Of a stretch of DNA of 64,000 nucleotides, positions 1 to 64,000 are shown one piece after another (positions within the stretch are counted from its first letter, which is position 1; the number at the start of each line of letters is the position of its first letter). The notes under the pieces are model-generated. The model saw nothing but the letters and a program-made list of their open reading frames with translations. It was not told the DNA's origin and made no database searches. Source of the DNA: Alphaproteobacteria bacterium (GTDB lineage Bacteria > Pseudomonadota > Alphaproteobacteria > MPNO01). The stretch covers positions 1,664,001 to 1,728,000 of the forward strand of contig OZ219866.1 in assembly GCA_964291675.2 (NCBI GenBank). The letters run 5' to 3'. Made by a program: the position numbers and the translations under genes.

Positions 1-31
1 TCCGCCGCCGCCGCGGCGCCGACGGAACGCC

Positions 32-907
32 ATGACCGGATCCAGCAAACCCCGCAACAGCATCGCCTTCCAGGGTCTCCCGGGCGCCTATTCGGAGCTC
101 GCCTGCCGCTCGATATTCCCGAAGATGGCGACGCTCCCCTCGGCCGCTTTCGAGGACGCTTTCGCAGCCGTGCGCGACGGGCAGGCGCGCTATGCGATGA
201 TCCCGATAGAGAACTCGGTCGCGGGCCGCGTCGCCGACATCCACCGCCTGATGCCCGAGTCCGAGCTGTTCATCGTCGGCGAGCACTTCGTGCGGGTGAA
301 CCATCACCTGCTGGCGCCGGAAGGCGCGACGCTGAAGACGATCCAGAGCGTGCACAGCCATGTCCACGCGCTCGGCCAGTGCCGCAAGCTGATCCGCAGG
401 CTGAATCTCCGACCCGTGGTCCATGCCGACACCGCGGGCGCCGCCGCCGAGATCGCCGAACGCGGCGACCCCAGCCAGGCGGCGATCGGCTCGGCGCTCG
501 CCGGCAGGGTCTACGGGCTCGCCTCGCTGGCCGCCAATATCGAGGATGCCGAGCACAACACGACGCGATTTCTGGTGCTCTCCCGGACGCCCCGACGGCG
601 CGGCAGGGGCGACGGCACGCTGGTGACCACCTTCGTCTTCCAGGTGCGCAACGTGCCGGCGGCGCTCTACAAGGCGCTCGGCGGTTTCGCGACCAACGGG
701 GTCAACATGACCAAGCTGGAGAGCTACATGATGGGCGGCGATTTCGCCGCGACCCAGTTCTACGCCGACATCGAGGGCGACCCGCGCGACCGCAACGTGA
801 CCCTGGCGATGGAGGAGCTCGCCTTCTTCTCGCACCGGGTGAAGGTGCTCGGCACCTACCCCGCCGATGCGTTCCGCGCCACCAACAAGCCCCTCGACCC
901 GGGCTGA
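32..907 (+). CDS. pheA: Prephenate dehydratase
   Basis: IAFQGLPGAYS, PIENSVAGRV, NTTRF motif, C-terminal ACT domain with NMTKLES. Confidence 0.95.
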   Translation: MTGSSKPRNSIAFQGLPGAYSELACRSIFPKMATLPSAAFEDAFAAVRDGQARYAMIPIENSVAGRVADIHRLMPESELFIVGEHFVRVNHHLLAPEGATLKTIQSVHSHVHALGQCRKLIRRLNLRPVVHADTAGAAAEIAERGDPSQAAIGSALAGRVYGLASLAANIEDAEHNTTRFLVLSRTPRRRGRGDGTLVTTFVFQVRNVPAALYKALGGFATNGVNMTKLESYMMGGDFAATQFYADIEGDPRDRNVTLAMEELAFFSHRVKVLGTYPADAFRATNKPLDPG

Positions 908-916
908 GCGGAGGCT

Positions 917-1825
917 TCAGCGCCCGTACACCCAGTCGTTGATCAGGCGCCGCGCGATCGAGTCCGAGCGCGCCCGGCGCACCAGCCCGGCGCCGCCCCG
1001 CCTGAGCTCCGCCCGCGTGAACCAGCGGGCATCCTCGAGCTCGTCCGGATCGAAGGCGATCTCGCCCGACAGCGCATCGGCATAGAACCCCAGCATCAGC
1101 GAGGCCGGGAAGGGCCAGGGCTGGGAGGAGTGGTAGCGGATATTGGCGACATCGATCGCGACCTCCTCCCTCACCTCGCGGGCGACCGCCTCCTCCAGGC
1201 TCTCGCCGGGCTCGACGAAACCGGCCAGCGCGGAGTACATGCCGTCCGGCCATTCCGCCTTGCGGCCGAGCACCGCGCGGTCGCCCTCGGCGATCAGCAT
1301 GATGACCGCCGGGTCGGTGCGCGGGAAATGCGACACGCCGCAGGCGCGGTCGGTGCAGATGCGCAGATGCCCCGCCTCCCGGCTCTCGGTCGGCTGGCCG
1401 CAATTGCCGCAGAACCGGTGCCGTTCGTGCCAGTGCAGGATGCCCTTGGCGTAGGCCAGCAGCCCGCCCTGGTCGCGCGGCAGCAGCGCGCCGACGCTCC
1501 TCAGGTCGACGAAGGTGCCGCGCTCGGCGAAGGGCGGACGCGCTTGCGGGTCCTCGACATGGGACAGGTCGAAGGCGAAATGCGCCCGCCCGCCCTTGAG
1601 GCCGAGAAACACCGCATCGCGCCTCTCGTGGAGGAAGGGGCGCACTTCGCCCGGCTCGAAACAGACCGCGCGCGGGGTCTCCGCGGATCGCACGAAGGCC
1701 CGCGAGCGCCAGACCGGAAGCACGCAGGCCGCGTTGTCGAACCGGGCGTCCAGCCAGCCCTCGTCCATCCGCCGTTCGGCATGGCGCTCCAGCCCGTAAT
1801 CGGCGTAGTGGTTGGGCGCTCTCAT
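917..1825 (-). CDS. nudC: NAD(+) diphosphatase / NADH pyrophosphatase (Nudix)
   Basis: Zn ribbon RFCGNCG..C..C, FPRTDPAVI, Nudix box GFVEPGESLEEAVAREVREE, SQPWPFP. Confidence 0.95.
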   Translation of the reverse strand: MRAPNHYADYGLERHAERRMDEGWLDARFDNAACVLPVWRSRAFVRSAETPRAVCFEPGEVRPFLHERRDAVFLGLKGGRAHFAFDLSHVEDPQARPPFAERGTFVDLRSVGALLPRDQGGLLAYAKGILHWHERHRFCGNCGQPTESREAGHLRICTDRACGVSHFPRTDPAVIMLIAEGDRAVLGRKAEWPDGMYSALAGFVEPGESLEEAVAREVREEVAIDVANIRYHSSQPWPFPASLMLGFYADALSGEIAFDPDELEDARWFTRAELRRGGAGLVRRARSDSIARRLINDWVYGR

Positions 1826-1877
1826 CGAAGCAGGGCACGGTCGTTGCGCACGGCCGGCAAACTGCCACAGCGCTCCG

Positions 1878-1906
1878 TGGCACGCAATTTCGATCGCTGG
1901 TATAGT
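1878..1906 (+). promoter_or_regulatory. Putative sigma70 promoter of ffs
   Basis: TGGCAC-N17-TATAGT ending 5 nt before the SRP RNA 5' end. Confidence 0.55.
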
Positions 1907-1911
1907 GAGTT

Positions 1912-2006
1912 GGGAGGCCGGTCGCGGACGGGGCGCTCGCCAACCCGGTCAGGTCCGGAAGGAAGCAGCCGTAACGAGAAGGCTCCGGGTCGCCAGCCGG
2001 CCTCCC
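1912..2006 (+). ncRNA. ffs: Signal recognition particle RNA (4.5S, small bacterial type)
   Basis: Conserved helix-8 core GGTCAGGTCCGGAAGGAAGCAGCC; terminal pairing GGGAGGCCGG/CCGGCCTCCC; usual position upstream of dnaX. Confidence 0.95.
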
Positions 2007-2067
2007 GCTGTTTCGACCGGTCCCATCGTTTGACATCGTCGGCAGGGCAGCACGGTTTGCGCGAGGC

Positions 2068-3759
2068 ATGAACGGCTCATCGGAAACCCGGCCCTACCGG
2101 GTGCTCGCGCGCACCTACCGGCCGAGCCGATTCTCCGACCTCGTCGGCCAGGACGCGATGGTGCGGACTCTCGCCAACGCGATCTCCTCGGGCCGGCTGG
2201 CGCATGCCTTCATCCTGACCGGCATCCGCGGCGTCGGAAAGACCACCACCGCCCGGATCATCGCGCGCGCGCTGAACTGCGTCGGGGCCGAAGGCGGCGG
2301 CGAACCGACGCCCGATCCCTGCGGAGCCTGCGAGCACTGCACGGCGATCGGCGAGGATCGCCATGTCGACGTGATCGAGATGGACGCGGCCAGCCGCACC
2401 GGGGTCGACGACATCCGGGAGCTGATCGAGGGGGTGCGCTACCGCCCGGTCTCGGCGCGTTTCAAGATCTACATCATCGACGAAGTGCACATGCTCTCGC
2501 GCAACGCCTTCAACGCGCTCCTGAAGACGCTGGAGGAGCCGCCCGAGCATGTGAAGTTCATTTTCGCGACGACCGAAATCCGCAGGGTCCCGGTGACCGT
2601 GCTGTCGCGCTGCCAGCGTTTCGACCTGCGCCGGGTGGACGGCGATACCCTGTTCGAACACCTCGGGGCGATCGCCGCGCGCGAGGGGGTGGAAGCCGCG
2701 GAGGATGCGCTGCGCCAGATCGTCCGCGCCGCCGAGGGCTCGGTGCGCGATGCGCTTTCGCTGCTCGACCAGGCGATCGCCCATGCCGCGGGCGGACAAA
2801 TCGACGGCGACCGGGTGCGCACCATGCTCGGTCTCGCCGACCGCATGCAGACGGCGGACCTCCTGGAGGCGCTGGCCCGCGGGCAGATCGCGCCCGCCCT
2901 CGCCATTTTCGACTCGCTCTACGAAGCGGGCGCCGATCCGATCGCGGTACTTCAGGACCTGCTGGAGTTCACCCACTGGCTCACCCGGCTCAACGCGGCG
3001 CCCGGGGACGCGCAGGCCGGTGGCGCGGTGTCCGATCTGGAGCTCGAGCGCGGCCGCGAGCTGGCCGCCGGGTTGTCGATACCCGTGCTGACGCGATGCT
3101 GGCAGATCCTGCTCAAGGGGGTTTCGGAAACCCAGCTTGCGGCGGACCCGCGACAGGCGGCGGAGATGGTGTTGATCCGGCTTGCCTACGCCGCCGACCT
3201 GCCGACCCCGGCGGAGATCGTCCGCGCGGTGGGCGGGGAACGGGCCGAGGCGCAACCCCCTGCGACGCCCGCGCAAGCGACCGCGCCGGAAGCGGCGCAG
3301 CCGGTCCCGGAAGACTTCGAGGCGCTGGTGGACCTGTTCAAGAGCAGGAAGGAGTTGGTGCTGCACGCCCATCTCGCCAACGACGTGGGTCTGGTCGAGT
3401 ACGCGCCCGGACGGCTGCGCTACCGGCGCGGACCGCACGCCCCGGAAGGGCTGGAGAACCGGGTTCGCCGCGCTCTCGACGACTGGACCGGGCGGCGTTG
3501 GTCGGTCGAGGCGGTCGATGGCCGGGGCGCGGCCCCGAGTCTTCGCGAACAGCACCAGGAGCGCGAGGCGGCGGAGCGCCAGCAGGCGCTCGATCATCCC
3601 GCGGTGCAGGCCGCGCTCGAAATCTTCCCGGGGGCCACGGTCGAGGGCGTTCGCAGCGTCGAGGCCGCCCCGATCCTCGGCGAAACCCCGCAGGAGCCGC
3701 CGACCGACGCCGATGACGATCCCGATGGCGAAGGCACACAGGGAGAACCGCCGCGATGA
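2068..3759 (+). CDS. dnaX: DNA polymerase III subunit gamma/tau
   Basis: [10 protein letters not shown], Walker [25 protein letters not shown]. Confidence 0.97.
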
Positions 3760-4079
3760 AGAATTTCGGCCAATTGATGAAACAGGCCCAGGAAATGCAG
3801 TCCAAGATCCAGGACATGCAGTCCCGGCTGGCCGAGATCGAGGTCACCGGGCAGTCCGGCGCCGGTCTCGTCACGGTGATCATGAACGCGCGCAACGAGG
3901 TCAGGCGCGTCGGCATCGACCCGTCCTTGTTCAACGCCGAGGATGTCTCCGTGGTGGAGGATCTGATCGTCGCCGCATTCACCGATGCCAAGGGCAAGGC
4001 GGAGAGCAGGGCGGCGGAGGAAATGCAGAAGATCGCGGGCGGTCTCAACCTGCCGCCCGGTCTCAACCTGCCGTTCTGA
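3756..4079 (+). CDS. ybaB: YbaB/EbfC nucleoid-associated protein
   Basis: [23 protein letters not shown]; between dnaX and recR. Confidence 0.95.
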
Positions 4080-4101
4080 GGCTCGGCGGCGGCCCCGCGC
4101 G

Positions 4102-4701
4102 ATGGCCCTCTCCGAGATCGACCGATTGGTCCAGCTGCTGGCGAAGTTGCCGGGGCTGGGCCCGCGCTCGGCGCGGCGCGCGGCGCTGCACCTGATCGAG
4201 CGGCGGACCGGGCTGCTCGAACCCCTCGCCCAGGCGCTGGCCGCGGCCGCGGAATCGATCCGGCAATGCGGCGTCTGCGGCAATGTCGACACCGCCGATC
4301 CCTGCGCGATCTGCGCCCACGAGGCGCGCGACGGCTCGGCGATCTGCGTCGTCGAGGACGTGGCCGATCTCTGGGCGCTGGAACGGACGGCCGCCTTCAA
4401 CGGGCGTTACCACGTGCTCGGCGGCACGCTGTCGGCGCTCGACGGGCGCGGACCGGACGAGCTCAACATCGATGCGCTGGTGCGGCGGGCCGGCGCGGCG
4501 ACTGTGCGGGAGGTGATCCTTGCCACCTCGGCGACGGTCGAGGGCCAGACGACGGCGCACTACCTGACCGACCGGCTGGCGGAGTGCGGCGTGACCGTCT
4601 CGCGGCTCGCGCACGGCGTCCCGGTCGGGGGCGAGCTCGACTATCTCGACGACGGCACCCTGTCGGCGGCCCTCAGGGCGCGGCGCCCCGTCGAGTCGTG
4701 A
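4102..4701 (+). CDS. recR: Recombination mediator RecR
   Basis: [14 protein letters not shown], CxxC zinc finger, YHVLGG, Toprim domain, GELDYLD; start moved to ATG 4102. Confidence 0.96.
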
Positions 4702-4779
4702 TGCGCCGCGGTTGACGGCGGGGCGGGCGCGGCATACGTAATCCGCAGCGTGCAAGCGACGGCGAGACCCGCTAATCCG

Positions 4780-5304
4780 ATGGCGAAGCTGCCCATCATC
4801 ACCGCACCCGATCCACGCCTCAGGCGCAAATGCGCGCCGGTCGAGGCGGTGGACGGGACCGTGCGCGGGCTGATGGACGACATGCTGGAGACCATGTATG
4901 CGGCGCCTGGAATCGGCCTCGCCGCGCCGCAGGTGGGAATCGCCAGGCGCGTCGTCGTCGTCGACATCTCGCGCGAGGACGAGGAGCGCACGCCCTACCG
5001 CATGGCCAACCCCGAAATCGTCGAGGCGTCCGATACTCTCGCCGAGTACGAGGAGGGCTGCCTGTCGCTGCCGCAGCACTACGAGGAGGTGGCGCGCCCC
5101 GACCGCGCCCGGATCCGCTATCTCGACGAGACCGGCGCGCGGCGGGAGATCGAGGTCGAGGGCATGCTCGCGACCTGCATGCAGCACGAGATCGACCACC
5201 TCGACGGCATCCTCTTCGTCGACCACATCTCGAAGCTCAAGCGCGACATGATTCTGCGCAAGCTCGCAAAGGCCAAGCGCGCGGAGGCTACGGCCGGCGC
5301 CTGA
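4780..5304 (+). CDS. def: Peptide deformylase
   Basis: GIGLAAPQ, EGCLS, QHEIDHLDG motifs. Confidence 0.97.
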   Translation: MAKLPIITAPDPRLRRKCAPVEAVDGTVRGLMDDMLETMYAAPGIGLAAPQVGIARRVVVVDISREDEERTPYRMANPEIVEASDTLAEYEEGCLSLPQHYEEVARPDRARIRYLDETGARREIEVEGMLATCMQHEIDHLDGILFVDHISKLKRDMILRKLAKAKRAEATAGA

Positions 5305-5306
5305 GC

Positions 5307-6218
5307 ATGACGGCGCTGCGCATCGTCTTCATGGGCACCCCGGCCTTCGCCGTGCCGGCCCTCGGGGCGCTGATCGCCGCCGGGCACGATGTCGCCAGCG
5401 TGTATACCCAGCCGCCGCGCCGCGCCGGGCGCGGCCAGCGCAAGCGCCTCTCGGCGGTGCACGAGGTGGCGAAACGGCACGGTCTGGCGGTGCGGCATCC
5501 GGCGCGGCTGGACGATGCCGGAGAGTTCGCAGCCCTTGCCGCCGATATCGCCGTGGTGGCGGCCTACGGGCTGATCCTGCCGGCCGCCCTTCTGGAGACG
5601 CCGCGTCTCGGGTGCGTCAACATCCACGCCTCGCTGCTGCCGCGCTGGCGGGGCGCGGCGCCGATCCAGCGTGCGCTGCTCGCCGGCGACGACGAGACCG
5701 GGATCACCGTCATGCAGATGGACGAGGGCCTCGATACCGGCGCGATCCTTGCCCAGAGGCGGCTTCCGATCGGCGCCCGGGACGACGCCGGGACGGTGCA
5801 TGACGCGCTCGCCGCGATGGGCGCGGAGCTGCTGCTGGAGACGCTCCCCGAGATCGCCGGCGGCTGCTGCCGGGCGCGGCCGCAGCCGGACGAGGGGGTC
5901 ACATACGCCGCCAGGATCGAACGCGGCGAGACGGCCATCGACTGGCGCGAACCCGCCGCCGCGGTGCATCGCCGGATTCGCGCCTTCGGCCCGGCCCCGG
6001 GGGCGTGGTTCGAGGCGCGCGGCACCCGCATCCGGGTGCTTGCCGCCCGTCCGATGCCCGAAATCGCGGCTCCGCCGGGGACGGTGGTCGACGGCGAAGG
6101 GACGGTCGCCTGCGGCGAGGGCGGGCTTCGCCTCGAACGGCTCCAGCGCGCCGGCAAGGGCGCGGTGGATGCCCGGGCGTTCCTCCGCGGCTTCCCTCTG
6201 CCGGAAGTGCTGGCGTGA
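5307..6218 (+). CDS. fmt: Methionyl-tRNA formyltransferase
   Basis: [33 protein letters not shown]; follows def. Confidence 0.96.
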
Positions 6219-6952
6219 CCCGCTGGCGCATCACCGTCGAGTATGACGGCACGGGCTTCGTCGGCTGGCAGCGCCAGGACAACGGGAGGTCGATCCAGGA
6301 GGCGCTGGAGACCGCCATTCTCCGCTTCTCCGGCGAGACGGCGCGGGTCTTCGGCGCCGGGAGGACCGATGCCGGGGTCCACGCGCTCGGCCAGGTCGCC
6401 CATTTCGACCTCGCGAGGACGACAACCGCCCATACCGTCGCCGATGCGCTCAACGCCCATCTGAGGCCGCAGCCGGTCGCCGTGCTCGACGCGGCGGAAG
6501 TCGATCCCGGCTTCGACGCCCGGCTGTCCGCGCGCGAGCGGGCCTATCGCTACCGTATCCTCAACCGCCGCGCGCCGCTCACCGTCGAGCGCGACCGCGC
6601 CTGGCTGGTGCAGACCCCGCTGGATGCGGCGGCGATGCGGGAGGCGGCGTCCCGGCTGGTCGGCAGGCACGATTTCTCGACCTTCCGGGCGAGCCTCTGC
6701 CAGGCGCGCTCGCCGGTGAAGACCCTCGACGTGCTGGACGTCGCGCGCGACGGCCACGAGATCCGCATCGAGGCCCGCGCGCGATCCTTCCTGCACCGCC
6801 AGGTGCGCAATATCGCCGGCACGCTTCGTCTGGTGGGCGAGGGCAGGTGGAGCGCGGACGACGTGACAGCCGCGCTCGAGGCGCGCGCCCGCAGTCGGGG
6901 CGGCCCCACCGCGCCGGCGAGCGGGCTCTATCTGACCGAGGTGCTCTACTGA
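6215..6952 (+). CDS. truA: tRNA pseudouridine(38-40) synthase
   Basis: [30 protein letters not shown]; GTG start overlaps fmt stop. Confidence 0.96.
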
Positions 6953-6959
6953 GCCCCGG

Positions 6960-7523
6960 CTATAGGAAGCGGTTGGACACCAGGTTGATCAGGACGCTGA
7001 TGATCAGGTCCAGCCCGACGATCGCCGCCGCGCCGCCGCCCGAGATCTCCAGCGCCGTGCGCGCGATGAACCACTGGTAGAACAGGATCGCGACGGTCGC
7101 GGCGAGACCCAGAAAGACGGAATAGGCGCCGCCCAGAAGCCCCTTGGACAGGATCGTCACGGCGAGGAACAGCGCCACCTGGATCACGTTCGACCAGTTG
7201 TGGGCGACGATGTATCGCAGATAGCGGTCGAAGCGCCCGATGCGGTCGCAGACATAGATCATGACCAGGGGGAAGGCGACCCAGCCGATGATATAGGCGA
7301 GGGTTTCCACCGCGATGACGGCGAGCCATCCCGCCCGAGCGTCGACCTCGGCGAGCCTGAGAATCAGCAGGAACGCGTAGGCGGGCGCGACGATCGCCGC
7401 GGCGTTGAAAGATTTCCAATAGGCCTCGATGGTCGAGTCGAAACAGTCGAGCCCCTTGCGGTCGAGCAGCGCGAGCCGCCAGGCGCCGTAGACAGCACGC
7501 ATGAATTCGCCGCCGGTGACCAT
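6960..7523 (-). CDS. Hypothetical integral membrane protein
   Basis: 187 aa, several hydrophobic helices, co-oriented directly downstream of dapE. Confidence 0.75.
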   Translation of the reverse strand: MVTGGEFMRAVYGAWRLALLDRKGLDCFDSTIEAYWKSFNAAAIVAPAYAFLLILRLAEVDARAGWLAVIAVETLAYIIGWVAFPLVMIYVCDRIGRFDRYLRYIVAHNWSNVIQVALFLAVTILSKGLLGGAYSVFLGLAATVAILFYQWFIARTALEISGGGAAAIVGLDLIISVLINLVSNRFL

Positions 7524-7529
7524 CCCGCC

Positions 7530-8684
7530 TCAGCCCGGGAAGTAGTTGTCGATGACGCGCTCGTATATGTCGCCGAGGGCGGCGAGGTCGGCCAGCGCGA
7601 TCCGCTCGTCGACCTTGTGCATGGTCTGCCCGATGGCGCCGAATTCGGCGACCGCGCAGTAATCCTTGATGAAACGGGCATCCGACGTGCCGCCGGTCGT
7701 GCTCAGCACGGCCTCGCTCCCGACCACCGATCCGATCGAATGCTGGATCAGCTCGCTCAGCCTGCCCGGCGGGGTGAGAAACGATTCGCCGGTCAGATGC
7801 GTCTCCAGCTCGTACTCGCCGCCGACCGCATCGAGGCGTTCGCGGACCCAGGCGAGCATGCTCTCTCCGCTATGCAGGTCGTTGAAGCGGATGTTGAAGG
7901 CCGCGCGCGCGACGCCCGGGATGACGTTGGTCGCGGCGTTGCCGACATCGACGGTGGTGAGCTGGAGGTTGCTCGGCTGGAAATGTTCGGTGCCGTCGTC
8001 GATCGGCGTCTCGGCGAGGGCGGTCAGCATGCGCGCCAGCCTCGGCAGCGGGTTGTCGGCAAGCTGCGGGTAGGCGGTATGGCCCTGCACGCCGCGCACC
8101 GTGATCCAGCCCGACAGCGCGCCGCGGCGGCCGATCTTGATCATCTCGCCGAGCCGCATCGGGTTGGTCGGCTCGCCGACCAGGCAGTCGTCGATCCGCT
8201 CGCCGCGCTCGGCGACCCAGTCCAGCAGCTTGGCGGTGCCGTTGATCGCCGGGCCCTCCTCGTCGCCGGTGATCAGCAGGCTGATCGACCCGTCGAACGC
8301 TCCGCCGCGCCGGTCGAGAAAGCGCGACACCGCGCCGACGAAGGCGGCGATCGCCCCCTTCATGTCGGCGGCGCCGCGGCCGTACAGGACGCCGTCACGG
8401 ATCTCGCCCGCGAACGGGTCGACCGTCCATGACCCGCGATCCCCGACCGGGACCACATCGGTGTGTCCGGCGAAGCAGAAATTGGGAGAACCCGTGCCGA
8501 GCCGGGCATAGAGGTTCTGCACGTCCGGCGTTCCCGGCGCGCTGAACGTCACATGGTGGCAGGCGAAGCCGAGCCGTTCCAGCGCGCCCGCGAGCGTCGC
8601 CTGCGATCCGCCGTCTTCCGGCGTAACGCTGGGGCAGCGGATCAGGGCCCGCGCCAGTTCGACGGCATCGACGACAGCGTTCAA
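7530..8684 (-). CDS. dapE: Succinyl-diaminopimelate desuccinylase
   Basis: [33 protein letters not shown]. Confidence 0.96.
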
Positions 8685-9538
8685 TCGCGCAACAGGTCGT
8701 TGATCGAGGTTTTGGCCCGGGTGCCTTCATCGACTCGCTTGACGATGACCGCGCAGTAGAGGCTGGGGCCGGGCGAGCCGTCGGCCAGCTCGCGCCCGGG
8801 GAGCGAGCCCGGCACCACGACCGAGTATTCCGGCACCCGCCCGTAATGCACCTCGCCGGTGGCCCGGTCCACGATCCTGGTCGACGCGCCGATGAACACG
8901 CCCATCGACAGCACCGAGCCGCGCTCCACCAGCACGCCCTCGGCCACCTCGGACCGCGCGCCGATGAAGCAATCGTCCTCGACGATGACGGGGTCGGCCT
9001 GGAGCGGCTCCAGCACGCCGCCGATCCCCGCCCCGCCGGATATATGGCAGTTGCGCCCGATCTGGGCGCAGGAGCCGACCGTCGCCCAGGTGTCGATCAT
9101 GGTGCCGCGGTCGACATAGGCGCCCAGGTTGACGAAGCTCGGCATCAGGACGACGCCGGGCGCGATATAGGCCGAGCGCCTGACCACGCAGTTGGGCACC
9201 GCGCGAAATCCGGCCTGGCGGAAACGCGCCTCGTCCCAGCCGGCGAATTTCGGCGAGACCTTGTCGAACCAGGGCGTCGCGCCGCGATGCGGATCGTCCG
9301 GCCCGCCCGGCATCGGGGCGGTGTCGTAGAGCCTGAACGACAGGAGGACGGCCTTCTTGAGCCACTGATTGACGCGCCACTCTCCGTCGATCCTCTCGGC
9401 GACCCTGAGCGAGCCGGAATCGAGCCCGTCGAGCGCGGCCTCGATGGCCGCGCGCAAATCCCCGCCGGTCGCGGGGGAGATCGTCTCGCGGTCTTCCCAC
9501 GCGACGTCGATGGTCGATCGAAGCGAGTCTTCGTTCAT
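8681..9538 (-). CDS. dapD: Tetrahydrodipicolinate N-succinyltransferase
   Basis: [13 protein letters not shown], hexapeptide repeats, [19 protein letters not shown]. Confidence 0.97.
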
Positions 9539-9591
9539 GCGTCCCGAGGCCCCTGGCGGATGCGCAGAAAATCACCGCCCGGCGCGTCCTG

Positions 9592-10308
9592 TCAACACGG
9601 CGCGGCGACGCCTTCGAGCCACCCGGCGATGTCGTGGGTCTGATGGTGGATATGCGGCCCGGCGGCGGCGTCCTCGTCCCAGGCGGCGCCGGTCCGCACC
9701 CAGATCGTGGTCATTCCCATCCTGGCCGCGGGCTCCAGGTTGTGCGGGATGTCGTCGACCATCGCCGCCCGCTGCGCGTCGATGCCGTGCAGGTCGCAGA
9801 GATGGCGGTAGCTCTCGATCTCCGGCTTGGGGCGAAAGCCCGCGGCCTCGATGTCATAGACCGCATCGAAATGCTCTCCGAGCGATAGCAGATCGAGCAC
9901 CAGCCGCGCGTGGCTGGCGAAGGCGTTGGTGTAGATCACCTTGCGCCCGTCGAGCGCCGCGATGGCGTCCTGCAGGCGGCGGTCCGGCCTGAGCCCGGAG
10001 TAATCGAGCCCGCCCCCCATATGGCTCTCGTATACCCTTGGATCCAGGCCGTGATTGACCATCAGCCCGCGCAGCGTGAGCCCGTATTTGCGGAAATAGT
10101 CCTTCTGGATGGCGTAGGCAGTCTCCGCATCCACGCCGAGAAACTCCGAAACGAAGCGGCGCATGCGCGCATCCAGCTCGGCATGCATGGGCGGCGGTAC
10201 GCGATAGAGCGTGTTGTCGAGGTCGAACACCCAGGTCTCGACGCCGCCCAGGCCCGGGATCGCGGTTTGCCGTCGGCGTTCCATGCAAGTCCGTGCGGCC
10301 GCGCGCAT
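9592..10308 (-). CDS. Pyrimidine 5'-nucleotidase (HAD family)
   Basis: WVFDLDNTLY, YTNA, KP, MVDD motifs; TAATG overlap with argB stop. Confidence 0.88.
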   Translation of the reverse strand: MRAAARTCMERRRQTAIPGLGGVETWVFDLDNTLYRVPPPMHAELDARMRRFVSEFLGVDAETAYAIQKDYFRKYGLTLRGLMVNHGLDPRVYESHMGGGLDYSGLRPDRRLQDAIAALDGRKVIYTNAFASHARLVLDLLSLGEHFDAVYDIEAAGFRPKPEIESYRHLCDLHGIDAQRAAMVDDIPHNLEPAARMGMTTIWVRTGAAWDEDAAAGPHIHHQTHDIAGWLEGVAAPC

Positions 10309-11255
10309 TACGCGCCCGCCGGCGCACCCTCCGACCGGATCAGCGTTCCGACGCCGCGCTCGGTGAACACTTCGAGCAGGATCGCGTGCGGCACCCGACC
10401 GTCGAGGATGATCGCGGCCTCTACCGCGTTCTCGACCGCGTTGAGGCAGGTCTCGATCTTCGGGATCATGCCGCCGGTGATCGTCCCCTCGGCGATGGAC
10501 GAGCGCGCCTGACCCGCGCCCATCTCGCCGATCAGCCTGCCCTCCCGGTCAAGCACGCCTTCGACGTCGGTCAGCAGGAAGAGCCGCGCCGCCCCCATGG
10601 CGGCGGCGATGGCGCCGGCCACCGTATCGCCGTTGATGTTGTACGTCGTGCCGTCGTCGCCGACGCCGATGGGCGCGATCACCGGGATGATCGAGGACCG
10701 CTCGAGGGTCTCCAGGACCCGCGCGTTGATCGCCATCGGCTCGCCGACGAAGCCGAGATCGAGCACCTTCTCGATATTCGAATCGGAACGCCGGGCGGTC
10801 TGGCGCAGCTTGCGGGCGCGCACCAGATCCCCGTCCTTGCCGGACAGCCCGACCGCGAGCCCGCCGGCCCGGTTGACCGCGGTGACGATCTGCTTGTTGA
10901 TCGAACCGCTGAGCACCATCTCGACGATCTCGACGGTGGCCCGGTCGGTCACCCGCAGCCCGTCGACGAAATCGCTCTTGATCTTGAGGCGTTGCAGCAT
11001 CTCGCCGATCTGCGGCCCGCCGCCATGGACCACGATCGGGTTGATGCCGATCCGCTTCAACAGCACGATATCGTGGGCGAACTGGTCGGCGAGCGCGGGA
11101 TCGCCCATCGCGTGCCCGCCGAACTTCACCACGAATGTCCGCCCGGCATAGACCTGCATATAGGGCAGCGCCTCGGACAGCGTGGCGGCCTTCTCCAGCC
11201 ATGTCGCGAGGTCGTCGCCGCCCGGCCCAGCCTTGGAAATCTCGGGTTTCGTCAT
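10308..11255 (-). CDS. argB: Acetylglutamate kinase
   Basis: [35 protein letters not shown]. Confidence 0.97.
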
Positions 11256-11266
11256 CGCGCGGCACT

Positions 11267-11950
11267 CTAGCCGAGGGGGTTGGCGCTCGCCAGCGCGGCG
11301 ATCTCGGCGCGGAGCTCGGCGATGCCGGCCTGCGTGCGCGCGCTGGTGACGATCAGGCGCGGGTGCGCCGCGACATGGCCCTGGAGGATCGAGCGCGTGC
11401 CGTCCTCGCTCGTCCGCAAGGCGTCGTCGCCGATCTTGTCCGCCTTGGTGAGCACGCCCTGGAACGACACCCCGGATTCGTCCAGCATGGCCATCAGCGC
11501 GCGGTCGCTGTCGCTGACGCCGTGCCGGGCATCGATCAGCAGGCAGAGCCGCTTAAGAGCCGCCCGGCCCTTGAGATAGGCCCGGAGCAGCCGGTTCCAC
11601 TGGCCGATCTCCGCCTTGGACGCGCGCGCGTAGCCGTAGCCCGGCAAATCGACCAGCATCAGCCGGCCGCCGAGATCGAAGAAGTTGAGCTGGCGCGTGC
11701 GCCCCGGGGTGCGCGAGGTGCGCGCCAGCGACCGGCGGCCGGTGAGCGCGTTGATCAGCGTCGACTTGCCGACATTCGACCGCCCGGCAAAGGCGGTCTC
11801 GGGCAGGGCGGAAGGGGGGAGCGCGTCGATCGAGGCGATTCCGGCAACGAAGTCGCAGCGGCCGGCGAACAGGCGCCGGCCATGTTCCATCGCCGCCCGC
11901 GCCTCGGCGTCGTTCTCCATCGCCCCGGATGCATCGCCGGTCTCGCCCAC
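11267..11950 (-). CDS. engB: Ribosome biogenesis GTPase EngB/YihA/YsxC
   Basis: [24 protein letters not shown]; start could be ATG 11920. Confidence 0.95.
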
Positions 11951-11964
11951 CGCGCGGCTCCGGT

Positions 11965-13944
11965 TCAGGACGCCTTGCGCTTCGGCCGTTTGCGCTTGTT
12001 GTTGCCGGGACGGCGCTTGGGCGGGCTCTGCGGCGCCTCCTCTGTGGAGGCCTTCTTGCGCCGCTTCGCCTTGGCCGGTCCCGCAGCCGGTTTCGCGCCG
12101 GAGGACGCGCCGGAATCGGGCTTGGTCTTGCTACCCGGCAGCGCGACGGTCTGGCCCGACATGGTCACCCCCATCTGGCGCATGATGATCCATTGCTGGG
12201 CGATCGAAAGCAGGTTGTTCCAGGCCCAGTAGATCACCAGCCCGGCGGGGAACTGGCCCAGCATGAAGGTGAACACGATGGGCAGCATCAGGAAGATCTT
12301 GGCCTGGGTGGGATCGGCCGGCTGCGGGTTCAGCTTCTGCTGCAGGTACATGGTGCCGCCCATGATGAGCGGCCAGATGCCGATATTGGCGAGTTGCAGT
12401 ATTTCGGGGATCGACCACTCGACCAGCCCGAACACGGTGAGGATGCCGAGCGGGTCGGGGGCGGACAGGTCCTGAATCCAGCCGAAGAACGGCGCGTGGC
12501 GCATCTCGATGGAGACGAACAGCACCTTGTAGAGCGCGAAGAAGACCGGGATCTGGATCAGGATGGGGAAGCAGCCGCTGACCGGGTTGGCGTTCTCCTT
12601 CTTGTAGAGCGCCATCATCTCCTGGTTCTGGCGCTGGCGGTCCTCCTTGAAGCGGTCGCGGATCTTCATCATCTCGGGCTGGAGCTTCTTGAGCCGGCTC
12701 ATCGCCCGGTAGGATTTGTTGGCCAGCGGGAAGAACGCGATCTTGATCAGCACGGTGAGCAGCAGGATCGCGACGCCGAAATTGCCGAGCAGGCGGTTGA
12801 AGTACTCCAGCACGTAGAAGATCGGCTTGGTCAGGAAGTAGAACCAGCCGAAATCGACCGCGAGATCGAAATTGACGATGCCGAGATCGGCCTCGTAGGC
12901 GTCCAGCAGGCGGACTTCCTTGGCGCCGGCGAACAGGCGCTTGGTCACCTCGACCGTCGCGCCGGGCTGGACGACCAGCTGCGGCCCGAGCACGTCGACC
13001 TGGTACTTGTCTTCGCGGTCCTGCTGGGTGTGGACGAACCGGCTGGCGATGGCGGTCTTCTGGTCGGGAACCAGCGCGGCGAGCCAGAACTTGTCGGTGA
13101 TGCCGATCCAGCCGCCCTCGCTGGTCTGCGAGATCATGCCGTTGTCGGCATCGGATACGTCGTCGTAGTCGACCTCTTTCAGCGCGTCTCCGAACACGCC
13201 GAGCAGCCCCTCGTGCAGGATCCAGAAGCCCAGCGTATCCGGCTCGCCGGTGCGCGAGATCAGCCCGTAGGGCCTGAGCCCGACGGAACGCTCGCCGCGG
13301 TTGGTGACGCGCTGGGTGACCTTGAACATGTAGTCCCGGTCGAGCGTGATCTCCTGGGTGAAGGCCAGCCCGGCGCCGTTGTTCCACGAGAGCGCGAGCG
13401 GGCGCTCCGGTTCGAGCGTGCCGCTCGGGCTGGTCCACACCGTCTCCGGCGTCGGTGTGACGACGTCGGTATCCGTCGCCACCCAGCCGAACTGCGCGAA
13501 ATAGGGCGCCCCCGATCCCGGCGGCGCGAACAGCGTGATCTGCGCACTGTCGTCTTCGATGGTCTCCCGGTAATCGGTGAGCAGCAGGTCGTCGATGCGG
13601 GCGCCCTTGAGCGAGAGCGAGCCCTTGAGCCGGCTGGAGTCGATCCGCACCCTGGGCTCGGTCGCGGCCGGCGGCGCCGAGGGGGCGACCCCGGGCGCCG
13701 GTGGAAGCCCCACCGTCCCGCCCGGCACCCCGGGGAGCACCGCGCCGCTGCCCGCGCCGCCGGCGGGCGGGGTCGCGGGCCTGGCCGTCTCGACGGTCTC
13801 GCCCGCCGCCCGGCGCTCCGCCTCGGCGGCCTGCTGCGCCGCCCGCTCGCGCTCGATGCGCGGCTGCTCGAACAGGAACTGGTAGCCGAGCAGGACCGCC
13901 ACCGAGAAGACGATCGCGAGCAGCAGGTTGCGCTGTTCCATCAT
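11965..13944 (-). CDS. yidC: Membrane protein insertase YidC
   Basis: N-terminal TM segment, periplasmic domain, VDFGWF, NPVSGCFPILIQIPVF, GLVIYWAWNN. Confidence 0.97.
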   Translation of the reverse strand: MMEQRNLLLAIVFSVAVLLGYQFLFEQPRIERERAAQQAAEAERRAAGETVETARPATPPAGGAGSGAVLPGVPGGTVGLPPAPGVAPSAPPAATEPRVRIDSSRLKGSLSLKGARIDDLLLTDYRETIEDDSAQITLFAPPGSGAPYFAQFGWVATDTDVVTPTPETVWTSPSGTLEPERPLALSWNNGAGLAFTQEITLDRDYMFKVTQRVTNRGERSVGLRPYGLISRTGEPDTLGFWILHEGLLGVFGDALKEVDYDDVSDADNGMISQTSEGGWIGITDKFWLAALVPDQKTAIASRFVHTQQDREDKYQVDVLGPQLVVQPGATVEVTKRLFAGAKEVRLLDAYEADLGIVNFDLAVDFGWFYFLTKPIFYVLEYFNRLLGNFGVAILLLTVLIKIAFFPLANKSYRAMSRLKKLQPEMMKIRDRFKEDRQRQNQEMMALYKKENANPVSGCFPILIQIPVFFALYKVLFVSIEMRHAPFFGWIQDLSAPDPLGILTVFGLVEWSIPEILQLANIGIWPLIMGGTMYLQQKLNPQPADPTQAKIFLMLPIVFTFMLGQFPAGLVIYWAWNNLLSIAQQWIIMRQMGVTMSGQTVALPGSKTKPDSGASSGAKPAAGPAKAKRRKKASTEEAPQSPPKRRPGNNKRKRPKRKAS

Positions 13945-13955
13945 GCGACGGCCGC

Positions 13956-14213
13956 CTAGCGCGCGCGTTTCCAGGGCAGGCCGACGCGCTCCGGCACCGG
14001 GTCCGGACCGCAGCCGCCCCAGGGGTGGCATCTGAGGATGCGCGCCAGGGCGAGCCAGACACCGAGCACCGGACCGTGCCGGTCGATCGCCTGGATCGCA
14101 TAGCCCGAGCAGGTCGGGTGGTACCGGCAGGTCTGCGGCAGCACCGGAGAAACCAGCCGGCGATAGGCCCAGATGGGCGCCTTCAGGAGGCCGGAGATCG
14201 CCTTGTCAATCAC
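13956..14213 (-). CDS. yidD: Membrane protein insertion efficiency factor
   Basis: [21 protein letters not shown]. Confidence 0.95.
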
Positions 14214-14599
14214 CGCTCGTCCCGCTCTCGCCGCCGGCCTGCCCGCCCGTCCGCCAGCACCGCATCGGTACGCGCAACCGCCTCTTCCAGGTCTTCCACC
14301 AACGCTCCGAACGGGCGGGCGAGGGTCCCCCGCCTGCCGATCAGCACATAGTCGCGGCCGCGCCGCCCGCGCTCGCCCAATACGCGCTCGGCGACCGCCC
14401 GGAGCCGTCGACGCGCCCGGTTGCGGGCCACCGCGTTGCCCACCTTGCGGCTTACCGTGAAACCGACCCGGATGCCGCCTTCCGTCGCCTCCGCTTCGCC
14501 GTTGGGCCGAACCTGAAGGACGAGCCCCGGAGTCGCCGATTTGACGCCGGCCGCCGCCGCGCGCAGGAAGTCGCGCCGTTTCTTGAGCGTCGGCAGCAC
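14210..14599 (-). CDS. rnpA: Ribonuclease P protein component
   Basis: [31 protein letters not shown]. Confidence 0.96.
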
Positions 14600-14609
14600 G
14601 GCAGCGCGC

Positions 14610-14744
14610 TCAGGCCGAGAGACGCTTGCGACCCTTCGCCCGGCGGTTCGACAATATCCTGCGACCGCTCACGGTTGCGCGGCGGGCACGAAATCCGTGG
14701 CGCCGCTTGCGCACCAGGACGCTCGGCTGAAAAGTGCGTTTCAA
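14610..14744 (-). CDS. rpmH: 50S ribosomal protein L34 (absent from the ORF track)
   Basis: Manual translation from TTG: [44 protein letters not shown]; upstream of rnpA. Confidence 0.97.
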
Positions 14745-14827
14745 GGCGAGAAACTCCAGGCTCGGACGCGGTCCGGAACGAGCCCCGCTGTATAGGGTCT
14801 CGCGCCGGGCGAGTCAATGCGCGCCGG

Positions 14828-14913
14828 GCGAGCCGCCGTAAAATGATCCCGCTTGGCGGCTATGCGCCGCGCGAGCCGCCGTAAAATGGTCCCGCTTGGC
14901 GGGTATGCGCCGC
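14828..14913. repeat. 43-bp tandem duplication (2 copies, 2 mismatches)
   Basis: GCGAGCCGCCGTAAAATG(A/G)TCCCGCTTGGCGG(C/G)TATGCGCCGC at 14828-14870 and 14871-14913. Confidence 0.9.
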
Positions 14914-15166
14914 AGAACGCCTGACACGCGTGCCGCCGCGCCGATTTAGGCGGTCCGAGGACATGGCCTGGCCGGGGGACGCTCGATACGGCATACCTTG
15001 TTGAATTCGTATAGTTCTTTGAGATCGTGAACGGTTCGGCTGCGCCGTCACGCCGCCTGTGCCGCAATTCGGCCGGGAAGGCTCGAAAACACCCGGTTTC
15101 TGTCCTGCGTCACAAGCGGTTGCAAGGTAGGCCATTCCCGGGGCCTCGCCGCCCCGGCCTCATTGA

Positions 15167-15325
15167 ATCGACCGGCTCTCGACCTGCCGGCAGATCGGCA
15201 TGGAGCCCGGACCAATCGCCTGGCGCGACATCGTGGAATACGCCGACCGGGCGGGGCTCGGCCGGGAGAACACCGAGGCGCTGGTCGCGGTGATCACGGC
15301 GATGGACGCGGCCCGGCGCGACTAG
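15167..15325 (+). pseudogene. Fragment resembling a phage tail assembly chaperone
   Basis: Frame reads IDRLSTCRQIGMEPGPIAWRDIVEYADRAGLGRENTEALVAVITAMDAARRD*, recalling the LSTCRxxGMxxGPIxW motif of siphophage tail chaperones; in-frame stop just upstream, no start for the conserved part. Confidence 0.5.
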
Positions 15326-15447
15326 CAGGCGGCGCGGCGTGACGCGGATCGCCGACGGTTTCAACACCCGGTAAATTTTCCGTCGCAAATTCTCTCAAGG
15401 AGAGAAAAATCGATACTTACTACAACCAGGGAGATAGAATTCGGGCA

Positions 15448-15975
15448 ATGGGCGGGAGAGGCGGCATGGAAGGCAGCGGCGCCAGGCTCCGCTGGCGGCT
15501 CACAACGCAGTTCGGCGTGTTCGTGGCGTTCATCCTGCTGATGGTGCTGTCCGGGCTCGCGGCGCTCATCCTGCTGATCGCGCTTGCCGACCGCGTGGTC
15601 GCCCCGGCCCCCGAGCGGCCGGCGGGCACGGAACGCGGCGGGGAGACGGCCCCGTTACGCTACGACCGGTCGGCCAGGGAGGAAATGGACGCCTTGTTTC
15701 GCGAAACCCCGGAAGGCCACGTCCCGTCGGTCAGGGACGAATGGGCCACCGCGCTGCACGGAATCCCCGGGGTGGGCCATGCCGAGTGGCGCGACGACAC
15801 GCTCAACGTGTTCGTCGACTTCCGCGGCGGCGGGGAGGAGTTCGAGCTGCTGGCGCTCCGGCTGTGCCACGGGCTGGTGCAGGTCGGGGTGCGCGGGGTC
15901 TATGTCGCGCTGCTCGATCACGAGTTCGCCAAGCTCGGCGTGACGAAGACGCGGCAGCACATGTTTTGCCCTTGA
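15448..15975 (+). CDS. Hypothetical membrane-anchored protein (possible phage moron)
   Basis: 175 aa, one N-terminal TM helix, AT-rich upstream region; lies between two phage-tail-like fragments. Confidence 0.6.
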   Translation: MGGRGGMEGSGARLRWRLTTQFGVFVAFILLMVLSGLAALILLIALADRVVAPAPERPAGTERGGETAPLRYDRSAREEMDALFRETPEGHVPSVRDEWATALHGIPGVGHAEWRDDTLNVFVDFRGGGEEFELLALRLCHGLVQVGVRGVYVALLDHEFAKLGVTKTRQHMFCP

Positions 15976-16070
15976 CCGGGACGTTGCTCGGCGGCGGCGC
16001 GATCGTCCGCACGCTCGCCGAGTTCGGCCAGGCGATGTCGACGGTCCGCGCAATCGCCGGGGTGACGGGG
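15975..16070 (+). pseudogene. Fragment resembling the N-terminal part of a phage tail tape measure protein
   Basis: TGTLLGGGAIVRTLAEFGQAMSTVRAIAGVTG resembles the TP901-type tape measure motif F..aMs.V.A..GaT; truncated at both ends. Confidence 0.5.
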
Positions 16071-16137
16071 CGTCGCCGCCCCGGTCTCGTTGAAGCACGG
16101 TCTACGTCATGACGGACGACGTCCCGCCGGTCCGCGG

Positions 16138-17778
16138 TCAGGACGACGGCGTGTCCTCCACCCCCGGCGGGTAGAGCGATGCAACCCGCGCGCCGCCGAA
16201 GGTCTGCCAGCCGACCAGCTCGTGCGGGTCCTCGAGGTGGAGCTCGAAGACGACCTCGCGCGATGCGTCGCGCTTCATCTCGCGGATCCGCGTCCAGTAG
16301 GGCATGTCGTTGGGGTGCCATTCCTCGCGTTTCCATTCGTTCCAGGTCAGGTCGCTGACGTGGCAGCTCGCTGTCAGCTGTTCGCGCATCGGCAGGCAGA
16401 TCGAATCGACGATCAGCATGTTGTCGTTCGCCAGGCGGTGGGCATCGCCCATCGCCCACGAGATCACGCGCTCCGGATCGTCGTCGTCCGAGGACGTCCA
16501 CACCTCGCGCACGCTGCGTGCGGCCTCGTCGACCGCGTACTCGACCGCCCGGGCGAAGCATTCATGCGGGGCCGCCTGCGGTTCGTAGGGCTGGGCGCGG
16601 CAGATGCCGTTGTCGTACATCAGGATGGTGCCGTCCGCGGTCACCCGGGGGTTGTGCCCGTGATAGTGCCAGCGGAGCTCGTGTGCGGGCTCCAGCAGCT
16701 TCTCCTTCTGCGGGCTCTTCCAGTTCCCGTGGTCGCCGAGGATCCACCTGATCTCGCCCGACGCCTTGTCGATCTTGATGAGCGCATCCTGGTGGCGCAG
16801 CGAGACGATGACGCTGTCGTCGACGGGGTCGTAGGTGATGCCGTTGCCGTGGGTCCAGTCGAGATGGTGCGGAAAGCCGCGGTTGTGCCAGTAGACCTCG
16901 AGCAGGTGGTAGGACCAGCGATAGACGTCGAGATGGTCGAACGTGTCCCAGCTCCAGACGATGTCGCCCGCCGGCGTGAACTCGACGAAACGGTCGCCGA
17001 CCACGGGCTGGGTCCTGCGCGGCGCGTCCGGGTCGGTCTCGCTGGTGAAGTAGTTCTCGATCGTCCGCGCGTTCGCGGTCATCGCCAGGAAATTGCCGTT
17101 CGGCATCTGGTGCGGCTGGTGGTGCAGGCTCGCCGCCTCGATCGGGATCGCGCCCGCGACCGGCCCGCCGGGCCGGCCCGAGGCGTAGAACATGCGGATC
17201 ACCCTGCCGGTCATGTCCATCTCGACCGACCGGAAGTCGACGTGATGGAAGAACAGGTTGCCGTTCGACATCTGGGTGACGCCCGCGATGCGGGCATCCG
17301 ACACGTAGTACCAGACCACCTCGCCCTCCTCGTCGACAGCCATCAGCATTCCCCACCTCGTGGTGAAGCGGACTTGCGCCGGCGTCATGAAGGTCTGGCG
17401 GACGTTCACCGTGCGGCGCACGCTCAACAGCGTGAAGCCGGGCTGCATGTCCGACGTTCTCGCGATCCGGGTGGCGATGGTGGGCCACTCCGCGCTGTCG
17501 GCCGGAAGCGGCGGCGTGCGGTAGGTCAGCGTGACCGGCGGGATGTCGCCGGCGGCGACGGTGATGCGGTGGTCGGTGTCGGCCCGCATGCCGACGATCG
17601 GCAGCCCGTCCGCCGGATCGTGCGAGGCGTCGTACGCCACCGAGCGCGTCCGCCTGCCGTCGTCGACGGCGATCCTGGTCGCGACCGGCTCGGAGGTCCG
17701 GAAGCGGACCAGGGCCACGAGCGGAACGTTCCCGTTGGGGTTCCGCTCGACCGTCGGAGCGGTCACGAAGTCGGTCAT
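16138..17778 (-). CDS. Aryl-sulfate sulfotransferase (ASST family)
   Basis: N-terminal NPNGNVPLVA Ig-like domain, LHHQ, DWTHGNGI, SLRHQD, YDNG motifs; no visible signal peptide. Confidence 0.8.
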   Translation of the reverse strand: MTDFVTAPTVERNPNGNVPLVALVRFRTSEPVATRIAVDDGRRTRSVAYDASHDPADGLPIVGMRADTDHRITVAAGDIPPVTLTYRTPPLPADSAEWPTIATRIARTSDMQPGFTLLSVRRTVNVRQTFMTPAQVRFTTRWGMLMAVDEEGEVVWYYVSDARIAGVTQMSNGNLFFHHVDFRSVEMDMTGRVIRMFYASGRPGGPVAGAIPIEAASLHHQPHQMPNGNFLAMTANARTIENYFTSETDPDAPRRTQPVVGDRFVEFTPAGDIVWSWDTFDHLDVYRWSYHLLEVYWHNRGFPHHLDWTHGNGITYDPVDDSVIVSLRHQDALIKIDKASGEIRWILGDHGNWKSPQKEKLLEPAHELRWHYHGHNPRVTADGTILMYDNGICRAQPYEPQAAPHECFARAVEYAVDEAARSVREVWTSSDDDDPERVISWAMGDAHRLANDNMLIVDSICLPMREQLTASCHVSDLTWNEWKREEWHPNDMPYWTRIREMKRDASREVVFELHLEDPHELVGWQTFGGARVASLYPPGVEDTPSS

Positions 17779-17811
17779 GCCTGATCTTCTCCAGCCGGGC
17801 CGTCGCCGGCG

Positions 17812-19836
17812 CTACAGGAACAGCCACTCCGGCAGCCAACCGGGAAGATCGGCGGCGACCAGCGCGTGGGCGAGCGAGTCGTGAAACGTCAGCCTGATGA
17901 TGCGGTCGTAGAAGCCGACCAGCAGAGCCCATATGGCGAGCGCGTAGACGGTGCAGACCGCAAGGCGCATGCGGCCCCAGACCAGCAGATAGGCGAAGAC
18001 GAAGAGCGGCAGCGCGATCTTCATCCCCACGAGCAGGGTCGCGAGGATCGTCGCCGCGAGCCATGCGAGGAACAGCGCGGACCTCGCCAGCACCGCCTCG
18101 CGCGCGCCCGCGGCGATCATGGCGCGCCCGGGGGCATCCGAACCTGCGGTCAGCGACCGCGTGTCCCGCAGCAGGGCCACCGCGGCGAGCACCGCGCCGG
18201 GCGCCGCCATGACCAGGGGAAACTGACCGACCTCCGCCTCCCACCCCGTTGCGGTCCACGCCGCCGCCGCGAACGCCGAGAAGAACAGGAGCGCGACCGG
18301 GAGCGACATCGCCGGATTTCTCGCCCGCCCCTCGCCGGCCCGCGGCGCGTCGACCTGCGCGTTGGACCGGATTGTGCTGCGCGCAGACAGGACCATGGTG
18401 AGGATGCCCAGCGCGAGCACGATGAGCACGATGGGGTTGGCAAGCCATCCGATGCCGTCATAGGTCTTCATGCTGAGCAGGAACCGGTTTTCGACGATGG
18501 TTCCCAGGATCAGCCCGAGGATCAGCGGCGGCCGCGCCCAGCCGCCCGCCTTCATCAGGTAGCCGACGACGCCGAACAGGAAGCAGGTCAGCCAGGCCTC
18601 GATGGTCGAGAGACCGCCGAGCCAGGACCCCATGAACACGAACACGATGACGCCGGGCACCAGGAAATGCCCCGGCACGAAAGCGAGCCTCGCGACTTGC
18701 CGGCTCCACATCATCAGCAGCCCGGCCGCGACCACGTTGGCGATCACCAGCATCCACACCATCGAGAAGGTGACGTGGAGCTCGGTGGTCAGCATGTCCG
18801 GGCCGGGGCGGATGTCCTGCAGGATGAGGGCGCTCAAGAGGATCGCGGTGCCGAGGCTGCCCGGGATGGCGAACGCCACGGCCGGGATCAGCGCGCCGCC
18901 CTTGGTCGCGTTGTTGGCCGCCTCGGGCGCGATCACGCCGCGGATATCCCCCTCGCCGAAGCGGCTCTTGTCGCGCGCCGACTGGACGGCATGGCCGTAG
19001 GCCACCCAGTCGACGATGGCCGCGCCGAGACCGGGCAGCATCCCGACATAGGTTCCGATCGCCGCGCAACGCGTCGCCAGCCAGCCGTGCCGGATCGCGT
19101 CGTTCACGCCGTCCCGGATGCTGCTGCCTGCGTCCTGGCGGGCGGTCTCCCGCGCAATCGAGATATTGCGGGTGGCGAGCTCCATCAGCTCGGGGATGGC
19201 GAAAATCCCCAGCACCACGGGGATCAGGGGCAGATCGTCGACGAGATACTCCAGCCCCATCGAGTAGCGCTCTTCGGCCACCGTCTGGGCGGCGCCCACC
19301 GTCGACAGCAGCAACCCCATCGCGGCGGCGGCGAGCCCCTTGACCATCGAACCGCCGCTCAGCGCGCCCACCATGGCGAGTCCGAGCAGCGCGAGCGCGA
19401 AGATCTCCGGCGAGCCGAAGGCGAGGATCAGGGGCTGGACGATAGGCAGCGAGATCGCCAGCGCGACCGCGCCGAACACCCCGCCATAGGCGGATACCGC
19501 GAAGGCGGCGCCGAAGGCGCGCGGCGCTTCGCCCCGCTTGGCGAGCGGGTAACCGTCGAGAATCGTCGCCTGCGACGCCGCGGTGCCCGGAATCCCGAGC
19601 ATGACCGAGGCGATGGTGTCGCTGGTGGTGGTGACGGCGAACAGCCCGAGCAGCAGCGCGATCGCGCTCAGCGGCTCCATGTCGAAGGTGAACGGCAGCA
19701 GCAGGAGCATGCCGATGATGCCGCCGAGCCCCGGTACCGCGCCGAGCCAGATTCCGATGAATATCCCGAGCCCGAGGAACAGCAGGACCTTCAACTCGAA
19801 GATCGAGTCCAGTCCGGTGAGCAGGGCCTCTAGCAT
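17812..19836 (-). CDS. tctA: Tripartite tricarboxylate transporter permease, TctA with fused TctB-like C-terminus
   Basis: GAVPGLG, GIPGTAASQATILDGYPLAKRG, APEAANNA; about 170 extra hydrophobic C-terminal residues. Confidence 0.88.
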   Translation of the reverse strand: MLEALLTGLDSIFELKVLLFLGLGIFIGIWLGAVPGLGGIIGMLLLLPFTFDMEPLSAIALLLGLFAVTTTSDTIASVMLGIPGTAASQATILDGYPLAKRGEAPRAFGAAFAVSAYGGVFGAVALAISLPIVQPLILAFGSPEIFALALLGLAMVGALSGGSMVKGLAAAAMGLLLSTVGAAQTVAEERYSMGLEYLVDDLPLIPVVLGIFAIPELMELATRNISIARETARQDAGSSIRDGVNDAIRHGWLATRCAAIGTYVGMLPGLGAAIVDWVAYGHAVQSARDKSRFGEGDIRGVIAPEAANNATKGGALIPAVAFAIPGSLGTAILLSALILQDIRPGPDMLTTELHVTFSMVWMLVIANVVAAGLLMMWSRQVARLAFVPGHFLVPGVIVFVFMGSWLGGLSTIEAWLTCFLFGVVGYLMKAGGWARPPLILGLILGTIVENRFLLSMKTYDGIGWLANPIVLIVLALGILTMVLSARSTIRSNAQVDAPRAGEGRARNPAMSLPVALLFFSAFAAAAWTATGWEAEVGQFPLVMAAPGAVLAAVALLRDTRSLTAGSDAPGRAMIAAGAREAVLARSALFLAWLAATILATLLVGMKIALPLFVFAYLLVWGRMRLAVCTVYALAIWALLVGFYDRIIRLTFHDSLAHALVAADLPGWLPEWLFL

Positions 19837-19917
19837 GCGCTGGTCCCGGCCGTCCGCCCTGTTACCCGGCTTCGGGCGCCGCCGGGCGGGTTCGGGTTCC
19901 GCCCGGCGGCGGCCGGG

Positions 19918-20988
19918 TCAGCGGATGATCGACTTGAGGTAGGCCTTCGCCTCCGCGCCGATATTGGTGTAGCCGCTCAGCAGCGCGCCGGCCTGTTCGC
20001 CGGCGAGCCAGAACGGTTCGGACTTCGTCGCCTTGGAGAAATTCGCCACCGTGCGCTTGTCGGCCCAGTTCGCGGCATAGGCCTTGCGCATCGCGGCAAC
20101 GACCGCGTCGGGGGTGCCGGGCGGCAGCATCAGCCACATGGCCCAGACCTGGTGCGCGGCGAACCACTTGTAGGCCTCGAACATCGGCCCCGACGGCGCC
20201 ATGCCCTTCGCTTTCTTGTAGAACGCGACGAAGTTCGGCACGTCGCCGAAGGTCTTGTCGTGATCCTCCGGCGTGTCGGAGCCGACCGGGAACGCCGAGT
20301 GGTAGAACAGGTCGATCGCGCTGCCCTTCTTCACGAGGTCGTGCTTGTAAAACACCCAGTAGCCGATATCGCCGGTCGAGATCGCCTGGATCTCGTTCTG
20401 CATCAGCCCCGCCTTCAGCTTCGGCTGGTTCTTGTAGCCGATGGCGAACCGGTAGGGGATGCCCAGCATGTCGAAGGAGAAGCGCGAGAACAGGCCGAGC
20501 GCGCCGCCCGGAATACGTGCGCCGACATTGAAGTCCTTGGCCTTGAGGATATCCGCGCGGCTCTTGAGCCCGCCGGCGAGGTCCGACCGCACCACGGTCA
20601 CGAAGTTGACGCCGATGACGCCGACCGGGTTGAACTCCGCCGGGACGTATTTGACGCCCTTGAGGCCGAACAGCAGGCCGGGGAAGTTCATCGGCCCCCA
20701 CAGCATCTGGGTGCCGTCCTTCCTGGCCCGGTTGAAGACGAAGTTGATGCCCTTCTGGCCGCCGCCGCCGACGATGTTGCGCACCTTGATGCTGGGCTTG
20801 CCGGGGATGTGGTCGGAGAAAGTCTTGGCGAAACGCTGCGCCTGGCGGCTCAGCCCGCCGCCGGCGCCGGCCGGCACGATGAACTCGATCGTCTTGCCGG
20901 AAAAATCCTGCGCACCGGCGGGCAGGCCTCCCATCAACAACCCGAGTCCCGCGAGACCGGCCACCGCGCAATTCGTACTTCTTGTCAT
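19918..20988 (-). CDS. tctC: Tripartite tricarboxylate transporter substrate-binding protein (TctC/Bug family)
   Basis: Signal peptide, FSGKTIEFIVPAGAGGG, VRNIVGGGG; adjacent to tctA. Confidence 0.8.
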   Translation of the reverse strand: MTRSTNCAVAGLAGLGLLMGGLPAGAQDFSGKTIEFIVPAGAGGGLSRQAQRFAKTFSDHIPGKPSIKVRNIVGGGGQKGINFVFNRARKDGTQMLWGPMNFPGLLFGLKGVKYVPAEFNPVGVIGVNFVTVVRSDLAGGLKSRADILKAKDFNVGARIPGGALGLFSRFSFDMLGIPYRFAIGYKNQPKLKAGLMQNEIQAISTGDIGYWVFYKHDLVKKGSAIDLFYHSAFPVGSDTPEDHDKTFGDVPNFVAFYKKAKGMAPSGPMFEAYKWFAAHQVWAMWLMLPPGTPDAVVAAMRKAYAANWADKRTVANFSKATKSEPFWLAGEQAGALLSGYTNIGAEAKAYLKSIIR

Positions 20989-21148
20989 CGTCGCGCTCCC
21001 TGTTCCTGTCCGGCGAACCCTAGTTCGGCCGCATGGCGCGAATCAAGCCGGTCCGACGGCGCGGCAAAGGAATCGCGCGCCCGGGCATCGACAGATGCCC
21101 GTCCGGTCCCTAAGTGTTGGGTGCCAGACCATCGCGAGGTCCGAAAGC

Positions 21149-21883
21149 ATGTCCGACAGCGAAACTTCCGCAGGCGGGTTGAACGTCAAGCGCCTGCTGC
21201 CCATCGCCGTTCTGGTCGCCGGGCTGGTCGCCTTCTTCGCTTTCGATCTCGACAAATTCGTCACCCTCGATGCGCTCAAGACCCATCGGACGGTGCTGCA
21301 GGGATGGGTCGAATCGCAAGGCGCGGTGGCGTGGCTGGTCTACGCCGCAATCTACCTCGCGGCGGTGGCGTTCTCGGTGCCGGGCGGTTCCATTCTCACC
21401 ATCGCGGGCGGCTTCATGTTCGGCCCCTATGTCGCCACCGCGGTGGTGGTCGTCGGTGCGACCTTGGGCGCGACCGTGCTGTTCCTCGCCGCGCGCTACG
21501 CCTTTGCCGATTATCTGCGCGGGAAAGCCGGCGGGGCGATGCGCAGGATGGAGGCCGGGTTCAACGAGAACCCGGTGAGCTACATGCTCATCCTCCGCCT
21601 GGTACCGTTGTTCCCGTTCTGGCTGGTCAACCTGGTGCCGGCCTTTCTCGGCGTAAAAATTCGCGTCTACTTCCTGAGCACGCTGTTCGGCATCATTCCC
21701 GGCACGTTCGTCTATGCGCTGGTCGGCGACGGCGCGGGCGCGGTGCTCGATGCCGGGGGCGACCTCGATCTCGGGATCATTTTCGAACCGCGCATTCTCG
21801 CCCCGATCGTGGGGCTCGCGCTGCTCGCCTGCATCCCGATCGTCTACAAGCGCTTCCGGGCGCGGCGCGGCGCGCAACCGTGA
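21149..21883 (+). CDS. TVP38/TMEM64 (DedA superfamily) membrane protein
   Basis: SVPGGSILTIAGGFMFG, LRLVPLFPFWLVN, GIIPGTFVY. Confidence 0.9.
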   Translation: MSDSETSAGGLNVKRLLPIAVLVAGLVAFFAFDLDKFVTLDALKTHRTVLQGWVESQGAVAWLVYAAIYLAAVAFSVPGGSILTIAGGFMFGPYVATAVVVVGATLGATVLFLAARYAFADYLRGKAGGAMRRMEAGFNENPVSYMLILRLVPLFPFWLVNLVPAFLGVKIRVYFLSTLFGIIPGTFVYALVGDGAGAVLDAGGDLDLGIIFEPRILAPIVGLALLACIPIVYKRFRARRGAQP

Positions 21884-23301
21884 AGCGCCACCGGGTCGAT
21901 CTCTGCGTCATCGGGGCCGGCTCGGGCGGGCTCAGCGTCGCCGCCGGCGCCTCCCAGATGGGCGCTTCGGTGGTGCTTGTCGAGCGCGACCGGATGGGCG
22001 GGGATTGCCTCAATGTCGGCTGCGTGCCGTCCAAGGCGCTGATCGCCGCCGCCGGTGCGGCCGAGGCCGCCCGCGGCGCCGGGAGGTTCGGCGTCCGCCT
22101 GGCGGCGCCCGAGATCGATTTCGCCGCGGTCCACCGACACGTTCACGGCGTGATCGCGGCGATCGCGCCGCACGATTCGGTGGAGCGCTTCGAGGCGCTC
22201 GGCGTCACCGTCATCCAGGAGCACGGCCGGTTCACCGGACCGCGGAGCGTGGTCGCCGGCGAGCACGAGATCGAGGCGCGGCGCTTCGTCATCGCCACCG
22301 GCTCGCGTCCCGCCGCGCCGCCGATCCCGGGGCTGGAGGACGTTTCCTATCTGACCAACGAGACGGTGTTCGAGCGCACCCGCCTGCCGTCTCCCCTGAT
22401 CGTCATAGGCGGCGGTCCGATCGGTCTGGAGCTCGCCCAGGCGCACCGCCGGCTCGGCGCCGAGGTCACCGTGCTGGAGATGTTTGCAGCACTCGGCAAG
22501 GACGACCCGGAGCTCGCCGGGATCGTCACCGCACGACTGCGCCGGGAAGGCGTGGTCCTGCGCGAAGGGGTGGGGGTCAGCCGCGTCTCCGCTGCCGGGG
22601 ACGGGGTCGCCGTGGAAATCGAAGACGGCGGGCGCGTCGAGAAACTGATCGCCGCCGAACTGCTGGTCGCGGCGGGTCGGCGGCCGAATATCGACGACCT
22701 CGGACTGGAGGACGCGGGGATCGAGCGAAACCGGTCGGGCGTCGTGGTGGACGACAGGCTGAGGACCACCAACCGGCGGGTGTTCGTCGCGGGCGATGCG
22801 GCGGGCAAGCTCCAGTTCACCCATGTCGCCGCCTACCACGCCGGCATCATCATCCGTAACGCGCTGTTTCGCATTCCGGCACGGGTCGACGACCGCGCCG
22901 TTCCCTGGGTCACCTATACCGACCCGGAGCTCGCGCATGTCGGGATGACCGAGGCGGTCGCTCGCGAGCGCGCGGGCGATATCCGCGTGCTGCGGTTTCC
23001 GTTCGCCGAGAACGACCGCGCCTGGGCGGAGCGCGCCACCGAAGGCTTCGTCAAGGTGATCGCCTCCAGGAAGGGCAAGGTGCTCGGGGCAAGCATCGTC
23101 GGCGCCCATGCCGGCGAGCTGATCCAGACCTGGATCCTGCCGGTCGCGCAAGGGATGAACATCAAGCACGTTGCGGGGCTGATCTTGCCCTATCCGACGC
23201 TGGGCGAGGCCAACAAGCGGGCGGCGGGTTCGTACTTCGCGCCCACCCTGTTCGGCCCGCGGGTCCGGCGCGCCGTCCGTCTGCTCGCCCGCCTGGGATG
23301 A
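21880..23301 (+). CDS. Pyridine nucleotide-disulfide oxidoreductase (dihydrolipoamide dehydrogenase/MerA-like family)
   Basis: IGAGSGG, GGDCLNVGCVPSK, IGGGPIGLE, YTDPELA, PYPTLGE; GTG start overlaps upstream stop. Confidence 0.9.
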   Translation: MKRHRVDLCVIGAGSGGLSVAAGASQMGASVVLVERDRMGGDCLNVGCVPSKALIAAAGAAEAARGAGRFGVRLAAPEIDFAAVHRHVHGVIAAIAPHDSVERFEALGVTVIQEHGRFTGPRSVVAGEHEIEARRFVIATGSRPAAPPIPGLEDVSYLTNETVFERTRLPSPLIVIGGGPIGLELAQAHRRLGAEVTVLEMFAALGKDDPELAGIVTARLRREGVVLREGVGVSRVSAAGDGVAVEIEDGGRVEKLIAAELLVAAGRRPNIDDLGLEDAGIERNRSGVVVDDRLRTTNRRVFVAGDAAGKLQFTHVAAYHAGIIIRNALFRIPARVDDRAVPWVTYTDPELAHVGMTEAVARERAGDIRVLRFPFAENDRAWAERATEGFVKVIASRKGKVLGASIVGAHAGELIQTWILPVAQGMNIKHVAGLILPYPTLGEANKRAAGSYFAPTLFGPRVRRAVRLLARLG

Positions 23302-23457
23302 CCGGGACCACGCGGGACCCGCCCGGTGGCGCGGTGGCGCCGGGACCGGTCGGCGTACCGAAACCTCACTTGTGAGCTTGGCACAGATATATCATTAGTG
23401 ATATGCATCGCCGACCGGTTTGCGATGTCGATGGCGATATGAAGCGTGTAGCTTAGG

Positions 23458-24864
23458 ATGATGCCCACCCCCAAAGGTGGAGGCGCAAGGCTCGCGATGG
23501 GGCTGTCGGCGCGTTTGCTCGTGTTGACGATCTTCTTCGTGATGCTGAGCGAATTCCTGATCTATGCGCCTTCGATCGGCCGCTACCGTCTGGTCTACAT
23601 GCAGGAACGGATCGCGGCCGCCCATCTCGCCTCGATGGCGGCGGGCGCCCCGGTAAGCGGCACCCTGTCCCAGCGGTTCACCACGGAACTGCTCGACCGC
23701 GCTCGCTCGCGGCGCATCGTCGTCCGCGGCGCGTCCGACGCGGTGACGCTCGCCGGCGCCGCGCCGCTTGCGGTCGAGGCCGTGTACGATCTGCGGGAGG
23801 CGGCGTTCTTCCCCCTCATCTGGGAGGCGTTCCTCATCCTCGGGCGGGGCAGGAACCGGACGATCGAGGTGGTCGCTCCGTCTTCCAAGTCGCCCGACAT
23901 CCTGATCAGAACGGCGATCGACGAAGCGCCGATGCGAATGGAAATGTTCGACTACTCGGAGCGGATCCTGGCGCTCTCCATCATCATTTCGCTGATCACC
24001 GCGACGCTGGTCTATATCAGCCTCCAGCTTCTCTTCGTCCGCCCGATGCTCGGCATCACCGAGAGCATGATCGCCTTCCGTGCCGATCCGGAGGACGCGA
24101 GGCGCGTTGTCACGCCCGGCTCGCGGTCGGACGAGCTCGGGCGTGCCCGGCGCGAGCTGGCGGCGATGCAGGGCGCGTTGCGGCAGGCGCTGCGGCAGCG
24201 CTCGCGCCTTGCCGCGCTCGGCACCGCAGTTGCCAAGATCAATCACGACCTCCGCAACATACTGGCGAGCGCCCAGCTTGTGTCGGACCATATCCGCGTC
24301 AGCCCCGACCCCGGGGTGCGCAAGATCGCGCCGACGCTGCTCGGCGCGCTCGACCGGGCGATCAAGCTGTGCGGCGAGACCGTTGCCTTCGCGCATGAAG
24401 GCGACGTGCCGCCCTCCTATTCCCATTTCGATCTTCGCGCGCTGGTGTCGGAGGTCGGCACGGATCTGGCCGAGAGCAAACCGCCCGGCGCCGACTTCGC
24501 CTGCCACGTGCCGCGGGACCTCACCGTCGGCGCCGACCGCGAGCAGCTCCGCCGCGCGCTCACCAACCTCACGCTGAACTCCTTTCAGGCAAGAGCGGGG
24601 ATCGTGGGGATCGATGCCCGCCAGAGCGACGGCTCGGTTCTGATCACCGTGGCGGATGACGGTCCCGGCCTGTCCGAAGCGGTCCGCGAGCACCTGTTCG
24701 AGCCCTTCTCGGGATCGGGCCGGGCCGGCGGCACCGGGCTGGGGCTGTCGATCGCGCGCGACCTCATGCGCGGCCACGGGGGCGACATCCGCCTGGTCGA
24801 GACCGGCGAGGCCGGCACCGTCTTCGAGATCGAGCTGCCCGCGGAGACGTCCGCGCCACGCTGA
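23458..24864 (+). CDS. Sensor histidine kinase (2 TM segments, HAMP, HisKA, HATPase)
   Basis: KINHDLRN H-box, NLTLNS, DDGPG, GTGLGLSI. Confidence 0.92.
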   Translation: MMPTPKGGGARLAMGLSARLLVLTIFFVMLSEFLIYAPSIGRYRLVYMQERIAAAHLASMAAGAPVSGTLSQRFTTELLDRARSRRIVVRGASDAVTLAGAAPLAVEAVYDLREAAFFPLIWEAFLILGRGRNRTIEVVAPSSKSPDILIRTAIDEAPMRMEMFDYSERILALSIIISLITATLVYISLQLLFVRPMLGITESMIAFRADPEDARRVVTPGSRSDELGRARRELAAMQGALRQALRQRSRLAALGTAVAKINHDLRNILASAQLVSDHIRVSPDPGVRKIAPTLLGALDRAIKLCGETVAFAHEGDVPPSYSHFDLRALVSEVGTDLAESKPPGADFACHVPRDLTVGADREQLRRALTNLTLNSFQARAGIVGIDARQSDGSVLITVADDGPGLSEAVREHLFEPFSGSGRAGGTGLGLSIARDLMRGHGGDIRLVETGEAGTVFEIELPAETSAPR

Positions 24865-24968
24865 AGCGGAGCCCGAAATTCCCGCATCCGCCGGAGGGCC
24901 CGGACCGGCGGCGCCTGCGAGACTGCGCGGATCGCGCCCGTTGCGCCTGTCGGACGACAGGACCCGAG

Positions 24969-26243
24969 CTAACAGCCGAGACCCCGAGACATTTGGGCAT
25001 AGCTGGTGAGAGGGACCCCGCACATCCGATCCCGGTCCGATTTGTCGATGACGGGCCGGCTCATCAGTTCGAACATTTCGTCGAACTTGCGGAGCGCGGC
25101 GCAGCCCACCGCCTCGGGGTCGGCCGCGCTGCGGTGTCGGGGCCAGACACGATCGCGGGCGTGGCGCCAGAATTCGCTGTCGTACACCGAGCCGCAGGAA
25201 TAGTGCCAACCGACGAACAGGCCGTAGCAGAGTACATTGTCGACGAGAAATCGATTGACCACCGGCGCGTCGCGCTCGAGGTGCTCGATTCGACGGTTGA
25301 GACGCGTGTTGAGGACCATCCCGATCTGCAGCTGGGCGGACACGATCGCGGTTGCTTCGAGCGGCTCCATGAAGGCCGCTGCGTTGCCGATGCGAGCCAC
25401 AGCACCGTCATATATCTGGCGATGCACGAAATTCGGAAACGGAATGACCGAACGTTGTTCGAATTCCGATACGCCCTCGCTGTCGAGGAACGCATCGAAG
25501 TCCAATTCGACGTCATCGAGGCGGGATATATTGCGGTTGAAGATGTACCCGTAGGATGTGTGAACCGTGAGCGGAATGACGAAAATCCAGCCGTGGGGTC
25601 GGGCAACCGCACGGGTATAGGTGTGTTCGAGCGCCGGCCCGTCCTGCCGTTCTCTCATTATTGAGGGACAGCGGCGGATGACGGCCGTATCGGTCGGGAT
25701 GAAAGAAATATCGATATGCCGGTCGGGATCGGGTCTTCCGGGAAATCCCCTGGCATCGAAGACCAGATCGTAATGTTCCGGCGTCCGGCCCTCCAATTCC
25801 ACCAGCGCGCCGCCCTCCACTCGGGTGATATTGAGCACTTTCGCGTCGATGCGGCGTGCGCGCGTGCACTCGCGCAGCAGGGCTTCCATCAGATCGGCGG
25901 ACAGGTGGTAGGCGTAAGAAACGTGTTGCGGCGTGAAGTAGTGGGTGAAGTCCCGAGTGCGTCGGCCCCATCCCTCGAACGCAACACCGTATTTGCGCGT
26001 TCCGTTCAAGCGTTGCTGGACGGTTTCATGGGGCAGATCCGTCAGCTGCTGCAATTGCCGGACCAGGCTCGGCCAACTCCCTTCGCCCACCCCGATGACC
26101 GGAATGCGCGAGTCGTAGATGTGGTGCAGCTCGTGGTCGCTGTCCGGGTGAAGCCGGCTTACGCTGGCGGCCGCCAGGGATCCCGCGGTGCCTCGCCCGA
26201 CGACCGCGATCTTCCGTAGCGATTCACTGCCCGGCTGTATCAT
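24969..26243 (-). CDS. Flavin-dependent tryptophan halogenase family; probable peptidyl-Trp brominase (SrpI-like)
   Basis: GRGTAG, IGVGEGS, TRKYG (catalytic Lys), GWIFVIP (WxWxIP variant), FMEPLEATAI; in a cluster whose precursor ends in Trp. Confidence 0.88.
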   Translation of the reverse strand: MIQPGSESLRKIAVVGRGTAGSLAAASVSRLHPDSDHELHHIYDSRIPVIGVGEGSWPSLVRQLQQLTDLPHETVQQRLNGTRKYGVAFEGWGRRTRDFTHYFTPQHVSYAYHLSADLMEALLRECTRARRIDAKVLNITRVEGGALVELEGRTPEHYDLVFDARGFPGRPDPDRHIDISFIPTDTAVIRRCPSIMRERQDGPALEHTYTRAVARPHGWIFVIPLTVHTSYGYIFNRNISRLDDVELDFDAFLDSEGVSEFEQRSVIPFPNFVHRQIYDGAVARIGNAAAFMEPLEATAIVSAQLQIGMVLNTRLNRRIEHLERDAPVVNRFLVDNVLCYGLFVGWHYSCGSVYDSEFWRHARDRVWPRHRSAADPEAVGCAALRKFDEMFELMSRPVIDKSDRDRMCGVPLTSYAQMSRGLGC

Positions 26244-26393
26244 GCCACATGACTCCCGCCGGGACGGTCCGTCATCCCGCGCTGGAACGCCCATGTACAC
26301 CGTGGACGCAACAGGCTACCACATCGCCGGCGCCGTCGCCCGTTCTCACCGCGCCGACAGCCTGTCCCGGCGAGGTCGGCCGGCGAAGCTCCG

Positions 26394-27281
26394 TCAGCGT
26401 GCGCGCAGAAGTGCGGATCGGGTGAACTGACTGTCGTCGAGACCGGTGCGGAACCGAAAATCGGTCCACTTCAGCACCGTGCTCGCACCGGTCAGGTGAT
26501 TTACCATCTTCTGTTCTTCCGCCCTCCAGTAGCGGTCCAGATATTGCCGGTAGTTCGCGAGAGTTAGCGTCTTCAGGTGCGAGCCCCTCCGGTCGTACAG
26601 GTCCATTCTCCAGGTTCGCAGCTCGCCCGTGTCCTGCCAGACCACCTTGCGGCTGTATCCGGACCTCTTGTCCAGGGGAACCTGCTCGATAACCGTGCAC
26701 GTGAGTTCGCCGCAGGGCTCGTCACGCAGATACTTGTAGGCGTATTCCTCGACCTCCGGAGAGCTCATGTCCTCGTATGAAAACTCGCTTCCCATGAAAG
26801 ACCCCGAACGCCGCGCGGCGCTGATGCGCTTCACCCTTTTCAGGGCGGGCAGATACAGCCACTGGTCGTCCGGGGTGTTGATGTGGGCGTGGGTCAAGAG
26901 GGCGGTTCCCCGCACGTGTCGCGGCTGATCGAACACGAACAGGCTCTTGTCGCCATCTCCCGGCACCTCGAGCACGTTGAAACGCATCTGGCGGACGCTC
27001 TCCCGACCCTGCCGGTCGCGCAGCACCATCGTCATTCCAGCGGTGAAATCCCGGAAGCCGTCGTTGCGGGCGCTGGCTTCGCGCGCAAGCCGCAGACCCT
27101 TCTCCTCCGGCGTTTCCGCCAGCGCAATGACATCTGCACCCGGCGAACAGAAGCAAGCCAGCGCGAAGACCAGCGCACCGAGGAACGCCCGTCGTACGTG
27201 TGGAATGCCCTTCGCCCTGCCTCGGTCCTCAAGCGCTTTCCTGACGAATTCGTGATCTCCGCACATCCACACAGGTCCCAT
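26394..27281 (-). CDS. Outer-membrane lipoprotein-sorting protein (LolA-like)
   Basis: DDQWLYLPALKRVKRI, SFMGSEFSYEDM, YDRRGSHLKTL; signal-peptide-like segment; true start probably downstream of 27281. Confidence 0.85.
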   Translation of the reverse strand: MGPVWMCGDHEFVRKALEDRGRAKGIPHVRRAFLGALVFALACFCSPGADVIALAETPEEKGLRLAREASARNDGFRDFTAGMTMVLRDRQGRESVRQMRFNVLEVPGDGDKSLFVFDQPRHVRGTALLTHAHINTPDDQWLYLPALKRVKRISAARRSGSFMGSEFSYEDMSSPEVEEYAYKYLRDEPCGELTCTVIEQVPLDKRSGYSRKVVWQDTGELRTWRMDLYDRRGSHLKTLTLANYRQYLDRYWRAEEQKMVNHLTGASTVLKWTDFRFRTGLDDSQFTRSALLRAR

Positions 27282-27675
27282 GATCGCAAAAGGACATTGT
27301 ACTTTGATTCCCGCAAACGGGAGAAGTCAAAGCTTGACTGGCAATCCCGTCGGTGGGACACGAGACGGCCAAGCCCGTTCCGCGCCGAAAAGAGATCGAC
27401 TGTAGACCCCCGAACGCGAGCCCGCCCCGTCATGTTGGCCGCGCGCCTCACGACGCAGCGGCGCCGAGCGCGAAAGAACGCGCCGTTCCCGCCGGGGCTA
27501 CGCACGCGTTGCGCGCCCTCTGCCTCTCCAACAAATCGGAACGGCACTTGGCGAGGCAAGAGATTTAATCTCCCTGCCTCAAGTCTTTTTGCAGCCTTCC
27601 GTTTCATGCCTCGCGTGCGCAACAAAGAATATAGGATCGGCTCTCCAAGCAACAAAAGTCTAATTGCTCGCTGAC

Positions 27676-27704
27676 TTGACCTTGCGACGCCACCGTGTTA
27701 GCCC
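27676..27704 (+). promoter_or_regulatory. Putative promoter for the precursor gene
   Basis: TTGACC-N17-TAGCCC in an AT-rich divergent intergenic region; RBS AAGGAGG at 27744-27750. Confidence 0.4.
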
Positions 27705-27756
27705 TATCTCTCGACATGTCGGCGTAGCTGTGCGTGCAAAGCAAAGGAGGATTGCC

Positions 27757-28008
27757 ATGAGAAGTGGCGATGAGATGCTGCAACAGATTGTTGAGAAATC
27801 CGCCATGGACGCGGGTTTCAGGCAACAGCTTCTCGAAGACCCCAAGACTACCATCAGCGAAGAATTGGGCATCACCATTCCCGATTCGATGACCATCAAG
27901 GTCCATGAGAGCGACATGCAGACGGTGCATCTCGCCTTGCCGCCGGATCCGAACATCACCGAGGAGCAGCTCGAAGCCATCTCGGCCGGTCTTTGCTGCT
28001 GCTGGTAA
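27757..28008 (+). CDS. Proteusin/NHLP-family RiPP precursor, 78-aa leader plus core LCCCW (SrpE-like)
   Basis: DAGFRQQLLEDPK, KVHE, HLALPP, ITEEQLEAISAG double-glycine-type site, then LCCCW*; strong RBS. Confidence 0.95.
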   Translation: MRSGDEMLQQIVEKSAMDAGFRQQLLEDPKTTISEELGITIPDSMTIKVHESDMQTVHLALPPDPNITEEQLEAISAGLCCCW

Positions 28009-28082
28009 AGCCGATCGCCTGCGAGCATGCGATCGGGACGCGGAACGAGGCCGATCCGCGATCTCGCGTCGCCCGAACTGAC

Positions 28083-28110
28083 CCACCCGACTCCGACCGG
28101 AGTCGGGTGG
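28083..28110. terminator. Hairpin between convergent precursor and tailoring genes
   Basis: Perfect 12-bp stem CCACCCGACTCC-GACC-GGAGTCGGGTGG; second hairpin CCGATCGC..GCGATCGG near 28011-28036. Confidence 0.65.
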
Positions 28111-28139
28111 CTGTTCTGGCACGTCGATACGGGCCGACA

Positions 28140-29258
28140 TTACTGGGGGACCGCTCCGGAGAGCACCATGAACACGTAGGCCTTGGCTCTTCGGAGCCGA
28201 TTTTCGGAGATCACCAGTTTGATGTGGTGGATGCCCCGTAGCAGTACATAGCGCCCGGACTTCGCAAACAGCGTCGTCGGTTTTGCGACCCAGTCGGCAA
28301 GCGCCGTGAGCTTCTGCGGAACGACAAATTCCTCATGGCTCATCGCTTCCAAGAGCGGATCCCAATCGGTCGGGCCGTCGAGCCAATAGCGTGGATCTTT
28401 CGTGTATCTCTGCTTGACGATGAATGTAAGGCCCAGCGTCGGGCCCACCCCGTCTTCGCGCACGTCAATGTTCGCTCCGGTCCTGACAATATTCACGCGT
28501 TTCCTGAATCGTTCGATTACCGAGTGGACGGCCGAGATCTGGCCCGGCCAGCCCGTATCTTCGAGATATGAACATATGTCCTTCCGCGATTTGAAGCCCA
28601 TGACGGCCAGGCGGATCGCTCGCGAGCGAGAGGGGAATACGCCGAACGAATCCATGCGGGTATCTTCCGGCTGAGCCAGGTAAACCCTTTCGACGTTCTG
28701 CCGCTCGGCAGGGGTCGTCTCCCAGCCCACGCAGGCAAGGAGCGCGTCGACCACCATCGCCGCATCGGTCTCCTGACGGCGGGCGCCGACAATCGCGCGT
28801 TCCCCGGGCCGCAGGAACATCGCCGGAAGGGAAATTTCATCCTGCCGCGCAGAGCCGATGTCGTATTCCAGCATCAACTTGCGGCCGACGATGTCACGCA
28901 GGGGCGAAACTTCGGTGTCCATCCGTTCGAACAGCCGCACGATCGCTTTCGCGGTCTCATCGGTCCGGTCGGTCCGCGCGCGTTCCTCAAAAAACGTCGC
29001 CGTCCTGGTTCCGCTCGCCAGCGAGGCCCCGAAATCCGCCTCCGGACTGCGCGCGTGCAGCGGCAGTTCGAAGCCGAACGGAAGAGCGCCCATCGTGATC
29101 GGAAGTCTTCCGGCGCATTCGAGCACCCGCTGCCATTCCGGATCTCCGATGAGGTTTGGTGAAATCCTGTTGCGAAAGTGCCCGAGCAGGTCGCCCATGG
29201 TGCCGCCTTCTTCGGCCAGGCGGTCCTGGGTGAGCGTGATTGCCTTGTCGATGTCCAT
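28140..29258 (-). CDS. Hypothetical RiPP tailoring protein; candidate ABBA-like prenyltransferase
   Basis: 372 aa, soluble, directly downstream of YcaO; FGFELPL..EADF, LMLEYD, HHIKL..AKAY motifs; function is inference. Confidence 0.5.
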   Translation of the reverse strand: MDIDKAITLTQDRLAEEGGTMGDLLGHFRNRISPNLIGDPEWQRVLECAGRLPITMGALPFGFELPLHARSPEADFGASLASGTRTATFFEERARTDRTDETAKAIVRLFERMDTEVSPLRDIVGRKLMLEYDIGSARQDEISLPAMFLRPGERAIVGARRQETDAAMVVDALLACVGWETTPAERQNVERVYLAQPEDTRMDSFGVFPSRSRAIRLAVMGFKSRKDICSYLEDTGWPGQISAVHSVIERFRKRVNIVRTGANIDVREDGVGPTLGLTFIVKQRYTKDPRYWLDGPTDWDPLLEAMSHEEFVVPQKLTALADWVAKPTTLFAKSGRYVLLRGIHHIKLVISENRLRRAKAYVFMVLSGAVPQ

Positions 29259-29267
29259 ATTCCCCCC

Positions 29268-31586
29268 TCACGCCACGACGGGTGCGGGATTGAGGTCGGC
29301 TTCGGCGAGAGGACGCTTGCGCCGGCCCATGCCGACGGGCACGTCGTACAGGCGCCCGGGCGCGAATCTCGCCCAAAAATGGCGCATGCCCGGCACGATC
29401 ACCCGCGCCACGGGCATGCCGATATCGGGCCGGGTCTGATCCAGCACCAGGAACTCCATGCCCCTGGCTTCGACGAGCGCGCGGCAGGTCTCCACGTCTT
29501 CCCGCGTGTCCGTCGACTCGATCACCGGATACTGCGAAGCCTTGCCGGGCGGGCTGTCTTCGGCCGGCGCCAGCCATGGGCATTCGGCGAGACGAGCGGT
29601 GTTCCACCACCAGAGCGCCAGCGGATCGTCGATCATCGGTCGGCCGTCGCCCCTCGCGGGACGTGGCAACCAGGTGAGGCACTGGTTCAATTCGCAGATC
29701 GCCCGCAGGGCCGCTATGCGCGGGTCGGCGTGGGCCCCGGCGCCGTAGATGATGTCCTCGGTTTCGGCGTTCGGTCGGCGCGAGAGCGCCACGAATGTCG
29801 GGATGCCGATGTCTGAGGTTGCATCCAGCATCCACAGGTCCCGTTCGCGCCGGGCGTAGTACTCCGGCGCCGATCCGAGGTACTCGTCGTCGAAACCGGG
29901 AAGATCGACCGCCGGGAGCCGCAGCCGGTTGTACCACCAGATGGCGAACGCATCGCGTTCCGCCAGCTCGTAGAAGCCTTGCAGGATGGCTTCTTCCAAC
30001 GTGTTGCCCGCCGCGCAGCCATTGGAGTCGGCGATCAGGTCGGTAGGGCCGCGCAGCTCGCCGGGCATGCTGTACAGCATCGACGTCGGCAGATAGCGAT
30101 GCCGCTGCTGCGTCAGCGACCACACCGGCGTCCAGTCGATTTCGGCGTCCGGGTCGAAACGCCGCGGCACGACATTGTAGGGGTGGCCTCTCGCGTTGAT
30201 GCTCTTCGCGTTGTCGAGCTGACGGTCGCTGAACAGCTGCGCGTCGTTCGGATGGATGGCCTCGTCCCCGACGGCGAGCTCGACGAACCGCTTGCGGATG
30301 CGGATCTCGTCTCCGTGGCGAGCGCCGGAATGGCGCTCCACCGCCTCGCAGAGCGCGCTGACCCTGGATTGCTCCGATGTGCTGCCCTTGCCGGCGCTGT
30401 TGCTGCGCAGGCTGCGCCTGAGCGAGCTCAGGCTCCGGCTTCTGGCACCGAGATTGCTTCCGGCCCAATGGACGTGCAGCCAGGCGTCGGTCTCGTCCGT
30501 GGTGCGCGTGAGCCAGGTTACGACACCGCTGACCGGGCTCACCAAATGGCGGTATTTGGCCAGGGTGACTTCCGGCGCAACCGAGCGCGCGCCGCCGCTG
30601 TTGCGATGGGTCTTGGGGCTCGTTTCAAGCCTCAACGGAACCGGCGCTCGATCCGGCCGATGCAACGCTTCGTCGCCACAGGCAAGGCATTGCGGCCGGC
30701 GCATAACCCGATGATGCGACGTCGCGAATGTGCCGGTATTCATCGCGATCGCGTGCTCGTGAATCGCGGCCGCCTCTTCCAGCACCAGCCACTTGACGAT
30801 CTCCGCCGCGATCAGCCCGTACAGCGCGTCCAGCAATGCGGGCTGAGACGCGAACGGCCTGAAGGCGGCCTCCTCGCCGGCAAGGTTGCGCAGAAAACCG
30901 TGGACTTCCTGATGGCTGCGCAGGCGGTGCGCCAGGCAGTCCCAGCAAGGCCCCCGATCGCCCGCGCGAAAGATCGGGCCGAACAACGACTCCATGCCGC
31001 GCGGCCGCACCAGCGTCCATGGCACTCTCGTCTCGATCCGGCGCCGGTTCTCGTCCGCGAGGCGCGCTTCGAGGTAATCTTCGCAGACGATGACCGTGAG
31101 TTCGGGACCGGCAGCCGCCACGCTGGCGCCGCTGTCCGCCAGATGCCGGGACAGGCTTCCGTCGTCGCCCTCGACCGCCACGCGCGCTTCCGCCAGACGT
31201 CGTTCGACCCAGCGCGGCGATGCACCGAGCGACGACCAGTAGGCCGCCCGGCATCGGTCCATGCCATGATCGGCCGAGACGACGTAGCCCTTGGCCGAGA
31301 GCGCAGCGATGGCGGCGAGAACATCGGCCGCGGGATGGGCGTCCTGGAGGGAAGCGACGATCTCGTCCAGCCTGTGCCGACCGTCGAGCAGCGGCAGCAG
31401 ATCACGATTCAGCGCTCCGTGGAGCAGGGTGTTGAACGATTCGGAGACCAGAAGGGTCTGCTGTTCGCCGATATCGTGCACTTGAAAATGGGGGACCAGG
31501 GCGGGAAGCTGGACGAGGCCCTGGTCCTCCGGGGTCGCTTTGGTCAATATCCCCGGTCGGGGAGTCCGGGCGGTTTGAGTCGTCAT
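29268..31586 (-). CDS. Fused leader-binding/E1-like-YcaO cyclodehydratase (TOMM C-D fusion; SrpC-like)
   Basis: GPCWDCL, RRPQCLACG, LVSPVSGVV, SAGKG, CEAVER, SNGCAAG, ELAERDA, C-terminal LNPAPVVA. Confidence 0.93.
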   Translation of the reverse strand: MTTQTARTPRPGILTKATPEDQGLVQLPALVPHFQVHDIGEQQTLLVSESFNTLLHGALNRDLLPLLDGRHRLDEIVASLQDAHPAADVLAAIAALSAKGYVVSADHGMDRCRAAYWSSLGASPRWVERRLAEARVAVEGDDGSLSRHLADSGASVAAAGPELTVIVCEDYLEARLADENRRRIETRVPWTLVRPRGMESLFGPIFRAGDRGPCWDCLAHRLRSHQEVHGFLRNLAGEEAAFRPFASQPALLDALYGLIAAEIVKWLVLEEAAAIHEHAIAMNTGTFATSHHRVMRRPQCLACGDEALHRPDRAPVPLRLETSPKTHRNSGGARSVAPEVTLAKYRHLVSPVSGVVTWLTRTTDETDAWLHVHWAGSNLGARSRSLSSLRRSLRSNSAGKGSTSEQSRVSALCEAVERHSGARHGDEIRIRKRFVELAVGDEAIHPNDAQLFSDRQLDNAKSINARGHPYNVVPRRFDPDAEIDWTPVWSLTQQRHRYLPTSMLYSMPGELRGPTDLIADSNGCAAGNTLEEAILQGFYELAERDAFAIWWYNRLRLPAVDLPGFDDEYLGSAPEYYARRERDLWMLDATSDIGIPTFVALSRRPNAETEDIIYGAGAHADPRIAALRAICELNQCLTWLPRPARGDGRPMIDDPLALWWWNTARLAECPWLAPAEDSPPGKASQYPVIESTDTREDVETCRALVEARGMEFLVLDQTRPDIGMPVARVIVPGMRHFWARFAPGRLYDVPVGMGRRKRPLAEADLNPAPVVA

Positions 31587-31618
31587 CTGGGATTTCCGCG
31601 CCGGATCGGCCGCGACCT

Positions 31619-34015
31619 TCAGCCGCGCGAAGGCAGCGCATCGACATGGGCGGCGGCGCGGGCCGCGGTCTCGGCGACCGCCGATTTGAGCGCATCGAAA
31701 TTCTCGTGTCCGCAAGCGTTCGCGACGAGGGATTTCACCTTCGGTCTTGCCGCGGTCGCATCAAATCCTTCCTCACCGGCGAGGCGCGTGACGCCCTGCA
31801 AGTCCCGCCACATGGCCGCGGCTTCCGCCAGCGGCGCGGCACCGGCGGCCTCGAACACCGCCGCGGCGGTCGGAGCCGGATCGTCGAGGTCGGGACCGGC
31901 ACTCGTCAGCTGCAGGAAGCGCGCGGCCCTCTCGACCTCTTCCAGCCCGCCGCGCATGCGGGCATAGGCGAACACGCCCGTTTCGACGGGATCCGGCAGT
32001 GGCTGGCGCAGCCGGGCGATCAAAGACGCGTCCGCGCCGCATTCGGCCAGGGCTTCGCGCCGCCCTTCGTCGAAGCGGCGGCCGATTTCGGATTCGCCGC
32101 ATTCGAACACGCAGCGCGCCCTGGCGAGGAGGGGAATTTCGCCGGGGCCGGAGTCCCCGCAATGCCCGGCCAGCCCGGAAAGCGGCAGCGCGAGCAGAGA
32201 GCCCGAGCCCGCCGGGATCGCGGAGAACAGAAGACTGTCCCGCGCCAGGTCGGTCAGGATCTCGCGGAACCGTCGACAGAGGCGTTCGTTCTCGCTGGAC
32301 CGACCGCCGTCATGGACAAACAGCATATTGACCGGAATGCCCGGATAGGCTTCCCGGCTGGCGAGATCGGCGAGGACGATGGCGGCGATCCCGCCCCCGC
32401 GGAGCGGCCCCGCCCGGTCGACGAAATCCGCGACCACGGCGCCAAGCACGGTCGAGATCGAGGCATCGGCAAGGTTGGACAGCGCGACCCGCGCCTCGGC
32501 CGGCGACAGGTTTCCCCGCACGACATGCATGCCGATCTGAAACGCCTTGTCGTTCGACCAGTTTCGCACGATTTCGGCGGTATCCTTCGCATGCGCCGCC
32601 GGCAGCTCGGCGATCTGGCCCTTCATCTCCTCGACGCCCAGCTCGCGCGTCCAGTAGAGCCTCGCAAGCCCCCGCCGCGCCAGGTTTTCGGATTCCGGGT
32701 CCGGGCCGAACCCCTTCGGCAGGTCGAGATCGGTGAATTCCCGGTCCTGCAGGTTGTCGAGAAGCTCGGGGTGGCGCTCGATCCAACTTGCCAGCCGGGG
32801 GGCGGCCCCGAAGATTTCGACTATGGCCTCGAAGGCGTCCGGCCGCGCCGCGGAAATGGGACTGTCATACGCGCTCCAGTCATCGATCTCCGGGTAGTGG
32901 TGCGCGCGCCATCGGTCGACCAGCGGGTCCATCTTCTCGAACCAGCGCTTCGGCCGCAGCACGATGTTCATCATGTCGGCGTAGGTCCCCGGCAACACGG
33001 GCGATTCATCGGCGCTGCCGACCTGGAGCAGCGGATAGTGCCGGGAAGCCACCGCATGATGATCCGCATGGCGCTGCATGTTGAAGAACATCCAGTTGCT
33101 GAACTTCCAGTCGGCGCTCCAGGAATGGCGTGGCATCACCTTTTCCCAGCGCCCGTTCGGCAGGCGGATCCGACGCAGACCGTAGTGTTGAAAGTAGTTG
33201 CTGATCTTCATCGAAAAGACGCAGCACAGGCCGAGCACGGCAAACACCGGCACTGCCCAGATCCCGCTCATCCAGAACACCAGCCCGTACCAGAACCCGA
33301 CCGCGATGCCGTATCGCCAGAACGGATTGCTGTAATGCCACATCGGCAGGCGCCGCCGGGCCAGCCGTTCGCCGACGACCTTCCAGGAATTGGTGATGTT
33401 GCTGACGATTTCACGCGGGAAATACCGCCAGAAACTCTCTCCCTTGGGAGCGGATCCCACATCATGCGGCGTGCCGACCCGGGCATGGTGGATATAGACA
33501 TGCTCAGTCGCGTATTGCGGATAGGAGGCGGAGGCGAGAAGGAACTCGCCCAGCCGGCTTTCCCAGCCGGAGCGTCGGTGAATCAATTCGTGACCGACCA
33601 CGAATACGGCCTGTGCTTCCATGGTCAGTATGATCGCCAGGAGCACGCTCTCCCAGAGCGCCAACTGGTCTGCGACGAGGATTTGCCACAAGCCGAATAT
33701 CAGCGTGGGTGGCCAGAGGAAGGCCCAGATCCAGACAGGCAGGTTATGCCAGAACAGGCGGCGTTCCGGCGTCTTTACCGGATCCATATTGCGTCCGTCG
33801 GCACCCAGCGCCCGGTCGAGCGGTCCCGCGACACTCATATAAACGAACGGCGGCAACAACCACCAGCCGCCATAGATCGCGGCGAGGAGGATCAAAGGGA
33901 AAATCCCCAATGGCAGATAATGCGGAAGGGCGTTGAGGATCGACGGCTCTACGTGCTGCGCGCTGTCGGCCTTACTCGAGCCCAGGCCGCCGTCTACGGC
34001 TGCATCTTGCGGCAT
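31619..34015 (-). CDS. AlkB/desaturase-type membrane diiron enzyme fused to a degenerate GlnE adenylyltransferase-like domain
   Basis: HELIH, EHVYIHH, NYFQHYGL, QRHADHHA His boxes; C-terminal half parallels GlnE (FGAAPRLASWIERHPELLD, AFQIGMHVVRG, ALSNLADA, GGLEEVERAARFLQL). Confidence 0.8.
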   Translation of the reverse strand: MPQDAAVDGGLGSSKADSAQHVEPSILNALPHYLPLGIFPLILLAAIYGGWWLLPPFVYMSVAGPLDRALGADGRNMDPVKTPERRLFWHNLPVWIWAFLWPPTLIFGLWQILVADQLALWESVLLAIILTMEAQAVFVVGHELIHRRSGWESRLGEFLLASASYPQYATEHVYIHHARVGTPHDVGSAPKGESFWRYFPREIVSNITNSWKVVGERLARRRLPMWHYSNPFWRYGIAVGFWYGLVFWMSGIWAVPVFAVLGLCCVFSMKISNYFQHYGLRRIRLPNGRWEKVMPRHSWSADWKFSNWMFFNMQRHADHHAVASRHYPLLQVGSADESPVLPGTYADMMNIVLRPKRWFEKMDPLVDRWRAHHYPEIDDWSAYDSPISAARPDAFEAIVEIFGAAPRLASWIERHPELLDNLQDREFTDLDLPKGFGPDPESENLARRGLARLYWTRELGVEEMKGQIAELPAAHAKDTAEIVRNWSNDKAFQIGMHVVRGNLSPAEARVALSNLADASISTVLGAVVADFVDRAGPLRGGGIAAIVLADLASREAYPGIPVNMLFVHDGGRSSENERLCRRFREILTDLARDSLLFSAIPAGSGSLLALPLSGLAGHCGDSGPGEIPLLARARCVFECGESEIGRRFDEGRREALAECGADASLIARLRQPLPDPVETGVFAYARMRGGLEEVERAARFLQLTSAGPDLDDPAPTAAAVFEAAGAAPLAEAAAMWRDLQGVTRLAGEEGFDATAARPKVKSLVANACGHENFDALKSAVAETAARAAAHVDALPSRG

Positions 34016-34057
34016 GACAGCTTCCCCAGCGGACCAGCAGTCCCTCTCGGTGGGACG

Positions 34058-34086
34058 ACGTTAGCACCGGTCAACGTAACCTGCAA
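34058..34086 (-). promoter_or_regulatory. Putative internal sigma70 promoter for the AlkB-GlnE/YcaO/372-aa genes
   Basis: Minus strand TTGCAG-N17-TAACGT with extended -10 TG, about 40 nt upstream of ATG 34015. Confidence 0.45.
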
Positions 34087-34091
34087 ATCGT

Positions 34092-35393
34092 TCAGCCCTG
34101 TAGCACTTCGGCGAGACGTTCCAGAGCCTCGATACAAAACGCAGTGGTCACGGCTTCGGAGCCGTGCCCTATCTGCCCTACCGTACCCCACTTTAGGGAC
34201 TGGTCGCCAAAGGCGAGTAGCTCCGGCCAGCTACCGTCCTCGCGTTGCGAGTTCCTGAACCTGTCCACTTGGCGCTTCGCGTCGATCCTTTCAAGGCCTC
34301 CGACACCGTAGAGCGCCGACACTGCCTGGGCGGTGTGCAGGATATTGCCGAATTCTCCCGTCTCGTCGCGCAGGCCCAAGATACGATCCGAGAGTATCGG
34401 GCGAAGGCCGGCAAGGGCGGGCGGTGCACGCATCATGGCACGGGAGACTGCGTAGTAGATCGCGACCGGGTCGGGATACCATTTGGACGAGCCCCCAACC
34501 CGGCCTCCGGCGACCATAGCCTCCAACCATCGTTGGGCGCGTTCGGTTTCGGGGCGGTCGCCGAGATAGGCGATGACATTGGCATTGACGACGGGGTCGG
34601 CCTCGATACGAAAGCGCGAAACGATATCGGGCTCGTCTTCCGCCAGAATCCAGGTCATGAAACGACCTTCCCCGTCGCGGCTCGACAATATTGGCGGAAC
34701 GTTCCTTCCCAGCAAAATCCAGGGATGGGCCCCGGTGACCAGCGAACAAAGGGCGGTGCTGTCAAGATCCTGGGGCAAATGGCGATAGTACCGCCACAAT
34801 CCGGGATATTCGATGGTGTCGACGAGATACGCCCTGGAGGCGGCGCATATCTCCCTGGCACGCGCCTCGCCGCTGCTTTCCAGGGCAAGTACGCAAAGAG
34901 CCGAAACAAAGGGAGGTCTCTCGTAATGCCGCGGGATGTCCGGATCGGCGGTGTTGAACCGGATGCAATGCCAGGCGCCGTTTTCGTCGATTGTCGATTC
35001 CAGGAAATCGAGGCCGCGGCGGATGCTCTCCCTGGCCGCTCTTGCCAGCGCATCGGCGGCGGCAGCGTTCTCCCGGTCTCTCGCCGGTTGGGGAGCAGGG
35101 GGACGGAGGGGCGGGGCGGGATCGTATAGCGTCTTACGCAGGAATTCGAGCGATGTTGCGCCGGTCTTCGCCGCCTCCCGTTCGGCTTCGCTAAACTTGC
35201 TGCGCGGCGGAAGCACCACATGCGTCGCGGTATAGGTGTCTTCGTGTACGTGGATCTCGTGGCCCTCCGCCAGGGTCATGCCGAATTCCCTTTCGATCGT
35301 CTCCCTGGGATTGGCGAGAAGACGTGCGCGAAAGTCACTGTCTTCGCCGGCTCGCGAGGCGAGGAATTCTGTCGCGTCAACCGGTTCCTTCAT
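34092..35393 (-). CDS. NHLP leader-like domain fused to a monodomain class II terpene cyclase-like alpha-barrel
   Basis: N-terminus DSDFRARLLANPRETIEREFG..HVHED..HVVLPP; then RGLDFL, GLWRYY..PQDLDSTA, DPVVNANVIAYLG, QW-repeat QREDGSW, GSEAVTTAFCIEAL. Confidence 0.75.
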   Translation of the reverse strand: MKEPVDATEFLASRAGEDSDFRARLLANPRETIEREFGMTLAEGHEIHVHEDTYTATHVVLPPRSKFSEAEREAAKTGATSLEFLRKTLYDPAPPLRPPAPQPARDRENAAAADALARAARESIRRGLDFLESTIDENGAWHCIRFNTADPDIPRHYERPPFVSALCVLALESSGEARAREICAASRAYLVDTIEYPGLWRYYRHLPQDLDSTALCSLVTGAHPWILLGRNVPPILSSRDGEGRFMTWILAEDEPDIVSRFRIEADPVVNANVIAYLGDRPETERAQRWLEAMVAGGRVGGSSKWYPDPVAIYYAVSRAMMRAPPALAGLRPILSDRILGLRDETGEFGNILHTAQAVSALYGVGGLERIDAKRQVDRFRNSQREDGSWPELLAFGDQSLKWGTVGQIGHGSEAVTTAFCIEALERLAEVLQG

Positions 35394-35499
35394 CGATGTC
35401 TTCCATTTCCGCGGCGCCTGGTCGCGCGGGAATTCCCGCCAGCCAAATCGCTGTGATGGCGGGAGAGCGCGAAACCCTCGCCGAGCCGACCTCCTCCGA

Positions 35500-38445
35500 T
35501 CAGGCGACCTGCCTCTTGACCAGCTCCTTGAACACCCCGTCGACCTCCATGAGTTCGTTGAAGGAGCCGCTCTGTACGACTTTCCCCGCCTGCAGCACGT
35601 AGATTCTATCGGCCTGTTCCAGCGTGGACAGGCGGTGGGCGATGATCACCCGGGTAGAGGTCAGGGCCGTGAGATTTTGCATTACCTTGGCCTGGCTTTC
35701 GTTGTCCAGCCAGTTGGTCGCCTCGTCGAACAGCATGATCCGCGGGCTGCCGATCACCGATCTGGCGATCGTGACGCGCTGACTCTCGCCCCCCGACAGG
35801 ACCGCCCCGCTGGTGCCGACCATGGTCATCATGCCCATGGGCATGCTCTTGATTTCGTTCTCGACCTCGGCGATGCGGACCGCCGTCCACACCTCCTCGG
35901 TCGTCACGTCGTCGCGGTGTCCGACCACATTGTCCCAGAGATCCTGGGGATGGAGTCCGACCGATTGCGGCACCACGCCGATCTGCCGGCGTAGCTGTTT
36001 CAGGTTCAGGTGTCGCAGATCGCGTCCGTCGTAATACACCGCGCCCGCAGTCGGCCTGTCGATCCCGAGCGCGAGCCGGAACAGGGTGCTCTTGCCGGCA
36101 CCCGACTCGCCGGCGATCGCGATGAATTCACCGGGACGGGCGCGCAGCGTGACATCGTCCAGAATCAACGGGCCGTCCGGGTCGTAGCGGAACGAAACGC
36201 GGTCGAACAGAATGTCGCCGCCCAGAAACCCGACCGGCTCTCCTTCGATCCCGGCGTCGGGGACGGCGGTCAGCAGCGGGCGCATCTGATCGAACGCCGG
36301 CAGCATGGCGGCGACGGTGCCGAACGACTCGCCGAGCCGGGCGATGGCGGTCTGGAAAGCGATGAAGACGGTGTAAACGACCAGAAAATCGCCCACCGGA
36401 ACGTTACGGTCGCCCGATCCCGCCACCGCGAACAGCAGAACCCCGCCCGCAAGAAAGGGGAGTGCGGCACCGAATGCGCGCGAATGTCCTTCGAGCGCGC
36501 CCAGCTCGATCTCCGCGCGTTTCTGTTCGCGATAATCCCGCGCCCAGATGGCGAATGCCGACCCTTCCGCGTTTTCCACGCGCAGCTTGGAGATGCCGCC
36601 CACGATCTGGAAAAGCTGGCCGGCCACGCGACGCGCTGCGCTGATCATCCGCCCGTGGGGTGAGATCTGCAGCAGGCCGAGGACCAGGGCGATCGACAGG
36701 GACGCCAGGCTGAAGGCGAGCGCGATGACCCCGAGGGTGGAATCGTAGAAGAAGATGACGCCGAAAACCGGAAGCAGAAAGACGACCGACAGCAGGCTGT
36801 CGGCGACGACTCCCTGCAAGCCGTCGCGAATATTCTGGAACGTCATTCCCGACATGGCCAGATCGCCGGCCGGATGGCGGTGCAGCGTGCTCGGCGGGAG
36901 GCGCATCAGGCGGTCCCAGAAGGCGGCTTCGACCCGCGACGCCGAGCGCCCCTCGAGCCGCATCATCGCCGTGCTCTGAAGCAGGTGGAGCAATGCGCCG
37001 AGCAGCCCGAACACCGCCACCCCCACCGCCACGGCATAGAGCGCTCCGGCATTTCCGCCCGCCGTTACCTGGTTCGCGACGAATCCGAGAGCGAGTGCCG
37101 GCAGCAGTTTGATCAGCCCGCCCGGAAGCCCCGCCATCACCAGCCGCGTCAGATCCGCCGCCGATCCGCGCAGGGCAACGCCCAGCAGGGCTGCCGGCGT
37201 CACGTTGCCCGACGGCAATGGCGGGTGGAACATCCAGGCTTCTTCTTCCAGCGCGGCGGCGCGATCCGCCGTGACCCGGGCACTGCGTTTGCCGACCGGT
37301 TCGAATTCCCGGTAGCGGCCGAACATTCCGGGCAGCAGCGCTACGGGCCGGCCATCTTCGGCCCGGAATCCCAGGAGCGCATTGCTGTCGCCGCGCCACC
37401 AGCTACCCTCGGCCTTGAAGCGGACGCGCCGGGCGCGAACGCCTGACGCATCGAGAATGTCGACCAGGCCGACGGGAGAATCGGAAGGCCCCGAGCGCGC
37501 CGGTATCTTGAAGTCGATACCTTCGTGGCGGCCGATGGCGTGCAGGGCGTCGGCCAGAGCCGTGTCTTCGATATCGGCATTCCGGTCGATCGGCAGGTCA
37601 TAGATGTTGACCAGCCGCTGCCGTGCTGCCCTTTCCGCCGTGCGGCGGCTGGCCGTGCGTGCGCGTTCGAGATTCGCATCGTCGACCGCCGCGAGCCGGC
37701 GGTTGAGGCGTTCCAAGGCGAAAGCAAGCGAGTGAAAGGAGGCAAGCACCCGCAGCAGCACGCCCTGCCGCGCCAGGGTCTCGGTTGTCTTGCCCGAAAG
37801 CCTCGCCCGGTCGAACAACGTGAGCCAGCTTGTGCGCGTCAGCGGTATGAAGGCTTCGTGGGGACGGCCCGCCTCGGCAAGCTCCGCCGGATCGACGATA
37901 TCCATGAACGCGCTTGCGCCCCGCGGCGGTTCGGACACCCATACCACACCGCGCCTTACGGATAGCGTACCGGCGGCCAGGGTTCGAACGCCACCGGGCT
38001 CGGCCAGCGTGGTCGGCCGCGGAAGACGGCTGGCAAAGCGCGAGAGCGTGTCGGTAATGGCGGTCAACCACGTATCGGTCTGTTCCGCCAGGTCTGCGGG
38101 ATCGACCTCCGACAGCAGGGATGCCGGCAGGCGTTTCAGCAGGGTGCCCGGCAAGCCCTTGGCGATCAGGCTGAGCGTGGTGTCTTCGCCATCCCCCCGT
38201 TCGTCCGGCGCGACACCCGGCAGCAACCAGCCCGACTCGCGCCGCAGCAGATGCTTCGGCGCCGCCTGCTCGACCCCGTCCTTGAATTCGACCATGAACA
38301 GATTGACGGCGCCCCGATCGATGAACCAGACACTATCCGGGTCGTCGAGGCGCAACGGCATATTGCCGGCGCAGGGCACGGATATGCCGGAGCGAGCTGC
38401 CAGTTCGGCTATGGTTGTGTATTCCGGCAACGTGTCCTGCTTCAA
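35500..38445 (-). CDS. NHLP bacteriocin export ABC transporter permease/ATPase subunit
   Basis: N-terminal LDDPDSVWFIDRGAVNLF domain, TM domain, GESGAGKST, LSGGESQR, LFDEAT. Confidence 0.92.
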   Translation of the reverse strand: MKQDTLPEYTTIAELAARSGISVPCAGNMPLRLDDPDSVWFIDRGAVNLFMVEFKDGVEQAAPKHLLRRESGWLLPGVAPDERGDGEDTTLSLIAKGLPGTLLKRLPASLLSEVDPADLAEQTDTWLTAITDTLSRFASRLPRPTTLAEPGGVRTLAAGTLSVRRGVVWVSEPPRGASAFMDIVDPAELAEAGRPHEAFIPLTRTSWLTLFDRARLSGKTTETLARQGVLLRVLASFHSLAFALERLNRRLAAVDDANLERARTASRRTAERAARQRLVNIYDLPIDRNADIEDTALADALHAIGRHEGIDFKIPARSGPSDSPVGLVDILDASGVRARRVRFKAEGSWWRGDSNALLGFRAEDGRPVALLPGMFGRYREFEPVGKRSARVTADRAAALEEEAWMFHPPLPSGNVTPAALLGVALRGSAADLTRLVMAGLPGGLIKLLPALALGFVANQVTAGGNAGALYAVAVGVAVFGLLGALLHLLQSTAMMRLEGRSASRVEAAFWDRLMRLPPSTLHRHPAGDLAMSGMTFQNIRDGLQGVVADSLLSVVFLLPVFGVIFFYDSTLGVIALAFSLASLSIALVLGLLQISPHGRMISAARRVAGQLFQIVGGISKLRVENAEGSAFAIWARDYREQKRAEIELGALEGHSRAFGAALPFLAGGVLLFAVAGSGDRNVPVGDFLVVYTVFIAFQTAIARLGESFGTVAAMLPAFDQMRPLLTAVPDAGIEGEPVGFLGGDILFDRVSFRYDPDGPLILDDVTLRARPGEFIAIAGESGAGKSTLFRLALGIDRPTAGAVYYDGRDLRHLNLKQLRRQIGVVPQSVGLHPQDLWDNVVGHRDDVTTEEVWTAVRIAEVENEIKSMPMGMMTMVGTSGAVLSGGESQRVTIARSVIGSPRIMLFDEATNWLDNESQAKVMQNLTALTSTRVIIAHRLSTLEQADRIYVLQAGKVVQSGSFNELMEVDGVFKELVKRQVA

Positions 38446-40652
38446 CCCGACTTGACCAGCTTGTAATAGGTGCCGTCGCGGTCAGCGATCAACTCGTCGT
38501 GTGTACCGCGCTGCACTTCCACGCCCTTGTCGAGCACGACGATCGCGTCACAATCCCGCACCGTGCTCAGCCGGTGGGCCACGATCAGGCAGGTGACGCC
38601 ACGGCGCCGCAAGGCATCGTCGACGTCCTCCTCCGTCGCGGCATCGAGGGCGCTGGTCGCCTCGTCCAGAATGAGCAACGTCGGATTGCCCACCAGCGCG
38701 CGGGCAATTTCCAGCCGCTGCCGCTGGCCGCCGCTGAAATTCACCCCGCCTTCCTCGACGCGGGTCGCATATCCGTGTGGCCGGAGCAGGACTTCGTCAT
38801 GGATCCTCGCATCTCGCGTCGCGGCGAAGATGGCTTCATCCGGAACGGCCGGGTTCCACAAGGTGATGTTGTCGCGCAGGGTCGCGGAAAACAGCACGAC
38901 GTCCTGATCCACCATGGAAATGGACTGCCGCAGCACTTCTTCGGGTATCTCTTCCCGCGGGTGGCCATCGAACAGGATTTCGCCCGACCACGGCCGATAG
39001 ACGCCCGAGATAAGACGCGCCAGGGTGGACTTGCCGGAACCGCTGGGACCGACCACGGCAACCCGCTCCCCCGGCTTGATCGCCAGGTTGAAGTCCTTGA
39101 TCAAAGGCGGCCGGCTCTTGTTGAAGCCGAAGGTGACGTCCCGCAGTTCGAGCTGGCCTGCAAGCTGGAGCCGGCCATTGAATGTGGGGATCGACTCCGA
39201 CTCGGGGTTTCGCCGGCCGAAATTCGGGTCTTCCGCGGTCTTCGAGATGTCCTGGAGCCGTTGCAGATCGGTTTCCAGCGCCTGGCGCTTGTCGGTGAAT
39301 TCGAGGAAGCGCCCGATGGGCGCCAGGAACATCTCGGCCAGAATATAGAAGCCGACCAGCGTTCCCAGCGTCATCTTCCCGGTCATCACCAGACTGCCCC
39401 CGACGCCCAAAATCGCGGCGGCGCGCAGCGCGGCGACCAGGCCCGGCAGGGCGGTATTGAGGGAGCCCAGCTCGGTATGGAGCTGGCGGGCGCGCAGCTC
39501 CCGTGCCTGCTGGCCGCTCCAGCGCGAGAAAAACCGGTCGTCCGATCCCGTCATGCGCAGGTTGTCGGCGTGATTCAACATCTGCATGCCGAGGCCGATC
39601 AGCAATCCCTGCTCGCGCCTCATCGCCTGGCTGCGTACAGCTCGCAGCGCGTTGAGGAAGTGGGCCAGTACCGCGTGCAGGAGGGCCAGCAAGACCACGA
39701 TCAGCGTGAGCAGGACGTCGTAAACCAACATCGCGACGAGCAGCACCGCACTCATAGCCATGTCGATAATGAGCACAAGGAACTGATCGGTCAGGGTCTT
39801 CGCGATTCTGTCGATCGACGAGACGCGATCCGTCAAATCGCCCGCCAGCCTGTGTTCGAAGAACTCGATCGGCAGCCGCAGCAACCGCGACATGCCGCGA
39901 CTGTAGCCGATCACCGAAATCCGCACCGAGAGCCGCTTCAGGAAACGGTGCTTTAGCAAGGACAGGATGTATACCAGAACGCCGCCGCCGAGCAGGGCCG
40001 CCACCAACCCGCCCCAGGGTCCATGGTTTTCCAGCACGTCGTCCACGAAAACACCGAGCGATACGGGGACGACAAGTGCCAGCAACGTCAACATTAGCCC
40101 GCAGGCGATTATCCCCGTAAGCACGCTCCAGGATCCGAACAGCAAGGTGCCCAACTGCCTGAACAGGTCGGGCGGATCGCCGCCGGGACTGAAATCGTCG
40201 CCGCGCGCGAACCGCAGGGCAATTCCGCTGTAGCTCTTGTTGAACTCTTCAGCGGAAATCCTGCGTCGGCCCGTGGCGGGATCGTTGAGATAGTAATTGC
40301 GGCCATCGAACCCTTCGAGCACGAGGAAATGGCTGAACTGCCAGAACAGGATCAGGGGCAGCTCCAGCTTCTTCAGTTGTTCGGCCCGTACGCTGAGGCC
40401 GCTGCATTGGAGACCGTAATGCCTGGAGGCGCGCAAGATGCTCGCGGCACTGCTGCCGTCGCGGCTCACCTCGCATTTGTCGCGCAGCTCGGTAAGCGGC
40501 ACCCAGCGACCGAAATAGGCCAAGACGCTGCCGAGGCAGGCGGCGCCGCATTCGGATGCGTGCATCTGCAACAGAAGCGGCGTGGTTATCCTTTGCTTCA
40601 GGGAGTCCGATGCAGCCTTGCCTCCAGCCCCCTCAGAGGCGCGCGGCGACAT
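38442..40652 (-). CDS. NHLP family export ABC transporter with C39 peptidase domain
   Basis: QMHASECGAACL (catalytic Cys), FSHFLVLEG, NDPA, GPSGSGKST, FSGGQRQR. Confidence 0.94.
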   Translation of the reverse strand: MSPRASEGAGGKAASDSLKQRITTPLLLQMHASECGAACLGSVLAYFGRWVPLTELRDKCEVSRDGSSAASILRASRHYGLQCSGLSVRAEQLKKLELPLILFWQFSHFLVLEGFDGRNYYLNDPATGRRRISAEEFNKSYSGIALRFARGDDFSPGGDPPDLFRQLGTLLFGSWSVLTGIIACGLMLTLLALVVPVSLGVFVDDVLENHGPWGGLVAALLGGGVLVYILSLLKHRFLKRLSVRISVIGYSRGMSRLLRLPIEFFEHRLAGDLTDRVSSIDRIAKTLTDQFLVLIIDMAMSAVLLVAMLVYDVLLTLIVVLLALLHAVLAHFLNALRAVRSQAMRREQGLLIGLGMQMLNHADNLRMTGSDDRFFSRWSGQQARELRARQLHTELGSLNTALPGLVAALRAAAILGVGGSLVMTGKMTLGTLVGFYILAEMFLAPIGRFLEFTDKRQALETDLQRLQDISKTAEDPNFGRRNPESESIPTFNGRLQLAGQLELRDVTFGFNKSRPPLIKDFNLAIKPGERVAVVGPSGSGKSTLARLISGVYRPWSGEILFDGHPREEIPEEVLRQSISMVDQDVVLFSATLRDNITLWNPAVPDEAIFAATRDARIHDEVLLRPHGYATRVEEGGVNFSGGQRQRLEIARALVGNPTLLILDEATSALDAATEEDVDDALRRRGVTCLIVAHRLSTVRDCDAIVVLDKGVEVQRGTHDELIADRDGTYYKLVKSG

Positions 40653-40653
40653 C

Positions 40654-41193
40654 TTACAATCGCCCCGTCAGAAAGAGCGCAATCGGCGATTGCCTGCCGA
40701 GTTCGATGGCTATTCTGCATTCCTCGCCGGCAAGGGAAGCGAGATCAAGGTTTCGGTCGAGCGAGACAACGACGCGGTGCACGGACACCGGAGCGGCGGA
40801 CGCAAACGCGGCCAGCACCTCCGGTTGGGGTATGGCGGAAATGTCCGCGACCTGTCCGTCGAGTGCGTCCGCTCCTCTGTCCGCGCCACCCAGCTCGATC
40901 GCCGCCGCCATCCCGGCCTCGATTTGCGGCGCGACGTCGCGTTCGATCCAGACGAGGGCTTGCAAAGACCGGCCGCCCTTGCTGGCCTCGACCAGCACGC
41001 CCTTAATCGCGAGGCTATGGGATACGTTGCCGAAGAAGAGCCATCCGACGAGGATCAACAAAAACAGGGCGATGGCAGCGACGAGCAGGCGCTCCCGCGG
41101 TGTGGATATTGTCAGCAGCCGGTCGAGTTGTTCACGTTCTTCCTTCGCCTCGGCAACAGTATTATGGAAAGAGTCAAAGGGATTGTTGAACAC
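40654..41193 (-). CDS. Short NHLP secretion (HlyD-like) adaptor lacking the alpha-helical hairpin
   Basis: EQLDRLLTISTPR, TM helix and GWLFFG..KGVLV joined directly to a beta-barrel end (GQVADIS..RQSPIALFL); start GTG 41193 or ATG 41214. Confidence 0.7.
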   Translation of the reverse strand: MFNNPFDSFHNTVAEAKEEREQLDRLLTISTPRERLLVAAIALFLLILVGWLFFGNVSHSLAIKGVLVEASKGGRSLQALVWIERDVAPQIEAGMAAAIELGGADRGADALDGQVADISAIPQPEVLAAFASAAPVSVHRVVVSLDRNLDLASLAGEECRIAIELGRQSPIALFLTGRL

Positions 41194-41482
41194 GACCGCG
41201 CGTAGCCCCCTCATGGAGATCAGGCAAGGACCAAAAAACCCGTTCGGCCGGCGGGGAAATGCAGGGACCATATGCAATTTCGACCGGGAAAGGTCAAGCC
41301 CTGAAGGCGCCGGAAGACTTGGCTTGTTGTGCGTGGGCGGGGCGACGCGGGCCGCCAACTCATCGGCAAGCCAGGTCACGGCGCTCCCGGCTGCCGCCGG
41401 TCCGTCGTCGATCCGCGCGCCTCGGCGCCCGGAATTCCTTCGTGACGAGGCGCCTCGCGATCGGATTCCGCAAGACGGCGCT

Positions 41483-43873
41483 TCAGGGTGCTTGCGTGTC
41501 CCTGTCCGGAGAGCTCCGGTCCAGCGCCGTCAACAGCGCCGGCAGGAGAGACAGGTCGGCAATGAGGGCAAACGCAATGATCATCGCCGTCAGGATGCCA
41601 ACCTGCGCAGTGGGAACGAACGGAGAAAAAACCAGTATCAGGAAGCCGGCTACCAGCACGACCGTAGTCGTGAACAGCGCCCGACCGGCCATGTCGAAGG
41701 TGTGCCGCACCGCCTCTTCCCGGCCCAGCCCGTGTTCAAGTCGCGCGCGGCGGTACTTGCTGAGAAAATGGACAGTGTCGTCCACGACGATGCCCACTGT
41801 CATCGCCACCACGACAGATAGCGACAGGCTCACCTGTCCGACGGCCAGGCCCCAGACGCCGAGGCCCAGCACGGCGGGAACCAGATTGGGAACGATGCTT
41901 ATCAGGCCAAGCCGCAGCGATCGAAATGCGAACAGGAGAATGGCGGAAATGGCCAGCAGGACGACTGCCGTTCCCACCATCATGGCACGGATGTTGCGCT
42001 GCCCGATATAGGCGAACATCGCCGCCGGACCGGTGCTGTTGACACCGGCGACATGCGGCGCGTTTTCCCTTAGCCAGTCCGCCGCGCGCGCGTTCAGTTC
42101 GAGCACCTCTTTCGAGGAGAGGGTTTCCGCGGAAACCGACACTCGCGTCGCCGACCTGGATCTGTCGATTTGATTGTTCAGGTCCAGGCCCAGCGGAAGC
42201 GAGAGCTCGTAAAGCAACAAATATTGCGCCGCTAGCTCCTGGCTTTCCGGAATCCTGTAAGCGGCCGGGTCGTCGCCGTGCATGCTCTTGTTGAGTTGCC
42301 GGAAGGTGTCGGTGACGACCGCCACATGGCGTACAGGGGGTTGCTCGCGGTACCAGTCTGCGAAGTTCGCGACTTCGGCGAGGAAGCGGGGATCGGTGAC
42401 ACCGCCCTCGGCAGATGCGTACAGCGAGTATTCGAGGAGGGTGTTGCCGCTCAGGCGCTCGTCCATGAAATCCGTATCCTGGCGAAACTCGACGCTCTTG
42501 TCGAAGAAGTGAACCAGGACGTCATTTAGCTCGTTGCGCGGAATGGCCAGCATCATCGCAGCCACAATCACCAGCCATCCCCACAATAACGCCTTCCTGT
42601 AGCGCAGCACGGTATCCGCCACGACGCTCATCGCGGGGCCGCGGAGCCGTCGGTCGGGTGCGGCACGGACCGGAAGGAGCGAAAGCAGCGCCGGCAGAAA
42701 GGTGACGGAAAGAACGAAGGAGGCGACGATTCCGAGAGCGACGAAGTTTCCGAGATCGCGGTATGGCGGCACTTCGGAAAAGTTCATGCTCAAGAAGCCA
42801 AGCGTCGTCGTGAGGCTCGCAAGAAACACCGGATGCAGGTTGAGACTGACGGACTCCACGATGGCATCGTGCCTGGAAGCCCCGGCACGCAGACTCTGGC
42901 GCAAAGCCACCAGCAGGTGCACGCAGTTCGCGACGACGATCATCAGCACGATGGTCGGTGCCGGCGATACGGGCGGGGAAAAGGGCAGACCGACCCATAC
43001 GCCCAGGCCCACCGACGCGAGAATGGAAAGGACGATCACCATGCCGGTGCCCGCGACCCCCGCCCAGCTCCGGGTGAGAACGCCGAGGATCAGCGCCATG
43101 AGCAGCAGGCTTGCGGGCAGGAAGATCATCTGGCTGCCGATCGAGGCTTCCACGAATGTCTGGTTGACCATGACCGTGCCGACGACGCGAAGGTCCATGT
43201 CGGGAAACCGTTCTTCCGCCTGCGCGGCGACCGACCGGGCGAACTCCGCGACTTCGCCCACGGCTTCCAGCTGGCCCTCCTCCGGCAGTTCGACGGTGAC
43301 GTTCACAACGCTGACATCGCCGTTCAGGGCCAGAACGCTGCCGGCGATGCGCGGGTCCGACAAGGCGATGGCCCGGATTCGCGAGCGCGCTTCGGCGCGG
43401 GTCAGTTCTTGCGGATCGACGAGATCCCGCACATACAAATCGTCGCCGTCGGCGGTCGTGTGCTGGAAATTGGCGAGCGAATCGACACGCCTCGAATAGG
43501 GTGTCTTCCAGGCGGCGTCGGTCAGCCAGAGGGCGGCCGAGAGTGCCTTTTGCGAGGTTGCGTCACCATCGTCCGGAACGATCAGGAACGCGACATTTTC
43601 GTTCTTCCCGTAGGTGTTCTCCAGCGCCTCCAGGGCCAGAAGCTGCGGATTGTCCTCGTCGAAGAAGATGCGGTAGTTGCCGGAGAACTCCAGCATGGCG
43701 ATGCCGCTCGACGCGGCTGCGACCAGGACCAGCGTGGCAACGACGACCGGCCAGCGGAACCGCAGCACCCGTTCGGCGAATCGCGTGGCGAATTGCTGTC
43801 TTGCTATGCCGGGCTCGTCCACGGGATCGGTGCCACTAGTTACGAACTCCCTCGGGGGCGTGCGGTACGCCAT
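41483..43873 (-). CDS. MMPL/RND-family transporter
   Basis: Two repeats of TM, periplasmic loop and 5 TM segments; SLTTTLGFLS, GIVVDDTVHFL. Confidence 0.9.
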   Translation of the reverse strand: MAYRTPPREFVTSGTDPVDEPGIARQQFATRFAERVLRFRWPVVVATLVLVAAASSGIAMLEFSGNYRIFFDEDNPQLLALEALENTYGKNENVAFLIVPDDGDATSQKALSAALWLTDAAWKTPYSRRVDSLANFQHTTADGDDLYVRDLVDPQELTRAEARSRIRAIALSDPRIAGSVLALNGDVSVVNVTVELPEEGQLEAVGEVAEFARSVAAQAEERFPDMDLRVVGTVMVNQTFVEASIGSQMIFLPASLLLMALILGVLTRSWAGVAGTGMVIVLSILASVGLGVWVGLPFSPPVSPAPTIVLMIVVANCVHLLVALRQSLRAGASRHDAIVESVSLNLHPVFLASLTTTLGFLSMNFSEVPPYRDLGNFVALGIVASFVLSVTFLPALLSLLPVRAAPDRRLRGPAMSVVADTVLRYRKALLWGWLVIVAAMMLAIPRNELNDVLVHFFDKSVEFRQDTDFMDERLSGNTLLEYSLYASAEGGVTDPRFLAEVANFADWYREQPPVRHVAVVTDTFRQLNKSMHGDDPAAYRIPESQELAAQYLLLYELSLPLGLDLNNQIDRSRSATRVSVSAETLSSKEVLELNARAADWLRENAPHVAGVNSTGPAAMFAYIGQRNIRAMMVGTAVVLLAISAILLFAFRSLRLGLISIVPNLVPAVLGLGVWGLAVGQVSLSLSVVVAMTVGIVVDDTVHFLSKYRRARLEHGLGREEAVRHTFDMAGRALFTTTVVLVAGFLILVFSPFVPTAQVGILTAMIIAFALIADLSLLPALLTALDRSSPDRDTQAP

Positions 43874-43924
43874 ACTTCATTGCGATCGAGCCTTGTAGCA
43901 ATAGGCGACCATGCCGCCCCGGCG

Positions 43925-45076
43925 CTACCAGAGCCGTTCCGTTGCCAGGCGCGCGCCTTCGGACATCGCCTCGAACTTGGCCCAGATCACCGTCGGGTGG
44001 ACCTCGGTGCGGTAGCAGGCCTGCGACGAAAAGCCGCAATCGCCGCCGGCGAGCACGTTCTCCCTTCCGACGCGCTCGGCATAGCGCACCAGCCGCTGGG
44101 CGATCAGCTCCGGGTGTTCGACGATGTTGCTGGCATGGGTGATGACGCCCGGGATCAGCGCCTTGCCGTCGGCCAGCTCGATGTCTTCCCAGATGCGATA
44201 CTCGTGCTCGTGCCGCGCATTCGCCGCCTCGAACGAGTAGCTGCCCGCGTCGATGTCGAGCATGTAGCGGCACACCTCGTCCATCGGCGCCTCGTGGATC
44301 CTCGGCCCCTCGTTGATGCCGTAGCAGGTGTGATAGCGGATGCGGTCTTCCGGGATGCCGCGCAGCGCGTGGTTGAGCGCCTCGACATAGAGCCGGCACT
44401 TGCGGTCCTTGCCCGAATCGTCGAGCGCGGGATCGACCAGGATGTCGCAGAGGAACGGATCGTCGATCTGCAAGAGGAAGCCGGCGTCCACGATGGCGAG
44501 GTACTCGGTTCTCATCGCCTCGGCCACCGCCGCCGCGTATTCCTCCTCGGTCGCGTAGTAGGCGTTGTAGCCGACGCCGGCGGGCGAGACCGCGGGCACG
44601 AAGGCGTCGTGGCAAGAAACGTCCGAGAGCGCCGCCCTGAGATTGTCGAGGTCGCGCGCCAGCGCCGCCTCGCCCTTGTAGGAGACCGGGCCGACGCAAT
44701 ACATCGGCGCCATCTTGACGATCGCACCGCCCATCATCACCCGCGCGAAGTATTCGGCGTAGTATTCCGGGAACGCCGCGGTCTCGGCCGCGAACAGGTT
44801 GTACTTCTCGTCCCGCCGCGGCTCGAAGCCTTCGATCCGCTCCTCGACATAGGCGAAGAAGCCGGTCTTCGACATCTCGCCGTCGGCGACGACGTCGATG
44901 CCGAGATCCGCCTGGCGCTTGACGATGTCGGCCACGCCTTCGCGGATCTTCCCCTGATAGTCGTCCTCGTCGTAGGGCTCGCCCTCGTGCTTGGCCTTCA
45001 TCGCATCCAGCACCTCGACGGTGCGCGGCAGGCTGCCGACATGGGTGGTCAGAATCCGGTCCTCGTGTCCCTGCAT
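43925..45076 (-). CDS. Cobalamin-independent methionine synthase II family (single barrel; epoxyalkane:CoM transferase-like)
   Basis: TTHVGSLPR, DGEMSK, LQIDDP, YHTCYG, FEAAN, DCGFSS zinc ligands. Confidence 0.88.
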   Translation of the reverse strand: MQGHEDRILTTHVGSLPRTVEVLDAMKAKHEGEPYDEDDYQGKIREGVADIVKRQADLGIDVVADGEMSKTGFFAYVEERIEGFEPRRDEKYNLFAAETAAFPEYYAEYFARVMMGGAIVKMAPMYCVGPVSYKGEAALARDLDNLRAALSDVSCHDAFVPAVSPAGVGYNAYYATEEEYAAAVAEAMRTEYLAIVDAGFLLQIDDPFLCDILVDPALDDSGKDRKCRLYVEALNHALRGIPEDRIRYHTCYGINEGPRIHEAPMDEVCRYMLDIDAGSYSFEAANARHEHEYRIWEDIELADGKALIPGVITHASNIVEHPELIAQRLVRYAERVGRENVLAGGDCGFSSQACYRTEVHPTVIWAKFEAMSEGARLATERLW

Positions 45077-45155
45077 GGCGTGCCCCCTCCGGCGCCGTTC
45101 GTCGAGCGGATTGTATGCGGAAACCGGCGCGGCGGGACACCTGTTGCGGCTTCGC

Positions 45156-46085
45156 TCAGGCGAGCTCGTCGGGCTTCGTCCTGCGCGAGGACACGGTGAC
45201 GCCGCCGACGATCAGCGCCGCGCCGATCAGGTGGTAGGCATTCAGCGTCTCGCCGAGAAACGGGACGCCGATCGCGGCGGAGAAGACCGGTACCAGGTAC
45301 ATGTAGAACCCGGCGCGCGACGGCCCGAGCCGCGCGATCGCGATGTTCCAGCCAAGGATCGCCACCACCGAGGGGAAGATGGCGACGAAGACCAGCGACA
45401 CCAGGGCCGTGGTGCTGGCCGGGGGAAGCCCCTCCTGGATCACCTCGGCGACGAAGAACGGGACGTGGAACAGCGCGCCCAGCGCGCAGACCATCGTCAG
45501 CAGGGTCAGGGTATGGATCTCGCGCGGCATCAGCCGCGCCGCCACGCCGTAGCCGGCGAGGCACAGATTGCACAGCAGCAGCACCGCGTCGCCGCGGTTG
45601 AAGTCGAGGCCCAGCAGCACCGCCGGATCGCCGCGCGCAACCATGTAGAGCAGCCCGACGATGGCAAGCACGACACCGAAGACCTGCCGCCCGGTGGTGC
45701 GGTCGCCGAGCACGATCCAGGCCAGCAGCAGGATCAGCACGGGCAGCGAGGTCTGGATCACCCCGCCATTGATCGCCGTGGTGTAGTTGAGCGCGACATA
45801 GGTGATGCCCGCGCCCATCAGCGGCATCAGGAAGCCGAGCAGGCAAAGCAGCTTCCAATGGCGCTGCAGCAAGACCCGGTCGCGCCGGATCAGGTGCCAT
45901 GCGAAGGGCAGCAGGACCAGCGCGCCCACCGTCCAGCGGGTGAACCCCAGCGTATAGGGCGCGACCTCGCCCGCCGCCCATCGTCCGATGACGTAGTTGA
46001 GCGCGAAGATCAGCGCCGACTGCGCCATCAGCACATGGGCGATGCCGTCGCCGGCGAGGAACGAGGCCTTGGGGCGGCCGGTCAC
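45156..46085 (-). CDS. DMT/EamA family transporter
   Basis: About 10 TM segments, ALNYTTAING, LGPSRAG..YLVPVF. Confidence 0.88.
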   Translation of the reverse strand: MTGRPKASFLAGDGIAHVLMAQSALIFALNYVIGRWAAGEVAPYTLGFTRWTVGALVLLPFAWHLIRRDRVLLQRHWKLLCLLGFLMPLMGAGITYVALNYTTAINGGVIQTSLPVLILLLAWIVLGDRTTGRQVFGVVLAIVGLLYMVARGDPAVLLGLDFNRGDAVLLLCNLCLAGYGVAARLMPREIHTLTLLTMVCALGALFHVPFFVAEVIQEGLPPASTTALVSLVFVAIFPSVVAILGWNIAIARLGPSRAGFYMYLVPVFSAAIGVPFLGETLNAYHLIGAALIVGGVTVSSRRTKPDELA

Positions 46086-47311
46086 GCGGGTTGCAGCGCC
46101 GGTTCTCTCCCCCGGTCCTCCGGCACGAACAGCGCCAGGCAGCCCGCCAGCGCGACCGCCAGGGCGGCGACGATCCAGAGCTCGTCATAGCGCGCCCAGA
46201 ACGAATAGAACGCGCCGCCGAGATAGGCGCCGATCGCCGCGCCCAGCCAGTGGCCGCCGAAGATCAGCCCCATGGCGAGGCCGATCACGCCCACCCCCAT
46301 GCGGCTCGCGATGATGTGGGCGATCACCGGCATTGCGGCGAAGTTGAGGAACCCGTAGAGCGCGGCGAAGACGAAGAGCAGCGGCAGGCTGCCCGCGATC
46401 TGGGTCAGCAGCACGAACAACAGGACGCGGACGAAATAGACCGAGGCGAGCAGGCGCGGCCGGTGCAGGCGATCGGACAGGAAGCCGAACAGGACCACGC
46501 CGATCATGTTGAACCCGCCATGAACGCCGTAAGCCGTCGCCCCCTCGATCGGCGCGAAGCCGCAGAACTCCGCATAGGGCAGAAGATGCACCTCGATCAC
46601 GCCGGCGGTCGAGAAGCCGCATATCAGGAAGCCGATGGCGAGCAGCCAGAACGTCCCGCTCGACAGGACGTAGCGCAGCCGCTCGCCGATCGGCGCGAGC
46701 GCCTGTCCGGCCGATTCCTCGGCGATTTCGGGGGAGCGGCGCAGCGCCAGCCAGGCGATCGCCGCGATGGCCAGCGTCAACGCCCCGAGCGCGGTATAGG
46801 TGCCGCGCCAGCCGAGCGCGGTGACCATGACGCCCAGGACCGGCAGGGCGACGAGCTGGCCCCCGGTGGCGCCCGAAAACCCGATCCCGCTCGCCAGCCC
46901 GCGCCCGTGGACGAAATACCGGGCGACGGCGGCGGACACCATCGGCATCGCGATCGCGCCCGAGCCGATCCCGATGAGCCCGCCATAGAAGGCGATCAAC
47001 TGCCAATCCTCGGTCGCCGCCGAGGTCGCGAGGATGCCGACGCCGACGAACAGGAGGCCGCCGGCGCAGACGGTTCTGGGACCGAAGCGGTCGATCAGAT
47101 TGCCGGCGAAAGGCGAGACGATCGCCATCAGGAAGAGCGCCAGCGCGCCGGCGTTCGAGGCCAGATCGCGCGGCCATCCGGGCTCGACCTCCCAGAAGGT
47201 CATCATCAGCCCGATCGAGCTGCGCGTCGAATAGACCGCCATCAGCGCCGCGAAGCAGATCGCGACGACCAGCCAGCCGAACGGGTTGCCGCGGAGCGAG
47301 CCCGAGATCAC
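46082..47311 (-). CDS. MFS transporter
   Basis: About 12 TM segments, motif A GNLIDRFGPR, GFLSDRLHR. Confidence 0.9.
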   Translation of the reverse strand: MISGSLRGNPFGWLVVAICFAALMAVYSTRSSIGLMMTFWEVEPGWPRDLASNAGALALFLMAIVSPFAGNLIDRFGPRTVCAGGLLFVGVGILATSAATEDWQLIAFYGGLIGIGSGAIAMPMVSAAVARYFVHGRGLASGIGFSGATGGQLVALPVLGVMVTALGWRGTYTALGALTLAIAAIAWLALRRSPEIAEESAGQALAPIGERLRYVLSSGTFWLLAIGFLICGFSTAGVIEVHLLPYAEFCGFAPIEGATAYGVHGGFNMIGVVLFGFLSDRLHRPRLLASVYFVRVLLFVLLTQIAGSLPLLFVFAALYGFLNFAAMPVIAHIIASRMGVGVIGLAMGLIFGGHWLGAAIGAYLGGAFYSFWARYDELWIVAALAVALAGCLALFVPEDRGREPALQPA

Positions 47312-47351
47312 GCGGGAACCCTCGCCCGCGCGCCCGGACGGCGCTCCGTCC

Positions 47352-48032
47352 CTACATCGATTGGAAACACCTCAGCACCGACGCGCGCGACGCCGTCGCC
47401 GCGGCGGCCTGGTAGCCTTCCTTGTAGGGCATGGCGAAGTTGTGGGTCGCACCCTCGTGGACGACGATCTCGGCGTTGCCGTGACCGCTATAGGCCTGCC
47501 GGATGGCGGCCACCTCGTCCATCGGGACCACCGGGTCATCGTCGCCGAAATGGAAGCTGACCGGGCAGGAGATGCGCGGCGTCTCGTCGAGCGCCTCGCC
47601 GATCCTTGTGCCGTGGAAGGAGCCGGCGGCATCGATCCCCAGACGCGCCGCCCCGAGATGGGCGTAGAGCCCGCCGAAGCAGAAGCCGAGCATCGCCACC
47701 TTGCCGTTGCATTGCGGGCGCGCCTTCAGATCCCCGATCAGGTCCTCGATATCGAGCATGCCCTGGTCCCGGTCGAACGCGTCGTAGCGCGCGAAGGCCT
47801 TTTCCATGTCCGCGGTCGGGCCCGGCATCACCCGCCAGAAGATGTCCGGTACGGAGACCAGGAACCCGTCTTTCGCCCAGGCGTCGGAAAGCTCCTTCAT
47901 CTCGTCGTCGATCCCGAAGATCGCGGTGATCAGCAGCAGGCCGGGCGCCTGGCCGCTGCCGCCGGGTTCGGCGAGGTAACCGTCGAACGCCTCGCCGTTG
48001 CGGGTGGAGTAGGTGATGTCCTTGCCTGGCAT
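47352..48032 (-). CDS. Dienelactone hydrolase family protein
   Basis: GFCFGG nucleophile elbow, HFGDDDPVVP, HEGATHNF; RBS upstream of ATG 48032. Confidence 0.9.
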   Translation of the reverse strand: MPGKDITYSTRNGEAFDGYLAEPGGSGQAPGLLLITAIFGIDDEMKELSDAWAKDGFLVSVPDIFWRVMPGPTADMEKAFARYDAFDRDQGMLDIEDLIGDLKARPQCNGKVAMLGFCFGGLYAHLGAARLGIDAAGSFHGTRIGEALDETPRISCPVSFHFGDDDPVVPMDEVAAIRQAYSGHGNAEIVVHEGATHNFAMPYKEGYQAAAATASRASVLRCFQSM

Positions 48033-48066
48033 GTCGCTCTCCCTTTGCCGGCGCCGGCCGCCGCTT

Positions 48067-49344
48067 CTAGCCGTCCTCCGCCAGGCGGATGCCGGTGAAC
48101 GGCCAGCGTTGATGGGGGTAGAAGAAATTGCGGTAGGTGGCGCGGATGTGTCCCGGCGGGGTCGCGCAGCAGCCCCCGCGCAGCACCATCTGGCTCGACA
48201 TGAATTTGCCGTTGTACTCGCCGACAGCGCCGGGCGAGGTGCGGAAGCCGGGATAGGCGACATAGGGGCTGGCCGTCCACTCCCACACGTCGCCGATCAT
48301 CTGGCGGGGACCGGAATGGCCGTTCGCCGGGGCGGCCGCCGGATGCAGCCGGTCCGCCGCCAGCAGATTGGCGTTCTCCTCCTCGACCGCGGGTGCTGCG
48401 GCCTCCCATTCGGCTTCCGTCGGCAGGCGCTTGCCGGCCCAGGCGGCGTAGGCCGCCGCCTCGTAGTGGCTGACATGGCAGACCGGCGCAGCGTCGTCGA
48501 GCGGCACTTCGCCGGCGAGGCTGAACTCCGACCATTCGCCGTCGGTTCCGCTCCAGTAGAGCGGCGCCTCCCACCCCTCGGCCTGGACCGTCGCCCAGCC
48601 GTCGGCGAACCACAGCAGCGGGTCGCGGTAACCGCCGTCCTCGATGAAGGCGCGGTACTCGCCGTTGGTCGCCGCGCGGTCGGCGAGACGGAAATCCTCC
48701 AGCACGACGCGATGGCGCGGCCGCTCGTTGTCGAAGGCGAAGCCGGCCCCGTCATCGCCGATGCGGCCGAGCCCGCCCTCGTACTCCGTCCAGCCCGCCG
48801 CCGCCGCCGGCTCGGTCTCGCGCGCATTGCGCGGCCGATAGGCGGGGCGCAGCGGGTTGCGCGAGAGGACATGCTTGATGTCCATCAGCAACAGCTCCTG
48901 GTGCTGCTGCTCGTGATGCAGCCCGAGCTCGGTCAACCCGGCGGGCTCGGCCCAGGCCCGGTCGGGAAGGGCGGCGAACAGCCGGTCCACGGCTTCGTCG
49001 ACATGGGCGCGATAGGCCATCACGTCGGCGAGCGGCGGCCGGGACAACACCCCCCGGTCGGGGCGCGGGTGTCGTGCCCCGACGGCCTCGTAATAGGAAT
49101 TGAAGAGGTATCCGAAAGCCGGATCGAACGGGGCATAGCCCGGCAGGTGGGGCGCGAGGACGAAGGTCTCGAAGAACCATGTCACATGGGCGAGATGCCA
49201 CTTCGTCGGGCTGACATCGGGCATCGACTGTACTTGCTGGTCCTCGGGCGACAGCGGCGCGGCGAGCGCCTCGGTCAGCGCCCGGACTTCGGTGTATCGT
49301 CGCGCCAGACGGGCGCGCGAGGCTTCACGGTCAACGGCACGCAC
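48067..49344 (-). CDS. egtB: Ergothioneine biosynthesis sulfoxide synthase
   Basis: QSMPDVSPTKWHLAH, FNSYY, HHEQQHQE, FGE-like domain, GEYNGKFM, YRNFF. Confidence 0.93.
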   Translation of the reverse strand: MRAVDREASRARLARRYTEVRALTEALAAPLSPEDQQVQSMPDVSPTKWHLAHVTWFFETFVLAPHLPGYAPFDPAFGYLFNSYYEAVGARHPRPDRGVLSRPPLADVMAYRAHVDEAVDRLFAALPDRAWAEPAGLTELGLHHEQQHQELLLMDIKHVLSRNPLRPAYRPRNARETEPAAAAGWTEYEGGLGRIGDDGAGFAFDNERPRHRVVLEDFRLADRAATNGEYRAFIEDGGYRDPLLWFADGWATVQAEGWEAPLYWSGTDGEWSEFSLAGEVPLDDAAPVCHVSHYEAAAYAAWAGKRLPTEAEWEAAAPAVEEENANLLAADRLHPAAAPANGHSGPRQMIGDVWEWTASPYVAYPGFRTSPGAVGEYNGKFMSSQMVLRGGCCATPPGHIRATYRNFFYPHQRWPFTGIRLAEDG

Positions 49345-49430
49345 GGAAAGACGCTTCCCCCACCCGCGCAATTCGCGGCGGAGGCTAGCGCATTACGTCG
49401 GTCGACGAAACCGCGCCCGCCGCCGAGCGG

Positions 49431-50168
49431 TCAGGCGGTCGTATCGGTGTCCGCCGGCGGCGTCTCCGGGACCGGCTCGGGCGCCTCCGGCAGCGCCCTG
49501 GCGATCCCGACCCGGGCGGCCCGCAAGAGACGACCGTTCAGCACGTAGCCGGTCTCGAAGACCTGGACCACCGTGCCGGGCTCGGCATCGGCGGTCGGGA
49601 CCTCGAACATCGCCTCGTGCAGGTTGTGGTCGAATTTCTCTCCGGCCGGATCGATCCGCTCGATGCCGTGCCGCTCGAATATCGTGGCCAGCTCGCGCTC
49701 GGTGAGCTCTATTCCGCCGACCAGCGAACCCAGCGCCTCGTTCTCCCCGGGATCCCCGGGCACGGATTCCAGCGCGCGGCGCAGATTGTCGGCCACCGGC
49801 AGAACGTCGCGTGCGAATGACGAGATGGCGAACCTGGCGGTTTCCTCGCGCTCGCGCTTGCCGCGCCGCCGGAGGTTTTCGTTTTCCGCCAGCGCGCGCA
49901 GGAGCCGGTCGTTCGCCTCGGCGAGCTCGGCTTCGTAGTCCCGCTCTTCCGGCTGCCGGTCGGCCGCCGCGTCGTCCCCGGCAGGTTTGCCGGCCCACGG
50001 CGAGGAGCCATCCGGCGCGACGGCCTCCCCGGCCTCTTCCGACTCTTCCGGCTCGACGGCCTCGCCCGTCTCTACCGGCTCGGCGGCCCGTTCGGTCGCT
50101 TCCGGCTTCGCTTCGGGCTCGCCCGGAGCCTCCGTCGAATTCGCGCCCTGCTTGTCGGTCTCACTCAT
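49431..50168 (-). CDS. grpE: Nucleotide exchange factor GrpE
   Basis: LRALAENENLRRR, FDHNLHEAM, GYVLNGRLLRAARV. Confidence 0.96.
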   Translation of the reverse strand: MSETDKQGANSTEAPGEPEAKPEATERAAEPVETGEAVEPEESEEAGEAVAPDGSSPWAGKPAGDDAAADRQPEERDYEAELAEANDRLLRALAENENLRRRGKREREETARFAISSFARDVLPVADNLRRALESVPGDPGENEALGSLVGGIELTERELATIFERHGIERIDPAGEKFDHNLHEAMFEVPTADAEPGTVVQVFETGYVLNGRLLRAARVGIARALPEAPEPVPETPPADTDTTA

Positions 50169-50171
50169 GGG

Positions 50172-51254
50172 TCAGGCCTCGATCTCCGCGCCGGTGCTGC
50201 CGCCGACGAGCCGGCCCACCACCTTGGCCGTGTAGTCGACGATGGGGATTATCCGCGCATAGTTGATCCGCGTCGGCCCGATGACGCCGATGGCGCCGAC
50301 GACGCTACGCGCATTGTCGCTGATGGGGGCGACCACGAGGGAGCATCCGGTCATGTCGAACAGGGTGTTCTCCGAGCCGATGAAGATCTGCACCCCTTCG
50401 CCGTTCCTGGTCAGGTCGAGCAGCCGGAGCACCAGCTCCTGGGTCTCGAGCGCCTCGTAGAGGGTGCGCACCCGCTCGAGGTCGCTGAGGGCCGCGATGT
50501 CGTCGAGGAGATGGGCCTGCCCCTTGACGATCAGCGCGCCGGCATTTCGCTCCCCCACCCAGGTCGCGAGCCCGGCCTCGACCAGCCTGGCGGTGACGGA
50601 ATCGATCTGCGCCCGTCTGCCCTCGATCTCCCTGGTGATGTCGGCGAGTGCGGCCTCCACCGTGCGGCCGACCAGGCGGGTGTTGAGATAATTGCCGGCC
50701 GCGACCAGCGCAGACGGCGGGGTGCCGACCGGCAGGTCGATCAGCCGGTTCTCGACGATGCCGTCGGCATTGATCAGGACCACGAGCGCGCGGCCGTCGC
50801 CGAGATTGACGAACTCGACATGCTTCAGCGGTCGGTCCGTCTTGGGCGCGGCGACCAGCCCGGCGCAGCCCGCCAGCCCGGACATCACCGCCGTCGCCTC
50901 GTTCAGCATCTGGGTCAGGTTGGTGCCCTGCCCGGCGCACTGGCTTTCGATTGCGACCCGATCGTCGTCGGAGATCTCGCCGACTTGCAGCAGCCCGTCG
51001 ACGAACAGCCTCAGCCCGGCCTCGCTCGGCAACCGCCCGGCGGAGCTGTGCGGCGAATGCAGCAGCCCCATGTCCTCCAGATCCGCCATGACATTGCGGA
51101 TCGTCGCCGGCGAGAGAGGCAGCGGCAGGCGGCGCGACAGGGTTCGCGACCCGACCGGCTCGCCGGTCTGAACGAAGGTCTCGACGATCTCGCGAAAGAT
51201 CTCCCGCGACCTTTCATTGAGTTCGCCGACAATGCTGGACGGTGCGCTCTGCAT
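50172..51254 (-). CDS. hrcA: Heat-inducible transcription repressor
   Basis: [39 protein letters not shown]. Confidence 0.96.
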
Positions 51255-51405
51255 GGGTCTCCCCGCGGGCGGTTGGAATGTAGTGGCGACGCTCTCGACC
51301 GTCAACGGAGCCGCTCGGCGCAGAACGCCCAACCCTTTGTATTTGCGGCACGATGGCCGCTGCTGCTACAAGCCTCGCCGACGATCCGAAGCAAAGGGGC
51401 GGGCG

Positions 51406-52125
51406 ATGAGACCATCCGGCCGGGCGCCGAACGAGATGCGCGAAGTCCTGCTTGAGCCCGGCTTCTCGAAACATGCCGAGGGCTCCTGCCTCGCCCGCTT
51501 CGGCGATACCCACGTGTTGTGCAACGCGACGGTCGAAGATCGCGTGCCGCCCTTCATCAGGAACACCGGCGCGGGCTGGGTCACGGCGGAGTACGGCATG
51601 CTGCCCCGGTCGACCCACGAACGGACCGACCGCGAGGCCGCGCGCGGCCGGCAAAGCGGCCGGACCCTCGAAATCCAGCGCCTGATCGGCCGTTCGCTGC
51701 GCGCCGTGGTCGACATGAAGATCCTCGGCGAACGCCAGGTCCGGCTCGATTGCGATGTGATCCAGGCCGATGGCGGCACCCGGACCGCCGCCATTACCGG
51801 GGCCTGGGTGGCGCTCCGCATCGCCATCGATTCGCTGCTGCAACGACAACTCATCGCCAGCGATCCCCTGATCGGTTCGGTGGCCGCCGTCTCCTGCGGA
51901 CTCGTCGATGGCGTCCCCTGCCTCGACCTAGACTATGTCGAGGACAGCGGCGCCGATACCGACGCGAACTTCGTCCTGACCGGGTCGGGCGGCATCGTCG
52001 AGATCCAGGGGACGGCGGAGAACGAACCGTTCACGCGCGGCGACTTCGATGCGCTGTTCGATCTCGCGCGGGACGGAATCGCCGCGCTCACCCGGCACCA
52101 GATGGCGGCGATCGGACCGGGTTGA
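51406..52125 (+). CDS. rph: Ribonuclease PH
   Basis: [39 protein letters not shown]. Confidence 0.97.
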
Positions 52126-52129
52126 GGCC

Positions 52130-52774
52130 ATGGCCCGCCGGTTCCGCGGCGCACGCATCGTCGTTGCCAGCCACAACGCGGGCAAGGTGGCCGAGATCGC
52201 CGAATTGCTCGCGCCCTACGGTATCGGGATCGACTCCGCCGGAGCGCTCGGCCTGGCCGAACCGGAGGAGACCGGAACCACCTTCCGGGAGAATGCCGCG
52301 ATCAAGGCGCTCGCCTGCGCCGGCGCCGCGGGGGAGGTCGCGCTCAGCGACGATTCGGGGCTTGAGGTGGCCGCGCTGGAGGGCGCGCCCGGCATCCATT
52401 CGGCGCGCTGGGGGGGCCCGGGGCGGGACTTCTCGCTGGCCATGCGGCGGGTGGAAGAGGCGCTGGCGCCGGACGCCGACAGGGGTGCCGCGTTCGTCTG
52501 CGCCCTCGCGCTCGCCTGGCCGGACCGGCATGTCGAGACCTTCGAAGGCCGTATCGAGGGTCGTCTCGTCTGGCCGCCGCGCGGCAAGCGGGGCTTCGGC
52601 TACGACCCGATATTCGTGCCGCGAGGCGGTCTGTTGACCTTCGGGGAGATGGATCCGGCGGAGAAACATGCGATCAGCCACCGGGCCGTCGCGTTCGGCA
52701 AGCTCGCCGCCGCCTGTCTTGCCCCCGGACCCTGGCCCGGTACGGGGCGGTCTGCGAAAGATCAGAAGCCGTAA
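52130..52774 (+). CDS. rdgB: Non-canonical purine NTP pyrophosphatase
   Basis: [31 protein letters not shown]. Confidence 0.96.
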
Positions 52775-53658
52775 TGCAGGGACAGGCGCAGCCAATGGCT
52801 TCTCAGCTCGGCGCTGGTCGGGGAGTTGGGGAGCGGCATCGCCGGGCCGTGCTCCCGCCATTCCACCCGCCCCGAGCCCGCGCCGGTATTGACGGAGAAA
52901 AGATCGACGTAACGCCATGACAGTTGCAGCGTCGACCGATTTCCCATGGTGAGCGCCAGCCCGGCCGTCACCGTCCAGGCGCGCCCGACCCGGCCCTCTC
53001 CCGGAACGATCGTCCCGATCTTCGGGAAGGACATGCGCGCCTCCCCGGTCCGCATCCGCACGGCTCCCAGCCCGCCGCCGACAAACGGGCTGAAGGAGCC
53101 CGGCTGGTATCTTCCGATCGCCGGAATGTCTACATAGGGGGAAAGCAGCTCCGACAGCGACTCTCGCAGCGCGGAAACCGGACTCTCTCCCCCGGGGGCA
53201 CCGAAGGCCGCGCGGCCCGGCACGCCGAATTCGAGGCTGTACCCCGGGACGCTCTCGCTTCTCGATTCGGGCGCAACGGCACTGTCGATACCCAGCGCGA
53301 GGTCGGGATGAGGCCCGAAGTCCCGCAAGCGGCCGAGCGGTGTGTCGTCGCCCTCTGCCGGGCAGCCGGAAGACGGGGATGCCGAGCCGCCGCCGCAATC
53401 CTCGCCGCCTTCCGCCGAACCCGGTGTGCCGTCCGGCCCCGGGCCGAGCAGCGCGAACCAATCCTGGGCCGCGACCTGACAGGGCAACAGGAAGGCCGCA
53501 ATCGCCACCGCCGTCAAGGCACATCGCCGCAGGCTCCGGACGTCCGCCGGGCGCATTGCCGGGAGTGCGAACGCGGGCGTGTCGCGGCGGCCGGGAGCCG
53601 CTCCCCCGGAATGCGTCAGGGCCATCGTCACCGAAGGGAAAGCGATGCAGCTTCGCAT
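52762..53658 (-). CDS. Outer-membrane beta-barrel protein (Opa/porin-like), divergent
   Basis: Signal peptide, [30 protein letters not shown], terminal LRLSLHYGF; start uncertain. Confidence 0.65.
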
Positions 53659-53960
53659 GCCCCAGTCTCCGGCCGGTCCGACCGTCAGCGCGGCACTCTA
53701 TCCGCAAACAACCGAATCGCCATGCCGCTGGGTAGACCGGGAGCCCCCAAGGGTGCCCGGCCAGAACCCGCGCGCCGAACGCCATGTTCGATTTGCATGG
53801 TGCTTTTGTCTTACATCCCGCGGCCCTTTTCAAGTCTCGGCTGAGATCCCTTCGCCGTCGCCGCCAATGCATTCCGGACACCGCGAATCGGGATTGACGC
53901 CGGTCGCGTATGTTGATTTCTCTCGAAGCGCAGGATCGAGGTCCCACACGGAAGCGCCCG

Positions 53961-55211
53961 ATGGCCCGCTACTCGATTTTCAGCCTGGTCCGCAACGCCA
54001 TGGGCTACCACCGGGGCTGGCCCCGGGCGTGGCGCAGCCCCGAACCGCGCCCGTCATACGAAATTGTGATCGTGGGCGGCGGCGGCCACGGGCTGGCGAC
54101 CGCCTACTATCTGGCCAGGGAGCATGGCCTCACCGATATCGCGGTGCTCGAAAAAGGCTGGCTGGGCGGCGGCAATACGGGGCGCAACACCACCATCATC
54201 CGGTCCAACTATCTGTGGGACGAGAGCGCGCATCTCTACGAGAAGTCCCTGAAGCTCTACGAGGGCCTGAGCCGGGAGCTCAACTTCAACATCATGCTGA
54301 GCCAGCGGGGCGTGCTGAACCTCGCCCATAACGAGCACGATCTGAAGGAGCTCTCGCGGCGGGTACGGGCGATAAGGCTGAACGGGATCGATTCGGAAAT
54401 CCTCGACCCGCGAGGCGTGAAGGCCGAGGTGCCGATAATCAATACCTCGCCCTCGGTGCGCTATCCGATCCTGGGCGCGTCGCTGCAGCGCAGGGGCGGT
54501 ATCGCCCGCCACGACGCGGTCGCCTGGGGCTTCGCCCGCGCGGCCGACGCGCGGGGCGTCGACATCGTCCAGAACTGCGAGGTCACCGGGATCGACATCG
54601 CCGACGGCCGGGTGAGGGGGCTGGAGACGACGCGCGGCAGGATCGCCGCGCGGAAGGTGGGCCTCGTCGCCGCCGGGCATTCCAGCGTGCTGGCGGCGAT
54701 GGCGGGCCTCCGGCTGCCGATAGAGAGCCACACCCTCCAGGCGATGGTGTCGGAGCCGATCAAGCCGGTGCTCGACAGCGTCGTGATGTCGAACGCCGTG
54801 CATGTCTATGTCAGCCAGTCCGACAAGGGCGAGCTGGTGATCGGCGCCGGCATGGACGGCTACAACTCCTACTCCCAGCGCGGCAGCTTCCAGATCGTGG
54901 AAGGCCAGATGGGCGCGCTGATCGAGCTGTTTCCCATATTCTCGCGGCTCAGCCTGCTGCGCCAATGGGGCGGCATCGTCGACGTCTGCCCGGACGCGAG
55001 CCCGATCGTCGGCAAGACGCCGATTGACGGGCTCTACATCAACTGCGGCTGGGGCACCGGCGGCTTCAAGGCGACGCCCGGGTCCGGCTGGGCGTTCGCG
55101 CACACTATCGCCCGGGACAGGCCGCACGATCTCAACGCGCCCTTCGCCCTCGAACGGTTCGCGAGCGGCGCCCTGATCGACGAGCACGGCGCCGCGGCGG
55201 TGGCGCATTGA
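53961..55211 (+). CDS. soxB: Sarcosine oxidase subunit beta
   Basis: [45 protein letters not shown]. Confidence 0.96.
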
Positions 55212-55218
55212 GGCCGCC

Positions 55219-55503
55219 ATGCTGCTGATCCCCTGTCCCTGGTGCGGCGCCCGCGACGAGAGCGAGTTCACCTGCGGCGGCGAGGCGCATATCCAGCGCC
55301 CGGCCGATCCCGACGCGCTCGACGATGCGCAATGGGCCGACTACCTGTTCATGCGGTCCAACCCGAAGGGGGGTCATCGAGAGCGCTGGTGCCACAGCCA
55401 TGGCTGCGGGCGCTGGTTCAACGTCGAGCGGGACACGGTCACGCACGAGATCGTCTCGGTCTACCGCATGGGCGAGCCGCCCCCGGGCGGGGACGGGTCG
55501 TGA
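55219..55503 (+). CDS. soxD: Sarcosine oxidase subunit delta
   Basis: MLLIPCPWCGARDESEF, HSHGCGRWFN. Confidence 0.95.
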   Translation: MLLIPCPWCGARDESEFTCGGEAHIQRPADPDALDDAQWADYLFMRSNPKGGHRERWCHSHGCGRWFNVERDTVTHEIVSVYRMGEPPPGGDGS

Positions 55504-58442
55504 CCGGGCAACCGCATCGTCTGCCCGAAGGCGGCGCGATCGACCGGTCGCGGCCGATCGGGTTTTCCTTCAACCGGCGGCGCTATACCGGGTTCGCCGG
55601 CGACACGCTGGCCTCGGCCCTGCTGGCGAACGGCGTGCATCTCGTCGGGCGGAGCTTCAAGTACCACCGGCCGCGCGGCATCCTGTCCGCCGGCACGGAA
55701 GAGCCCAATGCGATCGTGCAGCTCGGCTCCGGGGCGCGCGGCATACCCAACGCCAGGGCCACGCGGGTCGAGCTGCATGAAGGTCTTGCCGCAAGCAGCG
55801 TAAATTGCTGGCCCGGCCCGGGGCTCGACCTGGGCGCGGTCAACGACCTCGCCCACCGTCTGATCCCGGCCGGGTTCTACTACAAGACCTTCATGTGGCC
55901 GCATCGCGGCTGGCATTTCTACGAACGGCTGATCCGCCGCATGGCGGGGCTGGGGCGGGCGCCGGACGGTCCCGATCCCGACCGGTACGAGCGCATGAAC
56001 GCGCATTGCGACGTGCTCGTGGTCGGCGCCGGTCCGGCCGGGCTGGCCGCCGCGCTTGCGGCGGGGCAAGGCGGGGCGCGGGTGATCCTCGCCGACGAGC
56101 GAGGCGCGCCGGGCGGCACGCTCCAGGATGCCGCCGATACCGGCCGGCTCGGCGAGATGTTGGCCGAGCTGGACACCCTCGACAACGTTCGCGTCCTCAC
56201 CCGGACCACGGTCGCCGGCTATTTCGACTACAATTTCCTGACCGCGCTGGAGCGCGTCGCCGACCGTCTCGGCCCCGGCGCGCCGGCGCATCTGCCGCGC
56301 CAGCGGCTGTGGCGCATCCGGGCCGGGCGGGTGGTGCTGGCGACCGGCGCCCTGGAACGCCCGCTGGTCTTCGCCAACAACGACCGGCCGGGGATCATGC
56401 TGGCCGCCGCCGTCCGTGCCTATGTCAACCGCTTCGCCGTGCTCCCGGGCCGGCGCGCCGTCGTCGTCACCGACAACGACAGCGCCTATGACAGCGCCCT
56501 CGATCTCCACCGGCATGGCATGGAGATAGCCGCCATCGTCGATCTCCGCCCGGACGGCGAGAGCGGGAGACCCGCGGAGGCTCGTGCCGCCGGACTCGAA
56601 GTCCTCGCGGGCCACGCCGTCGTCGACAGCGGCGGGCGGCGCCGGGTGCGGACCGCCCTTGTGGCGAAGCTCGACGACGACGGATCGCCGGCCGGGCCGG
56701 TCCGCAGCCTGGGCTGCGATCTGATCGCGATGTCGGGCGGCTGGAACCCGGCGGTGCATCTGTTCTCGCAATCCGGCGGGAGACTGCGCTACGACGAGGC
56801 TCTCCGGGCCTTCCTGCCGGAGAACGCCCCGCAAGCGGTGCGCTGCGCGGGCGCCATCAACGGAACCGCGGACACCGGGTCCTGTGTTGCCGAAGGGCGC
56901 GCCGCCGGGGCGGGAGAGCCCGATAGCCGGGCGGCGAGGCCGGTGGAGGCCGCGGCACGCGCGTTATGGGCGGTGCCGGCGAGAAACCGGGCCGGCGAGG
57001 GGCGGCGCTTCGTCGATTTCCAGAACGACGTGACTTCGGCCGATATCGCGCTGGCGGCGCGCGAGGGCTACGAGTCGGTCGAGCACGTGAAGCGCTACAC
57101 CACGCTTGGCATGGGCACCGACCAGGGCAAGACCGGGAACGTCGCCGGGCTCGCGATCCTCGCCCATACCCTCGGCCTTGCGATCCCCGAGGTCGGGACG
57201 ACCACCTTCCGCCCGCCCTACGATCCCGTCACCTTCGGCGCCATCGCCGGGCGCGACGTGGGAAAGCTGGCGGACCCGGTGCGCCGGACGCCGATGCATC
57301 GCTGGCACGCGGAGGCGGGCGCCGTCTTCGAGGATGTCGGCCAGTGGAAGCGGCCCTTCTACTACCCGCGCGACGGCGAGACCAAGCACGACGCGGTAGC
57401 GCGCGAGTGCCTCGCCGTGCGCAACGCCGCCGGCATCATGGATGCGAGCACGCTCGGCAAGATCCTGGTCCGCGGCCCCGACGCCCGGGAGTTTCTGAAC
57501 CGGGTCTACACCAACGCATGGGACCGCCTTGAGGTCGGGCGCTGCCGCTACGGGCTGATGCTGGGCGAGGACGGCATGGTTCTCGACGACGGCGTCACGG
57601 CGTGCCTCTCGGAAGACCGGTTCCTGACGACCACAACCACCGGCAATGCATCGCGGGTCTTCGCCTGGCTGGAGGAGTGGCTGCAGACGGAGTGGCCCGA
57701 TCTCAGGGTCTATCTCACCTCGCTCACCGAGCAGCTCGCCACGGTGGCGCTCGCCGGCCCCGATTCCCGGGCGATTCTCGGCGCGCTCTGCGACGATATC
57801 GACCTGGAGCCCGGGGCATTCCCGTTCATGGCCTGGCGCGAGGGCCGGGTGGCCGGGCTGCCGGCGCGAGTGTTCCGGGTCAGCTACACGGGCGAGCTGT
57901 CATACGAGATCGTCGTTGCCGCCGAGAGCGCGATGGAGCTCTGGGCCGCGCTGACCGCACCCGACCGCGCCGTCACCCCGTTCGGGACGGAAGCCATGCA
58001 CGTGCTGCGCGCCGAGAAGGGCTATCTGATGATCGGCCAGGAGACCGACGGCACGGTGATGCCGCTCGACCTCGACATGAGCTGGATCCTGAGCCGGAAG
58101 AAGGATTTTTTGGGCCGCCGGTCGCTCGCCCGCCCCGCCATGCGCGACCCGATGCGCAAGCGGCTGGTGGGGCTGGAGACCGAGGACCCCGCGACGGTGC
58201 TGCCCGAGGGCGCGCAGATCCTCGGCACGCCGCCGATGGGCGCGCCCGAGACCATGATCGGCCACGTCACCTCCAGCTACTGGAGCGCCGCGCTCGGCCG
58301 CTCGATCGCGCTGGCGCTGGTCCGGGGCGGCCGCGACCGGGAGCCGGCGACGGTCCACGTGCCGCTCGACGACCGCACCGTGCGCGCGGAGATTCGCGAT
58401 CCGCGGTTCTACGATCCCGAAGGGGCGCGGATGAATGGCTGA
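55500..58442 (+). CDS. soxA: Sarcosine oxidase subunit alpha
   Basis: GDTLASALLANG, RSFKYHRPRG, FVDFQNDVT, KRYTTLGMGTDQGK, GcvT-like C-terminus; GTG start 55500. Confidence 0.95.
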   Translation: MTGQPHRLPEGGAIDRSRPIGFSFNRRRYTGFAGDTLASALLANGVHLVGRSFKYHRPRGILSAGTEEPNAIVQLGSGARGIPNARATRVELHEGLAASSVNCWPGPGLDLGAVNDLAHRLIPAGFYYKTFMWPHRGWHFYERLIRRMAGLGRAPDGPDPDRYERMNAHCDVLVVGAGPAGLAAALAAGQGGARVILADERGAPGGTLQDAADTGRLGEMLAELDTLDNVRVLTRTTVAGYFDYNFLTALERVADRLGPGAPAHLPRQRLWRIRAGRVVLATGALERPLVFANNDRPGIMLAAAVRAYVNRFAVLPGRRAVVVTDNDSAYDSALDLHRHGMEIAAIVDLRPDGESGRPAEARAAGLEVLAGHAVVDSGGRRRVRTALVAKLDDDGSPAGPVRSLGCDLIAMSGGWNPAVHLFSQSGGRLRYDEALRAFLPENAPQAVRCAGAINGTADTGSCVAEGRAAGAGEPDSRAARPVEAAARALWAVPARNRAGEGRRFVDFQNDVTSADIALAAREGYESVEHVKRYTTLGMGTDQGKTGNVAGLAILAHTLGLAIPEVGTTTFRPPYDPVTFGAIAGRDVGKLADPVRRTPMHRWHAEAGAVFEDVGQWKRPFYYPRDGETKHDAVARECLAVRNAAGIMDASTLGKILVRGPDAREFLNRVYTNAWDRLEVGRCRYGLMLGEDGMVLDDGVTACLSEDRFLTTTTTGNASRVFAWLEEWLQTEWPDLRVYLTSLTEQLATVALAGPDSRAILGALCDDIDLEPGAFPFMAWREGRVAGLPARVFRVSYTGELSYEIVVAAESAMELWAALTAPDRAVTPFGTEAMHVLRAEKGYLMIGQETDGTVMPLDLDMSWILSRKKDFLGRRSLARPAMRDPMRKRLVGLETEDPATVLPEGAQILGTPPMGAPETMIGHVTSSYWSAALGRSIALALVRGGRDREPATVHVPLDDRTVRAEIRDPRFYDPEGARMNG

Positions 58443-58983
58443 GCCAGCACAGGGTGTCGAGCTGCGCGTCTGTCCGCCGCGCGGCCGGATCGACCTGCGC
58501 GGCGATCCGGCCGATCCCGCATTCGCGGCGGCGGTCTCCGGCGTCCTCGGCCTGGAACCGCCGCCGACACCCAACGCCAGCCGCGCCGCCGACCGGGCCT
58601 GCGTCCTTTGGCTCGGCCCCGATGCGTGGCTGATCGAAACCGAGCGGGCGACGGAGTCCGAGGTCGCGGAGGCGCTGGCGCGGGCGCTCTCGGACCTCCA
58701 TTCCTCGGTCGCGGTCGTCGGCGACGGCAGCGTTGCGTTCTCCGTCTCCGGCCCGAGGGCGGCGGACGTGCTGGCGAAGGGGATGACGCTGGACCTCGAT
58801 CCGGCCCGGTTCCGCGCGGCGCACTGCGCCCGCTCCCTGCTCGCCCGGATCCCGGTTCTGCTTCACCGGCCCGGCGACGATGCGGTCTACGAAGTCACCG
58901 TTGCGCGCAGCTACTCGGAGCATGCGCTGGACTGGCTCCGGGACGCGGCGCTGGAGTACGGCGGTGTCGGCGAGCCTTCCTGA
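58435..58983 (+). CDS. soxG: Sarcosine oxidase subunit gamma
   Basis: LWLGPDAWL, VLAKGMTLDL, VARSYS; last gene of the sox operon. Confidence 0.92.
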   Translation: MAEPAQGVELRVCPPRGRIDLRGDPADPAFAAAVSGVLGLEPPPTPNASRAADRACVLWLGPDAWLIETERATESEVAEALARALSDLHSSVAVVGDGSVAFSVSGPRAADVLAKGMTLDLDPARFRAAHCARSLLARIPVLLHRPGDDAVYEVTVARSYSEHALDWLRDAALEYGGVGEPS

Positions 58984-59002
58984 CATCGTCTCCGCCCGGC
59001 GA

Positions 59003-60217
59003 ATGCGCTCCTCCGCGGGCTTCGCCGTGGATGCGCGCACGCTCGGCCTCTACGTCCACTGGCCGTTCTGCCGGTCGAAATGCCCCTATTGCGACTTCAA
59101 CAGCCATGTCGAGACGGCGATCGACCAGCGGCGCTGGCGCGACGCGCTGGCAGCCGAGATCCGTCACTTCGCCGCCCTCACCCCGGGCCGCCGCTTGCAG
59201 ACGATCTTCTTCGGCGGCGGCACCCCATCGCTGATGCCGCCGGAGACGGTGGCCGCCGTCATCGAGACGGCAAGGGCGTGCTGGGAGACCGCGCAGGACA
59301 TCGAGATCACGCTTGAGGCCAACCCGACCTCGGTGGAGGCGGCGCGGCTCTCCGCCTACCGCGCGGCCGGGGTGGGGCGGCTCTCGCTCGGCGTGCAGTC
59401 CCTGGACGCGAGGGGGCTCGCGGCGCTCGGGCGCGAGCACGGGGTGGACGAGGCGATCGGGGCGGTCGCCGCCGCGCATGCGCTGTTCGAGCGCGTCTCG
59501 TTCGACCTGATATACGCCTGGCCGGGTCAGACCAGGAGCGGCTGGCGTCGCGAGCTCGCGCGCGCGCTCGAACACGCCGGCACCCATCTCTCGGCCTATC
59601 GGCTCACCGTCGAGCCCGGCACCGCGTTCCACGGGCTTCATCGCCGGGGCGAGCTCGTCCTGCCGCCCGACGACGAGCAGGCCGGGTTCTTCGAGGACAC
59701 GAGGTCGATACTCGCCGATGCCGGGCTGCCCGCCTACGAGATCTCCAACCACGCGCGTCCGGGCGACGAGTGCCGCCACAACCTGATCTACTGGCTGTCC
59801 GCCGACTATGCCGGCGTCGGGCCGGGCGCCCACGGGCGCATCGCCGGCGAGGGACGGACCACGGCCTTTGCGCAGCGCCGCGCGCCGGAGGCGTGGCGCG
59901 CGGCGGTGGAGGCGGCCGGCCACGCCACCCTCTCCGAGACCGTGCTGGAGCCGTCCGAACGGCTGGAGGAGATCGCCATGATGGGGCTCCGCCTCGCCGA
60001 CGGGATTCCGCGCTCGCGCTTCGCGGCGCTGACCGGACGGCCGCCCGAGGCGCTGTTCGATCCGGCGGCGCTGGAGCGGCTGTCGGCGGGCGGGTTCCTG
60101 GAGCTCGACGACCGGGGGTTGCGCGCGACGCCGGCCGGACGGCAGCGTCTCGACGCTGTGCTCGCCGCCCTGCTCGCCTCGGCCGCCTCCTTGCGCCCCG
60201 CTACCGCATCCCGATAG
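59003..60217 (+). CDS. hemW: Radical SAM heme chaperone (HemN-like)
   Basis: YVHWPFCRSKCPYCDFNSH, FFGGGTPS, YEISNHA, CRHNLIYW. Confidence 0.94.
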   Translation: MRSSAGFAVDARTLGLYVHWPFCRSKCPYCDFNSHVETAIDQRRWRDALAAEIRHFAALTPGRRLQTIFFGGGTPSLMPPETVAAVIETARACWETAQDIEITLEANPTSVEAARLSAYRAAGVGRLSLGVQSLDARGLAALGREHGVDEAIGAVAAAHALFERVSFDLIYAWPGQTRSGWRRELARALEHAGTHLSAYRLTVEPGTAFHGLHRRGELVLPPDDEQAGFFEDTRSILADAGLPAYEISNHARPGDECRHNLIYWLSADYAGVGPGAHGRIAGEGRTTAFAQRRAPEAWRAAVEAAGHATLSETVLEPSERLEEIAMMGLRLADGIPRSRFAALTGRPPEALFDPAALERLSAGGFLELDDRGLRATPAGRQRLDAVLAALLASAASLRPATASR

Positions 60218-60251
60218 GGTCCCGCGCCAACAACGAGGGTGACCGCGCGCC

Positions 60252-61109
60252 ATGCCGGAACCGCCGGCTCGTCCGATCCCGCCCGGGCTTCATCTGGTGT
60301 CGACGCCGATCGGCAATCTGCGCGACATCACCCTGCGGGCGCTGGACACCCTGCGCGGCGCCGACCTGATCGCCTGCGAGGACACGCGGGTGACGCGCAA
60401 GCTGCTGACGGCGCATGGCATCGCCGGCCGGCTCGCCGCCTATCACGACCACAACGCCGCCGAGGCCGGACCGCGCCTGATCGCCCGGCTGGAGGCCGGC
60501 GAGGCGGTCGCGCTGGTGAGCGACGCCGGGACGCCGCTGATCTCCGATCCCGGGTTCCGGCTGGTGGGCGAGGCAAACGCGCGCGGCATCGCCGTGACCG
60601 TGCTGCCCGGGCCCTCGGCGCCGCTCGCCGCCCTGGTGCTGTCGGGCCAGCCGACCGACCGCTTCCACTTCGCGGGATTCGCGCCGCCGCGCCCGGCCGC
60701 GCGCCGGGCGTTCCTGCGCAGCCTTGCCGGCATCGACGCGACGCTGGTGCTGCTCGAATCGCCCCGCCGCCTGCGCGCGGCGCTCGCCGACATGAACGCG
60801 GTTCTCGGCCCCCGGCCGGCGGCGGTCGCGCGCGAGCTCACCAAGCTGCACGAGGAGGTCGCGCGGGGCGACCTCGCATCGCTCGCCGCCAGGTATGGGG
60901 GCGAAGGTCCGGCGCGCGGGGAGATCGTCGTCGTCGTCGGCCCGCCCGACGCGCCTGAGCCCGCCGGCGACGCGGAGATCGACGCCCGGCTTCGCGAAGC
61001 CCTGACCGCCATGTCGGTCCGCGACGCCGCCGCGCTGGTTGCCGAAGCCACCGACACGCCGCGCCGCCGGGTCTACCGGCGCGCGCTCGCCCTCGGCCGA
61101 CATCCGTGA
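60252..61109 (+). CDS. rsmI: 16S rRNA C1402 2'-O-methyltransferase
   Basis: [40 protein letters not shown]. Confidence 0.96.
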
Positions 61110-61453
61110 CCGGAAAGCGAGAGGCCGAACGCTTCGGGCGCTGGGCCGAGCGCGCGGCGTCGGTCTACCTCTCACTCAAGGGCTATCGCATTCTCGCCCG
61201 CCGGTTCCGCTCGCCCGCCGGCGAGATCGATCTGGTGGCGCGGCGCGGGCGGCTGGTGGTCTATGTCGAGGTCAAGGCACGCCGCGGCGAGCCCGCCGAG
61301 ATCCCCGGCCGGCAACGACGCCGCATCCTTCGCGCGGCCGAGCACTTTCTGAAGCTGCGCCCAGAGCTGGCATCCTGCGACCAGCGGTTCGACGCGATCC
61401 TGATCGCTCCGGCGCGGCTGCCGACCCATCTGAAGGATGCTTGGCGGGGCTAG
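61106..61453 (+). CDS. yraN: YraN family protein
   Basis: [31 protein letters not shown]. Confidence 0.92.
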
Positions 61454-61518
61454 AGAGCACCGGCACTATGGCGCAACCGCGTTCCGGCGGACGCGGACCC
61501 GAACCCGAAGGAACCGCG

Positions 61519-62472
61519 ATGAGCCTTACCGTCGCCATTCAGATGGATCCGATCGAATCGATCGACATCGACGCGGACAGCACCTTCGTGCTCGCGCTCG
61601 AAGCGGCGCGCCGGGGGTACGCGCTGTACCACTACCTCCCCGACAATCTCGCCTTCAGGGACGGGCGGATCTATGCCAAGGCGCGGCCGCTCGCCGTGCG
61701 CCGGAAGCAGGGCGATCACTTCACCCTCGGAGAGGAGCGGGAGCTCGACCTGGCGCAGGCGGATATCGTCCTGATGCGCCAGGACCCGCCCTTCGACATG
61801 GCCTACATCACCGCGACCCACCTGCTCGAGCACATCCACCCGGAGACGCTCGTGGTCAACGACCCCGGGCATGTGCGCAACGCGCCCGAAAAGCTCTTCG
61901 TCACCCGCTTCGAGGGCCTGCTGCCGCCGACATTGATCGCCGCGGACCGCGACGAGATCCTCGCCTTCCGGGCCGAACACCGGGACATCGTGGTCAAGCC
62001 GCTGTTCGGCAATGGCGGCGCGGGCGTGTTCCATGTGAAACCGGAAGACGAGAATCTCGGCGCACTGCTCGAAATGTTCGCCGAGAGCTTTCGCGAGCCC
62101 ATCATCGTCCAGCGCTACTTGCCGGAGATCCGCGACGGCGACAAGCGCATCATCCTGGTCGACGGCGAGCCGGTGGGCGGGGTGAGCCGGATGCCGCAGG
62201 ACGGCGAGGCGCGCGCCAATTTCCACGCCGGCGGCGCCGCCAGGAAGGCGGCGCTGACGCCGCGCGAAAGGGACATCTGCGCCCGCATCGGCCCGGCGCT
62301 GCGCGACCGCGGGCTGATCTTCGTCGGGATCGACGTGATCGGCGACTTCCTGACCGAGATCAACGTGACCTCGCCGACCGGCATCCAGGAGATCAACCGG
62401 CTCGACGGCATCTGCATCGAGGCGACGATCTGGGACGCGATCGAACGGCGCTACGCGGCGACGCGGGGGTAG
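61519..62472 (+). CDS. gshB: Glutathione synthetase
   Basis: [41 protein letters not shown]. Confidence 0.97.
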
Positions 62473-62538
62473 GGTGCCCCCCGCGTCATGGCCGGCAATG
62501 CAATTATGTGGCGAGCGAGAGTGCGCTATGATGTCGTC

Positions 62539-64000
62539 ATGGTTGCGGGAATCCACACCGTCGCGTTCCACGGTATCGAGGTCCTCGACATCGAAGTGCA
62601 GGTCCAGGTGGTGGGTGGGCTGCCCAACTTCGTCGTCGTGGGGCTGCCCGACAAGGCGGTGGCCGAGTCGCGCGAGCGCGTGCGCGGGGCGCTGACCTCG
62701 ATCGGGCTGTCGCTGCCGCCCCGGCGCATCATCGTCAACCTCTCCCCGGCCGATGTCGTCAAGGAGGGGAGCCATTTCGACCTGCCCATCGCGCTCGGCC
62801 TGCTGCTGATCATGGACGTGCTGCCGTCGGATGCGGTCGACGGCCATGTGGCGCTCGGCGAGCTCGCCCTCGACGGCTCGATCCGGCCGGTGGCGGGCGT
62901 GCTGCTGGCGGCGATGGCCGCGGCGGGATCGGACCGGGGGCTGATCTGCCCGGCGGCGTCCGGCGGCGAGGCCGCGTTCGCCGGCGGCGGCGACGTGCTC
63001 GCCCCGCAGGGGCTGATCCACCTGATCAACCATTTCAGGGGCGTCCAGCTTCTGACCCCGCCCGAGCCCCGGCTTGCCGAGGATGCCGGCCCGGTCCTCG
63101 ACCTGCGCGACATCAGGGGCCAGGAGATCGCCAAGCGGGCGCTCGAGATCGCCGCCGCCGGCGGGCACAACATGCTGATGGTCGGCCCGCCCGGTGCCGG
63201 CAAGTCCATGCTCGCGTCCCGGCTTCCCGGAATCCTGCCGCCGCTCGACCCCGCCGAGACCCTGGAGATCTCGATGATCCACTCGGCCGCCGGGACTCTC
63301 GCCGACGGCACGCTGTCGCGCAGCCGCCCGTTCCGCGACCCGCACCACACGGCGTCGACCGCCGCGATCGTCGGCGGCGGACAGCGGGTGCGCCCGGGCG
63401 AGGTGTCGCTTGCCCATAACGGCGTGCTGTTCCTCGACGAACTGCCGGAGTTCAACCGCGCGGCGCTGGAGGCGCTGCGCCAGCCGATCGAGACCGGCGA
63501 GGCGGTGATCGCGCGCGCCAACATCCATGTCAGCTATCCGGCGCGCTTCCAGCTCGTGGCCGCGATGAACCCCTGCCGCTGCGGCTGGCTCGACGACCCC
63601 GGCCAAGCCTGCAGCCGCGCGCCGCGCTGCGCCGTCGATTACCAGGCGCGGATCTCGGGACCTCTGTTCGACCGCATCGACCTGCACATCGACGTGCCGG
63701 CGGTCGACCTCGCCGATCTCGCCCTGCCGCCCCCGGCCGAAGGCTCCGCCGAGGTCGCGGCCCGGGTCGGCGCGGCGCGCGTGCTGCAGTCGGCCCGCTA
63801 CGAGGGCGCGGGCATCCGCACCAACGCCGAGGCCCAGGGCGAGGCGCTCGATGCCGCCGCCGCGCCGGGCGCGGAGGGCAGGGAGCTGCTGGTCCGGGCC
63901 GCCGAGGCGCTCAAGCTGACGGCGCGCGGATACCACCGGGTGCTGCGCGTCGCGCGCACCATCGCCGATCTCGACGGCGCCGCCGATGTCACCCGTCCGC
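62539..64000 (+). CDS. comM: YifB/ComM family Mg-chelatase-like AAA ATPase (runs off the window end)
   Basis: Manual translation MVAGIHTVAFHGIE.., VVGLPDKAVAESRERV, KEGSHFDLP, GPPGAGKS, PFRDPHH, FLDELPEF. Confidence 0.92.
   Translation, partial: MVAGIHTVAFHGIEVLDIEVQVQVVGGLPNFVVVGLPDKAVAESRERVRGALTSIGLSLPPRRIIVNLSPADVVKEGSHFDLPIALGLLLIMDVLPSDAVDGHVALGELALDGSIRPVAGVLLAAMAAAGSDRGLICPAASGGEAAFAGGGDVLAPQGLIHLINHFRGVQLLTPPEPRLAEDAGPVLDLRDIRGQEIAKRALEIAAAGGHNMLMVGPPGAGKSMLASRLPGILPPLDPAETLEISMIHSAAGTLADGTLSRSRPFRDPHHTASTAAIVGGGQRVRPGEVSLAHNGVLFLDELPEFNRAALEALRQPIETGEAVIARANIHVSYPARFQLVAAMNPCRCGWLDDPGQACSRAPRCAVDYQARISGPLFDRIDLHIDVPAVDLADLALPPPAEGSAEVAARVGAARVLQSARYEGAGIRTNAEAQGEALDAAAAPGAEGRELLVRAAEALKLTARGYHRVLRVARTIADLDGAADVTRP

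Follow-up and report, generated by a model that had tools for sequence, protein, structure and literature searches.

An AlkB-type membrane oxygenase fused to a degenerate half of GlnE in an srp-type RiPP cluster

A 798-residue protein encoded in the window (the whole 64,000-nucleotide stretch of alphaproteobacterial DNA analysed here) joins an AlkB-type diiron membrane oxygenase to a degenerate half of the adenylyltransferase GlnE. This fusion, proposed in the initial annotation, is confirmed by domain searches, phmmer and Foldseek, and recurs as a conserved core gene, so far uncharacterised, in a peptide-antibiotic-like type of cluster found widely among sponge bacteria. The reading we favour, which we hold with about even confidence, is that the fusion serves srp-type azoline RiPP clusters as a conserved oxidative tailoring enzyme, bound to the membrane, that would act on a hydrophobic, probably prenylated, azoline core, and that its GlnE-derived half is non-catalytic.

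The GlnE-derived half

The gene and its parts are as follows.

31619..34015, minus strand: whole gene, AlkB-type diiron membrane oxygenase plus degenerate GlnE adenylyltransferase half (798 aa)
32909..33880, minus strand: AlkB-like catalytic and membrane domain, aa 46–369 (phmmer 8f6t_A, Foldseek 8f6t)
33578..33592, minus strand: His box 1, HELIH, aa 142–146 (H142, H146), invariant in 13 fused homologues
33485..33505, minus strand: His box 2, EHVYIHH, aa 171–177 (H172, H176, H177), invariant in 13 fused homologues
33179..33199, minus strand: NYFQHYG, aa 273–279, with H277 kept and Gln276 at the position of FtAlkB Glu271 (8f6t alignment)
33056..33073, minus strand: His box 3, RHADHH, aa 315–320 (H316, H319, H320), invariant in 13 fused homologues
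32501..32908, minus strand: helical start of the GlnE-like half, aa 370–505, the best conserved part of the protein
32651–32731, minus strand: 27-aa insertion, aa 429–455, common only to RND-fused forms (below) and the nearest GlnEs
32096..32500, minus strand: remnant nucleotidyltransferase core, aa 506–640, with VDxRLRPxG deleted (alignment, profile, dN/dS 0.32)
32351–32374, minus strand: LADLASRE, aa 548–555, replacing GKLGxRE
32324–32338, minus strand: IPVNM, aa 560–564, replacing SDLDL
31622..32095, minus strand: C-terminal helical subdomain (GlnD_UR_UTase-like in GlnE), aa 641–798, the least conserved part

The AF2 model of the two-domain protein is folded and rigid (mean pLDDT 86.7, pTM 0.83). 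Contigs from an RNA library match 31771–32071 and 32214–32416 with one mismatch each, which records presence in the library and is not proof of transcription; sequencing depth in such contig-based runs is no guide to relative expression.

The C-terminal ~400 aa had been said to follow the GlnE adenylyltransferase (AT) domain, and both an alignment with GlnEs and the family profile identify this region as an AT-half homologue without the nucleotidyltransferase residues. Residues ~380–798 are homologous to the AT half over their full length, from helical start through nucleotidyltransferase core to helical end. By Pfam alone the match would be marginal (GlnE, PF03710; 23.9 bits, 0.1 bit below the 24-bit cut-off). 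The NCBIfam GlnE profile NF010706 aligns aa 392–569 with its positions 576–728 of 986 at an E value of 4.2e-18, far under its equivalog cut-off of 724 bits. A phmmer search with aa 380–798 against 1.84 billion representatives found full-length GlnEs, among them the 1013-aa P0151 (36% identity, E 1e-53, query 9–412 against 569–1003), and the family profile matches both the AT domain of Escherichia coli GlnE (3k7d, E 9.6e-26) and its AR domain (1v4a, E 1.9e-16). Foldseek likewise links the AF2 model to 3k7d (E 1.1e-8). The homology to GlnE is upheld in profile searches, and the sequences show the C-terminal half to have been copied from the AT half of a GlnE subgroup that bears the 27-aa insertion.

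The catalytic blocks were compared in an alignment with 11 full-length GlnEs, in which 11 AlkB-fused representatives were also aligned. GKLGxRE...SDLDLxFxYD of GlnE reads ADLASRE...IPVNMLFVHD in the fusion. The loss of signature described in the initial annotation, LADLASRE...IPVNM, is exact, although the GlnE sequence it gave as MGKLG is really (F/L/M)GKLG. In EGxLYxVDxRLRPxG the RLRP block is deleted. The third acidic residue and the phosphate-binding VDxRLRPxG block are missing: every aligned sequence, whether fused to AlkB or to RND, has this block either deleted or substituted. The catalytic blocks are missing in all 11 AlkB-fused representatives. Among the best 150 phmmer matches, 23 GlnEs carry two SD[LIV]D[LIV] motifs, whereas none occurs in any of the 15 proteins that have the four AlkB His boxes. 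Since every nucleotidyltransferase catalytic block is lost, the GlnE-derived half should be unable to adenylylate. The same genome keeps a separate, intact GlnE of 1014 aa.

Compared with GlnE (AT half, 3k7d), which carries tandem AR and AT halves in ~950–1000 aa, the fusion has only the AT half, attaches it to a membrane protein and has lost the GKLG, SDLDL and VDxRLRP blocks; identity between the dead half and its closest true GlnE is 36%. Pseudoenzymes of the GlnE/DrrA AMP-transferase fold likewise keep the fold without catalytic residues and under purifying selection, and Foldseek of the fusion model also matches DrrA (6yx5, E 3e-3).

What first looked like an AlkB fusion whose motif is intact was rejected, as alignment shows P0153 to be an RND fragment and P0170 a truncated true GlnE that carries the same motifs as full-length GlnEs.

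The AlkB half and its iron site

The Pfam FA_desaturase domain spans aa 120–342 (E 2.4e-28). Searched against the PDB with phmmer, the protein matches AlkB in 8f6t_A (E 2.5e-45, aa 46–369) and 8sbb_A (E 4.2e-35), and Foldseek aligns the AlkB half with 8f6t (E 4e-15, TM(target) 0.75). Both entries are of the AlkB–rubredoxin fusion FtAlkBG, which has the same six-helix membrane fold, nine His and C-terminal cytoplasmic fusion partner, but differs in its Fe2 ligand, Glu271 where the present protein has Gln, and in a fusion partner that is a redox protein.

The initial annotation described four AlkB-type His boxes with NYxEHYG changed to NYFQHYG, and motif positions and the 8f6t alignment bear out this description to the residue. 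All nine His iron ligands are retained (H142, 146, 172, 176, 177, 277, 316, 319 and 320), corresponding to a set given for FtAlkB in an excerpt of PMC10113152 as H137, 141, 167, 171, 172, 272, 311, 314 and 315. The same excerpt describes FtAlkB Glu271 as an Fe2 ligand 3.2 Å from the substrate methyl. This carboxylate ligand is absent here, the Q of NYFQHYG aligning with the E of NYIEHYG. Of 58 fused genes, 57 have Gln at this position, against none of the 22 nearest unfused AlkBs, all of which have Glu. The Glu-to-Gln replacement thus characterises the fused family, and for enzymology it presents an AlkB-type site whose only carboxylate ligand is naturally Gln.

Unlike AlkB, the fusion gene is set in a RiPP cluster and not in alkane catabolism. 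We found no match to rubredoxin (PF00301) in its 93.7%-complete genome and no redox partner in the cluster, which, for want of an evident electron supply, counts against the reading we favour. Of the six Arg that form the rubredoxin-docking patch of FtAlkB (PMC10113152, in part), hand mapping on the 8f6t alignment finds three kept (R148, R220 and R289) and one replaced by Lys (K292). The AlkB fusions listed in an excerpt of PMC8918992 involve only rubredoxin and ferredoxin-reductase/ferredoxin; beside these, the GlnE-derived half would be the first non-redox fusion partner for AlkB.

The fusion in srp-type clusters

The genes around the fusion are listed below; a LolA-like gene is also present in the cluster.

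24969..26300, minus strand: flavin-dependent Trp halogenase (SrpI-type)
27757..28008, plus strand: SrpE-type NHLP precursor, 83 aa, ending ...EEQLEAISAG/LCCCW (cleavage mark after AG)
28140..29258, minus strand: 372-aa ORF with a predicted ABBA aromatic-prenyltransferase fold (structure model, Foldseek)
29268..31586, minus strand: YcaO cyclodehydratase with fused leader-binding domain (SrpC-type)
34092..35393, minus strand: 433-aa protein directly upstream of the fusion gene, with an NHLP-leader-like N terminus and a squalene-hopene-cyclase-like domain, both matches being below curated cut-offs
35500..40652, minus strand: NHLP-type ABC exporter pair (ABC2, 35500–38445; C39-peptidase ABC1, 38442–40652)
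41483..43873, minus strand: MMPL/RND-superfamily transporter

The srp gene clusters, reportedly the subject of Nguyen et al. in J Am Chem Soc in 2021, share with this locus an LCCCW NHLP precursor, a YcaO and a Trp halogenase, and are spread across phyla of sponge symbionts. Judged by gene content, the window holds an srp (sponge-derived RiPP proteusin) cluster: the three genes just named occur together in it, as in the definition taken from portions of PMC10286304 and bioRxiv 10.1101/2023.06.09.544420, the former of which names the LCCCW core as a feature of srp clusters. According to the latter, few biosynthetic clusters of sponge microbiomes are as widespread or as highly transcribed as the srp clusters. 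Within the srp literature examined, only SrpE, SrpC and SrpI are characterised and we found no statement on the function of the fusion gene. Literature searches on proteusin with fatty acid desaturase and YcaO, GlnE with AlkB or desaturase, and RiPP with AlkB or prenyl returned nothing relevant.

The 372-aa ORF has no Pfam or NCBIfam match. Its structure model is confident (pLDDT 91.8), and the top Foldseek matches listed are all ABBA prenyltransferases (E ~1e-5, TM 0.4–0.5), so that we predict an ABBA-type prenyltransferase from a moderate fold match (TM ~0.5).

The fusion is present in at least 120 protein clusters, all 120 listed being 74–89% identical at 97–100% coverage, and in 57 genome loci from many phyla. 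The homologues keep both halves across these 57 loci, and a one-off fusion or misassembly is not borne out. A YcaO gene accompanies the fusion at 47 of the 57 loci and lies immediately downstream on the same strand in 38; in the window its probable ATG is at 31586, 32 nt past the stop of the fusion gene. At the other ten loci YcaO is absent from the fetched region (up to 10 kb on each side, less on short contigs). Other neighbours are the 372-aa ORF (39 loci), the precursor (38), C39-ABC (38) and the brominase (22). The suspected co-occurrence with LCCCW-type clusters is seen here as conservation with YcaO and precursor across loci. With YcaO at 47 loci and the brominase at 22, the fusion is the more frequent companion of YcaO, and the natural srp product is therefore probably oxidised, and perhaps also prenylated, in ways not seen in heterologous work so far.

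The cores in fusion-bearing clusters are LCCCW, MCCCGI, LSCCL, LCCCT, LCCC, LSCCG, LCCCG(I/F), RCCC and RCCCCC. This variation suggests that the common target is the Cys-derived part or an added group, and not Trp or Leu. The earlier proposal that the oxidase acts on an isoprenoid or on the Leu side chain is supported in part: the predicted ABBA fold of the adjacent ORF at 28140–29258 speaks indirectly for a hydrophobic or isoprenoid substrate, but Leu is unlikely as a general target because core position 1 varies (L, M, R) in clusters that keep the fusion.

In the reading we favour, the dead half would lie in the cytoplasm beside the diiron site, by analogy with AlkB topology, as would YcaO, the prenyltransferase and the leader-bound precursor. 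From the membrane face, the AlkB half would take up the very hydrophobic modified core (X-thiazoline x3, with or without bromo-Trp, probably prenylated) and would hydroxylate or desaturate an aliphatic or allylic C–H, and the oxidised core would then be exported through the C39-ABC, MMPL and LolA-like machinery. The GlnE-derived half would act as a non-catalytic structural or docking module, neither electron carrier nor enzyme. The initial annotation had put forward a scaffold, substrate-binding or nitrogen-status-sensing domain as candidate roles for it.

Against this reading, the bilayer is where AlkB enzymes find their substrates, and it would be unusual for one to act on a leader-bound peptide.

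The AlkB half could instead be the missing azoline oxidase, turning three thiazolines into thiazoles (−2 Da each) in place of a flavin SagB/McbC-type dehydrogenase, with the Glu-to-Gln change tuning the diiron site toward desaturase-like chemistry. No nitroreductase-type dehydrogenase is found among the cluster ORFs scanned, and portions of PMC10286304 and PMC10858898 describe SrpC products as thiazolines only. The CCC motif is the sole core feature common to all fusion-bearing clusters, YcaO is the tightest linkage partner of the fusion, and fatty-acid desaturases share its superfamily (Pfam FA_desaturase). We nevertheless regard this reaction as unlikely, as it is without precedent and requires a polar peptide backbone position to enter a membrane-embedded hydrophobic tunnel; moreover, fused paralogues exist without any YcaO, and heterologous expression reportedly yields azol(in)es in the absence of the fusion gene.

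The closest unfused relatives are ordinary 380–480-aa AlkB-like genes of Rhodobacterales (L059–L080, 36–44% identity). Together with the MMPL and LolA-like lipid-type exporters in the cluster, and with paralogues that adjoin an acylase-type amidase, sulfotransferases and RND pumps, they would fit an enzyme whose target is not the peptide but a membrane lipid or lipid co-substrate (for self-protection or a lipid tail), the dead half tethering it to cluster proteins. The tight operon linkage to YcaO (the 32-nt gap and the adjacency in 38/57 loci) and the co-inheritance of the fusion with the precursor across phyla make us doubt that this is so, and we think it improbable.

The dead half is under purifying selection, strongest at aa 370–505. 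Median Nei–Gojobori dN/dS over 119 pairs is 0.16 for aa 370–505, 0.32 for aa 506–640 and 0.38 for aa 641–798, compared with 0.15 for the AlkB half, and mean identity is 68% in aa 370–505 versus 65% in the AlkB domain; the identity means include L029 and L047 (wrong ORF, ~20% identity) and the partial L057, all three of which are excluded from dN/dS. With medians below 1 throughout, the expectation that the module is retained and not decaying holds. It is hence highly improbable that the C-terminal half is a functionless, decaying relic of a chance fusion. Such a relic would account for the missing catalytic residues and for the last subdomain, which evolves fastest (dN/dS up to ~1.2 in single pairs) and is dispensable, as about ten loci carry a natural short form lacking the last ~130–150 aa (aa ~650–798). 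Against this, aa 370–640 are present in every fused locus examined with dN/dS of 0.16–0.32, the structure model is confident, and the module is conserved down to 31–35% identity and re-used on RND pumps.

The dead module on other membrane proteins

The same dead GlnE module is fused to AcrB-type RND pumps in ordinary HlyD–AcrB operons outside RiPP clusters, which argues against a role confined to leader-peptide binding or otherwise specific to this peptide. In the tree, AlkB-fused and RND-fused modules form one side of a split from all GlnEs with 100/100 support. In metagenomes, the RND fusion P0166 drew no match as query, and an alignment used as query found one locus, L089. A paralogue of the fusion in the same genome (35% identity) adjoins a penicillin amidase, two sulfotransferases and an AcrB pump, and the setting of L058 resembles that of this paralogue in having no RiPP genes. 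Fused homologues at loci without RiPP genes indicate that tailoring of peptides is not the family's only role.

Peptide-only tailoring sits uneasily with the ten of 57 fused loci that lack YcaO in the fetched region and with a fused paralogue amid non-RiPP genes.

A rather unlikely proposal makes the dead half a cytoplasmic adaptor that is portable: it would have originated a single time, from an insertion-bearing GlnE, been placed on AlkB-like oxidases and RND pumps, and in srp clusters would organise a membrane-bound assembly line. YcaO and the prenyltransferase would then pass the lipidated azoline peptide to the diiron oxidase, with its new all-neutral Fe2 site, and from there to the exporter. 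If true, the module would define both a new pseudoenzyme family and a new class of AlkB partner that is not a redox protein. We know of no earlier description of such a dead module, derived from GlnE, on a membrane enzyme or a pump, and for protein evolution the fusion is a clear case of half a regulatory enzyme that was inactivated and then re-used on membrane proteins.

The portability of the module between AlkB-like proteins and the AcrB-type pumps of HlyD–AcrB operons, and the 100/100 split that unites both forms, would also fit a general regulatory domain. The GlnE AT half responds to glutamine and PII, and the dead half might be a sensor in which these allosteric sites, for glutamine, PII or PII-UMP, survive, so that nitrogen status would gate the oxidase or, in other proteins, the RND pump. 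We find this distinctly unlikely, because the best conserved part is the helical start beside the AlkB domain (aa 370–505) and not the core pocket, and because the C-terminal helical subdomain is missing at ten loci.

Apparently 'stand-alone' matches of 409–456 aa (P0124, P0125 and others) nest within the AlkB-fused clade and may be fragments or split genes.

An AlkB-like enzyme with a degenerate GlnE-like half

The fusion gene encodes four motifs in its N-terminal part that match the AlkB-type His boxes named in the initial annotation, including the altered NYFQHYG.

31619–34015, minus strand: fusion gene, ORF of 798 aa
aa 142–146: HELIH
aa 171–177: EHVYIHH
aa 273–279: NYFQHYG
aa 315–320: RHADHH

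Residues 46–369 match solved AlkB alkane monooxygenases (8f6t_A, E 2.5e-45; 8sbb_A, E 4.2e-35), and the protein also matches Pfam FA_desaturase (E 2.4e-28). In FtAlkBG, a natural AlkB–rubredoxin fusion of known structure, the iron ligands are described as nine His and one Glu, with Glu271 a ligand of Fe2 lying 3.2 Å from the substrate methyl (PMC10113152). All nine His ligands have counterparts here (H142, 146, 172, 176, 177, 277, 316, 319 and 320), which are invariant across 13 fused homologues, and in the alignment with the AlkB structure Gln276 occupies the Glu271 position. Of 58 fused genes, 57 have Gln here and one (locus L055) has Glu; all 22 unfused relatives have Glu, as do three of 13 more distant fused representatives (proteins P0141, P0177 and P0178). 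As judged by alignment, the diiron scaffold retains its nine His with Glu replaced by Gln, and the replacement is a trait of the fused family. No rubredoxin was detected in the organism's own genome, which is 93.7% complete. At two related loci an extra unfused AlkB-like gene of 403–406 aa with a canonical NYLEHYG motif lies upstream of the fused one, at a distance of ~4 kb (L030:5368-6576 and L032:5089-6306).

The remainder of the protein resembles the glutamine synthetase adenylyltransferase GlnE. The Pfam GlnE match is marginal on its own (23.9 bits against a 24-bit cut-off), but homology is solid on the basis of the NCBIfam profile NF010706 (E 4.2e-18), phmmer, a family profile and structure prediction. 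Searching residues 380–798 with phmmer against 1.84 billion representatives gave 479 matches at E ≤ 1e-3; some are full-length GlnEs aligned across the entire AT half, among them P0151 (1013 aa, 36% identity, E 1e-53). The family profile matches both the AT (3k7d, E 9.6e-26) and AR (1v4a, E 1.9e-16) domains of E. coli GlnE. Foldseek with the AlphaFold2 model of the whole fusion protein (pLDDT 86.7, pTM 0.83) recovers 8f6t (E 4e-15), 3k7d (E 1e-8), 1v4a (E 2e-7) and DrrA (E 3e-3).

Alignment with 11 full-length GlnEs shows that GKLGxRE has become ADLASRE, that SDLDLxFxYD has become IPVNMLFVHD, and that the EGxLYxVDxRLRPxG block is deleted. Going by these residues, the GlnE-like half cannot be an active adenylyltransferase. 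A separate intact GlnE (1014 aa) is encoded elsewhere in the same genome, and its AT half is 26% identical to the degenerate module. Profile, phmmer, fold and alignment thus agree with the initial reading of a GlnE-like half lacking the nucleotidyltransferase signature, and the loss of the catalytic blocks together with the conservation of the fusion supports its proposal that a membrane oxidase carries a pseudo-enzyme module.

Conservation of the fusion and selection on its halves

A word-indexed protein search returned 931 matches, of which the best 120 are all near full length (784–813 aa, 74–89% identity, query coverage 97–100%, 120/120) and come from MAGs labelled Acidobacteria, Alpha-, Gamma- and Deltaproteobacteria. 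Scanning one genome per species returned 80 related loci. Fifty-seven are fused, defined as a tblastn match reaching into the GlnE-like half, and belong to sponge-symbiont MAGs of Alpha- and Gammaproteobacteria, Nitrospira, Vicinamibacterales, Gemmatimonadetes, Longimicrobiales and others; 22 (L059–L080) are unfused AlkB-like genes of 380–480 aa from Rhodobacterales (36–44% identity). The fusion is therefore real and conserved, and not the one-off joining or misassembly that would have undone the initial annotation.

Across 48 loci, among them a partial ORF and two mis-picked ones, the AlkB domain averages 65% identity to the window protein; residues 370–505 average 68%, 506–640 average 46% and 641–798 average 43%. 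Median dN/dS (Nei–Gojobori, 119 pairs, 0.05 < dS < 1) is 0.15 for the AlkB domain and 0.16, 0.32 and 0.38 for the three successive parts of the C-terminal half. Selection on this half is purifying, and it is therefore under constraint, which is tightest over the initial 135 residues; the rival view that it is a functionless relic has to be weighed against these values. A natural short form of ~650–690 aa at ten loci stops before the last helical subdomain and is followed immediately by YcaO.

The fusion gene of one MAG is split by ~4.4 kb (L001:11722-16172), with residues 508–583 on both sides, which may reflect an insertion or an assembly artefact. Between bins from different phyla, dS of the fusion genes (L001–L058 against the window) is often < 1, in keeping with published reports that srp clusters spread horizontally.

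The srp cluster and a candidate role

The window is a cluster of the already known srp (sponge-derived RiPP proteusin) type, with NHLP precursor, YcaO and Trp halogenase.

27757–28008, plus strand: NHLP precursor, 83 aa, C terminus AG|LCCCW
28140–29258, minus strand: 372-aa ORF, beside YcaO
directly downstream of the fusion gene, 32-nt gap to the probable ATG: YcaO with fused leader-binding domain
34092–35393, minus strand: NHLP-SHC protein, 433 aa
23395–25209, minus strand: 604-aa ORF overlapping the halogenase start, no family match
further cluster genes: Trp halogenase, two NHLP-type ABC exporters, MMPL, LolA-like protein

The LCCCW core, SrpC (a YcaO forming three thiazolines) and SrpI (a Trp-6 brominase) are described in PMC10286304, PMC10858898 and bioRxiv 10.1101/2023.06.09.544420. 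The parts of the srp literature that were searched yielded no mention of a desaturase, alkane hydroxylase or adenylyltransferase, nor of prenylation of srp products.

YcaO is present in 47/57 fused loci, directly downstream on the same strand in 38, showing operon linkage. Other neighbours among the 57 are the 372-aa ORF (39, conserved beside YcaO), the precursor (38), C39-ABC (38), the NHLP-SHC protein (26) and the halogenase (22). Cores in clusters with the fusion are LCCCW, MCCCGI, LSCCL, LCCCT, LCCC, LSCCG, LCCCG(I/F), RCCC and RCCCCC, so what accompanies the fusion is the poly-Cys motif rather than Trp or Leu. Among L007, L011, L012 and L034 are clusters with a second precursor of core MCCCGI alongside the LCCCW one (for example L012:18483-18734); other clusters, with RCCC, RCCCCC, LCCCG or LSCCL cores, are without a halogenase. 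Contigs from a metatranscriptomic library span 31771–32071 and 32214–32416 with one mismatch each, which records presence in an RNA library and is not proof of transcription.

The 372-aa ORF has no match in Pfam or NCBIfam, and a language-model look-up points weakly to aromatic prenyltransferases. Its AlphaFold2 model (pLDDT 91.8) has only ABBA prenyltransferases among the structure matches listed (6-DMATS, IptA, NphB, AmbP1, CloQ and PatF; E about 1e-5, TM 0.4–0.5), predicting an ABBA aromatic-prenyltransferase fold. The srp products may accordingly be candidates for prenylation, and a pentapeptide that is both heterocyclised and prenylated would make a plausible hydrophobic substrate of an AlkB-type enzyme, in agreement with the MMPL and LolA-like exporters. 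The fusion enzyme would then work at the membrane face, oxidising an aliphatic or allylic C–H of the modified and probably prenylated core; rival proposals are azoline-to-azole desaturation, for which the YcaO-made thiazolines would be the substrate, and a lipid as substrate. The degenerate half probably lies on the cytoplasmic side, because the termini and diiron site of AlkB point that way and the C-terminal partner of FtAlkBG docks at the same face (PMC10113152). There it would act as a structural or docking module, the alternative being a nitrogen or ligand sensor.

The first ~70 residues of the NHLP-SHC protein are NHLP-leader-like (TIGR03793, E 3.5e-11, below cut-off) and the remainder resembles a squalene-hopene cyclase (PF13243, E 3.4e-5, below cut-off); it is unusual for a protein of enzyme size to bear such a leader-like domain. 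Homologues of the 604-aa ORF (48–67% identity) adjoin the halogenase in ~15 related loci, making this ORF a candidate additional gene of the cluster.

The module on other membrane proteins

The degenerate GlnE module is portable, being found on AlkB-like enzymes and RND pumps alike and also outside RiPP loci. Neither this portability, the AlkB–GlnE-like architecture nor the Gln iron ligand was found in the literature searched. AcrB-type RND pumps of ~1520 aa carry the module at their C terminus (P0166 and P0171; fragments P0153, P0174 and P0192), and one such gene lies within an ordinary HlyD–AcrB operon (L089:10001-14575) in which no RiPP genes were found. The organism's own genome encodes a second AlkB–GlnE-like protein (G000:C2:686271-688712, equivalent to L084:10272-12713; 813 aa, 35% identity), flanked by penicillin amidase, two sulfotransferases and AcrB/HlyD, with neither YcaO nor NHLP precursor beside it; locus L058 has similar surroundings.

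Residues 429–455 form a 27-aa insertion that AlkB-fused and RND-fused forms alike share with the nearest GlnEs (P0151, P0191 and P0170) and that is missing from the typical GlnEs aligned. In an unrooted maximum-likelihood tree, a branch with 100/100 support places all GlnEs on one side and the AlkB- and RND-fused modules on the other. Together, the shared insertion and the tree split are consistent with a module that arose once, from a GlnE bearing the insertion, and was later recruited to two types of membrane protein. AcrB also adjoins the fusion gene itself at four loci (L039, L040, L041 and L045).
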